Positions 1 to 54,138 of a stretch of 54,138 bases of DNA are shown one piece after another. The position numbers and the translations under genes are program-made. Within the stretch, counting starts at the first letter, position 1. The number at the start of each line of letters is the position of its first letter. Below the pieces are notes generated by a model. The model was not told where the DNA came from, did no database searches, and worked only from the letters and a program-made list of their open reading frames with translations. The DNA comes from a virus (Duplodnaviria; Caudoviricetes): IMG/VR virus record IMGVR_UViG_3300034062_004821, positions 1 to 54,138 of that record; one strand, given 5' to 3'.

Positions 1-174
1 GATCAGGGGGCGGAGGCGGCTCCTGAATACCCTGAGCAGCCTTCATCTGCGCTTCCTCAGCCTTCTTCGCTGCAATCTCCTCAGGGTTGGCGAAGAACAT
101 CTCAGGCGTCTTGAAACCGCTCCTGCTGGCAAAGCGGGTGACAGCGTTCCAGACCTGTTGGGGTCCTGCCATGG
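1..174. repeat. Terminal direct repeat, copy 1 (circular overlap)
   Basis: 1-174 is identical to 53965-54138 except G128 vs T54092. Confidence 0.97.
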
Positions 175-1936
175 AGGCATAATCCGGTATCTGGCTTTGA
201 ATCAGCTTCTGCTGGAACTCGATCAGCTTGTTGATCGTGGCAAGCTCAATGTCCTTCCCGCCAGAACCCACACCAACCTCGACGATCATGTCGTTCCGGT
301 CGCCAAAGCTTGATGGGTCGATGTCCACCCACTTGCCGCGAAGGCGGATCTTGTCCGAACGGGTTGAATGCTTGCGGCTCAGGGCGTGAATGTCGAGGAG
401 CCATCCCTTGACCAGCGTCTCCGCCAGGATACGGGCGATCATCCTCACCCTCTTCTGCGCCGCAGCCATGAGAGCCTGCGCGCCCCTTGCCGTGTCATGC
501 AGCGTGTCGGGGTTTAACCCCTGGGCATTGCGGACAATGCCGGTCCTCTGCTCACCCATCGTGGAAACGTATTCCAGCGCTTGCGCCACATTGAAGGTCA
601 GGGACCCCGTCTGAAGGGGACGAACAGCATTCCCCGTCCTTGACCGGACAGGAACCAGCGGCTCATTGCGCATGAGGTCGCTGATCGTGTGCTCATTGGC
701 CGAATCCATAGCCACTTCTGTGCGCTGGTTCATGGCGAAATAGCCTGAATCCAGCATCAGCCTGAGCAGGGCCGTCTTGATCCTCTGGATCTCCAACAGC
801 TTCTCAGCCAGGGACTGGCCATAGAAACGGTGGGCCGTGATGAAAGGCGTTCCAACCGACACCCCCGTCCTGTCGATCTTGCGCTTGTCGAGGAGAACCT
901 TGCAGTCGCCATCGGTCTCGATCTTCCACAGCTGGGACTTGCCCGATCCGTCGATGTCGGCGCGGATGAAATGCTTGTGGATCTCCACCGTCCTCATCAA
1001 AGACTTGCCATCGGGACCCTCAGGGCCTGATCCTTCAGCAGACTGGACGAGGGATGTCGTCTCGCCGGCAACATCCCTGGCCAGCTCGATGTTCTCGTTG
1101 GTCGACCGCTTGGTGTAGGCAGGAAGCTCAGCCACGAGGTCGGGGTCAAAGCCCATGTCCAGAAGGGCCTGCGCCCTTGGATAGCTGCGGATGCAGAAAT
1201 AAACCGCCTTGTTGAGGTCCAGCGTAGCGTCCTGAGCCACTGTCAGATTGCTGGGATCCACAGCCTCGCACTTGAGCTGGCCGTGATCGTAGCGGCGCTT
1301 TAGCACGGCATTGAATGTGGGGATCTCGATACCTTCATCGCCCATGATAGGATCGGCAGGGACGGCAGAAACAATCTCCACCCCGCTTTGCGCCGCCATT
1401 TCCAGCTCGGGCGCCGTCTTGCCATAGACCTCTTCCTCTTCCTCAGCCTCTTCATCCTGCCAGTAGGTGTAGAGAATGCCGGTGTCCGTCAGGAGGGCGT
1501 CCTTGATAGCGGTGTACAGCAGCAGGAAGCCGGGAAGCTTCTGGAAAGCTGTGTGGTTGACCCAGTCTGTTTCCTGCTGGGCGCGCTCCTCGTCATCCTG
1601 CGAAACGGGTGCAATGGTCGCAACATCTTCGCCCCCGGTGAAGATGTCCATGAGGTCAGGCATGACCGTCTCGATCGCCTCGGCAATGTCCGTGGACACG
1701 GCCTTGGAGCGATTGGGGAGCGATGGCATGTCATCCATCACGCCCTTGGCGTAGTTCAGAGAGGCTGTGCGCTTCTTCTCAAGGGTGGTGAAGTTCTCAA
1801 AGCCTATGGAGACATGGCGCTCGCCATCAAGCATGTGCAGGATGTCCTCATCGGACATGCCGGCGCCTTCCTCCATAGCCTCCTCGTCGGCCAGGATCTC
1901 CTCCGGGCCGATTGCAATGACTGCTGCTAATGCCAT
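1..1936 (-). CDS. Portal protein, N-terminal part (continues across the circular junction to 53564; ~778 aa total)
   Basis: Read by hand: ATG at 1936 just after the TerL stop, MALAAVIAIGPEE...NRSKAVSTDIAEAIETVMPDLMDIFTGG...AQQETDWVN...IKDALLTDTGI. In frame with ORF 53564..54136; lies between TerL and scaffold. Confidence 0.9.
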   Translation of the reverse strand, partial: MALAAVIAIGPEEILADEEAMEEGAGMSDEDILHMLDGERHVSIGFENFTTLEKKRTASLNYAKGVMDDMPSLPNRSKAVSTDIAEAIETVMPDLMDIFTGGEDVATIAPVSQDDEERAQQETDWVNHTAFQKLPGFLLLYTAIKDALLTDTGILYTYWQDEEAEEEEEVYGKTAPELEMAAQSGVEIVSAVPADPIMGDEGIEIPTFNAVLKRRYDHGQLKCEAVDPSNLTVAQDATLDLNKAVYFCIRSYPRAQALLDMGFDPDLVAELPAYTKRSTNENIELARDVAGETTSLVQSAEGSGPEGPDGKSLMRTVEIHKHFIRADIDGSGKSQLWKIETDGDCKVLLDKRKIDRTGVSVGTPFITAHRFYGQSLAEKLLEIQRIKTALLRLMLDSGYFAMNQRTEVAMDSANEHTISDLMRNEPLVPVRSRTGNAVRPLQTGSLTFNVAQALEYVSTMGEQRTGIVRNAQGLNPDTLHDTARGAQALMAAAQKRVRMIARILAETLVKGWLLDIHALSRKHSTRSDKIRLRGKWVDIDPSSFGDRNDMIVEVGVGSGGKDIELATINKLIEFQQKLIQSQIPDYASMAGPQQVWNAVTRFASRSGFKTPEMFFANPEEIAAKKAEEAQMKAAQGIQEPPPPPD

Positions 1937-1939
1937 GAC

Positions 1940-3244
1940 TTACGCCACTCCGAGGGAGGGTATTTCGAGCTTGCTCACTGAGGATGTCGGCTCGCGATAA
2001 TCCACGCACATCAGGCCGAAACTGTCTGCGTCATGTGAGGACCAGTCGTGCGATGGGCCAAGACCAATGCCGCGCTTCTCGTCCCTTAGTTCGTGATACC
2101 AGCCAAGCGCCTTGCGACCGGCTTCAGTCAGGTCTTCGTCAAAGTATATCCTGGGAAACAGGCGCTTGGCGGCTTCAATCCGCATCTTGGCGGCGCCGGG
2201 CCCCTGGTTTGGAACGACCCTGACGCTGAAGCCCGCTTCACGCCAATGATCTTCATATCTCTTGCCGGTCAGGTTGTTGGCGTTGACGCCGTCATGAGGG
2301 AGAATGACCTCAGCCTTCTGGTAACCCCTCTCCCGCATCCATTGGACGTGATAGCCGAGGGACTGACCCTGGCTTGTGTAATGGTCGAGCACCCTGATCT
2401 CACGGTCAATGAACTGAGCGATCCAGATGGAGTAGGCATCCGCCTTCGCTCCGGCGCCGCCGATATCGTGATAGCTCCGGATCGCCATGAGGGGGTCAAG
2501 GCTCAACCGGCAAATGCGCCTCTTCCTTTTGGCCTCCTCCAGCGATGAGCCGTAGTAAGCGCCCTCCTGTGCCGTAATGTAAGCGCCTTCCCAGATATGC
2601 TCGTACTGGTCAGGACGGTTGAGCTTGTCGTCCCTGCGGGTCCTTTCCAGCGTGGTCGGGAACCATGGATTGTCCCGCCAGTTCACCTCCACAACCATCA
2701 TATCGCTGGCTTTGGACTTCCGAAACCGCTTGTCTGTCGCGCTACCATCCAGCTCCGGGTTCCAGCACACCCACAATTCAGAGCCCTCCTCCCTGATGGT
2801 TGGGATGAGCTTGATCCAAGCCGGGTCGCTGATCGGCTCAGCCTCATCCGCCCAGCACAGGAGGATCCTGGCCTTTGACTTGATGCTGTCGAGGTTCTTG
2901 GACAGGCCGACGAACTTGAACTCGATCCGCCCGGACTTGGTCCGGACATAGGTCGCTCCAACATCAAACAAGCCCGTCAGCCAGGGATCGCTGGCGATCG
3001 CCGCCTTGATTTCCGCAAGGGAGCTATCGTCCAGAGAGTTCATGAACTCACGGACGCAAAGGACAATGCCCTCCCTGCCTTCTGCGTCCCACATGGCCAC
3101 ACGGACACAAGCCATCTTGGCAAAGCTTCGTGTCTTGGCAGAACCTCTCCCCCCATAGGCGCCACGAATGAACACACCCGTGGCTGAGAAGACCGGGATC
3201 AGCTTCGGGGGAAGCTCAATCTGGTGAGTGGACACGAGGCGCAA
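1940..3244 (-). CDS. terL: Terminase large subunit (PBSX/Terminase_3 type)
   Basis: Walker A GGRGSAKT, VREFMNSL, Walker B CWADEAE, WNP, VNWRDNPWF; C-terminal RNase H-like HDIGG...SHDADSF. Confidence 0.95.
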   Translation of the reverse strand: MRLVSTHQIELPPKLIPVFSATGVFIRGAYGGRGSAKTRSFAKMACVRVAMWDAEGREGIVLCVREFMNSLDDSSLAEIKAAIASDPWLTGLFDVGATYVRTKSGRIEFKFVGLSKNLDSIKSKARILLCWADEAEPISDPAWIKLIPTIREEGSELWVCWNPELDGSATDKRFRKSKASDMMVVEVNWRDNPWFPTTLERTRRDDKLNRPDQYEHIWEGAYITAQEGAYYGSSLEEAKRKRRICRLSLDPLMAIRSYHDIGGAGAKADAYSIWIAQFIDREIRVLDHYTSQGQSLGYHVQWMRERGYQKAEVILPHDGVNANNLTGKRYEDHWREAGFSVRVVPNQGPGAAKMRIEAAKRLFPRIYFDEDLTEAGRKALGWYHELRDEKRGIGLGPSHDWSSHDADSFGLMCVDYREPTSSVSKLEIPSLGVA

Positions 3245-3515
3245 CCAGTTCGATGCGATGCACGACCTTCACTGGATTGTCAGGATCCATGCCGATCTGC
3301 ATAGGCAGCACCTTTCCGAGCAAAGCCATGAAGGGGCCGGGATTGCGCTCAGCCTGAGCCTGCAGGTAGGAGACCATGCCGTCAGGACCGTATTGCGCTC
3401 CCGCAGCCTCTGCAGCTCTCAGGATGGCGTCTTTCAAAAACGCTGTTGTCTTGTTCGGAACGCCTTTCGGGCGCCCCTTGCCAGCGTTGGGGGGTTTGGG
3501 ATTCCTATTGGCCAC
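3216..3515 (-). CDS. terS: Terminase small subunit (putative)
   Basis: PNAGKGRPKGVPNK motif, FMALLGKVLP; overlaps the TerL start. Confidence 0.7.
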   Translation of the reverse strand: MANRNPKPPNAGKGRPKGVPNKTTAFLKDAILRAAEAAGAQYGPDGMVSYLQAQAERNPGPFMALLGKVLPMQIGMDPDNPVKVVHRIELVAPRVHSPD

Positions 3516-3619
3516 TAGTTTGTTGCGCGAGGGGTTTCCCGTGTTCGCGCCCTCTGTGTGGGGTTGTTATTCGAAGATCTGACCTTTCCGCATCGGGATC
3601 GGTCGAGACTTTATGCCTT

Positions 3620-3865
3620 TCAGGCGTTCCCTGAAGGCGCTACATCGGCAAGCCATTGCTCCTGCATGGCGTTGACGGCCTCACGGATCTCATCCCTGTA
3701 GGTCAGGAATGCATGGTTGGCGTGCGTTGAGGCTTCGATGATCCGCGCCGCCAATGTGGCCGGAGGCAGTTCGTAATAGTCTGCGAGTATCTGAAAGCGC
3801 TCTGCTGTCTCGTCAGATAGGGTCAGGGTGATGCGCTTCGACATTGGACCTGACCTTCTCTGCAA
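3620..3865 (-). CDS. Small ribbon-helix-helix-like DNA-binding protein
   Basis: MSKRITLTLSDE beta-strand/helix pattern; true start probably at the MSKR ATG. Confidence 0.45.
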   Translation of the reverse strand: MQRRSGPMSKRITLTLSDETAERFQILADYYELPPATLAARIIEASTHANHAFLTYRDEIREAVNAMQEQWLADVAPSGNA

Positions 3866-3980
3866 GATTGAGTATGTCCTGGGCGATGCCTTGCTGGCCC
3901 TTTATGCGGGCCAGTTTGGCGACCTGCTCCAGTTCCTCAGCTATGAGGGCCCTGTCAATGTCTGAGGTGTCCTCGTCCAC
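3813..3980 (-). CDS. Hypothetical protein (55 aa)
   Basis: Read by hand: GTG overlapping the upstream TAG; MDEDTSDIDRALIAEELEQVAKLARIKG... Confidence 0.55.
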   Translation of the reverse strand: MDEDTSDIDRALIAEELEQVAKLARIKGQQGIAQDILNLAEKVRSNVEAHHPDPI

Positions 3981-4447
3981 TACGACACCGCAGCCGAGAA
4001 GGGCGTTGCTTCAGAGCCCGTGCCGATGACTGTGCCATGGACAGACCAGAAGCCCGGTTTGACATCCTCGACCCAGAAATATTCGCCGATTTTAACCGAT
4101 CCTGTCGTGGTGCGGTTGAGCGTTATGGTGTCTGAGGCCGCTACAGTGCCAAATGTTGTGCAGGTTCCGTCAGCATTATCCACAACATGCAGGGCGCCAG
4201 TCATCACGTCCGTCGCATTGCCCACCTGAACCTTGTGGCTGTTAGACGTGGCAATTACCGATGTACAGAAATGGAAACGCACCCCTGAACCAACGGCTGC
4301 GGGAAGCGTGACGGTTGATCCGGCTGCCGTATCCAGCTGTATGGTCTTGCCGGCGTGCTCAGTCCGATCCAGCGTTATGGCGGATCCTGCAGGGACATAG
4401 CGGCTGGCTGCCTCCAGACGCTGATCAAAAGCTACATTACGAGCCAT
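3980..4447 (-). CDS. Putative virion/head decoration protein
   Basis: Thr/Gly/Ala-rich beta protein with HAGKTI..TVTLPAA motif; GGAG RBS. Confidence 0.55.
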   Translation of the reverse strand: MARNVAFDQRLEAASRYVPAGSAITLDRTEHAGKTIQLDTAAGSTVTLPAAVGSGVRFHFCTSVIATSNSHKVQVGNATDVMTGALHVVDNADGTCTTFGTVAASDTITLNRTTTGSVKIGEYFWVEDVKPGFWSVHGTVIGTGSEATPFSAAVS

Positions 4448-4490
4448 TGTAGATACTCCTGTGAAGGGGCTTTTGGGCCCGTGGGTGAAC

Positions 4491-4913
4491 TTAGCCGGCG
4501 CTTGTCGTCACAACGCCTGAATTGTTCCAGAGGGCTCCGGAAACTGCCGGATTGCTGGTGGGAAGTTGCAGGAAAGTAAGGCCCTTGCCCGCTGCATCCG
4601 CATTGGGAAAATAAATCGCGCCGTCATCCGACCAGACATATGGCTCCAGAGTGCCTGATGTGCGGGTAAAGCTAAAACGTACAGGGCCTGCGTCCTTAAT
4701 TTCAACGAGCCCTGGATTAGCCGCATAGGCGCTCATCTCTCCATCAGGGGACATGTAGGTGGCCACGGCGCCGTCAGGCCTCCGGCGCTGTATGGCGACC
4801 GTCCCTGCCCATGTCCCAGGCAGATCAATTTTCATCACGCCCTTGCCCAATAGTTCAAACCACGGGGTCGATCCTGTGGCCGACAACGCAAACTTGGCCA
4901 TCGGGCCCTCCAA
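4491..4913 (-). CDS. Putative virion protein
   Basis: C-terminal LPTSNPAVSGALWNNSG motif typical of phage fibre/decoration proteins. Confidence 0.5.
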   Translation of the reverse strand: MEGPMAKFALSATGSTPWFELLGKGVMKIDLPGTWAGTVAIQRRRPDGAVATYMSPDGEMSAYAANPGLVEIKDAGPVRFSFTRTSGTLEPYVWSDDGAIYFPNADAAGKGLTFLQLPTSNPAVSGALWNNSGVVTTSAG

Positions 4914-4916
4914 TGC

Positions 4917-5171
4917 TTAGCTGCGGCGAGACTTCTCGCCTGAACACTTCCATGCCGCCCTCGACAGCCGCAGCGGGCTGTTCGGGTTGTTAGCCGCAGA
5001 CGGAAAATCCCGCATCTGACCCGCTGATCGGGCGCAATAGGCATCGCCCTTCGAAGTGCCAGGCTTGACCCTCGGGCCTCCACCCTTTGCCTGTCCGGCC
5101 TGCCCGTAAGAAACCTTTTGACCAGACGAGGTGATCTTTACCCTCGCCTTGCCCTTTGCTGGCTTGGCCAT
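4917..5171 (-). CDS. Small basic phage protein (DUF6321-like)
   Basis: KVSYGQAG...KGDAYCARSAGQM...NPNSPLRLSRAAWKC; start at MAKPAK. Confidence 0.65.
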   Translation of the reverse strand: MAKPAKGKARVKITSSGQKVSYGQAGQAKGGGPRVKPGTSKGDAYCARSAGQMRDFPSAANNPNSPLRLSRAAWKCSGEKSRRS

Positions 5172-5172
5172 G

Positions 5173-5331
5173 TCACCGCCCCCTTTTCTTAGCTGTTTTA
5201 GCGCTGGCTTTGAAAGCAGCAGCAGTCGGGGCGCCTTTCGTCCCCGCTCTGCGCATAGTCTCGCCGCTTCCCGCCTCAATACGCGCTCGTTTTGCGTGAA
5301 TGTTGGCGTACAGTCCCGGCTTCTTCGCCAT
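5173..5331 (-). CDS. Small basic phage protein (52 aa)
   Basis: Read by hand: MAKKPGLYANIHAKRARIEAGSGETMRRAGTKGAPTAAAFKASAKTAKKRGR, a motif I recognise from aquatic phages. Confidence 0.75.
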   Translation of the reverse strand: MAKKPGLYANIHAKRARIEAGSGETMRRAGTKGAPTAAAFKASAKTAKKRGR

Positions 5332-5340
5332 GACTTGTCC

Positions 5341-5571
5341 TCATGTATTCCGCTCAGTGAACGGCTCAGGGTTGGGAATGTCGTACATCGCATTGCCCCA
5401 CATTTTGCACTCGATGAGGTCCACACAGATCATGTGGCCACCATCCGCAGGGGCAAAGACAAGCACCGGGTTGAGATTAGGACCGTAGTCAATCATCGCG
5501 TGGGCAAACCCTTCGCCCCTCGGCGTCATCACATACCAGGGAGGGTTCAGCTGCTGAATGCCAATGGTCAC
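5341..5571 (-). CDS. Hypothetical phage protein
   Basis: QQLNPP..TPRGEG...IDYG; ATGA-coupled to the upstream gene. Confidence 0.65.
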   Translation of the reverse strand: MTIGIQQLNPPWYVMTPRGEGFAHAMIDYGPNLNPVLVFAPADGGHMICVDLIECKMWGNAMYDIPNPEPFTERNT

Positions 5572-5798
5572 TGCTTCCCAGCAACAATAGCCGCTTTTAT
5601 CGGCGCAAGGTCATAGCCGTCCCACCAGTCATTCATAAGCGTTTGTTCAAGATGCAGGACGTTGCGGGCGAGCGTGTCGAGCTTCTCCGCGTCCTGCGTC
5701 GGAACAAGCGCATTGATGAGGGCAACGCTGTCCAGCATGGCGCTGTAGTGGCGAGCAATCTGCTCAGTCGTGGGTGGTTCAATGACAAGATCAGGCAT
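5568..5798 (-). CDS. Tail-fibre-associated small protein
   Basis: Starts 2 nt after the fibre gene; QIARHYSAMLDSV..RNVLHLE motif. Confidence 0.6.
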   Translation of the reverse strand: MPDLVIEPPTTEQIARHYSAMLDSVALINALVPTQDAEKLDTLARNVLHLEQTLMNDWWDGYDLAPIKAAIVAGKQ

Positions 5799-5800
5799 AG

Positions 5801-8668
5801 TTACTCTCCTTTAAGGGCTTTGATTTCCGCCGACAGTTGTTTGACGGCGTTGACGAGATGCCAGACCAGCGGGTCTGTGCTCACCGACAGCACGCCGGTT
5901 GAGTTTTCAGTTACGCAGGCGGGCAGAACCTGCTGGATTTCCTGCGCGATGACGCCAAGCTGGACGCCGGGACGGTCAATAGCAGCAGACTGCGGAAGTT
6001 CGGTAATCTCCTCGGGCGTACGATATTCAAACGTGCGGACCCGCAAAGCTTCGATGACGCTGAGACCATCGCTAAAGTCTGCGATGTTCTTTTTGATGCG
6101 AGCGTCGGAGGTTGTTTCCCAGGTTGTGACGTTTTTCTCATTGTATGCGCCGTTCGTCCCACCAATGAAAGCGGTATCATTGCCTTTGCCGGTAAGACCT
6201 TGTCCTATAACTGTCTGATCATCTCCGGTTGCGGCGCTAGGGTCTGAAGCTGAACCAATGATGGTGTTACGTGCGCCGGTTGTAATGACATCGCCCGCAA
6301 GACGTCCGACGGCTGTATTGTTTCCAGCCGTTGTAACAGCAACCAGCGCATTCTGACCAACCGCGGTATTTTCGGCCCCGGTTGTGTTAACAAGAAGCGC
6401 GGTTTCTCCGACCGCCGTATTGTACGAACCTGTTGTGTTTGCTTGCAATGCATTGCGACCGCAAGCTGCGTTAGCCGCACCTGTTGTGTTAAGCTGAAGT
6501 GCCTGAAAACCAACAGCCGTGTTTTCACTTCCAGACGTGTTGCTTTGCAGCGCTGCAAAACCAATACCCGTCAAACCAGAACCGGTGTTATTGGCTACAG
6601 TTGAGGAACCTTGAAGTGCGGAAGTACCAACAGCGGTGTTGTTGGAGGTGTTGTAGTAGAGAAGAGAGTTGTAACCAACAGCTGTGTTACTGCCCGCTGT
6701 TGTTTGAAACAACAACGATTGAAACCCGACAGCAGTGTTAGACCCGCCCGTTGTGTTTGCATTTAGGGCAGCCGTACCTAATGCTGTGTTTGCTCCTCCA
6801 GTTGTGTTTGCGCTAAGCGTGGAATTACCAATTGCTGTGTTGCTGGATCCAGACGTGTTATTAAGCAGTGCTTGATATCCAACAGCTGTGACGCTTGCTC
6901 CAGACGTGTTACTGTAAAGCGCTTGGTATCCAACAGCCGTCAGGTTGGAGGCGGTATTGTTGGCTACAGTTGAGGAACCCTGCGCGGCTTGGAAGCCGAC
7001 AGCTACGTTGTTGGCGGTGTTGTAGTAAAGAAGCGCATAGCGGCCAAGCGCCGAGTTGTTGCTAGCCGTTGTGTTGCTAAGAAGCGCAGCGCCTCCGACA
7101 GCGGTATTGTCGCTTCCGGTTGTGTTAGCTTGCAAAGAGCTTACGCCGAGAGCCGTATTTGTCGTACCCGTAGTATTGTTTGCAAGCGCAGATACGCCAA
7201 CTGCGGTGCCACTCCCTCCGGATGTGTTGTTTTGCAGCGCCGTGTAACCAACAGCGGTCAGGTTGTTGCCGGTGTTATTGGCGACGGTTGTAGAGCCTCG
7301 GGCGGCTTCGTAGCCAAGGGCGGTGTTGTTGTTGGTATTAAAGTAAGTAAGTGAGTTCATACCGACAGCTACGTTACTGCCGCCGGTTGTATTAAATTGA
7401 AGCGATGACAACCCAACGGCTACGTTGTTGCCGCCGGTCGTATTATTTCTAAGCGCTTCAACGCCGATTGCGGTGCTATAATTTCCAGACGTGTTGCTAT
7501 ACAGCGCCCGGTATCCAACAGCTACAAGAGCAGATCCGGTGTTGTTGGCGACAGTTGCAGAGCCTAGAGCGGCTTCAAAACCAACAGCGACGTTGTTTGA
7601 GGTGTTGAAGTAGCGAAGAGCGCTAAATCCAGACGCGGTGTTGTTGCTAGCTGTTGTTTGTGAGACTAGGGCGTTGTAGCCATTTGCCGTATTGTACCCA
7701 CCAGTTGTGTTTGCGCTAAGTGCTCCCCAACCATGAGCGGCGTTAAACGAACCAGTTGTGTTGTAAAACATTGCATAACGACCAGACGCGGTGTTTTCCG
7801 ATCCCGTCGTGTTTAGTGTTAGAGTTTCAGTGCCAAGCGCGGTGTTGCTAGTGCCAGACGTATTGTCGCGCAAAGCTTGCTGACCAAAAGCCGCCAGACC
7901 CGCTCCAGTATTGTTAGCAACCGTCGTCGAGCCTCGGGCGGCTTCAAATCCGACGGCGGTGTTACTGGAGGTGTTGAAGTAGCGAAGGGCTGAAACTCCA
8001 CCGGCAAAATTATTTGTTCCACTAACATTAGATTCCAGCGATATATATCCGACCGCCGTATTCTCCCCACCCGTTTGATTCAGGCGCATGGCCTCGCGGC
8101 CAAGTGCAGTATTTCCGCCGCCTGTGGTGTTTATGTTGAGAGAAAGAACGCCAATAGCTGTGTTAAAAATCCCTGTCGTGGTATTTTGCATCGACTGATA
8201 GCCGACAGCCGTATTGCTACCACCCGTCAAACTTGCGCTGTCCAGCGCTTGATACCCCAGCGCCGTGTTGCTCGCCACCGCCGTCTGGCCACCGAGGCCG
8301 ATGGTGAGGGTCTGAGCCGTGAGGCGACCTGTTTTGTTGACCGCAAACCTGCTAGCGCCTCCGACCTGAAGATCCAGCAGCGTAGATCCTGCGGCGCTGT
8401 TTGTGTCCGTGATATTTGCCTTGATAGCCGTTGCAGCTCCAGACGTATTCCAGGTGGCCGCTGCGTCGAGAATGGCTGCTGTCTGCGATCCGGTCAGGGA
8501 TTGTCCAGTCAGCGTCAGCGCTGTGCTGTTCTGAAGAAAGCTGATGAGGCCGCTGTTGACCGTCAGCTTTTTGCTGGCTCCGGACTGAGCTGCGCGCAGC
8601 GTAACAGCCGTGCCCGCGCTTGCTTCCGTCTTGCCCGTCGTGTTGGCTAACCATGTCTGAGTGGTCAT
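5801..8668 (-). CDS. Tail fibre/adhesin with 14-aa NTTGxxNTAxG repeats and C-terminal peptidase S74 intramolecular chaperone
   Basis: Dozens of NT(T/S)GxxNTA(V/L)G repeats; TSDARIKKNI, GVIAQEIQQVLP, LVNAVKQL. Confidence 0.9.
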   Translation of the reverse strand: MTTQTWLANTTGKTEASAGTAVTLRAAQSGASKKLTVNSGLISFLQNSTALTLTGQSLTGSQTAAILDAAATWNTSGAATAIKANITDTNSAAGSTLLDLQVGGASRFAVNKTGRLTAQTLTIGLGGQTAVASNTALGYQALDSASLTGGSNTAVGYQSMQNTTTGIFNTAIGVLSLNINTTGGGNTALGREAMRLNQTGGENTAVGYISLESNVSGTNNFAGGVSALRYFNTSSNTAVGFEAARGSTTVANNTGAGLAAFGQQALRDNTSGTSNTALGTETLTLNTTGSENTASGRYAMFYNTTGSFNAAHGWGALSANTTGGYNTANGYNALVSQTTASNNTASGFSALRYFNTSNNVAVGFEAALGSATVANNTGSALVAVGYRALYSNTSGNYSTAIGVEALRNNTTGGNNVAVGLSSLQFNTTGGSNVAVGMNSLTYFNTNNNTALGYEAARGSTTVANNTGNNLTAVGYTALQNNTSGGSGTAVGVSALANNTTGTTNTALGVSSLQANTTGSDNTAVGGAALLSNTTASNNSALGRYALLYYNTANNVAVGFQAAQGSSTVANNTASNLTAVGYQALYSNTSGASVTAVGYQALLNNTSGSSNTAIGNSTLSANTTGGANTALGTAALNANTTGGSNTAVGFQSLLFQTTAGSNTAVGYNSLLYYNTSNNTAVGTSALQGSSTVANNTGSGLTGIGFAALQSNTSGSENTAVGFQALQLNTTGAANAACGRNALQANTTGSYNTAVGETALLVNTTGAENTAVGQNALVAVTTAGNNTAVGRLAGDVITTGARNTIIGSASDPSAATGDDQTVIGQGLTGKGNDTAFIGGTNGAYNEKNVTTWETTSDARIKKNIADFSDGLSVIEALRVRTFEYRTPEEITELPQSAAIDRPGVQLGVIAQEIQQVLPACVTENSTGVLSVSTDPLVWHLVNAVKQLSAEIKALKGE

Positions 8669-8856
8669 GCGGCGTCATCCAGCAAATAGGTGATTGCGTC
8701 GTCGTCCAGCAGTTCAGTTGAATTGTCGTCGTCGCACAGCTCAATCGTGACTGAGACGCTTGGGTGCCAGACCAGGCCACCTATCAAAGCTCCAGACACG
8801 CTTTCGCGCAGGGCGCTTGTGAGCCTGGATCGCGCAATTGCAGATCTCAGCATCAC
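8665..8856 (-). CDS. Small acidic protein coupled to the tail fibre
   Basis: ATGA overlap with the fibre gene; IELCDDDNSTELLDD motif shared with the tail-tip protein. Confidence 0.65.
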   Translation of the reverse strand: MMLRSAIARSRLTSALRESVSGALIGGLVWHPSVSVTIELCDDDNSTELLDDDAITYLLDDAA

Positions 8857-8862
8857 CTACCC

Positions 8863-9150
8863 TCACGCTGACTGATTGATGGTGCTGCTGCGGATCTGCG
8901 CCGCATTCAGCGCATCCTCCTGCTGCAGCTCAGCGCGATGATCTGCGGCAGCACGATCGTGCTCAGCACGGAGCTGACGCATCGCCTGATTGAGCATCGA
9001 CATACGCGCGGCAGGCCTGGCTTCCCGGAAAGCTCTCGTGAAAGTCAGGCTGATTTGCCCGAGACCGGGAAAAGGCGCGCGAAGTCTTGCATATACTTTC
9101 ACAAGCATAAGCTCCCTCCCCGCCAATACTGTCCGAATACTCACGAACAT
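8863..9150 (-). CDS. Hypothetical protein
   Basis: ORF ends 6 nt before the next gene; start uncertain (9150 chosen, could extend to 9282). Confidence 0.5.
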   Translation of the reverse strand: MFVSIRTVLAGRELMLVKVYARLRAPFPGLGQISLTFTRAFREARPAARMSMLNQAMRQLRAEHDRAAADHRAELQQEDALNAAQIRSSTINQSA

Positions 9151-9257
9151 GTGATTTGTGGGGGTGGCGTGTAACGTCCCGTGTAACCTTTCGGTACACC
9201 CCTCAATGCGTATGTTCGTCATGCGCTTAGGCGCATTTGGATGTTTGAAAATCAATC

Positions 9258-9298
9258 GGGGCGGGCGCGGCTGCAACCGCAAACTCCCGCCCCTAACC
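9258..9298 (+). promoter_or_regulatory. Structured 5' leader (GGGGCGGG/CCCGCCCC stem enclosing GCGG-CTGCAA-CCGC, followed by TAACC)
   Basis: Nested inverted repeats directly upstream of the RBS of 9315. Confidence 0.5.
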
Positions 9299-9314
9299 AG
9301 AAAGGCCTCTGGCT

Positions 9315-18161: not shown

Positions 18162-18212
18162 TCCGATTAGTCGGATTCTGCTATTGACGTCATCCGATAT
18201 TTCGGACAGTGT
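18162..18212 (+). promoter_or_regulatory. Left operator region and early promoter
   Basis: TCCGATTAGTCGGA at 18162-18175, TTGACG at 18184-18189, TCCGATATTTCGGA at 18193-18206. Confidence 0.75.
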
Positions 18213-18236
18213 CGCCTCCACAAATCGGAGGCAGCC

Positions 18237-18407
18237 ATGCAGACAACGTTCAATTTGACCCAGCACCTCGCCCGATCGGCAGAGGTTTCGGCGTTTGATC
18301 TTACCGCCCACCTGCGCCCGCGCCAGCCCATCGCCATGGTGCGCTCCACCTGCGCCGTGCTGCGGCGCCCCCTGTCCACCGAGCGTGCGTTTCGGAAAGC
18401 GTCATGA
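18237..18407 (+). CDS. Hypothetical protein (56 aa)
   Basis: GGAGG RBS, MQTTFNLTQHL..., ATGA overlap with the next gene. Confidence 0.6.
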   Translation: MQTTFNLTQHLARSAEVSAFDLTAHLRPRQPIAMVRSTCAVLRRPLSTERAFRKAS

Positions 18408-18730
18408 ATTACCTCGCCATCATTGAAGCAGCGCAGCGCTATGGCCAGCAGCAGCGCACCTCTCACGCAGCGCTTCTTGAATACGGCGCTCTGTGTGGGC
18501 GCGGCATGCTCTGGGCCGACGCCGACCACCTCTTTGAGGGTCAGCTGGACTACGTCGTCGATGCACTTGAGCGCACCTGCTACACGGATGCTGCTCGCGA
18601 TTTGTTCCTCGTTGAAGCGCGCCTCGCGTACTACGGCGACCACGCCTCCACATTGCAACGCCAGCAGTGGCGGTTTGAGTCCGTCAGCCTTGTGCAGGCT
18701 CTATCTGACAGTGACCGCGATGCTGCCTGA
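18404..18730 (+). CDS. Hypothetical protein
   Basis: Coupled ORF in the early operon. Confidence 0.65.
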   Translation: MNYLAIIEAAQRYGQQQRTSHAALLEYGALCGRGMLWADADHLFEGQLDYVVDALERTCYTDAARDLFLVEARLAYYGDHASTLQRQQWRFESVSLVQALSDSDRDAA

Positions 18731-18815
18731 CATCGCGATTGAAATTCTACCCATAGCAATAATTGCCCTGCTGTTCCTCGTCGGCTGGGTGACAGGAAAA
18801 CACAATGGCCGGTGA
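18720..18815 (+). CDS. Single-TM micro-protein (31 aa)
   Basis: MLPDIAIEILPIAIIALLFLVGWVTGKHNGR; bridges its neighbours. Confidence 0.45.
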   Translation: MLPDIAIEILPIAIIALLFLVGWVTGKHNGR

Positions 18816-19710
18816 ACTTGTACGCTTCAATGAAGAACGCGCGCCCGCTCATGCGCCTCGGCGCACATATGATGAGATTGAGCGCATGGCCACCGCCATA
18901 GCCCGTTCGCGGCTTTTCGGCGTGACACAGGTCGAGCAGGTGATTGCTCTCATGCTTATGGCCGAAGCCGAGGGCCGTCATGTAGCTTCAGCGATGCAGG
19001 ACTATACGGTGATCAATGGGCGCCCCTCTTTGAAAGCAGAAGCCATGCTGGCGCGTTTTCAGAACGCCGGCGGCAAGGTGCGCTGGACCTGTCTGACCGA
19101 CGACCGTGTCGCAGCGATCTTTGCTCACCCCAGCTGCGATCCAATCGAGATCGATTGGGACATGACACGCGCCCGTCAGGCTGGCATCGGCGGCAATCAG
19201 ATGTGGAAGAAATATCCACGTCAGATGCTACGCGCGAGAGTGATCTCGGAAGGCGTCCGCACTGTTTACCCGGGAGCCCTTGGAGGCGTGTACGCCACTG
19301 AGGAGGTTGCTGATTTTAGCCCATCAACCGCGCGGGACGCCGCTCCTTACGTCCCGAACGGCAACCTGGCGGCTCCGGAAGAACCTGGAGAGGTAGAAGC
19401 GCTTTCGGAGCCGCCGCCTTCTTTCCACGATCGGCAGAGCAATGTGCCGGGAGGATTCAAGACGCTTAAGGACATCCCCGTGGATGAAGAACAGATCGTC
19501 GATCATACGCAGGATCCTCTCTGGGCTGAGATGTCTATGGAATTACACTCCGAGTGTCAGACAAAGGCGGATGTCACGGCATGGTGGGACGCTCGCAAGA
19601 AGGAGCTTCGCCAGCGCAAGCCGCACTTCGCCAAAGCGTTCTTCCAGGGCGTTGTGATCCCGCTTGCAGCGGCACTTAATGAGCAAACCGTCTGGGAAGA
19701 AGAGCTGTGA
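18805..19710 (+). CDS. RecT/Red-beta-like single-strand annealing recombinase
   Basis: INGRPSLKAEAMLA...WKKYPRQMLRARVISEGVRTVYPG..GVYATEE. Confidence 0.8.
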   Translation: MAGELVRFNEERAPAHAPRRTYDEIERMATAIARSRLFGVTQVEQVIALMLMAEAEGRHVASAMQDYTVINGRPSLKAEAMLARFQNAGGKVRWTCLTDDRVAAIFAHPSCDPIEIDWDMTRARQAGIGGNQMWKKYPRQMLRARVISEGVRTVYPGALGGVYATEEVADFSPSTARDAAPYVPNGNLAAPEEPGEVEALSEPPPSFHDRQSNVPGGFKTLKDIPVDEEQIVDHTQDPLWAEMSMELHSECQTKADVTAWWDARKKELRQRKPHFAKAFFQGVVIPLAAALNEQTVWEEEL

Positions 19711-20036
19711 TCACCGATCGCATGGTGGAGCAAGCGCTGCGGTATCTCACAGATCCGCAGCATGAAGCCTCCCGCGCTCGTGCAGCTGCAGAGCACATGG
19801 ACGACCTTACTCGCACTGTGCTCGCCAAGCTTATGATGGAGAGCCAGGAGAAGAGCGCTGCGGCAAAAGAAATGGATGCCCGCGCTCATCCTGACTTTGA
19901 AGCGCACTTAGAGGCGCTCAAGGCCTGCAGGGAAGTTGATTACATGTGGCGCAATCGATTGAGCGCCGCAAATGCCCTCATCGAAATGTGGCGCACAGAA
20001 CAGAGCAATATCCGGGCAGCGGAGAAGGTCAGATGA
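19707..20036 (+). CDS. Helical recombination-associated protein
   Basis: KSAAAKEMDARA...IEMWRTEQSN motif; follows the recombinase. Confidence 0.65.
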   Translation: MITDRMVEQALRYLTDPQHEASRARAAAEHMDDLTRTVLAKLMMESQEKSAAAKEMDARAHPDFEAHLEALKACREVDYMWRNRLSAANALIEMWRTEQSNIRAAEKVR

Positions 20037-20548
20037 GCGAAGACATCCTTGGGCGCATTCTTGAGGTTCACGACCAGCAGCGCAATCCAATCTCGGACAG
20101 CGACCTTGATCAGGACAGCCCGATCCCGGTTACGCTGTACTGGACCCGGGCCGAGTGGGATCGGCTCAAAACTCTGCAGCAGTATGCAAAGCAGCGCACT
20201 GCGGCTGTGGAAGATCTAATGAAACAGATCGCTGATAAAGCCCCGCCACCGGGTCCGGCAGAGCATTCAGACGCGACATTCTGGGAAGCCAATAAGCTGG
20301 CATTTGCTCATGGATATGACTGCGCCCGCTGGGAGCTTTCCCAGATTGCTGTAGACGCCATGAAGACAAGCGATAAGGCCCTGCTGCGCGCTCAACGGGC
20401 GGAAACAGAGCTGCGAGAAAGGGCGCCTCTGCTTGCCAGCCTAGAGCTGATTGCGGAGCTGAATGGCGATCAGCCTGCTCGCTCAAACTGGGACATGCTG
20501 CGCTTGGCGCGGGCCGCCCTCGACTCGCTGGAGGAGGAGCGGACGTGA
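20033..20548 (+). CDS. Hypothetical protein
   Basis: ATGA-coupled start MSEDIL. Confidence 0.65.
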   Translation: MSEDILGRILEVHDQQRNPISDSDLDQDSPIPVTLYWTRAEWDRLKTLQQYAKQRTAAVEDLMKQIADKAPPPGPAEHSDATFWEANKLAFAHGYDCARWELSQIAVDAMKTSDKALLRAQRAETELRERAPLLASLELIAELNGDQPARSNWDMLRLARAALDSLEEERT

Positions 20549-21312
20549 GTGATCTCTGGAAAATTGAGCGCCCTGGCGCTCGCCTTATTGCGGCGCTGGA
20601 TAGTAACGTACTGCTACGCAATCAATGGAATGGCGACTATGAGATGGACGACTGTAGCCGCTGTCATCCAGATTGTGCGCTCGCATGGATGTCGCGCGAG
20701 GTACATGATACCGAAAGCGCTAGCGCTTGCCCAGCAAGCCTCATGCCGCAGTGGGCTGCTGAAGTCATAACGTGGATGGACAACGTCCTGAGCGCTGAGG
20801 CGTGGCCAGGACTGATGCGGCGTCTCGGGCTGCTGATAGATCGCGCGACGCCTCAGACGTGGTCACGTCGTCTGCAAGCGAAGTGCTGTCAGATAGCGGT
20901 GGTCGAAGCATTGCAGCATACAACTGACGCCGCCGTAGTAGGGGTGTGTGAACGTGTCATTGTCCTGCTGGATCGCGCCATAGCTGGCGCCGAGCCCAGC
21001 GCAGATGAGTGGCAGACGGAGATAGCGGCGGCGAACGCGGCGGGGATGAGGTCGATAAGGGCGATAAAGGCGACGAGGGTGACGAGGGTCACGGGGTCGG
21101 CGGCGGCGCGGGCGGCGGCGCGGGCGGCGAAAAGTAGGCCAAGGGCGGCACGCGCCGGAGCGGCGGCGCTGACGGCGGCGATGTCGGCGTCGAGGGCGAG
21201 GGCGATGTGGGCCAGGACGGCGGCAAGAGGGAGAGCGGCAGATAAGATTATCACATCCATGCTGGACGCGCTGGAAAAAGAGATCGCCCTCGACGCGCTG
21301 GAGCAACCATGA
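20545..21312 (+). CDS. Hypothetical protein with Ala/Arg-rich low-complexity tract
   Basis: GGAGG RBS, GTG start; degenerate (GCG)n tract at ~21020-21240. Confidence 0.7.
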   Translation: MSDLWKIERPGARLIAALDSNVLLRNQWNGDYEMDDCSRCHPDCALAWMSREVHDTESASACPASLMPQWAAEVITWMDNVLSAEAWPGLMRRLGLLIDRATPQTWSRRLQAKCCQIAVVEALQHTTDAAVVGVCERVIVLLDRAIAGAEPSADEWQTEIAAANAAGMRSIRAIKATRVTRVTGSAAARAAARAAKSRPRAARAGAAALTAAMSASRARAMWARTAARGRAADKIITSMLDALEKEIALDALEQP

Positions 21313-21410
21313 CCCGCGCGCCCATTGCTTTGCTGATAGCGTTGTTGGTGCCCTGGTGGGTCGGGGCCGTGACGATCGTCTCATGGTTAGTGGATGCGAT
21401 GGTAAGATGA
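21309..21410 (+). CDS. Single-TM micro-protein (33 aa)
   Basis: MTRAPIALLIALLVPWWVGAVTIVSWLVDAMVR; ATGA overlaps at both ends. Confidence 0.55.
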   Translation: MTRAPIALLIALLVPWWVGAVTIVSWLVDAMVR

Positions 21411-21778
21411 CCGTATCCGACCTGCCTCAGCCGCAGAAACGCAAACCGCTGACGCGGGTGCAGTTTGCGACGCTCATCCTGAAACAGGAGGGCCGCTGCG
21501 GCTGTGGATGCGGGAAACGGCTGCAGGCCGATCAGATTATCGACGAGCATATAGTCGCGCTTGATTTCCTTGGATCAAATGATCTGAGCAATCGCTCACT
21601 GTGGGATCGGGAATGCAGCAAGGCGAAAACAGCGCGGGATCTTGCTGCGTCGGCAAAGGGGAAAAGGATCCGGGGTGAAACGGGTCAAGGCCCGAAGCGC
21701 AGGATTGTATCGCGCGGATTCCAGAAGCGCCCTGAGGGTGTGTCTCACCAATGGCCGAAGAGGAAATTCGGGCAATGA
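21407..21778 (+). CDS. HNH endonuclease-like protein (degenerate)
   Basis: QEGRCGCGCG..DEHIVAL..GSNDLSN..ECSKAKT. Confidence 0.75.
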   Translation: MTVSDLPQPQKRKPLTRVQFATLILKQEGRCGCGCGKRLQADQIIDEHIVALDFLGSNDLSNRSLWDRECSKAKTARDLAASAKGKRIRGETGQGPKRRIVSRGFQKRPEGVSHQWPKRKFGQ

Positions 21779-21963
21779 ACCCCCGCTCCTTCGCCGCCCA
21801 GGTTCGTCGCGCCATTGAGGCCTACAAGCTGGCAACGGGCGTTGTGCCTGTTGTGGAATTTGAAGGCGGAGAAAGGTTTACCTTGCGCAGCCCCTCCCCC
21901 GAGGCGACAGACAAGGAAGAAGGCGCTAGCCTCCAGCGCAAGCTGGATGGGGCCTTCAGATGA
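21775..21963 (+). CDS. Small protein preceding the integrase (possible excisionase/RDF)
   Basis: 62 aa, coupled to int; positional inference only. Confidence 0.45.
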   Translation: MNPRSFAAQVRRAIEAYKLATGVVPVVEFEGGERFTLRSPSPEATDKEEGASLQRKLDGAFR

Positions 21964-23117
21964 CGCGGGTCAAATTGTCTTACTATGTTGTCCGCAAGGG
22001 ACGCGGATACTTCGAGCTGGGGAAGGCACGCGCAGAAGCTTCAGGATTGCCTGCCAGTGAGCCTTTGGGTCTGGATGGACCAGAGGCATGGGCAAGAGCA
22101 AAGCGCTGCTATGAGGCTTACAAAGCTGCCTGCGACCCATCTGGCTCAAGAAGGCTTGGAGGCTATCCTCCCGGATCTCTGGGCGCCGCTTATGTCCTCT
22201 GGCGCGGATCAGCCGACTGGAGCGACAAGGCGCAGCGCACGCGGGAGGAATATCAAAGAGCCTGGGATGACCACATTGACCAGGCGTTCGGCAAGAAGCT
22301 TCTCACCGCCATCACAGTTGCTGACAGCGAGGCGTTTCATCGTCGGATGAAGAAGGAGCTATCCGCATCGGATGCTCACAGGACGCTCAAGATATGGCGC
22401 GCAATCCTGAACATGCTTGAGAAAAAGCACCTGATTGCACGGGCGCCCATAGGGGCCGTGAGCAATCCCCTGCCAACAGGACGCTCCCAGTACTGGCTAG
22501 CCGATGAGATCGACCAGCTTGTCAAACACGCTGAGGAAACAGGCCGCGAGACACTGTCGCTTATGATCCGCCTTGCCTGGGAAACAGCGCTCTCACCTGT
22601 TGATTGCAGGACCCTGAGCCTGTCGATGATCCGCAAGGATCGAGCGGGCCATCACATCGAACGCCAGAGGACGAAAACCGGCGCCGCAGCGCAGCCTCCG
22701 ATATCGGATGATCTCGCCCGCGATCTCCTCGCCTATGCCGATCGCCTGCCCGTTCAGCTGATGCCAAGCCAACCCCTGTTTCGGAACCCTCAGGGGCGGG
22801 CGTATACAAAAACATATATGGCCCACGAGTTCGCCGCTCTGCGCCGTCTGGCCTTTGGCGGCGATGAGCGCAGGCAATTCCTCGATATTCGTCGGAGCGC
22901 CAACCTGGAAGCCGATCTTGGCGGCGCCAGCGCGGAGGATCGCGCGGAGGTGCTCGCTAACGCCCTGCACAAGAACCGGGCTCTGGACGCCACCTACACG
23001 CCCCCGACCGTCGCCCGCGCCAGGAAGACGCAGGAGGCACGAAAGGCAGGACGCGCCCTCCTCAAACAGGAAGCAAAACGCGCACAAAGTCGGAACTCAC
23101 CCGCTGGAAAAGTTTGA
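21960..23117 (+). CDS. int: Tyrosine recombinase/integrase (atypical catalytic motifs)
   Basis: RTREEY SAM-like domain, RQRTKTG, PLFRNPQG, FLDIRRS, TY; adjacent tRNA-derived att core. Confidence 0.85.
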   Translation: MTRVKLSYYVVRKGRGYFELGKARAEASGLPASEPLGLDGPEAWARAKRCYEAYKAACDPSGSRRLGGYPPGSLGAAYVLWRGSADWSDKAQRTREEYQRAWDDHIDQAFGKKLLTAITVADSEAFHRRMKKELSASDAHRTLKIWRAILNMLEKKHLIARAPIGAVSNPLPTGRSQYWLADEIDQLVKHAEETGRETLSLMIRLAWETALSPVDCRTLSLSMIRKDRAGHHIERQRTKTGAAAQPPISDDLARDLLAYADRLPVQLMPSQPLFRNPQGRAYTKTYMAHEFAALRRLAFGGDERRQFLDIRRSANLEADLGGASAEDRAEVLANALHKNRALDATYTPPTVARARKTQEARKAGRALLKQEAKRAQSRNSPAGKV

Positions 23118-23294
23118 ACTGTGTTTGAACCGATGACGAACCCAGAAGCTAAGTTATTGAAAGGGTTGGCGACCCCGGCAGGACTTGAACCTGCAACCAC
23201 CCGCTTAGAAGGGCGGTACTCGTCCCGTCATTGCAAGGTCAATTCAGACTTTTTGACCGTGAACGTCCGACGAACATCGGGTCAAAGTTTGAAC
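23109..23294. mobile_element. attP region with arm-type repeats
   Basis: AAAGTTTGAAC at 23109-23119 and 23284-23294, GTTTGAAC at 23123-23130, flanking a tRNA fragment. Confidence 0.7.
23167..23221 (-). mobile_element. attP core: 3' half of tRNA-Arg(TCT), not a full tRNA
   Basis: Minus strand reads CTTCTAA-GCGGG-TGGTT-GCAGG-TTCAAGT-CCTGC-CGGGGTCG-CCA (anticodon loop, T-arm, acceptor strand, CCA); no 5' half. Confidence 0.85.
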
Positions 23295-23310
23295 GCCGGG
23301 AGGTTTAAAA

Positions 23311-24186
23311 ATGCAGTCTAATTTTCAGGCGCTGAAACCGCCGTTTGTCCTGTCGCGTCCGCAGGTGAGCCGGGCGCATAATTTCATGCAGTTCTTATCT
23401 GAGATGGTTCTGCAAGAGGAAACATTTCAATTGAAATGGGTTGAGCCAGAACGATTTGCAGCCCTGCAAGACGATGCAAGATCATTGCTTTCTATATGCC
23501 AAAAAGACGACTTCATGGTCATGCTTATAGAGCACGCATGGTCAGAAGCGGTCGATCTTGGGTCGGTGAGACAGGATGACACCGTACAGCTTCCATCAGG
23601 AAACATGGTCTTTGAGTTCGTCGTCAATGGGGTCCATTTTTTATGGTGGTACATGCAAATGGAAGGATGGGACAAAAATGGCTCAATGATAGCCAGATAT
23701 TGTGGCCAAGGTCCTTCCGACCATGGTCAATGGGCCGTAATGACCAAAGCACATAAAGAAGATCTGAAAGACAATGAACTTCAATTGGCTCTTTTTAGTC
23801 CGCAAAAAAGCGCGCGTGACTCAACAGACAACATTTTGGTGCCTGATGATCTGGATGATTTCCTGGTTAAGAATGTGTATGCCGCCTGCGTTGTTCTGGA
23901 TGCGGAGCTTGCCTACAGGGAAGTTGTTCGCGCCCCTCACAAACTGAACGCAGCGCGAGCCAAAAAGGGCAAACTGCCGCTTTACTCATATCACATCATC
24001 AAGCTGGCTAACCGCAAACGCGCAGCGGCTCTGCCTGACGCCCAGTCACAGGAAAGCGGGCGGCGCCTGCGTATGCATTTTGTGCGCGGCCACTGGCGCC
24101 ATTTTCAGGAACACAAAACGTGGGTGAAATGGCACGTCCGGGGCGATCCGGATCTCGGGCGCATCGAAAAAGAGTACCGCCTGTAA
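23311..24186 (+). CDS. Hypothetical phage protein (RxHxxRGHWR family)
   Basis: KLNAARAKKGKLPL..RMHFVRGHWR..WVKWHVRG; GGAGG RBS; AT-richer middle. Confidence 0.8.
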   Translation: MQSNFQALKPPFVLSRPQVSRAHNFMQFLSEMVLQEETFQLKWVEPERFAALQDDARSLLSICQKDDFMVMLIEHAWSEAVDLGSVRQDDTVQLPSGNMVFEFVVNGVHFLWWYMQMEGWDKNGSMIARYCGQGPSDHGQWAVMTKAHKEDLKDNELQLALFSPQKSARDSTDNILVPDDLDDFLVKNVYAACVVLDAELAYREVVRAPHKLNAARAKKGKLPLYSYHIIKLANRKRAAALPDAQSQESGRRLRMHFVRGHWRHFQEHKTWVKWHVRGDPDLGRIEKEYRL

Positions 24187-24206
24187 GCAAACAGGGGCAA
24201 ACGTAG

Positions 24207-24854
24207 ATGCCGCAAAACATCAGCCATGCCGTGATGAACCAGCGCCACGAAGCGCATGATAGCCTCGATGACTTCCCCACGCCCCCTTGGGCTGTTCGCG
24301 CGCTTTGTGAGTACGTCCTGCCAACAAAGGTGCTCAAGTCTCTGACGTGCTGGGAGCCTGCCTGCAATCGCGGTTACATGGCGCGCCCGCTGCGGGAGTA
24401 TTTCCACGAAGTCTTGGCGACCGACATCCACAACTATGGCTGGGATGGACAGGAGCGGGTGGCGGATTTCCTGTTTGAGCGCCCACAGGCGGATAGCCAT
24501 GACGTTAACGCGATAATTACCAACCCGCCCTTTCGACTTGCGGCGCAATTCGCGTTTCACGCACTGACCGTGTGGAAACCTGACATTTCTGCCCTTCTGG
24601 TGCGGACGAATTTCCTAGAAGGCAAAGAGAGGTTTGAAACGCTGTTCACGCCTCACCCACCCGCGACGGTCGCCCAATTTGTTGAGCGCGTGCCAATGGT
24701 AAAGGGCCGTTATGACCAAGATGCATCGACGGCAACGTCTTATGCGTGGATCGTCTGGAAGCGTGGTTGGTCTTCGGGAACGAAATTTCAATGGATACCG
24801 CCCTGCCGGCGTCAGCTTCAGAAGGCGTCGGATAGTCAGCCTACCATGACGTAA
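24207..24854 (+). CDS. Orphan DNA N6-adenine (or N4-C) methyltransferase
   Basis: DDFPTPPW, WEPACNRG motif I, IITNPPF motif IV, YAWIVW. Confidence 0.88.
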   Translation: MPQNISHAVMNQRHEAHDSLDDFPTPPWAVRALCEYVLPTKVLKSLTCWEPACNRGYMARPLREYFHEVLATDIHNYGWDGQERVADFLFERPQADSHDVNAIITNPPFRLAAQFAFHALTVWKPDISALLVRTNFLEGKERFETLFTPHPPATVAQFVERVPMVKGRYDQDASTATSYAWIVWKRGWSSGTKFQWIPPCRRQLQKASDSQPTMT

Positions 24855-24861
24855 TGCCGTA

Positions 24862-25133
24862 GCGACAAAGGCGACAGTCGCAGGCGACAAAGGCGACAGT
24901 CGCCTGGTGTTTGGCGCTATTGGCGCTTTTGGCGCTTTTTTGGCGCATTGCTCGTAAAGCGCCAATAGCGCCAACGAATGCACTCATCATCCGCGATCAG
25001 CCGAAAACGGCCCAGATTGGCCCAGATTGGCCAGGAACGGTCGGAAATGGCCAGCGGCTGACACCGGCCAAAATGCGAAGCCAAAGCGAAGTCAGAGCGA
25101 AGTCAGAGCGAAGTCAGAGCGAAGCCGGTTCGC
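24862..25133. repeat. Array of four different iteron-like repeat blocks
   Basis: GCGACAAAGGCGACAGTCGC x2; TTGGCGC x4 plus inverted x2; GGCCCAGATT x2 plus GGCC variants; GCGAAG x5 at 11-bp period. Confidence 0.9.
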
Positions 25134-25191
25134 TTTGCAAAAATGCTGAGACGGGGCAAAAAGTTGGGCGAGTGCTCACCACCCGGCCAAC

Positions 25192-25228
25192 AAAAAAAGC
25201 GCCCGCCGGAGGGGGATCCGGCGAGCGC
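25192..25228 (-). terminator. Rho-independent terminator for 25259..25468
   Basis: 12-bp stem 25199-25228 followed by T7 on the minus strand. Confidence 0.8.
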
Positions 25229-25258
25229 ATTGGGACGGTTGTGTTTGGCTGATTGACC

Positions 25259-25468
25259 CTACGATCGCCTTTGGAACAGGAAATTGTAAACGACGACCCA
25301 AACGGCCACGAGCGTTACGATGCTCATGAACGACGCAATGGGCTCGGGCGGGGTCAGCACACCCAGAAACACGACCGCAGCGTAGGCGACGATCAGGGAC
25401 CACAGGAGGGATCGGGCATTGCGCCAGAACTCCTTGCTGGTGAAGTCAGGCACATTGATAGACGGCAT
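25259..25468 (-). CDS. Two-TM small membrane protein (moron)
   Basis: AAGGAG RBS, two hydrophobic helices, own terminator. Confidence 0.7.
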   Translation of the reverse strand: MPSINVPDFTSKEFWRNARSLLWSLIVAYAAVVFLGVLTPPEPIASFMSIVTLVAVWVVVYNFLFQRRS

Positions 25469-25516
25469 GGGTTTCTCCTTTAGAGCTTCCGGGATGGAAG
25501 GTGGCTGTAACAATCT

Positions 25517-25559
25517 GTGATCTGGCATGCCATAGACTTGTCACGTATGGCATGCCATA
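25517..25559. promoter_or_regulatory. Operator pair TGGCATGCCA, copy 1
   Basis: Palindromes at 25523-25532 and 25548-25557. Confidence 0.75.
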
Positions 25560-25589
25560 TCCAGCGGGTCAAAAGGAAGGAATGCTCCA

Positions 25590-26348
25590 ATGACCAATGC
25601 ACTCTTCAGCCGTGACGGACAGGCTCTTGAGCCGATCACCCCAGGCGGGCGCACAGGTATTGTTCGCAACAAGTGTCACCGTTGTGGTGGATTGGGCGGC
25701 GCTAACGCTTGGAAGCACACAGGATACACATGCTTCCGGTGCAATGGTTCTGGCTTTGAGCCCGCTCGCGAAGTGAGGCTTTATACCAGCGACGAGCTGG
25801 CCAAGCTCAATGCCAGAGCTGCTGCCAAGCGTGAAAAAGCCGCCGCCGCTAAACAGGCTGCTGCGGACGCAGCAAAAGCTGCTCGCCAAGAAATACTTGG
25901 GACCGATCCCCTGTATATCTATCTTGTCGCAAACGCTTCGCGTCACGATTTCCTGGCTTCAATGCTTCAAAAGATTGAAGTCAACGACCTGAGCGAAAAC
26001 CAGCGCGCCGCCATTGAAAAGTGGATAGCTGCAGATCACGCGCGCACGGCAAAAGTCGCTGCGGCAAAGTCTGCCGGACACCTCGGCACGATTGGATCCC
26101 GCGTCAAGATTGACGCCACCGTGACAAAGGCCACCTTTGTCAGCAAAGGCTATTCGTATAGCTCACCCGATCGGTATGCGATTACGGCTGTAACGGCAGA
26201 TGGCGCGGTTATTGTTTGGTTTTCCGCTTTCCGGGAAATTGGCTCGCGCATGATCGGCGCCGCCACCGTAGTCAAACACGACGATTACAACGGCATACCG
26301 CAAACGGTAATCAAGAACTTCCGCGCATCATTGCTAGAGGCTGCTTGA
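25590..26348 (+). CDS. Zinc-finger + OB-fold-like early protein
   Basis: CHRCGG..CFRCNGSG, LSENQRAAI, HLGTIGSRV..ATVVKHDDYNGIPQTVI. Confidence 0.8.
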   Translation: MTNALFSRDGQALEPITPGGRTGIVRNKCHRCGGLGGANAWKHTGYTCFRCNGSGFEPAREVRLYTSDELAKLNARAAAKREKAAAAKQAAADAAKAARQEILGTDPLYIYLVANASRHDFLASMLQKIEVNDLSENQRAAIEKWIAADHARTAKVAAAKSAGHLGTIGSRVKIDATVTKATFVSKGYSYSSPDRYAITAVTADGAVIVWFSAFREIGSRMIGAATVVKHDDYNGIPQTVIKNFRASLLEAA

Positions 26349-26356
26349 AATATTAC

Positions 26357-26397
26357 GTGATCTGGCATGCCATAGACGGACAGTGGCTGGCATGCCA
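26357..26397. promoter_or_regulatory. Operator pair TGGCATGCCA, copy 2
   Basis: Palindromes at 26363-26372 and 26388-26397, same 25-bp spacing as copy 1. Confidence 0.75.
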
Positions 26398-26427
26398 GAT
26401 ATCGCTGGTCAGCAGATGGAGACAGAA

Positions 26428-26613
26428 ATGCAAAACCGCGAAATCAACACTGGCAAGTATACTTTCGACGGGGACATGGACCGCCTTTGTGTTTGCGGCC
26501 ATCGCCTTGGTATCCACACCGCCGCTCGCGTTCACATTAACGGAAAAACTCACCAGCCTTGTGACCGCGGCTGCAAGTGCGAGTGCTTCAGACCAGTCAA
26601 AGGAAAAAGATAA
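26428..26613 (+). CDS. Small Cys/His zinc-binding protein
   Basis: CVCGHRLGIH...CDRGCKCECF; GGAG RBS. Confidence 0.65.
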   Translation: MQNREINTGKYTFDGDMDRLCVCGHRLGIHTAARVHINGKTHQPCDRGCKCECFRPVKGKR

Positions 26614-26792
26614 TGCCCCGCTCTGACGCTCAGATTAGAGCCGAACAAGCACGAGACGAAAAATGGGTCAACGTCCAGTTTCGCGTTACCACAAGTGAAT
26701 ATCAGAAGATCAAGAAAAAGGCCGGCGAGCAGGCGGTATCCGGCTGGGCCAGGGACAAGATCCGACAAGCCGCCGGCATCAAGACAGACTGA
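26613..26792 (+). CDS. Ribbon-helix-helix regulator
   Basis: VNVQFRVTTSEYQKIKKKAG..VSGWARDKI; TAATG coupling. Confidence 0.7.
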   Translation: MPRSDAQIRAEQARDEKWVNVQFRVTTSEYQKIKKKAGEQAVSGWARDKIRQAAGIKTD

Positions 26793-26795
26793 AAG

Positions 26796-26826
26796 GAGGG
26801 TGGGCTCAGGTCCGCTCTCAGCTTTT
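26796..26826 (+). terminator. Hairpin between convergent transcription units
   Basis: GAGGGTGGGC-tcag-GTCCGCTCTC followed by agctttt. Confidence 0.45.
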
Positions 26827-27090
26827 ACAGATGGAAGGATCAAACCCTGCCGGCCTGAGATGATCGCACTCACAGAACAGGACGTTGTTGTGATCGCCGA
26901 TCATCTCAGCTGTCTCCGCCGTCAAAACATCCTGCCTTGAGATCAGGATGGGCTTTGAGGCGCAGATCGCTGATCGCCAGATGGCATCCTCAGTCGCGAT
27001 AATGATACCCTGGGAGGGCTTGGGTGCCGTCTGGCAGCTCAACAACGGCATCGCGAGCGCGCACGCTGTCAGCCTGGCGTACAATTTCAT
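26818..27090 (-). CDS. o-spanin (Rz1-like lipoprotein)
   Basis: MKLYARLTACALAMPLLSC lipobox; overlaps the i-spanin 3' end; ISRQDVLT..HN motif. Confidence 0.75.
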   Translation of the reverse strand: MKLYARLTACALAMPLLSCQTAPKPSQGIIIATEDAIWRSAICASKPILISRQDVLTAETAEMIGDHNNVLFCECDHLRPAGFDPSICKS

Positions 27091-27286
27091 GGGTCGTCTC
27101 CGTAATTTGACGTGTGACGGCTGCCTCAACTTCGGCAGCCTCTTTGTCGCGCTGGTCCGTGACCTCCTTGCGCGCTCGGGCCTTCTCTTTTTCCACATAC
27201 GCAAAGCCCACCATGAGGCCGGCAATCGCGAGCCAGACCCAGCCGGGAATGCGCTGCAGGAAGCTCCAGACAGATGCCAACGTCAT
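26990..27286 (-). CDS. i-spanin (Rz-like)
   Basis: N-terminal TM then coiled coil; ATGA-coupled to the endolysin. Confidence 0.75.
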   Translation of the reverse strand: MTLASVWSFLQRIPGWVWLAIAGLMVGFAYVEKEKARARKEVTDQRDKEAAEVEAAVTRQITETTHEIVRQADSVRARDAVVELPDGTQALPGYHYRD

Positions 27287-28416
27287 CGCAGGGGCCTCGT
27301 CGCTTTGGCATTGCCCCACGCCTGAACAGCCTCGCCGACAAGCATGACGCAGAAGCCTCCAACAAATTCCATGACGAGCGGATCTGAGACAGCGCCCAGG
27401 AGCGCATTGCTGCCGGTGAACAGCATCCACCCGCGCCCGATCATTATGAGCATCAAGCCGTAGAAGCGTCGGCTCATCCACATGGCCTTCGCGCTGCTGG
27501 ACCACTCCTCAGCCTTGCGTGTCCCATCCACAGCGCCAGTCTGCTGCCCGATGGGCACGGGCGGATCGGGAAGCCTGGGGGGAGCCGGAATGCGAACCGG
27601 CGGTGGCGCAGGGGCCTGTACCACCGCCGGACCTGTAGCGATAACGGAAGGAGACGCACCGCTTTGCGCGACAGGTTTTTCTGGGGCAGGCGCCGCCGGA
27701 GGCTGGACAGGCAGAGGGGGGGATACCTCCGGCGGCTCCGCCACTGTGACGCTTGGGATCGCCACGGCAGGGGGTGGCGGCTCAGGCTCAAACAGGTGTG
27801 CCTCAGCCGCCTCAGTAGGGACCGCCAGTGGATATCGCTGCGCGACCCGAAGAACGTCCTTGAAAGGGGTTTTGTAGATGACCTTGTCCGTGCCCGGCAG
27901 GCTGACGGGAGGCTCACGCTTCAATGCTATCGCATCTTCCTCGCAAGCTTCGGTCCAATCATATCCCAGATAAAGGCACGCCTCACTGTAACGACGCCTG
28001 AGCAAGCCACGGTAAGCCTGCTTGTGCCCGCCCTGTGTGGCGTAGATCCACATGCCGAAAGCAGCAGCCGCATCATCCACACGGTTGGCATTGGTCTCGC
28101 GCAGCACTGTGCTTTTTGCAAAGTTCTCCGCCCCGATATTGTAGGCGAGGGCTACGAGTGCGGAGAACTGATGCTGGGTGACCGGCACAGTGAGAGCTGC
28201 TGACACCGCCTGCTCAAACACACCGAGGGCATGCCTGAACATCTCAAGGGCATAATCCTCTGTGCATGTCTCGCCGGACTGCACAGGCCTGCCATCAGGG
28301 TGGAAGGTCACCCCGTAGCTTAACTCCCACGCCCCTCCCTCACACAGCCTAGCCTTGAGGCGAGGAGCGCCTTCGAACTGCTGGATCAGTCGCAGGCCAT
28401 CATCGCAGGTTTTCAT
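27283..28416 (-). CDS. GH24 lysozyme endolysin with Pro-rich linker and C-terminal two-TM (holin-like) domain
   Basis: GLRLIQQFEG, QHQFSALVALAYNIG, STVLR, GLLRRRYSE; C-terminal hydrophobic pair. Confidence 0.9.
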   Translation of the reverse strand: MKTCDDGLRLIQQFEGAPRLKARLCEGGAWELSYGVTFHPDGRPVQSGETCTEDYALEMFRHALGVFEQAVSAALTVPVTQHQFSALVALAYNIGAENFAKSTVLRETNANRVDDAAAAFGMWIYATQGGHKQAYRGLLRRRYSEACLYLGYDWTEACEEDAIALKREPPVSLPGTDKVIYKTPFKDVLRVAQRYPLAVPTEAAEAHLFEPEPPPPAVAIPSVTVAEPPEVSPPLPVQPPAAPAPEKPVAQSGASPSVIATGPAVVQAPAPPPVRIPAPPRLPDPPVPIGQQTGAVDGTRKAEEWSSSAKAMWMSRRFYGLMLIMIGRGWMLFTGSNALLGAVSDPLVMEFVGGFCVMLVGEAVQAWGNAKATRPLR

Positions 28417-29894
28417 GCCGCAACCCCCTCATATCGATAGTCCTCAACCTCTGCCGTCGGCCTGCCGCTCGCATCGATCCGGATGGTCAGCGGGATGCGT
28501 GCTGATTGCGGCTCAGAAGGCTCGATCGGAACATCTACAGCCCAGAGGGGCTCGCACAATGCAGCCTTGTGCGCCTCGCCCTGCACCAGCCGGATGCTCA
28601 GCTCAAGCTGGCCGGGAGCGGCATTGGTGAGGGTGAACGTCTCCTCGAAAGGATAGCTCACTCCTTTGGGCACAAGCACTGTGGCCACGCCATTGAGGCT
28701 CTCCACACACAAGGCATGGCTGGTGATATCCGCTATTGTGATGTCAGCCCGCCTGCCTTCCACAATGGCTGCTTTGATCGCGGCGCCCATGGCCACGACC
28801 ATCTCGGGGCTCTCGTCCCGCTTGGGCTTTTTGCCGAAGAAGACCTGAGCGGCCTCCCTCACTGAGGGCACCCTGGTCATGCCCCCGACCAGGAGGACAT
28901 CATGCAGATCCGTCACCGTGAAATTGGGATCAGAGCGCCGCACATCCTGTATCGCCGACTTGCAGGCATTCAGCATCCGCTCGCGCAGGTCCGCTGTCAG
29001 CTCTTCCAGCACCGCCTGACTGATGGGGTAGTCCATATGCAGCGAGACACCGTCTTTGGTCCTGCCGATGTCGTCCACCTTGAACCTTGTGTCGGGCTTC
29101 TCTGAGAGCCGCTTCTTGACAGCCTCAGCGGTGATCAGCACCCGCTGCATGGCTGCGTCACGCACGGCAAGATCAACACCATGCTCGGTGCGCCAGAGAT
29201 TGACGATGTAGTCCGCTATTCGTCGGTCATAGTCAGAACCGCCCAGATCCCGGATGCCATTGGTGGTGAGCACATCAACAAGCCCGCCCCCGGTCTGCAC
29301 GATGCTGACATCAAACGTCCCACCTCCGAGGTCGAAGACCGCAATGCGCCTTGCCCTCTTGGCGTCGAACCCGTAGGCAAGGGCTGCAGCTGTTGGCTCA
29401 TGCATCAGCTCAACCTGAGAGAGGCCCGCCATGCGCGCAGCCTCCTCAACGCAGGCCCGCTGAGGTTGGGTGAAATCCGCAGGAACACAGATTACGGCGC
29501 CCGTCACCAGCTCCCCGTCCGGCAAGCGCAGGTTAGCGGCCTGCACAAGCGCATTGATCAGGAAGGCTGTGAGTTCGGTTGGGGAGTATGTGGACCCATC
29601 AGGCCCACGGAAATGCACCGTGCCATCAGGCCCAGCGCATGTCTGATACCCCTGCTCCTCGTCTTCGAGCCACCGTTCAGCAAGCCGGCGCTTGAAATGC
29701 CGGTAGCAGAAATCCGGGTGCTTGCGCCCCGCCTCGATGGCATCCTGCCCGACAAGAACCTGATCCCCCACAATAGTAATCACGCTGGGCATGATCGTCG
29801 TCATGCCTTCGCCGATCTCCACCATGCGGGCGCCGCGACCGTCCCAGTAGGACACGCAGCTGTTCGTGGTGCCAACGTCAATTCCAATCCACAT
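28413..29894 (-). CDS. dnaK: Hsp70/DnaK-family protein lacking the C-terminal lid
   Basis: GIDVGTTNS, VPADF, EPTAAALAYG, FDLGGGTFDVS, LGGSDYD, LLVGGMTRVP, VAMGAA; linker and SBD-beta present; 493 aa. Confidence 0.95.
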   Translation of the reverse strand: MWIGIDVGTTNSCVSYWDGRGARMVEIGEGMTTIMPSVITIVGDQVLVGQDAIEAGRKHPDFCYRHFKRRLAERWLEDEEQGYQTCAGPDGTVHFRGPDGSTYSPTELTAFLINALVQAANLRLPDGELVTGAVICVPADFTQPQRACVEEAARMAGLSQVELMHEPTAAALAYGFDAKRARRIAVFDLGGGTFDVSIVQTGGGLVDVLTTNGIRDLGGSDYDRRIADYIVNLWRTEHGVDLAVRDAAMQRVLITAEAVKKRLSEKPDTRFKVDDIGRTKDGVSLHMDYPISQAVLEELTADLRERMLNACKSAIQDVRRSDPNFTVTDLHDVLLVGGMTRVPSVREAAQVFFGKKPKRDESPEMVVAMGAAIKAAIVEGRRADITIADITSHALCVESLNGVATVLVPKGVSYPFEETFTLTNAAPGQLELSIRLVQGEAHKAALCEPLWAVDVPIEPSEPQSARIPLTIRIDASGRPTAEVEDYRYEGVAA

Positions 29895-29903
29895 GGCTCA
29901 TCC

Positions 29904-31115
29904 CTATTCCGCAGCCCGGCCCATCCCCATCGCATCGCGCGCAAGGAAGGACGGGATGACTATGAGACGCTCGGCTTTTGCTCGCTCTGCTGCCCTCAGC
30001 TGACCATTCCCAAGACCCCCTGCGCGCGATCGTTTCTGCTGAGGCGTCAGCACAGGTTCAGGGAGAGGCTCGGGCGCCGGTGAGGGCGGTGCCGGCTCTG
30101 GAGGCGCAATAACAGCCGGGGCAATGGGAGCAGCGGGAACCTCCATGACAGGCGGCTGCTCGATCCTGGCTCTCTGCGCAATCAGAGCGGCCATTTCGTT
30201 CTGGTGCCGGAGTTCGGCAAGCTCGTCTTCTCTCTGCCGATCCCGCGCTGCATTGGCCCCGGAGAGATCCGTGATCAGCGCCCAGAGGCTGAGGGAGCGG
30301 GCACCTTCGAGGACGCAGAGCATCAGGATCAGCCAGACCCATGCCCAGAAGGCATTGGCGGCGCGTTCCTGCTGCTCGATCTGAAGGAGCCTCTTATCGG
30401 TGGTAGCCTGCTGAACCGGGCTGGCCTGCCCCTGCATGAGGTTGTCTTCTCTCGCCTTGAGAGTTGCCAGTTCAGACTGGATCGCCTCGCCCCTCGCCCT
30501 CATGGCGCTTTCCGTCCTGTCCTGCCGGATGCCGTCCACAGACCCGAAATAAAGCCCTTGAGCGAGGAGGAGCGATTGCGCTTTGCTGATCCCCTCCGGG
30601 CTCATGGAGGCCATGAGCTGCTGCTCTGTGCGAAGCTCTGCGATCTGCGTGCGGACGCGCTCCAGCTCTCCGCCTGTGCTCGCTATGGCTGCCTGCTGAG
30701 CCTGCCCGAGGGTGCCAGCCTCCTCGCCGGCAAGAGCCGCCTTGGCTTCAAGGCTTGCTGCGCTCTCTGCAAACCGCTCCGGCCAGACGACCTTGGCCCC
30801 GTTTTCCGCATTGTGAACACCCACAGCTGCGAGGCCCAAAAAGATGAAAGCCCCAGCCACCTTCCGAAGCGTTGTGCTGGCTGTCAGCGTGCGGATAAAC
30901 GCCACTGTGGCAAGAAGCTCTGCACCCAGAACCGCGATGATCATGCCCACCGTGGGAAGGAAGCTCAGAACAGACCAGTGAGCCGTGGCCACAATGCCAG
31001 TTACAGCAAGGGATGCGAGGCCCATGGTGATGATGACGACTGCGAAGAGTGCGAACTTGCGTGTCGCATCCGCTTCGTTCTTGAACTCAAGGAACTTGCT
31101 CAGAAATCGGTTCAT
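29904..31115 (-). CDS. Multi-TM coiled-coil protein with PG_binding_1-like insert
   Basis: Three N-terminal TMs, coiled coil, AQSLLLAQGLYFGSVDGIRQDRTESAMRA, fourth TM, Pro-rich tail. Confidence 0.8.
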   Translation of the reverse strand: MNRFLSKFLEFKNEADATRKFALFAVVIITMGLASLAVTGIVATAHWSVLSFLPTVGMIIAVLGAELLATVAFIRTLTASTTLRKVAGAFIFLGLAAVGVHNAENGAKVVWPERFAESAASLEAKAALAGEEAGTLGQAQQAAIASTGGELERVRTQIAELRTEQQLMASMSPEGISKAQSLLLAQGLYFGSVDGIRQDRTESAMRARGEAIQSELATLKAREDNLMQGQASPVQQATTDKRLLQIEQQERAANAFWAWVWLILMLCVLEGARSLSLWALITDLSGANAARDRQREDELAELRHQNEMAALIAQRARIEQPPVMEVPAAPIAPAVIAPPEPAPPSPAPEPLPEPVLTPQQKRSRAGGLGNGQLRAAERAKAERLIVIPSFLARDAMGMGRAAE

Positions 31116-31132
31116 TGCCCCTGCCCCGATGG

Positions 31133-31540
31133 TTATTGAATGCCGAAGATCATTCGGCTCGCCGCGAAGAGTGATCCGACGTCTTTTGCCAGTAGGACGA
31201 TGAGCAGGGCCACGCCCATGCGGGCATAGAGCACCATGGTCTTGCGCTGCTGAGTGGCGCGATCTTCTTCCCGCTTCACCTGCTCTGCGGCATGCTCTTT
31301 GAGGGCGTCCCTCATTGCGTCGGAAAACGCCATCTTCATCTCTGTGCGAAGCTCGCCCATAGCTCTCTCCCTCTCCTTGCGGACCTGGATCATCACTCTG
31401 TTCAGCTCGTCGGCCAGCATGCCCTTGTTGACCGTGCCGGACTGCGCCACTTTGAGCATGGCGATCTCAACGGTCAGGGCCGCGAAGCGCTCAAGATATT
31501 TTTCGGTGTCGGCCAGCCTGTCCCGCAGATGCTCTGTCAC
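31133..31540 (-). CDS. Coiled-coil protein with C-terminal TM (holin/anchor-like)
   Basis: Helical N-terminus, single C-terminal TM; in the lysis region. Confidence 0.65.
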   Translation of the reverse strand: MTEHLRDRLADTEKYLERFAALTVEIAMLKVAQSGTVNKGMLADELNRVMIQVRKERERAMGELRTEMKMAFSDAMRDALKEHAAEQVKREEDRATQQRKTMVLYARMGVALLIVLLAKDVGSLFAASRMIFGIQ

Positions 31541-31554
31541 TGTCGCCCCCCATT

Positions 31555-32259
31555 TCAGATTTCCCCGAGACGCGCGAACAGGCCGAGCAGGTATTCAATC
31601 TGCTGCTCGCGGACGAGATCCTCACCCACCATCCCGCGCGCGTTCCGCAGCTCGGCCAGTTCAACATTCAGAAGCTCAGACAGCCTGCGCCGGGATGTGC
31701 CCCGTATCGCTCTCACAGCATCTTCAAGGTGACGAGAAGAGCCGGGGGGATTGTCCACGACCATCTCAAGCAGGTCCTCGACCTCAAGCAGGTCCTCACC
31801 CGCCCTCACCGCATCAATCCTGGCCTTCAGCTCCTCCAGAGGGCCGAGCAGAACCTCTACAGAATTGTATACTGGCTCCGCCGCTTCAGATTGAGGCTCA
31901 GGCACGGTTTCGGGAGGCGGGGCGTCCGGTGCATCCTCGGCAACCGAAGGCGCTGCGGGCTCATCTTGGGCCTCCAGGGCCGCAAGCCTTGCCTCCAGAA
32001 GGGCAACGCGGGAGGCGCAGGAGCATGTCCCTCCCTCTGGCCGTGTTGCAGGCAGATCGATGTCATGGACCTGCTTGGTGATCAGCCGGACATCCTCTCC
32101 GGTGACATCAATGGTCCTGCCTGAGTGCAGGAGCCATCTCTGGGGATCGGAGGAATACGGATCCAGCCTCCCAAGCGTGGCGCCGTCCTGGTGCCTGTGG
32201 AAGGCGTATCGATCGCCTCGCAGGAAGAACTGATCGGGTCTGTGTCGAAGGCGGCGCAT
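31555..32259 (-). CDS. Hypothetical protein
   Basis: GGAG RBS; RVALLEARLAALE coiled coil, acidic Pro linker. Confidence 0.7.
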   Translation of the reverse strand: MRRLRHRPDQFFLRGDRYAFHRHQDGATLGRLDPYSSDPQRWLLHSGRTIDVTGEDVRLITKQVHDIDLPATRPEGGTCSCASRVALLEARLAALEAQDEPAAPSVAEDAPDAPPPETVPEPQSEAAEPVYNSVEVLLGPLEELKARIDAVRAGEDLLEVEDLLEMVVDNPPGSSRHLEDAVRAIRGTSRRRLSELLNVELAELRNARGMVGEDLVREQQIEYLLGLFARLGEI

Positions 32260-32276
32260 GGCGTCTCCGGGCAATG

Positions 32277-32309
32277 AAAAACCCCGCATCCTTTCGGAAA
32301 CGGGGCTTT
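32277..32309 (-). terminator. Rho-independent terminator ahead of the lysis/Hsp70 module
   Basis: Minus strand CCCCG..TCC-GAAA-GGA..CGGGG-TTTTT. Confidence 0.6.
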
Positions 32310-32345
32310 GGGGATGGATGTAGCGTGTGTTAAGAGCGAAGTTCA

Positions 32346-32567
32346 GTGATCGGGGGTGGTGAGATGAAGAAGTTTCTTGGCGGCGAAATGTTCATTTCGG
32401 CCATGGCGATGACGCTCTTCATGGGCCATGTAGAGTTGTTTTTGGGTCAGGGTCGCGTCAACCAGATCGTCATTGGCATGGTAATAACCGTGAGCGCGTT
32501 TGGCCTTATTCTTGGTCTAAACCTTGCTGCCACGCCATCAAGGCACAGGCGGAGGCGGAGACTTTGA
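32346..32567 (+). CDS. Small two-TM membrane protein (convergent)
   Basis: Two hydrophobic segments and a basic tail; start maybe at MKKF. Confidence 0.5.
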   Translation: MIGGGEMKKFLGGEMFISAMAMTLFMGHVELFLGQGRVNQIVIGMVITVSAFGLILGLNLAATPSRHRRRRRL

Positions 32568-35500
32568 TTTCCGCGATCCGGACTTGAAATAATCAAGAAG
32601 CGCCTGAAGCCCGAAGCCCTGCACCTTTTGGCTTTCAACCGGCGGCGGAGCTTTAGGTTTACGTGGACCGCGTGGCTTTGGCGGCGGTTTGGTGCTGGCT
32701 ATATACTGCTTGAGCGCAGCCTGCTCCGTCGCAGCCGCCACGATGTTGGGCTGCGGCTTGGCGTAAGCCGCTCCCAGTGATCCAATGATACGACCGCCAG
32801 CGACACCCATGCCAAGACGCTGCAGCAGCGTGTAATTCGCCACAGCGTTCTTGGCATCCTCAACACGCTTGTATGTCTCGTCGCTGGGATTGTCTTTCCA
32901 GGCTCTCTCAGCTTCGACGAGGTCCTTGTTAGCCTTGTCAATAAAAGGCTGCATGACGGCGGCTTCACCGCCAGAACCCAGAATCCAAGCAAGGTCTTTG
33001 CCTTTGACATAACGGGTCAACTGCTTCCAGAGATTGTCGTCCTGAAACAACTCATCTGCCGGCCTGGCATTGGGATTTGGCTTCCACTTGCCAACGCTGT
33101 CCTGCAAGAATGGAAGCTCATCCTTTTTAGCTCCACCCTTTTGCCACAGCTGATTGAGATTCGCCGGCCTGCTTTCATCAGCCCTGTTAAGCATCCCGGT
33201 GACCTCTTCCTTTGAGATCGGGGTGATCAGGCGATTTAGCTTTTGCGATGCCGCCTTCGCACCAGCGACGGAAGCTTTGGCGGCTGACCCGCGCATATAC
33301 TTCAATCCGAACCCGGCAAGAACGCCAGCCATAGTAGGCCCGTACTCACGAGCAGCCTCAATAAAGAAATTTGGACGGTTTCTCTGCAGGGCGTCACGCT
33401 CCATCAGGACCTTCACCTGCCCCTCAGCTTTATTCAGACGCTCATTGGCCGCGTTAAGCCTCTCCTCAATATTTGCTTTGAACTCCCTGATCGCCTTTCC
33501 GCTCAGAGTTTCTCTACCGCTCGAAAGGGACAGTATGCCATCTACACCTGTCGGTCCGAGATTGAACCCTTCCCGAGCCAGGCGTCTCTGCAGTTCCTTG
33601 TTGTCTGCTGTGCGGAAGAAGTTCTGATCCGCCATCAGCCCTTCAATCTCTTTGTTGAGCTGAGCAATCTTCGCCATTTCCGCCTGAAGCTGCTGCTCGA
33701 TTTCTGACGAGCTGTCGGCCTCCGCTTCACCAGCCATTGCGCCCAATGCACCGCCAATAGCACCGCCACCGATCATGCGGCCAATGCTGGAAGAACCAGG
33801 CGGTCCCTTGGGGCCCTTGCCAAGGCGTTGTGCTGGAGGCGGGGGACCTCCGGGACCAGAAGCGATAGGCGGAAGCGATCCGCCCCCGCTTTTGAGGGCG
33901 GGGGCGGCTGAACTCTCAAGCATTTGCTTGGCTAAAGACACAACGTCCGGCGGTAACTTCGCGAGCACTTCCTCTTCTCGCGCAATTGATCTTTCAAAAA
34001 CTCCAACAGCAACTCGTTCGTCAGATGTAATTTCTGATTTGCCTAAAAGGGCATCAAGACGGGCGCGCGAACTGGAAATCGCACTTAGACTTTCAGCCGC
34101 CTGAATAACATCCCTATCAGCCAGTGCTTTTGAAAAATCCGGGTCGAGCGTTCCAACGTGCCTAACTGGTCGAATTGATGGGTAGCCGTCTGAGTCTTTT
34201 CCGACCACCTTACCCTCGTATATGTGGCCTTCAAAATTTTTCCCACTTTTCACAAAAGGAGAATTATACTCCCCAAGTCTACGCGCCAAATACGATCGCG
34301 ACCATCCACGTTTCAGTTCAACAGCAGATAATCCGTCATGCAGCAGACCTGTCTGATAGTCTTTGCTTTTCGCGCCTGCGCGCATGTCAAACTTAGGCCC
34401 GTTTGACCAGCGTATAAAAAGCGGACCTTCTGCGGATGCAATTAATTTTTCTACGTCGGCTAACTTTAGCATCCGCTCACTCTGCCCAATCTCAGATGAG
34501 TCATCAAGCCGGCTTGCCGTCGGAGGCCCTTTCACGGGCGGCGGCTGAACTGGCTCCTGCGTAGCCATTGCAGATGACTTTGGAGGGCCAAGACTGCTCT
34601 CCTGAGGGCCACCTATCATGCGGACGATCTGCTGGTCATCGGGAACGTCCTGCGTAGTCCAGGGAGGATTTGCGCGCCTTTCGTAGGGCGTCATATTCCT
34701 GCGTATCTGTACGTTGCGGGCTTCTACCTCTCCGGCAAGGCGGCGGTAGATGTCTCGTGCAGCGCTTTCCTGAGCCGCCCTGCTAAGAGGGTGGTATGGG
34801 TCCTTCCGGGCCTCGCGGATGTCCTTCACCATGCCATTGTACTGACGGCGCACTTCGGATTTCGGTACGCCTGCAAACGTCGGGTTCGCCGCAAACTGCT
34901 CATAGGTCGGAGGCGTCAGCTGACGATCGACCTGACGCATCCATTCCGGACGTAGTTCGTCACTCATGTAAGCGCTGCTTGGCGACCCGCCAGCGGCAAA
35001 GCCTTCCAATTCCTGTATGGCGTGCTGGTTCTCATGCAGGGCGGTTGATTTGACGCCTCCAGCTCCAAATCCGCGACTGCGAAGGCTGATCATGTCAGCG
35101 CCAGGATAGAACGCTCCGCTGCGACCCGTGTTGGGGTCCTCCACCACCTGGATGTCACGGGATGTCGGATAAGCTGCGTAGGCATCCTCATGTTCCAGAA
35201 CATTGCCGAGAGATGTGGTCCGACCCTCCTCAGGCATCCGATCAAGACGGAAGCCGGACTTGCTGTCATCGATCTCGAAGCGCCATTTGCCATCACGGCT
35301 CCTTCCCCAGCCAGTCTCACGCCAGATCTGGTCACGGCCACCGCCAGCCTTTTCCATCTGCTTGGCAATTCCAAGAAGACGCTTGTCAGCGGTCTTGGCG
35401 TTCTCTCCACCAAATGTGCGTGTGGTCGCCCCGTCAGGAACCGCGCCCCTGCCAGAAGCATTGCGCGCCCGGGCGAGGCCTGCAGCCGTAAGACCGCCAA

Positions 35501-38500
35501 GCCCGTACAGGCCAGCCGTCATCCCACGGTCTGTGTCGTCGATCGCTCCGTCATCGTTGAAGTCCTGCGGCATGGCATAGCCATAAGCTGCAGCGACCGC
35601 CCCTGTGGCAGCCTGCGCTCCTGCTCCACCTCCGGGGAAGGCAGAGAGGGTTGTGCGCGGACCTTTTGCGCCCTGAGAAGGAGGGCCTTTGATACGATCT
35701 ACCGGCGCTTGACTGGTCGGGGGTTGCGTTTCCAGTCCGCTTCCCTGGCCCGATCTTCCAGCATTTGATCCCACGCTTCCTGATCGTCTTCTGGCATCAA
35801 TTCTGGACTGTCCTTTGGCGACTGCGCCATCGATCCTGGCGCGGCTGATCCCAAGCTTCTCGGCGTGCTCAATGGCTGCGTTAAGGTAGTCGGGGGCCTC
35901 TTCATCGACATATCCCTTTGCAATCCTGGCGTCGTCAACGACCTTGGCGCTGTCATAAAGCAGCTTTTCCGGATACCACAGAAGCGCCTGCAAGTCAGCC
36001 ATGGTAAGGTCAGGATAGTCCTTTTTCAACATTTCCAGCGCGGTGGTCATAACCTCGCGAATCTGGCGGCGCTGAGCAGGGCCGGATGGCTGTTCAATCT
36101 GCCCATCCAGATACTTCCACAAACCGTTTCCATTCTTTCGCAGCTCGTCGCCAAGAGAAAGTCGCTGTTTCCCCTTGGGCGGCGCGCCAAGCAGTGCGTC
36201 AACTATTGGGCGACTGTTGTGACCCAATACGCCAATATCTGCCATGCGATCGCGCAAGGCAGGATCCTGTGACGCTTTCCGAATTGCGTAAGCCACGTCG
36301 TCAATCGCAGATACCGAAAGACGACGACCAATAATCGCTTCAAACTCCCTCTTGTCAGAGGGATCCATCATGTTGATCAGACCGGACAGATGATCGCGCT
36401 TGGCAATTATCATATCCTTGTTTTTTTCAATCAGTTTGCCTGTCCAGCGACCCCAGGTCCGCATGAACCATCTGTCTATCGTTAGCTGACCGAACTCTCC
36501 GTTCAGGTTCATCAAGAACCCGTTGCCGATTTTTGGCCCGAAGATTCCGGCTCCAAAGACTTCTTCATCGGCACGCTCGGCAATCTTGATGCCAGTCAGC
36601 TCTTCAATTTCTTTCACCGTGCGCTTGGTCGTGATGATATCGCGCAGTTTGTCGATGCCGTGCCTGTTCAGCAGCTCATTGAACAGATCAAGAGAGTCAT
36701 TAATGGCCTTTTGCGCCTCTCCAGCCTTGATGTTGGTTGGCATGCGTCCATTTCCTTTGAACGCCTTGTACGCCTGCTCGGCCAGCTCAAAGTTTTTACC
36801 GACTTTCTGACCGTTCGAAGTAATCGCGAGAGCAACGGTAAATGCAAAACGAGCGTTTACGTCAGTTGCCAGCTCAGGATGGACTTCCTCCATCACAGAC
36901 ATGGCCTTGGTAACCTTGTCATCGTACCAGCCAATGGCGTTCTTGTTGGTGCGAATTGCCTCAATGGCGTCGGCCAGCGCAACGCGAGCGATGTACTCTC
37001 GGGTTGCTTTTGTATCCTCCGAAAGGTCTACACGCGCAGCCCTAGATCTGGCGCGGAAACGCTCATCAAGGGCAACCTTCAGATCTCTGTTAGTGTTGAA
37101 AGGGCGCTCTGCAGCAAGTGATTGAGCCGCTTTAAGGTTTGTCACTTCATCAATGATGGCAGGAACGGGACGACCGGCTGGAAGCTGTCCGTCAAATGTC
37201 TTTCCTGACGCCACATCATCCATAAAGCTTTCGATTTGGGTGCGGGTTGTTTGCCTTTCCGCCGGAAACCTGCGGAAGAAAGCGTCCTGCTCAGCCTTGA
37301 ACAAGCGAACCCCTTTTTTCTCAAGGGCTTCAAGCATCTCACGCCCCTTCGCTCGCTCTGGAAGATCGTCAATCAACGAGGAGGCCCGCGCTCCCACGCT
37401 ATTGCGAATGTTGGCCGCTTCCTGGCGACGAGCGCCGCCCAGCCCCATCGTGCGGGGACCCATGCGCGGCCCTGCAGGCGGAGGACCTTTGCGCCCCATG
37501 CCGGGCATAAGGCGACTGGCGGCAGCGCCACCAATGCCGCCGGAGATCATGCCGCCCATGACAGACGCAGCACGCTCATTAGCGCTGATCTGGCCATCAC
37601 CATCGGAATCATAGGGCGCGACAGCGCCTGCAGTGCCGCCAGCAACTGTTCCTGTAGCAACAGGGCTTCTGCCCATGCCGGAAAGGATGTTGGGGCTTCT
37701 GGAAGCGCCTGGGCCGAAAGCGGCGTTGACGGAGCGGATGTTGGAGGGGTCGAAGATAACAACTTCACTATCAGTTTCAATGCCCGCGTAACCACGCTTC
37801 TTGAGAATTGGGGTTACTCGTGCGTTTATGACATCGCTAGTAACATCATCCGCAACTTTTGCGCTCTCTTGTTCCCAAATCTTAGACCATTCATCTTCGC
37901 TCGCGATGCGTCCACGCACATAAACAGGCATCACGTTTGCGCCTTGGCCGCGCGCATATTCTGATGCGAGGTTAGGGCTTTTTGCGAAGTAAACGCCAGG
38001 ACCTAGAGATCCGTCTTTTGTGATTTCAAATTCATCAATCTTTTTCGTTGTCCCATGATACAGCGGCGTCTTGACATCAAACCCCATCTTCTGCGCACGG
38101 GCCATGCGTCCTTCCTGCGACATGTCCAGGCCCTTCTCGCGGGCGCGCACCCATTCCTGCGCTTCGCCGATGTCACGGCCTGCATAGCCCTGTGACTGAG
38201 CCTGCTGAACTGCACGAGCGCCGGCAGGAGACGATCGACCGCCAAAGCCCATGGTGTCGGGAGCGCGGTCGGCCTCATACCTGTCTACTTGCCTGAGGTA
38301 GTCCTGGTACGCATCCCACTCTTCGCGAGCGCCTATGCGGTAGCTGGGATCGCCGCGAAACTCTTCGTCAATCAGACGCATTAGTGTGTTGGCGTCTTCC
38401 GGATCGACATCAAATCCTTCCGAGTAAGCCCTGCGTGCAAGCAGATCCAGCGCTGTGCCGGACTTGTTGTTCAGGAGACCGGGATATGCATTGGCGCGCC

Positions 38501-41500
38501 CCATGATGGCTTTGAGATCGCCAGTCATGTAGTTCGTGTCCTTGATGCCTCCCTGAGAGCGGATCCAAGCCAGCAACGATTGCGGCTTCTTGGGACGCGG
38601 ACCCGTCCATTCCGGAACCTCAGGCGCTCCCTGAGCAGGGAATGGAATGTCCCCAACATCACGGGCCTGCGGGGCGGCGACATCATCCGCCATGCCGGCT
38701 GTATCGACGAAGTCATCCGCAGCAGACGCTGTGGCGCCTCCGGACGCAGATGAGGGAGGCGGGCCTCCGGATGTGCCGGGGCCAGCAGACGGGCCTCCAG
38801 ATCTACGCGGAGGGGGTCCACGCCGGGAAGGACGCGGAGGACCGCCACGGCGACCACGAGGGGGGAATATCCGCGCCAGGTTCTCCGGCGTTGCGCCTTC
38901 CAGAAGCATCTGCCCCATGAGATCGCGCTGGGCTTCTGAATATGCTCCAGCCTTAGACAACCATGAAAGCCCGGCTTCAGTGGGATTGCGCAATGCCCGA
39001 ATTGCAGCGACTGCGTCTGCAGCAAAGCCGCCACCTCCCATCAAGGCCTGTCCCGTTACAGACCCCACATTTGGATTAATGCGGCCAGCATTCTGCATAA
39101 TTGCAGCATCGGCTTTGAAACGCGCCTGCATCGCGTCAGCTGCTTCCTGCCCGAAGACAGCTGCAAGCTTCTTATTGGCGGATGAACTGGAAAGGGCCTG
39201 AACAGCGCCGCGTGTGTTCTGCGCCTTAGCCACCATTGACCTAATCACGCCAGCCTGGAGCGCTGTCAGTGGACGATCTGTGATGCCAGTAACGATGCGC
39301 GTCACATCTTCAAGAATATACCTGCCTTCGAGAAGACGCTGACCTTTCTCAAAATCCGCCTTCATTATTGGCGCTTCGCCGCCGGCTTTGCGGGCCGCTG
39401 CGTATTCCGGCATAAGCTGGTCCAGCTCTCTCACAAAGGCCGAGCGCGCCTCTTCTATCTGCCGGATCTGAAGGTCATCCATCGATGCGCCGGGGCGCGC
39501 AATGAGCTTTTGCTCCGCCGCATCCATGTTGCGCTTGATGAGATCCATGATCTCGAAGTCTGTCAGCTGACGGCCTGTGGTCTGCCTCACTGTGGTGGCG
39601 TAGGCGTTCGCAGCCTCGACATGCGGACGCATAACATCCATGTCCAAAAGTACACGCAGACGCGGGCTGTCCAGCTCAGGATAGTTAGCTCTCAGCGCGT
39701 TATACGCCGGGGCTGCCTGCTCCCGGGCGGCTTGGATCATCTCATCAATGTTACCCGTAATCGTGCCCGGGTTCAGGTTGGGGTTTGCAGACGCTATATC
39801 GCGCTCAAGTCGGCCCTTTTGAGCGTCCCCGAGTTCTTCGTATCTTATTCTTGCCTTTCCGGGCGTTTCTCCTGGAAGTCGTGACAAGCCCGCCGCTTTG
39901 TTAATTCCCTCCTGAGTTAGGTCAGCTATCGTTGAGGGTTTGTCCCCGAAACGCATAGCCATAGCCGCAGCAGCCTCGTCAGCATTTGTTATGCCGACGT
40001 TACGAAGATCTCGCCGTATAGCTCCCGCTACAATTCGTTCATCATAACCACGTGGATTAAATGGACGCCCTACTGTCCGAGCAACCTGGCCGGCAAATCG
40101 ACGCCCAATGCGAGGGATAGCCATACCAATGGCTCCGCCAACGCCTGCTCCCACAGCTGGATTGCCTTCAGGATCTGTCTCGTTTTCATCAGCAGCGTTT
40201 GCTTCGCCAACTCCACCAAGATAGGCGCCAGCGCCTCCGCCAAAGATTGTATCAGCGTTTCTGGATATAAAACCACGACGCGGAGGAAGGGGTTCTGGCG
40301 CCGCACTGAACGGTGCTGGCGCAGCCCGAGCAGAAGCCGGATCAGAGGCTGCCCCTCCGCGCGGCATTTCAGGCTCGGGAACTGGCTCCTCAACAGGCTG
40401 CGGCTCCTCCTGCCGGCCAGCAGGCGAAGGACCGGGTTCTGGCCTTGGCGGCGGGCTGAACCGTCCTGCCCTGATCGATGCGACGATCTCGTCAGCAGAC
40501 ATGCCAGCGTCCTGCAAGCCCTGCACAATGGCGCGCCGCTGTTCCTCAGACATCGCGTTGTAGGCTTCGCGAGGATTGCGCGGAGGCGGAGCTGAGGGCT
40601 GCGGACGAACGCGAGCCCCGCCTGCGTTTGTTGGAGTAAGGGAAGGATTGATGGCTCTGTTGACAGCCTGAGCGCCACGAACAGCTGCCTGAGGAGCCAG
40701 AAATGGTCCGCTTAGCGTCAGATCTTCAAGAGCATTCTTCAGTCGTCCTACAAATTGCGAGTCTTCAGGCTGAGTCTTTAGAAATGCCGCATAATCCCGA
40801 AGAGGACCCTCTGGGATGGCACTCAGATCCAGCATGTCGGCAACGCGACCAGTCGATCCGTCAAAACCCAAGCCGACAGCGGCTGCATCTTTGCCAAACT
40901 GCGCGCCTAAACCTCCTCCAGGGGCCATCTTTCCAATAGCGCCGCGAGCAAAAAGGAATTGCGCAAGACCTTGCGTAAGAGCTCCAGTTCCTGACTCCAG
41001 TTCCTGAGGAAGAGGAATCTTGTAGGTATCAATTCGCGGAATGACATCTTGGCCGCGAAAGTGATTGTACGCATCAATTGGAAAGTTAGCCGTTGCCTCA
41101 AGCGCCATTGACGCCGCATTGGCTATGTTGATTGGCGCGGCTGTTATGCCTTTTCCAATATCGCGATCGACAGATGTTCCAGTTTGCAGAAGACCCCGAT
41201 CGTCCTGGGTAACGGCCATATCCATCAAGGCGCCATAGCCGCGCGAAGCTTCACGCAACTCTGCGGCATCGCGCTCCTGACGCTGTTTGATAGCCTGCTC
41301 TCTTACAGAGATTGCGGGATTTGCTGTCCATGCGTCTCCAAAACGAATGTTCCCTTGCGCAAGATTTCTGGCCGCATCCACATCCTGCCGGCGTGTCTGA
41401 TCAAAGGCGCTTACACGCGCCATGCGATCAGCTTCCTGCTGCTGGCGCTCCGGTGTCAGACGGTTGAAATCAGCGTCCGACATGAACGGTCTATTGTCTG

Positions 41501-42080
41501 CGGAAGGCAGCTGATCGCGCGATACGATCCGTTCAATGGCGGGGTCGCCCATGTCCAGAAGGTTCTGAACATCACCAGAGTAAAGCTGGGTTCCGGAGCG
41601 AGCCAGCTCATCAGTCAGGAGCTTTTCCTTGCGGATTCGATCAAGCTGGGGATCGACCGCCTCAGGTCCCTTCCACGCAGGATCGCTTCCTGCAGGCTTG
41701 ATGTCAGAAAATGCCTGAGCCAGAGCGACGTTTCGTGTCTGCGCATTCAGTCGATCAGCTGCACTTGCTCCTGGCTGCGCGCCACGCTGGGCAGAAGCAA
41801 GTTGATCAGGACGCCAGCCGGAAAGTGCCGCCGGAGGGCCCTTTACAGGCCTCGGAGCGGGTGGCGCAACAGACTTTGGTGGTGTGTACAGGCCATCAAA
41901 CGAAGCCCCGTCATCGCCCCATGGCATCCTGCTTGCCTGCTTTCTGCGAGCCTGCTCAGCTTGCAGCTGTTGAAGCGTCAAACCCTGCGCTTGCGGCTGG
42001 GCAGGTGATGCAGGCATGCCAGCTTCACGCGCACGGCGGCGCCTCTCGCGCTCGGCGAGCAGTTCTTCTCTTGTTGGCAT
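32538..42080 (-). CDS. Giant polyvalent internal virion/DNA-ejection protein (3180 aa)
   Basis: Last gene of the ejection cluster; ART-like LYHGT..GVYF..FDPSNIRS, LPD23-like TGW..DGKWRFEIDD, HENQH, PG-binding LQRRL..VDGI. Confidence 0.9.
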   Translation of the reverse strand: MPTREELLAERERRRRAREAGMPASPAQPQAQGLTLQQLQAEQARRKQASRMPWGDDGASFDGLYTPPKSVAPPAPRPVKGPPAALSGWRPDQLASAQRGAQPGASAADRLNAQTRNVALAQAFSDIKPAGSDPAWKGPEAVDPQLDRIRKEKLLTDELARSGTQLYSGDVQNLLDMGDPAIERIVSRDQLPSADNRPFMSDADFNRLTPERQQQEADRMARVSAFDQTRRQDVDAARNLAQGNIRFGDAWTANPAISVREQAIKQRQERDAAELREASRGYGALMDMAVTQDDRGLLQTGTSVDRDIGKGITAAPINIANAASMALEATANFPIDAYNHFRGQDVIPRIDTYKIPLPQELESGTGALTQGLAQFLFARGAIGKMAPGGGLGAQFGKDAAAVGLGFDGSTGRVADMLDLSAIPEGPLRDYAAFLKTQPEDSQFVGRLKNALEDLTLSGPFLAPQAAVRGAQAVNRAINPSLTPTNAGGARVRPQPSAPPPRNPREAYNAMSEEQRRAIVQGLQDAGMSADEIVASIRAGRFSPPPRPEPGPSPAGRQEEPQPVEEPVPEPEMPRGGAASDPASARAAPAPFSAAPEPLPPRRGFISRNADTIFGGGAGAYLGGVGEANAADENETDPEGNPAVGAGVGGAIGMAIPRIGRRFAGQVARTVGRPFNPRGYDERIVAGAIRRDLRNVGITNADEAAAAMAMRFGDKPSTIADLTQEGINKAAGLSRLPGETPGKARIRYEELGDAQKGRLERDIASANPNLNPGTITGNIDEMIQAAREQAAPAYNALRANYPELDSPRLRVLLDMDVMRPHVEAANAYATTVRQTTGRQLTDFEIMDLIKRNMDAAEQKLIARPGASMDDLQIRQIEEARSAFVRELDQLMPEYAAARKAGGEAPIMKADFEKGQRLLEGRYILEDVTRIVTGITDRPLTALQAGVIRSMVAKAQNTRGAVQALSSSSANKKLAAVFGQEAADAMQARFKADAAIMQNAGRINPNVGSVTGQALMGGGGFAADAVAAIRALRNPTEAGLSWLSKAGAYSEAQRDLMGQMLLEGATPENLARIFPPRGRRGGPPRPSRRGPPPRRSGGPSAGPGTSGGPPPSSASGGATASAADDFVDTAGMADDVAAPQARDVGDIPFPAQGAPEVPEWTGPRPKKPQSLLAWIRSQGGIKDTNYMTGDLKAIMGRANAYPGLLNNKSGTALDLLARRAYSEGFDVDPEDANTLMRLIDEEFRGDPSYRIGAREEWDAYQDYLRQVDRYEADRAPDTMGFGGRSSPAGARAVQQAQSQGYAGRDIGEAQEWVRAREKGLDMSQEGRMARAQKMGFDVKTPLYHGTTKKIDEFEITKDGSLGPGVYFAKSPNLASEYARGQGANVMPVYVRGRIASEDEWSKIWEQESAKVADDVTSDVINARVTPILKKRGYAGIETDSEVVIFDPSNIRSVNAAFGPGASRSPNILSGMGRSPVATGTVAGGTAGAVAPYDSDGDGQISANERAASVMGGMISGGIGGAAASRLMPGMGRKGPPPAGPRMGPRTMGLGGARRQEAANIRNSVGARASSLIDDLPERAKGREMLEALEKKGVRLFKAEQDAFFRRFPAERQTTRTQIESFMDDVASGKTFDGQLPAGRPVPAIIDEVTNLKAAQSLAAERPFNTNRDLKVALDERFRARSRAARVDLSEDTKATREYIARVALADAIEAIRTNKNAIGWYDDKVTKAMSVMEEVHPELATDVNARFAFTVALAITSNGQKVGKNFELAEQAYKAFKGNGRMPTNIKAGEAQKAINDSLDLFNELLNRHGIDKLRDIITTKRTVKEIEELTGIKIAERADEEVFGAGIFGPKIGNGFLMNLNGEFGQLTIDRWFMRTWGRWTGKLIEKNKDMIIAKRDHLSGLINMMDPSDKREFEAIIGRRLSVSAIDDVAYAIRKASQDPALRDRMADIGVLGHNSRPIVDALLGAPPKGKQRLSLGDELRKNGNGLWKYLDGQIEQPSGPAQRRQIREVMTTALEMLKKDYPDLTMADLQALLWYPEKLLYDSAKVVDDARIAKGYVDEEAPDYLNAAIEHAEKLGISRARIDGAVAKGQSRIDARRRSGSVGSNAGRSGQGSGLETQPPTSQAPVDRIKGPPSQGAKGPRTTLSAFPGGGAGAQAATGAVAAAYGYAMPQDFNDDGAIDDTDRGMTAGLYGLGGLTAAGLARARNASGRGAVPDGATTRTFGGENAKTADKRLLGIAKQMEKAGGGRDQIWRETGWGRSRDGKWRFEIDDSKSGFRLDRMPEEGRTTSLGNVLEHEDAYAAYPTSRDIQVVEDPNTGRSGAFYPGADMISLRSRGFGAGGVKSTALHENQHAIQELEGFAAGGSPSSAYMSDELRPEWMRQVDRQLTPPTYEQFAANPTFAGVPKSEVRRQYNGMVKDIREARKDPYHPLSRAAQESAARDIYRRLAGEVEARNVQIRRNMTPYERRANPPWTTQDVPDDQQIVRMIGGPQESSLGPPKSSAMATQEPVQPPPVKGPPTASRLDDSSEIGQSERMLKLADVEKLIASAEGPLFIRWSNGPKFDMRAGAKSKDYQTGLLHDGLSAVELKRGWSRSYLARRLGEYNSPFVKSGKNFEGHIYEGKVVGKDSDGYPSIRPVRHVGTLDPDFSKALADRDVIQAAESLSAISSSRARLDALLGKSEITSDERVAVGVFERSIAREEEVLAKLPPDVVSLAKQMLESSAAPALKSGGGSLPPIASGPGGPPPPAQRLGKGPKGPPGSSSIGRMIGGGAIGGALGAMAGEAEADSSSEIEQQLQAEMAKIAQLNKEIEGLMADQNFFRTADNKELQRRLAREGFNLGPTGVDGILSLSSGRETLSGKAIREFKANIEERLNAANERLNKAEGQVKVLMERDALQRNRPNFFIEAAREYGPTMAGVLAGFGLKYMRGSAAKASVAGAKAASQKLNRLITPISKEEVTGMLNRADESRPANLNQLWQKGGAKKDELPFLQDSVGKWKPNPNARPADELFQDDNLWKQLTRYVKGKDLAWILGSGGEAAVMQPFIDKANKDLVEAERAWKDNPSDETYKRVEDAKNAVANYTLLQRLGMGVAGGRIIGSLGAAYAKPQPNIVAAATEQAALKQYIASTKPPPKPRGPRKPKAPPPVESQKVQGFGLQALLDYFKSGSRKSKSPPPPVP

Positions 42081-42083
42081 GTG

Positions 42084-43787
42084 TCAGTTCCCCGAGCTGG
42101 CGCCAAGCGCTGCTGCAAGTTCTTCGTCAGTCCATTGGTCCAACGGTTTGTTGTTGGATGGAGGCGTCAGAGGTCCGCGAAGCGACCTTTCATAAGCTTT
42201 TTCCTTGTTCCTCTGGAAAATATCTTTCATTTCCAGCGCAACACGACGAGCCTCTTCGGCGCTGATTTCAGGATTTGCCAATTGCGAGACTGACGCAGAC
42301 AGACGCTCCGCATCCTTGTTTGACAGAGGAGCGAGAGAAGCTTTCAAATTATTGACAGCGCTCAGGAAGAACTTGGCGTCCAGCTTGTCGCGAATAGCTT
42401 CTGTATTTTTGCGATTTGACCCAGGAACAAAGCCGAGAGGATTGAGACGGCCCAAGCCGTAGGCATCGTTAAATCCAGGAGACAAAAGAAGCTCGTCGAT
42501 AGCCGCAATGGCCTCGTCAGATGTCGCGACAACATTCGCATAATTGGAAATAGCGTCTGATTGAGCTATTCCTGCCTGCTTACCGGCTTCAACTTTTGCT
42601 GCGTTTACACCGACAACATCGGGATCAACCACTGGCATCATCGTACCAGCTTGTCTGTCAAAGAAGTACGGGACCCCTCCGACATCCCCAACCTGATAGG
42701 GATTTCTCACGCTGAAACCGAGATCGCCTGTAGTCCCATCGCTGAAGACACCTATTGCCCGTCCGCTGCTGTCAATTTGCGTGCTGCTAAGACGCCGACC
42801 ACCAACTGCATCCTGCCCTTCGGGTGATCCGAAAAGACCATCAACCTTGCTGGCTTTGCCGCTGTATGGATCAATCATCCATACTTGGCCGTCTTTATCC
42901 GTAAACGTCTCTTTCTTGCTTTGGCTATCTGGCTTCAGACTATTGGTAAGCCACGTCTCAAAATATGCGGGGTCTACATCGTAAAGGCGCGCCGCCTCCT
43001 CCCCGTACTGAGATCGTATAATGTCGAGGTTCGCTGATTTCTCCGCCGTATCTCTAGCCAGGTCCGACTGCGCTTGAACACGGTCAACACTGGCTTGACG
43101 CCCTTCTGGGCTCATAAATAGCCATCCAAGGCTTGGGACATCTGCCTTGTTAGGATCGTATCCAATGAGGTTCTCAAAGAAATTAGGCTGCGCGTTTTCC
43201 ATATTGTTGCGCGCGGCAAAGCTTCCGGAATTGCCAAAAGCTCCAAGCTGTTGAGGAGCCGCTGCAGACGAAGGCTGACGCTGGGCGCCGCCCATGCTGG
43301 CGGCGGCAGCCATCATCGAACCCTTGACCTGGGCCGGTTCTTTGTAAGGCTCAGGCTTCATCCCAAGAGTGTTCCGCATTGTAAGCAGACTGCCGCCTGC
43401 TCCAAAATCAGGAACGCTAGCGCCAAGATCAGCCAGTTCTGAGCGGTTCATCTGTGCAGAAGGCGCTGAAGCTGGGCCGCGCCCCATCATGCCCGTCGTA
43501 GGAAGTGACGGCATTGGCATACGTCCGAAAAAGCCTGGCCCCTTCGGCTGAGACATGGACGCCGCGCTGGGGAGTATGGGAGCCGCATCTTCCGGTGGCG
43601 CCGGCATTGATTGGTAATTTCTATCCTGCTCCGCCAGCTTTGCGCGCATAGCTGCTGCGCCCGGTGTGTTGCCCAGCTCCGGCATCACGGGATCAAGATC
43701 GCGCGATGATATGGACGGATTTCTGCTGGCATACCGACGGACAACGTCAGGGGCGTAGGCAAAATTGCCCATCATTCCGAGGCGCAT
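42084..43787 (-). CDS. Internal virion/DNA-transfer protein
   Basis: Low-complexity N-terminus, helical C-terminus LSNKDAERL; position in the ejection cluster. Confidence 0.7.
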   Translation of the reverse strand: MRLGMMGNFAYAPDVVRRYASRNPSISSRDLDPVMPELGNTPGAAAMRAKLAEQDRNYQSMPAPPEDAAPILPSAASMSQPKGPGFFGRMPMPSLPTTGMMGRGPASAPSAQMNRSELADLGASVPDFGAGGSLLTMRNTLGMKPEPYKEPAQVKGSMMAAAASMGGAQRQPSSAAAPQQLGAFGNSGSFAARNNMENAQPNFFENLIGYDPNKADVPSLGWLFMSPEGRQASVDRVQAQSDLARDTAEKSANLDIIRSQYGEEAARLYDVDPAYFETWLTNSLKPDSQSKKETFTDKDGQVWMIDPYSGKASKVDGLFGSPEGQDAVGGRRLSSTQIDSSGRAIGVFSDGTTGDLGFSVRNPYQVGDVGGVPYFFDRQAGTMMPVVDPDVVGVNAAKVEAGKQAGIAQSDAISNYANVVATSDEAIAAIDELLLSPGFNDAYGLGRLNPLGFVPGSNRKNTEAIRDKLDAKFFLSAVNNLKASLAPLSNKDAERLSASVSQLANPEISAEEARRVALEMKDIFQRNKEKAYERSLRGPLTPPSNNKPLDQWTDEELAAALGASSGN

Positions 43788-43905
43788 GGCGAGGGTCCCT
43801 TGTGGGAGGTGGTCAAAAGAAAATGCCAGCGCGCCACGAATGACGGCTGGGATTTAAAGCCAATGGTTTTGACAGAGCAATTAACGGCAGTCGTCAAAAG
43901 TCCTA

Positions 43906-45030
43906 TTAACCGAACGGTTTCCAGCCCTCAAAACCGAAATTCGTGCCGCTCTGATTGCGCGTACCCGTGCCTGAGCTGGTCTGCGTCTGCATCATCGGTG
44001 TTGATCCGAGGATGCCCTGACGGACCTGCAGCTCAAGCATGAACTTGTTCAGCCTGTCTGCAGCCTCACGGTCAAACTCAGCACGATCGGCAAGCAGTCT
44101 TGCCTGCTCAATCTCACGCTCCGTCGCTCCGAACTGCTCCAGCAACTGAGCCTGCTGGGCCATCTGCGCGGCCTTCTGCTGCGACAGGTTGCCGAGGAGG
44201 CCGGCCTCCTGAAACTTGCGCTGGGAGGCAAACTGGGCAGCTGCATCGCGTCTTTGAGCATCAGCCATGCGGGCATTGTAGCCGGACTGCGAGTTGTAAA
44301 GGTCAGCAGCGCCGCGAGCATTGGCGTTGTAGACGTTTGCCCCATAACCAGCCTGCGAATTGTACTGGTCAGCAGCCATGAGGTTGCCAGACTCACGCTC
44401 GTCTGCCGCCATGGCGTCATTGTATCCGCGATAAAGCAGATCCGCATTCATGCTCGCAGTGTCCATGGCAGCCTTCCTGCGTATTTCCGCATCGGCTATC
44501 CCATGACGCGATCCGCCATATGCGCCCGCAGCTGTCGCCCTCGCCTGGTTGTCCGTGATCTGACGGTCCCTGGCCTCATTGGCATACTGCTCAGCTGCAT
44601 TAACGACATTGCTTATGAAGGGGTTCTGCCTCTGCTTGATCCGTTCAGCGTCGAACTGACGATATGAAATGCGCTCCGGGGCAGCCACCTGCTGAGCCGT
44701 GATTTCAGAGGGACCCATGACAGCCTCAGGCGTCCATGTCGCCGCACCGCCAGCCTTGGCGGCGGCAGCCGCGTCATCCAGAAGCCCGCCGCCGGCGCCC
44801 ATGTCCCTGTAAACCATATCCCGAGCCATCTGCTGGCCGGCGCCGAGACCAGCAACCATGGGCTTGGTGTATGGCATGAACTCTCGCCCTGCGAAGTCCT
44901 GCGTCATCCCGAGAATCCCGCCCGTCTGCTTTTCCCACTGGTCACGGGACCAGTCGGTCAGGGCCTGCGTCTGGGTCTGATTGGTTGTCTCGGTCGCCTT
45001 GGACTTGGTCTTGCCGCCAGAGAGGGACAT
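43906..45030 (-). CDS. DNA-transfer (pilot) protein
   Basis: SGGKTK N-terminus, QNPFISNV, AGAYGGSRHGIA; Gln/Ala-rich. Confidence 0.75.
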   Translation of the reverse strand: MSLSGGKTKSKATETTNQTQTQALTDWSRDQWEKQTGGILGMTQDFAGREFMPYTKPMVAGLGAGQQMARDMVYRDMGAGGGLLDDAAAAAKAGGAATWTPEAVMGPSEITAQQVAAPERISYRQFDAERIKQRQNPFISNVVNAAEQYANEARDRQITDNQARATAAGAYGGSRHGIADAEIRRKAAMDTASMNADLLYRGYNDAMAADERESGNLMAADQYNSQAGYGANVYNANARGAADLYNSQSGYNARMADAQRRDAAAQFASQRKFQEAGLLGNLSQQKAAQMAQQAQLLEQFGATEREIEQARLLADRAEFDREAADRLNKFMLELQVRQGILGSTPMMQTQTSSGTGTRNQSGTNFGFEGWKPFG

Positions 45031-45031
45031 G

Positions 45032-45391
45032 TCAGATCTCCTTCAAAACGTGTGGCTGATAGCCAATCGGCTGCAGAACCCGGGACCAGCCTTCCCGACC
45101 GCCAGCAATGACAACATCACAACCCAGGCGCTTGGCCTCGGCCTCGCAACCAGCCGACATCCTCGCAAGCTCCCTGGCATTGCCGCCAGCTGCCCATATC
45201 CACATGGCGCGCATCGGACGAACGTAGGTGACAGCTGCAGACTGCTCTCCGGTCCACAACATTGCACGACCGCTGGCGACCTCGGCAGTTATGTCATCAA
45301 ATGTAAAACCTTCCGGCGATCGCGCCAGAGCGGCTTCAATGAGGATGCGATGATGGGGGGTCATCAGTTTACCCACCTCCACAGACGTCAT
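45032..45391 (-). CDS. GNAT-like podovirus protein (T7 gp13-like position)
   Basis: IWAAGG..EAEAKRLGC..GREGWSRVL. Confidence 0.65.
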   Translation of the reverse strand: MTSVEVGKLMTPHHRILIEAALARSPEGFTFDDITAEVASGRAMLWTGEQSAAVTYVRPMRAMWIWAAGGNARELARMSAGCEAEAKRLGCDVVIAGGREGWSRVLQPIGYQPHVLKEI

Positions 45392-45404
45392 GCTGCATGA
45401 CCTC

Positions 45405-46109
45405 CTAGTAGTTTGTGACATCGACGACAAAGCGCTCTGTATTCTGATATCCGCCGCCAGATATACCGGCTCCAAGCGGGCGAGGCTCGTTGTTGGCCCC
45501 AGGCTTGGTTCCGCTGCCAACTGTCACGGTCGACTGTGTTACGCCTGTGCTCGTACAGACGTACATTTCTGCATAAATGGACCAATCAGTAAAAAACACG
45601 ACGCCGTCCTCGGTCGTGTTGGCCCATGACTGATTGATGAGTGTAGATGAAATATGCGCGTAGGTTGGACCACTTGCCAGATTGCTGAGGTCATTGCCAA
45701 ACACCAGCCGGAGAGGCTTCTGAGACGCTGTCCAGACCACCGCACCCGTATCGTCATATACCTCGAGGCCAAAGCCAGCAGATGCGCTCGCTGACGCATC
45801 AGGACGGTCGAACACGTAGTAAGTAAACGTCTGGGCTCCTGCCCCATGTGTCAGGACGCGAAACGTCCATGTCGAACCACTCTTGGCCACACCAACAATC
45901 GTTGTGTACAGGGTGCCCGTGCTGCGCAGCGCCACAAGAGGTGTCGTTCCCGTGACGACCACATCATAATAATAGGCCGTGCAGTCTGCGTCCCACAGAT
46001 CATTGGCCGTGACAGTCGCCTTTTCCTTCAGCGTCATGACAAACGATCTGCTGCCGTCAAACTGCAGCGTACCGTCGCTCTGAAATGCCTGAAAACCAAC
46101 GGGCATCAA
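45405..46109 (-). CDS. Tail-tip accessory/receptor-binding protein
   Basis: MPVGFQAF..GTLQFD and internal FGLEVYDDTGAVVW repeat motif. Confidence 0.65.
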   Translation of the reverse strand: MMPVGFQAFQSDGTLQFDGSRSFVMTLKEKATVTANDLWDADCTAYYYDVVVTGTTPLVALRSTGTLYTTIVGVAKSGSTWTFRVLTHGAGAQTFTYYVFDRPDASASASAGFGLEVYDDTGAVVWTASQKPLRLVFGNDLSNLASGPTYAHISSTLINQSWANTTEDGVVFFTDWSIYAEMYVCTSTGVTQSTVTVGSGTKPGANNEPRPLGAGISGGGYQNTERFVVDVTNY

Positions 46110-46420
46110 TAATCACCCCAGAAGATGTTCAGGTAACAATCACTTCCGTTGCTGATACCAGTCACCGTGAAGCTAATCGTTCCGGAGCTGTAGGTCACCG
46201 CCGCAGAAGGGTTGTTGTCTCCCACCTGAAATCCGTCCCCGGCAGATCCAGCAGCCACAACGAAGTAGAAGAAATCCCTCGTGCTGTCCGGCGTAAAAGA
46301 CTGCGTTTGACCTGTAACATTGCCGGTAATAGTCGTGACGCCAGCGATGCGCAGCGTCATGCTGCTGCTATCAAATATAGAATTGCCACTGGCGTCAAAA
46401 ACCTCCACGCCCTGTGGCAT
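46106..46420 (-). CDS. Tail-tip accessory protein
   Basis: MPQGVEVFDASGNSIFD motif; follows the J-like gene. Confidence 0.65.
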   Translation of the reverse strand: MPQGVEVFDASGNSIFDSSSMTLRIAGVTTITGNVTGQTQSFTPDSTRDFFYFVVAAGSAGDGFQVGDNNPSAAVTYSSGTISFTVTGISNGSDCYLNIFWGDY

Positions 46421-48057
46421 CAGGTCCAGATCCCCATGCGGACGCGCAGGCGCGTGCTGTCGTACACCTCAATAATGTTATCCTTGATCTCAACTCGGGC
46501 GCCGCTCGTCGCTGTCCTGAGCGTGCCGATCGTAGCCGTTATGGCGCTCAGTTGTGAGACATTCAGCTTGCCAGCCTCTACAGATCCATCGACCAGACGC
46601 CCGCCAGGGAGTGTCAGATCCGTGCCGTCAAAAGCCAGCTTGCCGGACGCTCCTCCGACTGAGAACTTGTAAACGCCTGCTCCGTCTTCTCCGAGGAAGA
46701 TCCCGTTGCCGTTGTAAGCCGTGCCGCTCGTGATGATCTTGCCGCTGGAGCCTAGCGTCAGAGTTCCGGAAACAGTGAGGGCGCCTGTGTCAGCACTCAC
46801 AGCGCTTAGAGATGTCGCCTGGACCTTTTTGGCTTTGACAATGCCGCCTTCCACCACGAACGGGGCTTCATCAGTTGAACCATTGAAAATCTGAAAAGTG
46901 CTTGCGGTAAACTTTACACTTGATGTTGTCCCGTCGCTCAACAGTTTCATGGACGCTATTCGCCCGCCGGCGTCCACTGTCAGCGCATACGAGGCTGTCA
47001 GCTTTCCATCCACTGTTGCTATAGCAGAGGCATTGGTCGTTATCCGCGCATCGTCGACAGCTGACCATGACCCCGATCCAACCGCTGTGGCGCGGTACAC
47101 TTTGTTATTATCGTCTGTGTCAATCCACAGATCTCCTATAGCAATAGCGGTCGGAGCGGATGCCTGCGCAAAGGTTGTCACCTTGGCGCTATCAGAATAC
47201 GGAACAGCCACCCACGAGCCGGACCCAGCAGCAGACGCTCTGTACAGTTTGTTGTTGTCGTCGCTGTCTATCCATAGATCGCCGGCGGCGCTTGCTGTTG
47301 GCGCTGTGGTTTGAACGAATGTTCGATTTTTCGCGGCTGCTGTTGCACTGACTGTTTCAATGCTTGAGGACAACGCTGTATCAGCGTTGACGCGGGCTGT
47401 CTGCTCAGCAGTTATACTCGCCTGCAAGGCTGTATCAGCAGACTGATAATTTGACGTCAGGGTTTGAATACTAGTGCTCAGAGCCGTATCTGCATTGGCT
47501 CTTGTTGTCGCCTCTTGTGTAATCGCAGCAGTGACGTTTGTATTGTTCGTTGTTACCGTAGATGTCAGATTGCTGATTGATGTTGCAAGCGCAGTGTCGC
47601 CATTAACGCGGGCAGTCTGCTCGGCAGTCACACTGGCGCTCACATCCTCAATCTGAGCCGTGACCTCTGTTTCGACAGTAGCCACAGCCTGCGTGAGGCC
47701 CGCCTCGACTGACTGAACGTAATTTACCGAAGCAAAAATTACCGGATCCTGGCTATCGTCCACAAGGACAACAGAACCAGTATCGTCTGTCAGTTCGGTG
47801 CTGCCGTCGTCATCGGCCAGCTCAATGCCCTGCAGGCCAGCATCGTTCTGTATCGTGAAATTGCCGTTCGCATCATATCCAAAGACAATGACCTGCCCTT
47901 GAGGTGATGTAAAAGCCAGGCGCTTTCCAATTGGAACGATGACATCGCCGCGCCTGTCATATGTCTGACCAAGCCCTCGCAAAACCTGATCGCGAAACTC
48001 CGCCTCATTGCGACGGTCGTACTCGGTTTTCGGCGGGACAATCGCGAGCGTGCTCAA
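46420..48057 (-). CDS. Tail needle/fibre with J-like (DUF1983) C-terminus
   Basis: EQTARVNADTAL coiled-coil repeats, GDLWID x2, APFVVEGG, LSAITATIGTLRTATSGARVEIKD..LRVRMG. Confidence 0.8.
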   Translation of the reverse strand: MSTLAIVPPKTEYDRRNEAEFRDQVLRGLGQTYDRRGDVIVPIGKRLAFTSPQGQVIVFGYDANGNFTIQNDAGLQGIELADDDGSTELTDDTGSVVLVDDSQDPVIFASVNYVQSVEAGLTQAVATVETEVTAQIEDVSASVTAEQTARVNGDTALATSISNLTSTVTTNNTNVTAAITQEATTRANADTALSTSIQTLTSNYQSADTALQASITAEQTARVNADTALSSSIETVSATAAAKNRTFVQTTAPTASAAGDLWIDSDDNNKLYRASAAGSGSWVAVPYSDSAKVTTFAQASAPTAIAIGDLWIDTDDNNKVYRATAVGSGSWSAVDDARITTNASAIATVDGKLTASYALTVDAGGRIASMKLLSDGTTSSVKFTASTFQIFNGSTDEAPFVVEGGIVKAKKVQATSLSAVSADTGALTVSGTLTLGSSGKIITSGTAYNGNGIFLGEDGAGVYKFSVGGASGKLAFDGTDLTLPGGRLVDGSVEAGKLNVSQLSAITATIGTLRTATSGARVEIKDNIIEVYDSTRLRVRMGIWT

Positions 48058-49424
48058 TAGCGCCCCCGCGTCTTGAGAATGGCGCGCCAGCTACCGATGC
48101 GGGCATCCGTCTTGTTGCTCGCCATGCGCAGCTCGAACCGGATCTGGCGCGCTGTCGTCATGACACCCATCCTGTCAGCCGCTGTGTAGGGGCCAAGCGT
48201 CGTTTCCGTCGCCTGAGGGTAGTCCCTCACATGCAGGTAAACCTGGCAATCGCCCTGCGTCTTCTCATCCGGCCAGATCTCATCCAGGAAAACAGCCCGA
48301 TCGCCATTCTCCAGCTGGATAGGGCCGCTGATGAGCTTGCGATCTTCGCCGTCAAAAGCCCAGCCAGTCTCATGCTTCAGCATGGCGCCCGCGCTGGTGA
48401 CCCGCAGAGGCCATCCGAAAACGTCAGGACCAAATCCGCACAGTCTCGCCATGGGCGTGTGGTTCCAGTGGTTCTCCCGGGTCGAATAAATCGCAGCGTG
48501 ACTGCACTCCGTTGCGTTTCCGCGCGGATAGTAGAACCACACTTCGCCGAAAACAGGGTCATATTCGCACCAGCATTTACTCTGATGCGTCGTGTTGATG
48601 TTGCTGAACACATCGTCCGCAATTGAGCAGGGAATCTGCTCGGGATAGCCGGCAAAGCTCCAGAAACTGCCCTTGCCCATCCAGTAGGCCGCAGAACCTA
48701 CCCCGATCTTGGCGTGCTGGCCGATGATACCGCAGCCATTGGCGATGTGTTGAAGGCTGTAAACGTCCGGTGGGCCCACATATTCCAGCCTGTGCAGCCC
48801 CTCAGTCGTGAAAATGAGCGAAGATCCCCTGATCCTCAGGCCGCAAACAATCAGACCCGTCGCCTGGATCGGCAGATCTCCGGCCTGATTTGTCGCCGTG
48901 GGCGTCCAGACCGTCCGAGCCTCCTGATCGCACCACGCCACCTGACGCGGATCTCCATCTACGCCAAGAGCTACCAGAAAGCGCTCTTCCGTGACGAAAA
49001 TGGACTTCGCATCCGGGGCATTGGCTATGACAACCGCATCGCCTCCTCCGCCCGGCTGCCAGTCGAAGATATTCTCACCATCGCAGGCAATGAGAACTTC
49101 GCCGAAATTGTCGAGGCTCCAGTTCGTCACTGTTGTTACGCCTGCAGGCGTGATGTCATCCAGAGCATTCCCGCCATCATGGGCATAAAGCTTGGTCGTC
49201 GTCCCAAAGGCTGCGAACTTCGCCTCATCATTATCAAGCCAGGCATGCGCCGCACGAGGCGTCCCCGCCAGAGTGCCAGCAAGACCCGTCGCCCAACCCT
49301 TCATCGGGCGGATGACGCCCTCTGCAAAACGCCAGTACTGGTTATCATTCCAGCGACCAGCAGCCTGCAATTGCGTGCCCTGCCGGAACAGGCCAGCAGG
49401 AAAGGACAGCGAGACGGGCGCCAT
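48054..49424 (-). CDS. Tail tubular protein B / DNA stabilisation (gp10-like)
   Basis: Beta-propeller-like motifs WSLDNFGE, WCDQE, NQAGD, CGIIG, EVWFYYP. Confidence 0.8.
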   Translation of the reverse strand: MAPVSLSFPAGLFRQGTQLQAAGRWNDNQYWRFAEGVIRPMKGWATGLAGTLAGTPRAAHAWLDNDEAKFAAFGTTTKLYAHDGGNALDDITPAGVTTVTNWSLDNFGEVLIACDGENIFDWQPGGGGDAVVIANAPDAKSIFVTEERFLVALGVDGDPRQVAWCDQEARTVWTPTATNQAGDLPIQATGLIVCGLRIRGSSLIFTTEGLHRLEYVGPPDVYSLQHIANGCGIIGQHAKIGVGSAAYWMGKGSFWSFAGYPEQIPCSIADDVFSNINTTHQSKCWCEYDPVFGEVWFYYPRGNATECSHAAIYSTRENHWNHTPMARLCGFGPDVFGWPLRVTSAGAMLKHETGWAFDGEDRKLISGPIQLENGDRAVFLDEIWPDEKTQGDCQVYLHVRDYPQATETTLGPYTAADRMGVMTTARQIRFELRMASNKTDARIGSWRAILKTRGRY

Positions 49425-50056
49425 CAGACCACAGCCCCATTCGGCATCGGATAGATGGCGTCAGGCGTCTCCATGTCCGTCCGGAGAAGCTGGGCCAGCT
49501 TGCGCTCATATGCGCCCTGCCATTGGGCGCGCATCTCACCGAGGTCCAACCTCAGATCCGCCTCCAGAAGCGCCGCATAGAGGCTGAGATCAGGATGGCC
49601 CGTGACCAGCCAGTCCGTGTCCCCGTCTGCTGACAGCGTCGTCAGGGAGCCTGTCCAGCGCATCCTGACCGTTGTGGTGATGGCCGGCCAGAAGATCAGC
49701 TGGTCACCCACCCGGTCATAATGCATGGGCTCGCCCGTCTCGGCGTAGTTGAAGCTCTCGATACGATCGATGGGCTGATAGGTTATCCGACCGTAATTGC
49801 CTGCATTCTGCCGCATGGACCGAACGCCCTGGAAGCCGCTCGGTATGCTTGCTGCGCCTGAGGTGACAGCAAGGCTGGTCGTGATGTTGTCGAGCTTACG
49901 GAACTTCGCCTGCACCAGGATACGCTGCAATTCTGCACGCGAACTCTGAATGTACTCCGGTATGCGATCTGTCGTTTCAGCCGCTGGCAGAGATGTAGCC
50001 GGCTTCATCCAGTTCGCAACCGCAGCCTTGAGCGTCCCGTAAGTGTTGATCGCCAT
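49424..50056 (-). CDS. Head-tail adaptor / tail tubular protein A
   Basis: MAINTYGTLKAAVANW..HPDLSLYAALLEA. Confidence 0.8.
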   Translation of the reverse strand: MAINTYGTLKAAVANWMKPATSLPAAETTDRIPEYIQSSRAELQRILVQAKFRKLDNITTSLAVTSGAASIPSGFQGVRSMRQNAGNYGRITYQPIDRIESFNYAETGEPMHYDRVGDQLIFWPAITTTVRMRWTGSLTTLSADGDTDWLVTGHPDLSLYAALLEADLRLDLGEMRAQWQGAYERKLAQLLRTDMETPDAIYPMPNGAVV

Positions 50057-50057
50057 G

Positions 50058-50438
50058 TCACACCCACTGACCCTGCTTGCCTATGCGGAAATTGGCCGTC
50101 CGAAGACGGCTGTAGTCACTGTCATCCAGAAGGCTGTTGACCTTGTCAGAATGATCGGGGTTCCAGTAATCGACCCCGAGCTGCTCTTTCCACTGAGTGA
50201 TCACAGACCACGGAACCGTAGCAGCACGGCGCATCAGCTTGTCCACCTTGCCGGCGCCGTCCATGGACCAGCCGTCATTGTGGTTGGCCATCTCCCGATT
50301 ACGCTGCAGAACCGCTTCTGTGTCCTGCACCATGAGGTAATCCGGCTCCATGTAGGGGCCATTGTCCCGCATATACCAGGCCGTTCCCATCCGCGTGACA
50401 TGAAGCAGATGGAAGCCAGGCGGAGGCGTGTAGCTCAT
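50058..50438 (-). CDS. Conserved hypothetical structural-module protein
   Basis: QDTEAVLQRN..RRAATVP..LDDSDYSRLRT. Confidence 0.7.
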   Translation of the reverse strand: MSYTPPPGFHLLHVTRMGTAWYMRDNGPYMEPDYLMVQDTEAVLQRNREMANHNDGWSMDGAGKVDKLMRRAATVPWSVITQWKEQLGVDYWNPDHSDKVNSLLDDSDYSRLRTANFRIGKQGQWV

Positions 50439-50441
50439 GGC

Positions 50442-51119
50442 CTACCCCGCCACGATCTCGGCATAGCCATTGGCCTGATGCACCTTGGCCGCGCTGATCA
50501 GAACGTCAGGGACCAGATCGCCATAGCTGTACTTCACGTCCCCAACGCCGGGGATATGCACGCCCTTCGATATCTTCTTGTCGCCCAAAGGCAGGACACG
50601 GATCGTCACACGCGCCTCAGGAGCCTTGACCGCCTTCAGCCTGTCCTGTTCGTCCAGAACAGCCTGTATCGCAGCCTGCTCAGCCATCCTGGCCATGATA
50701 CGGTCGCGAATACCGTCATTATTGAGCCCGGGGCGAAGTTCGCGGGATATGCCAAGGCGGGCAGCCTGCTCCAGCAAGGCCCTCCGCTCCTCTTCCTCAC
50801 GTCCAAGGTGACCCGGCATCATCATCTGCGTCGTCGTCAGCGTTCCGGGAGGAACACTGGATTTCTGCGCCTTGAGCGCATCATTCTCTCGCTTAAGAGC
50901 CGCAAGCTCAGCAGCCAGATCTGACAGGCTGGGAGCAGGTTCCTCATCTGAAACCGCCTCATTCAGCGCCGCCGTCTTTTCTGCAATCAGGTCTTCCATC
51001 CTCTTGATGGAAAAACGCCTGTCCGTCCTGATCCCAAGTTCAGCACACTTCGCCATGAGTTCATCACGGCGCACTGCTTCGGTGTCCGCCACAGGCGGGG
51101 TCAGCATTTCTTCGCTCAT
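50442..51119 (-). CDS. Hypothetical protein downstream of the capsid gene
   Basis: ELMAKCAELGIRTDRRFS small helical repeat occurring twice. Confidence 0.7.
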   Translation of the reverse strand: MSEEMLTPPVADTEAVRRDELMAKCAELGIRTDRRFSIKRMEDLIAEKTAALNEAVSDEEPAPSLSDLAAELAALKRENDALKAQKSSVPPGTLTTTQMMMPGHLGREEEERRALLEQAARLGISRELRPGLNNDGIRDRIMARMAEQAAIQAVLDEQDRLKAVKAPEARVTIRVLPLGDKKISKGVHIPGVGDVKYSYGDLVPDVLISAAKVHQANGYAEIVAG

Positions 51120-51131
51120 ATCTGCCTCTTC

Positions 51132-51166
51132 AAAATGAAACGGGCGGCCCGTGAGTGAGCCGCCCG
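51132..51166 (-). terminator. Terminator after the major capsid gene
   Basis: CGGGCGGC/GCCGCCCG stem followed by TTTCATTTT on the minus strand. Confidence 0.7.
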
Positions 51167-51192
51167 CCAGTCAGTCCGCTGTCAAAAAGAGA

Positions 51193-52152
51193 TCAGGTGA
51201 GATCTCTGATGACAAATCCCCGCTTCTCGTTCTTGGCTATCAAACATTTTTCGGCGAGCGTCTGGAACTTCACGTTGTCGCCCTGCGGCGCCAGCATCTT
51301 GGTCTGAACACCACGATAGGTGCCCCAGGCCCAGCCTTCCGGATCGATGCCGAAGACATCGCGCGAGAGGTCCGGATGCGGGATGAAGTCCATCGCTCCA
51401 AAATCGCTCACGTAGCGATCCGCACCCGCGTAGATGGTCGCCTGGCTGTTGCCGCCGACATTAGCGCGGATGTCCGCGATGCCGGTGAAGCCGGAAGCCA
51501 CCTGCTTGTGCGTGCCGCTCATGAACACCGCCTTGAAGCGGACGCCATTGGAGAAGCCCGTTGCAAGAACAGCTTTCAGAAGAGCTTCGGTGAAGGTGCG
51601 CTGCGTGCCGTTGGTAGCAGCAGCAACAACACCGCCTGAAGACCAGCCACCGGAGGAGCCATTGGCGCCCATCGTGTCGTTGGTCGCAACCCAGGCAAGA
51701 CCGCCAGCCGTTTTACGGGTGACGCTTCCAGCCGTTTCCGCAACAGACGCCTTGTTGGCGACGCCACGGGATTCCATGTCGTTCAGGAGTTCGATGCCCT
51801 TCTTCGTCTTCTGACGCTGAAGTTCCGTGTCGCGGCCAGCGAGGTTGGCTTCCATCGCCGTTCCGGAGATTGAGCCATTATTCTCGAAGATCTGGCAGAA
51901 AACACCGACACGGGTCGGCTGCGAATTGACGTCGAACGATGAAATATCATCGCCTTCATACGCCGCATTGTCAGGGTCGCGAGCAGCAAGCGTATCGACC
52001 TGCCATTCATGCAAAACGGATTTGACAGCGGTTTTTCCGATCATCGTGGTGAACGGACGGTCTTCCTGGGCGACACGGTAGATGGTGTCTTCCAGGTCCT
52101 CACGCTCGCCCACATAGGAGGAGCGCACGAGTGTGTTGGTAGGGGCAGCCAT
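51193..52152 (-). CDS. Major capsid protein (SU10/DUF5309-like)
   Basis: GEREDLEDTIY, HEWQVDTL, CQIF, YVSDFG; follows the scaffold. Confidence 0.9.
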   Translation of the reverse strand: MAAPTNTLVRSSYVGEREDLEDTIYRVAQEDRPFTTMIGKTAVKSVLHEWQVDTLAARDPDNAAYEGDDISSFDVNSQPTRVGVFCQIFENNGSISGTAMEANLAGRDTELQRQKTKKGIELLNDMESRGVANKASVAETAGSVTRKTAGGLAWVATNDTMGANGSSGGWSSGGVVAAATNGTQRTFTEALLKAVLATGFSNGVRFKAVFMSGTHKQVASGFTGIADIRANVGGNSQATIYAGADRYVSDFGAMDFIPHPDLSRDVFGIDPEGWAWGTYRGVQTKMLAPQGDNVKFQTLAEKCLIAKNEKRGFVIRDLT

Positions 52153-52155
52153 AGT

Positions 52156-53286
52156 CTATCTCTTTCCGAGTTTTGCCCTCAGCTGCATGACCCGAGTGTG
52201 CTCTTCAGCTGTCCAACTCGCTTTGGTCATCAGTTTCTGCAGGGCGGCTTCATCCGATGAAGGTCTGTGACCCTGGCTTGACGCAGGCGCGCTGGGCCCG
52301 GCCTTGACCTTCGGCTTGGGTGGAGGCGCTTTGCTGATCCGTGCTGCTGACTGGCGATAACGCTCGGCGTCCTTGATCAGAGCCTGAATGCCGCCACTGT
52401 CGGCATACTTTCTGTCAATTTCGTCGTAGGTTTTCGCCTTGAAGCTGATCGCCGCCTCCTGAGCGGAAATCCCTCTGATGCGCTGGGGCTCAAACCCCTG
52501 CATCTGCAGATATGCTGCGAGTTCGCTCTTCCGCTTCGGCCCTTCGACCGGGTCGGCAAAGGCAGGTATGATCTCGGCCATCAGCCGGGACTGTTCTGCT
52601 GCAAACTCCCTGAAAGCCTCTTCTTCAGCCTTTTGCTTTGCTGCAATCGTCTGCTGAAGCTCGCGGTGCTCGGCGCGGTATCGCGTCTGCTCTGCGAGGA
52701 ATTGACCAGGATTTGTACGGGCGAGTTCGGCTGCATCATCAGATGCGAACCACTCATCCCACTGCTTCATCCGGTCGATGCCAGGCTCGACATACTGCTC
52801 ACCGATGCGGTTTGCGAGGTCATTGAGGTGGTGAATCCGTGTCTCATATGCCCTGATCGCTTCGGCGGATTTCTGCTGTGCTCGTGTGACTTCGGCCTGT
52901 TGCAGTTTCTCTCGCTTCAGGATGGTTTCCTGAGCTTTGCGAGGAAGCTTTGCAAAGAGAGCCTTGTCCTCTGCTTCCCAACGCGCCGGCGGATCGAGTG
53001 TCGGCTGTTTAGCCGGTTCTGGAGCCTGCGCTTCATCGGCTTCAAGGGTGTCCGTCTCCGGGGCCTCTGCGCCATCGTCAGCCGCTTGGGTGGCGGCTTC
53101 GGAATCCTGTGTGTCGTCGCCTGAAGCCTCAACCTCGCCCTCATCATCGGGGCTCAGGTTTGCCTCTTCCTGCTCTTCCTGCTCATTGTCCGCTTCAGGA
53201 GCATCAGCCTCCTTGGACAGCAGTGCGACGTGTTGATCAATGCTGAGCGGTCCCGATGAAGGGATCGCAGCCTCAGTGTCTGCCAT
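52156..53286 (-). CDS. Scaffolding protein
   Basis: Acidic N-terminus, PPARWEAEDKALFAKLP, coiled coils; upstream of the capsid gene. Confidence 0.8.
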   Translation of the reverse strand: MADTEAAIPSSGPLSIDQHVALLSKEADAPEADNEQEEQEEANLSPDDEGEVEASGDDTQDSEAATQAADDGAEAPETDTLEADEAQAPEPAKQPTLDPPARWEAEDKALFAKLPRKAQETILKREKLQQAEVTRAQQKSAEAIRAYETRIHHLNDLANRIGEQYVEPGIDRMKQWDEWFASDDAAELARTNPGQFLAEQTRYRAEHRELQQTIAAKQKAEEEAFREFAAEQSRLMAEIIPAFADPVEGPKRKSELAAYLQMQGFEPQRIRGISAQEAAISFKAKTYDEIDRKYADSGGIQALIKDAERYRQSAARISKAPPPKPKVKAGPSAPASSQGHRPSSDEAALQKLMTKASWTAEEHTRVMQLRAKLGKR

Positions 53287-53297
53287 GTTGGGGTATC

Positions 53298-53567
53298 CTA
53301 GTTAGCTGGGGCCCTGATGGACCGTGTAGCTTCTTCAACCGACTGCTCGATCTGCCAGTCATCGACCGGCACACGCATCATCGAGCGCACCGTATCAAGC
53401 GCATGGACCCGCAAGAGCAGGTGCAGCGCCTGATCCGTCTTTGATGAGCCGGCCATCAGAACAGCCTGCTCCAGAAGATGATGGCGCAGCTTCTCATGCG
53501 CCTCTTCCGTTATTTCCAGTTCAACAGTCGCCTGCCGGGCGCGAGCCTCCCTCGATCGCTCGCTCAT
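53298..53567 (-). CDS. Hypothetical protein between portal and scaffold
   Basis: ATGA-coupled to the portal gene. Confidence 0.7.
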   Translation of the reverse strand: MSERSREARARQATVELEITEEAHEKLRHHLLEQAVLMAGSSKTDQALHLLLRVHALDTVRSMMRVPVDDWQIEQSVEEATRSIRAPAN

Positions 53568-54138
53568 ACGCCAGCCTCACCACCGATGTTCACATCCGTG
53601 GAACGGATAACTCCAGGCTCAGTCGACGCACTCATGGACAGGCGCTGCAGCTGGATCTCGCGGTTCAGGGCCAGTTCCGCCTGTATCTGCTCACGCTTAA
53701 GCGCAATTTCCTGATCGATCTGATAGCGCCGCATTTCAGCATCCAGCATCAGGCGCTTTTCCTCAGCTTCCAGCTGCCGCATGGCGTTGGCCTGATCCTG
53801 CTGGGCCTTGAGCATGGCAGCCTCACGGGCCGTCATCACCTTGGCCTCAGCTTCCTGCTGCTGAGCCTGCAGGCTGGCCTGCATCTTCTGGGCCTCCATG
53901 GCCATCGTGTCCTGATGCTTCTGCTTCTGAAGCTCCAGTTCACCCTGAATTTTCATCTGGGCCGGATCAGGGGGCGGAGGCGGCTCCTGAATACCCTGAG
54001 CAGCCTTCATCTGCGCTTCCTCAGCCTTCTTCGCTGCAATCTCCTCAGGGTTGGCGAAGAACATCTCAGGCGTCTTGAAACCGCTCCTGCTTGCAAAGCG
54101 GGTGACAGCGTTCCAGACCTGTTGGGGTCCTGCCATGG
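53564..54138 (-). CDS. Portal protein, C-terminal part
   Basis: GFKTPEMFFANP, PPPPDP, Gln-rich coiled coil; continuation of 1..1936. Confidence 0.88.
   Translation of the reverse strand, partial: MAGPQQVWNAVTRFASRSGFKTPEMFFANPEEIAAKKAEEAQMKAAQGIQEPPPPPDPAQMKIQGELELQKQKHQDTMAMEAQKMQASLQAQQQEAEAKVMTAREAAMLKAQQDQANAMRQLEAEEKRLMLDAEMRRYQIDQEIALKREQIQAELALNREIQLQRLSMSASTEPGVIRSTDVNIGGEAGV
53965..54138. repeat. Terminal direct repeat, copy 2 (circular overlap)
   Basis: Matches 1-174; the portal reading frame is continuous across the junction. Confidence 0.97.

Follow-up and report, generated by a model that had tools for sequence, protein, structure and literature searches.

A lidless Hsp70 gene beside the gene of a membrane-anchored endolysin in an uncultured lake-water phage

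Why should a phage place the gene of an ATP-dependent chaperone among its lysis genes? The question is raised by a locus of an uncultured lake-water phage (Duplodnaviria; Caudoviricetes), IMG/VR record IMGVR_UViG_3300034062_004821, the whole 54,138-nt stretch of which is referred to here as the window. The initial annotation, made from the sequence alone, described a 493-aa Hsp70 with all ATPase motifs, located between a membrane protein and an endolysin, and proposed an ATP-dependent lysis-timing or envelope-remodelling system in which the Hsp70 holds or releases the membrane-tethered endolysin or the 403-aa membrane protein, or alternatively a dedicated chaperone for the giant ejection protein. 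Re-examination of the reading frames and coordinates shows that this observation is correct. The proposed interpretation is supported only in part, as the gene order is conserved while a role in lysis is inferred from membership of the module.

The features of the locus are summarized in Table 1. Related loci, retrieved from IMG/VR and metagenomes, are designated by L and a number, and the 403-aa protein is termed mem403.

Table 1. Features of the window around the Hsp70 gene, with the supporting observations
Coordinates (strand)	Feature	Length	Description and observations
32538..42080 (-)	Polyvalent giant protein (context)	3180 aa	Upstream of the cassette on the same strand; Pfam LPD23 2.3e-19, ART-PolyVal 1.2e-13, DUF6098 3.1e-12
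31555..32289 (-)	p244	244 aa	Conserved helical C-terminal ~75 aa, variable N-terminal half (alignment of 10 sequences); no family hit
31133..31540 (-)	Tail-anchored coiled-coil protein	135 aa	Single C-terminal TM helix; homologues or positional analogues of 135-153 aa with a C-terminal hydrophobic helix (by hydropathy) upstream of mem403 in L001, L002, L003, L166, L168, L172, L173, L179, L181 and L013; no family hit
29904..31115 (-)	mem403, polytopic inner-membrane protein	403 aa	Three N-terminal TM helices, long helical region with a weak PG_binding_1-like stretch, fourth TM helix, coiled coil, proline-rich linker, conserved C-terminal tail (..R.RAGGL..AERLIVIPSFLARDA..AAE) (alignment of 22 homologues); no Pfam, PHROG, NCBIfam or PADLOC family; AF2 pLDDT 70.7, all helical, residues 383-390 extended; Foldseek against PDB, 0 matches at E <= 0.001; 9-nt spacer GGATGAGCC before the Hsp70 ATG
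28413..29894 (-)	Lidless Hsp70	493 aa	Nucleotide-binding domain, linker and beta substrate-binding domain; stop overlaps the lysozyme start (ATGA, 28416-28413)
27283..28416 (-)	Endolysin		GH24 muramidase domain, conserved extension (..KTPFKDVLRVAQRYPL), Pro/Ala-rich linker, two C-terminal hydrophobic helices; Pfam Phage_lysozyme (PF00959) E 4.9e-30, 104.9 bits against 22.3; PHROG endolysin 5.6e-34
26990..27286 (-)	i-spanin	98 aa	Most likely start ATG 27286, an ATGA overlap with the lysozyme stop (the automatic ORF runs from GTG 27505); N-terminal TM helix, periplasmic coiled coil; homologues in related loci
26818..27090 (-)	o-spanin	90 aa	From MKLYARL (the automatic ORF runs from TTG 27225); lipobox LLSC; overlaps the i-spanin gene at 26990-27090; phrog_1275 Rz-like spanin 1.8e-08
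25259..25468 (-)	Holin candidate	69 aa	Two TM helices; homologues right after the spanins in L001, L002, L003, L172, L178 and L180; no family hit
25199..25228 (-)	Intrinsic-terminator-like hairpin		12 pairs, 10 G-C, T-run; ends the minus-strand late gene row

The Hsp70 lacks the helical lid and belongs to a clade of short proteins

Membership of the Hsp70 superfamily is established by the Pfam profile PF00012, which matches with an E-value of 1.8e-102 (cut-off 20.6 bits) over model positions 2-477 of 599. The residues D6, G8, K68, E166, D188, G190 and D195 of the ATPase domain are invariant, and T193 is nearly invariant, in 48 aligned family members. The protein aligns to DnaK residues 5-476 of PDB 9dvi (E 6.6e-82), through ..IDANG. 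The AF2 model (pLDDT 91.9, pTM 0.90) contains beta strands at 386-488 with pLDDT above 85, and the best PDB folds are docked DnaK states, namely 7kzu (TM 0.93), 5nro (0.91) and 4b9q (0.90). In contrast to DnaK, the whole alpha-helical lid is absent, a point that had been missed in the initial annotation; the protein ends 16 residues after the ..IDASG motif, and no helix follows residue 378 in the model.

Identity to DnaK is 36-40% over a protein of 493 aa against about 635. The scores fall below the NCBIfam cut-offs for DnaK (NF001413, 360.4 bits against 648; TIGR02350, 351.3 against 822.55) and for HscA (NF003520, 285.7 against 620; TIGR01991, 283.7 against 708.55), and no HscC model appeared among the NCBIfam hits. 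The family also carries its own insertion motif, W..xE[DE]xGxQ..GPDG..GP. The positions aligned with DnaK R167/N170, which contact the J-domain, read E/H here. In agreement with the initial annotation, neither DnaJ (PF00226) nor GrpE (PF01025) was found at E <= 0.001 in 46 other ORFs, or at E <= 0.01 in the seven cassette proteins and the giant protein, ten structural ORFs having been scanned against PHROGs only.

Such genes are rare among sequenced phages: 54 of 50,697 GenBank phage records have any match to this Hsp70, none above 36.5% identity. In a homology search, 41 listed homologues of 408-519 aa at 41-100% identity were followed by a jump to cellular DnaK of 634 aa or more at 40% or less, and a further search revealed many additional proteins of 475-525 aa at 35-46%. 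In a FastTree of 88 rows, a clade of 51 rows made only of short proteins has a support of 100 and holds 51 of the 57 short rows, including the window, L011 and L013.

The gene order is conserved and the membrane protein tail follows the Hsp70 tree

Conserved synteny with endolysins had been named in advance as the test of the proposal, with random contexts as its refutation, and the test comes out strongly positive: for the loci that were retrieved the contexts are not random. Besides the window, 47 distinct loci carry the gene. Of the 42 distinct loci found from the Hsp70 side, 30 of 30 with at least 1500 nt downstream have the lysozyme, 25 within 200 nt and five at 723-849 nt. Likewise, 29 of 31 with at least 1300 nt upstream have mem403 directly upstream by tblastn, and the other two (L186 and L013) have a polytopic protein of the same build with a related tail. 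The gaps examined hold HNH endonuclease-like ORFs; in some loci HNH genes on the opposite strand split the Hsp70 from the lysozyme, so tight translational coupling is not essential. Of the 22 loci found from the lysozyme side, 20 have mem403 and Hsp70 upstream, one is cut at the contig end and one is an unrelated weak hit.

The order extends to L013, whose Hsp70 is only 37% identical and sits on the other side of the basal split of the clade. This locus has a tail-anchored protein, a 446-aa membrane protein, the Hsp70 (with an ATGA overlap), a lysozyme with C-terminal TM, and then a spanin-like protein. Synteny inside a group of related phages is nevertheless expected from common descent alone; even L013 shares the order of giant protein followed by cassette and is not a fully independent genomic context, and the contexts read cover only three branches of the 51-row clade, namely the window family, the L011 type and the L013 type. 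No terminator-like or sigma-70-like site stronger than chance lies inside the block on the minus strand, and a strong terminator follows the holin candidate.

The spanin genes have the arrangement of a two-component Rz/Rz1 type spanin, overlapping and placed after the endolysin. The endolysin carries two C-terminal hydrophobic helices, so that the initial annotation was right to describe it as membrane-tethered. All 24 aligned clade lysozymes keep the three-part architecture of SpmX of Caulobacterales (10.1101/418723), with an N-terminal GH24 muramidase, a proline-rich middle and two C-terminal TM helices, and the catalytic glutamate E15 is invariant in the 24 sequences. The NCBIfam SpmX model (NF051871, LysLocSpmX), however, matches only the muramidase part (E 7.6e-21, profile positions 13-149 of 430), with 74.8 bits against a cut-off of 700, and no phage homologue of the SpmX TM segments is reported in that study. 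The “PG-binding-like insert” that the initial annotation saw in mem403 is only a sub-threshold resemblance: PG_binding_1 (PF01471) gave E 0.061 and 14 bits against a cut-off of 23, over profile positions 3-36 of 57, when the 81-aa segment was scanned alone, and there was no hit with the whole protein.

Which neighbor is inherited together with the Hsp70? On an IQ-TREE of 39 Hsp70s, the type of the mem403 C-terminal tail (5 states, 32 labelled) needs 4 changes, which is the minimum. The lysozyme C-terminal class needs 15 (7 states, minimum 6) and the lysozyme N-domain type needs 8 (3 states, minimum 2). The N- and C-parts of the lysozyme are thus exchanged repeatedly against the Hsp70 tree, which argues against a specific pairing of Hsp70 and endolysin, and the tail never is. 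L231 and L216 have identical Hsp70 and tail but different membrane-protein N-parts and lysozyme C-classes, while L011 and L018 keep mem403 at 79-83% identity but differ in both the Hsp70 (36%) and the tail (ARNRVLILADRS). The tail abuts the Hsp70 gene, and physical linkage alone favors co-inheritance; the contrast with the equally adjacent lysozyme N-domain weakens this objection but does not remove it. Of the two clients proposed, the evidence points to mem403, specifically its tail, as the co-inherited partner, and no particular endolysin fills that role.

Prediction of a complex between the Hsp70 and mem403 residues 340-403 gave weak support, with a score of 0.57 (runs 0.57, 0.56 and 0.57) against a best control of 0.00. 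The mark was reached by 58 of 80 solved complexes and by 2 of 110 mismatched pairs; at 0.60 or under it was reached by only 7 of those 80, and by both mismatches that passed. The score is in the band where passes are more often wrong than right unless the guess was likely beforehand. The runs agree in at least 71% of contacts and the partner pLDDT is at least 49, although no interface was reported and, as DnaK-peptide complexes are solved, the pass may reflect likeness only.

A possible role at the membrane and the alternatives

We tentatively favor the following explanation. The gene encodes a real, probably ATP-hydrolysing Hsp70 that has lost its lid, belongs to a large phage-borne clade of ~475-525-aa lidless Hsp70s, and is one fixed part of a conserved late gene block that runs from p244 to the holin candidate. 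Its dedicated partner would be mem403, the cytoplasmic C-terminal tail of which ends in a short extended hydrophobic segment flanked by charged residues (ERLIVIPS, ERLLVIGP, NRVLILA), of the kind that lies in the Hsp70 beta-domain groove. The segment resembles the DnaK model peptide NRLLLTG, a likeness that was not computed. The tail would hold the chaperone at the inner membrane, or be its regulated client. From there the Hsp70 most likely acts on the membrane proteins of the lysis block, which are made post-translationally; it could keep the C-terminal hairpin of the endolysin and the tail-anchored protein insertion-competent, or hold the membrane protein or endolysin inactive until release. 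That would make it an ATP-dependent accessory of lysis without a phage-encoded J-protein. The analysis demonstrates the identity of the gene, the loss of the lid, the conservation of catalytic residues and gene order, the translational coupling, and the congruence of tail type with the Hsp70 tree. Binding of the tail in the groove, recruitment to the membrane, the holin function of the 69-aa protein, and any effect on endolysin or lysis, including lysis timing and envelope remodelling, are inferences, made with no experimental or expression data and no RNA run listed.

Two alternatives are considered unlikely to about the same degree. In the first, which is not excluded and which the initial annotation had also raised, the Hsp70 is a dedicated folding or unfolding chaperone for virion proteins, above all the giant multi-domain ejection protein, which must be loaded into the capsid and later pass the tail channel; mem403 would be another ejected or assembly-related protein, and adjacency to the lysis genes would only reflect the end of the late operon. 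A giant gene lies upstream on the same strand in the window, in L002 (C-terminal end) and in L013 (at least 1254 aa, unrelated sequence), and L003 has a partial match to the giant protein of the window. The closest cultured relatives by major capsid protein (36-41% identity), Rhizobium, Sinorhizobium and Sulfitobacter podophages of 40-44 kb, turned up in neither the Hsp70 search nor the mem403 search. Closteroviruses use an Hsp70h in virion assembly. Nevertheless, the Hsp70 is never adjacent to the giant gene, as three genes, and in L002 and L003 also tail-fibre genes, lie between them, whereas mem403 or its analogue and the lysozyme flank it in the loci with enough flank. The congruence of tail and Hsp70 points to the membrane protein as partner, and mem403 has no PHROG structural or ejection match.

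In the second, mem403 and the Hsp70, with the tail-anchored protein and p244, form a separate membrane-located device for superinfection exclusion, host envelope or division takeover, or ATP-driven gating of a channel, which merely travels next to the lysis genes. mem403 is the most conserved protein of the block, with 62-86% identity in most loci where the Hsp70 is 46-62%, and only its tail co-varies with the Hsp70, while lysozyme and spanin variants are exchanged independently. The weak PG_binding_1-like stretch, although below threshold, hints at a periplasmic contact. Against this, start/stop overlaps tie the Hsp70 to the lysozyme and spanins, the order is kept at 37% Hsp70 identity, no PADLOC model matched any of six cassette proteins, and no promoter-like site sets the block apart.

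A general proteostasis helper taken from a host dnaK, boosting folding capacity late in infection without a specific partner, is very unlikely: although the best cellular hits are alphaproteobacterial DnaK at 38-40% identity and jumbo phages are reported to carry DnaK and DnaJ acquired from hosts (PMC12619734), lid loss is fixed in the whole clade, divergence from DnaK is deep, no J-protein was found in the scans described above, the gene position is strictly fixed in the loci read, and the gene co-varies with the tail of a neighbor.

Relation to known chaperones and lysis proteins

Specialised Hsp70s work at membranes through a dedicated membrane protein encoded or acting alongside them, as in E. 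coli HscC with tail-anchored DjlC, mitochondrial Hsp70 with Tim44/Pam18, and BiP with Sec63; HscC also has a shortened C-terminus. Those partners use a J-domain or a Tim44-type tether. In the phage no J-domain is detectable, and the proposed contact is a client-like C-terminal tail.

The statement in the initial annotation that Hsp70 is not a recognised lysis component agrees with the literature searches made, although accessory lysis proteins of other kinds are known. Gp1 of mycobacteriophage Ms6, a chaperone-like protein encoded immediately upstream of lysA inside the lysis cassette, is reported to assist endolysin delivery; it is a small protein with no ATPase and is unrelated to Hsp70. The releasin gp25 of phage Mu (PMC9239132) is a membrane-tethered cytoplasmic accessory protein that controls a membrane-bound endolysin, showing that lysis cassettes can hold such regulators. 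gp25 is a DUF2730 protein with an N-terminal TM helix and acts on an N-terminal SAR anchor, whereas here the anchor is C-terminal and the candidate regulator is an Hsp70 with a polytopic partner. M4Lys of phage BSPM4 (PMC7143992) shows that a C-terminal TM domain can be essential for lysis by an endolysin; it has a different catalytic domain and is reported to lyse without holin or Sec.

In a more far-reaching view, which we regard as unlikely on present evidence, the lidless Hsp70 and mem403 would form an ATP-powered control unit of phage lysis, of a kind not yet described. The chaperone, parked on the tail, would hold or insert the C-terminally anchored endolysin and perhaps the tail-anchored protein, and host ATP status, not only proton-motive force, would then set the moment of lysis. 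The same phage lineage would also be the source of the complete three-part protein that Caulobacterales domesticated as SpmX.

Phage lysis of Gram-negative hosts is explained by holins, endolysins and spanins, plus a few small regulators, and no energy-consuming chaperone is part of that picture. Here an Hsp70 without a lid has kept its catalytic residues across a large, diverse clade, and has kept one fixed place between a membrane protein and a membrane-anchored endolysin in a block small enough to clone, so that the question is directly testable. The SpmX-type architecture carried in full by these phages bears separately on how Caulobacterales acquired their polarity factor. If the Hsp70 acts in lysis, it would be a new class of lysis accessory and a natural example of a minimal, J-protein-free, lidless Hsp70 working at a membrane, which is of interest for Hsp70 mechanism as well.

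Genome context and gene order of the cassette

The window is a complete 54,138-bp IMG/VR virus record, rated 100% complete by CheckV, and represents a temperate podovirus-like genome. The portal, terminase, major head protein, tail and ejection proteins and the polyvalent giant protein are all encoded on the minus strand, while an integrase lies on the plus strand. The two ends of the record form a direct repeat and the portal gene runs across them; the genome is thus circularly closed or terminally redundant, although the record is classed as linear. The giant protein carries LPD23, an ADP-ribosyltransferase of polyvalent proteins and DUF6098, and near its C-terminus it has a motif that resembles the weak PG_binding-like stretch of the polytopic membrane protein encoded downstream. 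The coordinates of the features discussed here are summarized in the table.

Coordinates of features in the window and in related loci
Sequence	Coordinates	Strand	Feature
Window	1-174 and 53965-54138		Terminal direct repeat of 174 bp, 99.4% identity
Window	2-1936 and 53564-54136	-	SU10-type portal gene, running across the ends
Window	25259-25468	-	69-aa two-TM protein, holin candidate
Window	25259-25528	-	Stretch listed for the two-TM holin candidate when compared with related loci
Window	25590-26792	+	Three ORFs of 252, 76 and 71 aa, resembling an inserted block
Window		-	o-spanin lipoprotein, overlapping the i-spanin gene
Window	27286 (most likely start, ATG)	-	i-spanin
Window	27283-28416	-	377-aa GH24 lysozyme with two C-terminal hydrophobic helices
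Window	28413-29894	-	493-aa Hsp70
Window	29904-31115	-	403-aa polytopic membrane protein
Window	31133-31540	-	135-aa tail-anchored coiled-coil protein
Window	31555-32289	-	244-aa protein
Window	32346-32567	+	Small ORF with two hydrophobic helices and a very basic C-terminus, between the giant gene and the 244-aa gene
Window	32538-42080	-	3180-aa polyvalent giant protein
L173	10198-11001		HNH homing-endonuclease-like ORF
L180	10767-11333		HNH homing-endonuclease-like ORF
L220	12334-12900		HNH homing-endonuclease-like ORF
L215	1432-2196		HNH homing-endonuclease-like ORF
L244	2226-2999		HNH homing-endonuclease-like ORF
L178	4114-4836		HNH homing-endonuclease-like ORF
L196	2484-3182		HNH homing-endonuclease-like ORF
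L013	4088-4822	-	244-aa membrane protein on the strand opposite to the cassette
L018	3053-3241		Small two-TM ORF opposite the cassette

The Hsp70 stop overlaps the lysozyme start (ATGA), the lysozyme stop likewise overlaps the i-spanin start (ATGA), and nine nucleotides separate the stop of the membrane protein from the Hsp70 start. The initial annotation, which described an Hsp70 chaperone built into a phage lysis module, is therefore confirmed in its observation, with three corrections. The Hsp70 has no lid; the "PG-binding-like" insert assigned to the membrane protein is only a sub-threshold resemblance (E 0.061); and the likely holin, the 69-aa two-TM protein, lies further down, just before a strong terminator. 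This holin candidate follows the spanins directly in six related loci (L001, L002, L003, L172, L178 and L180), whereas in the window the three plus-strand ORFs separate it from them. The 244-aa protein is modular: its C-terminal ~75 residues are conserved in all 10 aligned homologues, while the N-terminal half occurs in at least three unrelated versions. A BAG- or GrpE-like role for this protein was considered as a hypothesis only. The small plus-strand ORF upstream of it may be a moron or a chance ORF, and a similar-looking small two-TM ORF is present in L018, a locus recovered from IMG/VR.

A lidless Hsp70 from a phage clade

The Pfam HSP70 family matches the protein at 1.8e-102, but only to model position 477 of 599. 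The alignment to solved DnaK runs from residue 5 to 476 and stops inside the beta substrate-binding domain. The AlphaFold2 model, built with a 48-row alignment, has a pLDDT of 91.9 and a pTM of 0.90 and shows no helix after residue 378; its best structural matches are docked DnaK states, namely 7kzu (TM 0.93), 5nro (0.91) and 4b9q (0.90). The catalytic residues are invariant across the family, and the protein falls far below the NCBIfam cut-offs for DnaK and HscA. No J-domain or GrpE family was found in the 54 phage ORFs scanned against Pfam. Two J-domain contact positions of DnaK, R167 and N170, read E and H here in the alignment to solved DnaK.

A word-indexed protein search listed 41 proteins of 408-519 aa at 41-100% identity, followed by a jump to cellular DnaK of 634 aa or more at 40% identity or less. 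The database protein listed as the window's own (P0001), shown as 100% identical, differs from the window's translation at two residues, positions 70 and 80; near-identical variants of this phage therefore circulate. An exhaustive profile-free search of 1.84 billion representatives found 38,381 proteins at E <= 0.001, and many further proteins of 475-525 aa at 35-46% identity were among the best 150. Ten of these were looked up; all are metagenomic, and three have members on contigs of 56-64 kb. In a FastTree of 88 rows, 51 of the 57 short sequences, including the window's family, form one clade with support 100 that sits apart from DnaK and from the longer proteins.

GenBank phages hold no Hsp70 closer than 36.5% identity, and those matches are mostly DnaK of jumbo phages or host DNA in the records. 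The DnaK and DnaJ homologues of jumbo phages are described as host-derived (PMC12619734). GenBank phages also hold no homologue of the polytopic membrane protein, no DNA match to positions 26000-46000 of the window, and only the muramidase domain of the lysozyme. All sequences of the family are metagenomic. A search of 151 genomes from the alphaproteobacterial order of a Caulobacter metagenome-assembled genome, one of them flagged as unpublished, gave, among the matches examined, only DnaK-sized frames of 577 aa or more, except for two cut at contig ends, with a best score of 443 bits; no prophage copy was seen among these. A search of genome contigs with the Hsp70 alignment returned mainly cellular DnaK and does not speak to absence of the gene from bacterial genomes. 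The stretch 26800-32300 is represented, at half or more of its sampled words, in 11 DNA runs labelled lake-water metagenome, three of which may be the source while the others come from separate studies; this is only a pointer to a freshwater habitat. No RNA run was listed.

Conserved neighbourhood and candidate partner of the Hsp70

A family-specific degenerate DNA pattern found 14 family loci among 16 matching stretches in IMG/VR, and at least 41 in metagenomes, counted among 80 of 90 matching stretches. Three more (L011, L013 and L018) were recovered when the results of an IMG/VR scan with the Hsp70 alignment, otherwise dominated by cellular DnaK, were read again by ORF length, and five more came from a search that started at the lysozyme. 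After duplicates were collapsed, there are 47 distinct loci besides the window. Of the 42 found from the Hsp70 side, all 30 with at least 1500 nt downstream have the lysozyme, 25 within 200 nt and 5 at 723-849 nt, and 29 of 31 with at least 1300 nt upstream have the membrane protein by tblastn. The two exceptions, L186 and L013, carry a polytopic protein of the same build with a related C-terminal tail. From the lysozyme side, 20 of 22 loci have the membrane protein plus Hsp70 upstream; one is cut by the contig end and one is an unrelated weak hit.

The larger gaps that were opened, in seven loci (L173, L180, L220, L215, L244, L178 and L196), hold HNH homing-endonuclease-like ORFs of 188-267 aa with repeated Cys-His zinc motifs and an HTH. 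These are inserted exactly at the junction of membrane protein and Hsp70 or of Hsp70 and lysozyme, on either strand, and the L173 copy matches HNH_3 at E 6.6e-05. They may drive the frequent exchange of lysozyme variants.

L013 is the most informative locus. Its Hsp70 is 37% identical to that of the window and sits on the other side of the clade's basal split, and its membrane protein is no longer BLAST-similar. The order is nevertheless the same: tail-anchored protein, 446-aa membrane protein, Hsp70 (again with an ATGA overlap), TM-anchored lysozyme and spanin-like protein. L013 also has a different giant protein upstream, so it is a distant cousin rather than an unrelated genome type. The 244-aa membrane protein on its opposite strand looks like a shortened version of the polytopic protein, with N-terminal TM helices, a coiled coil, a late TM helix and a basic tail ending in ..AAKA. 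These contexts cover only three branches of the lidless clade, and most of the 51 rows are not represented in the counts; searches for related loci with two further proteins, P0124 and P0269, found nothing.

The membrane protein is the best conserved protein of the block, at 62-86% identity where the Hsp70 is 46-62%. It consists of three TM helices, a long helical region, a fourth TM helix and a coiled coil, a variable proline-rich linker and a conserved C-terminal tail. An ESM Atlas search with this protein returned only unnamed viral clusters, a Foldseek search with its model gave 0 matches at E <= 0.001, and PADLOC gave none. By the positive-inside reading of the sequence, the tail is cytoplasmic. 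It contains a short hydrophobic stretch flanked by charges, which AlphaFold2 leaves extended (residues 383-390), and it resembles the kind of peptide that Hsp70s bind, such as the DnaK model peptide NRLLLTG.

Five tail types occur, ..[VI]PS[LF].., ..VIGP.., ..VGDW.., ..LILADRS.. and the L013 type. Their distribution was compared with that of other traits on an IQ-TREE of 39 Hsp70s, from which loci with an Hsp70 ORF under 450 aa were left out. Tail type (5 states) needs 4 changes, which is the minimum of 4. In contrast, the lysozyme C-terminal class (7 states, minimum 6) needs 15 changes, the lysozyme N-domain type (3 states, minimum 2) needs 8, and the N-terminal class of the membrane protein (2 states, minimum 1) needs 4, although two of the "other" labels in this last trait may be truncation artefacts. 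Two metagenomic loci, L231 and L216, have identical Hsp70s and tails but unrelated N-parts of the membrane protein and different lysozyme anchors. L011 and L018 keep the membrane protein at 79-83% identity, but both the Hsp70 (36%) and the tail have been replaced. Since kin share labels and the tail abuts the Hsp70 gene, this is not proof of co-evolution; still, the lysozyme N-domain abuts the other end of the gene and is exchanged freely.

The predicted complex of the Hsp70 with residues 340-403 of the membrane protein gave weak support, with a score of 0.57 against a best control of 0.00. The mark was reached by 58 of 80 solved complexes and by 2 of 110 mismatched pairs; at 0.60 or under it was reached by only 7 of those 80, and by both mismatches that passed. 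The runs agree in at least 71% of contacts, and partner pLDDT is at least 49. Since DnaK-peptide complexes are solved, the pass may reflect likeness only.

The membrane-anchored endolysin and a possible role in lysis

All 24 aligned lysozymes of the clade have a GH24 domain, a conserved extension, a Pro/Ala-rich linker and two C-terminal hydrophobic helices flanked by basic residues, with at least three different TM-anchor classes among them. This implies a cytoplasmic catalytic domain tethered to the inner membrane. A KTPFKDVL..RYPL segment of the lysozyme is conserved. It is also the three-part build that defines SpmX of Caulobacterales (10.1101/418723), although the NCBIfam SpmX model matches the muramidase part only, far below its cut-off. 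The same preprint states that no homologue of the SpmX TM segments was found and that phage muramidases were "occasionally" fused to other TM segments; a phage clade with the whole build therefore bears on whether SpmX was taken over whole.

M4Lys of phage BSPM4 shows that a C-terminal TM domain can be essential for endolysin-driven lysis (PMC7143992), and the releasin of phage Mu shows that membrane-tethered cytoplasmic accessory proteins can control membrane-bound endolysins (PMC9239132). E. coli DnaK/DnaJ is involved in targeting tail-anchored membrane proteins (PMC6794478). In the most likely mechanism, the lidless Hsp70 would be held at the inner membrane by the tail of the polytopic protein, or would cycle on that tail, and would there handle the post-translationally inserted membrane proteins of the lysis block or keep one of them inactive until release. 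The analysis itself establishes the identity of the genes, the loss of the lid, the intact catalytic set, the fixed gene order, the start/stop coupling and the congruence of tail type with the Hsp70 tree. Binding of the tail, recruitment to the membrane and any effect on lysis are inferred, as is the holin function of the 69-aa protein. The interpretation offered in the initial annotation, an ATP-dependent system of lysis timing or envelope remodelling, is partly supported, while lysis timing and envelope remodelling themselves remain inference.

We regard the full mechanism as tentative, somewhat less likely than not, whereas the narrower claim that the tail of the membrane protein is the specific partner of the Hsp70 is more likely than not. 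A chaperone for the giant ejection protein or for virion assembly, and a separate membrane device merely adjacent to the lysis genes, are both possible but unlikely, to an equal degree. A general proteostasis helper is very unlikely.

Specialised Hsp70s with membrane partners and lysis cassettes with accessory proteins are each known, but no description of an Hsp70 in a phage lysis cassette was found in the open-access papers and preprints searched. The finding, which is related to both of these kinds of system, is real, recurrent and unusual.
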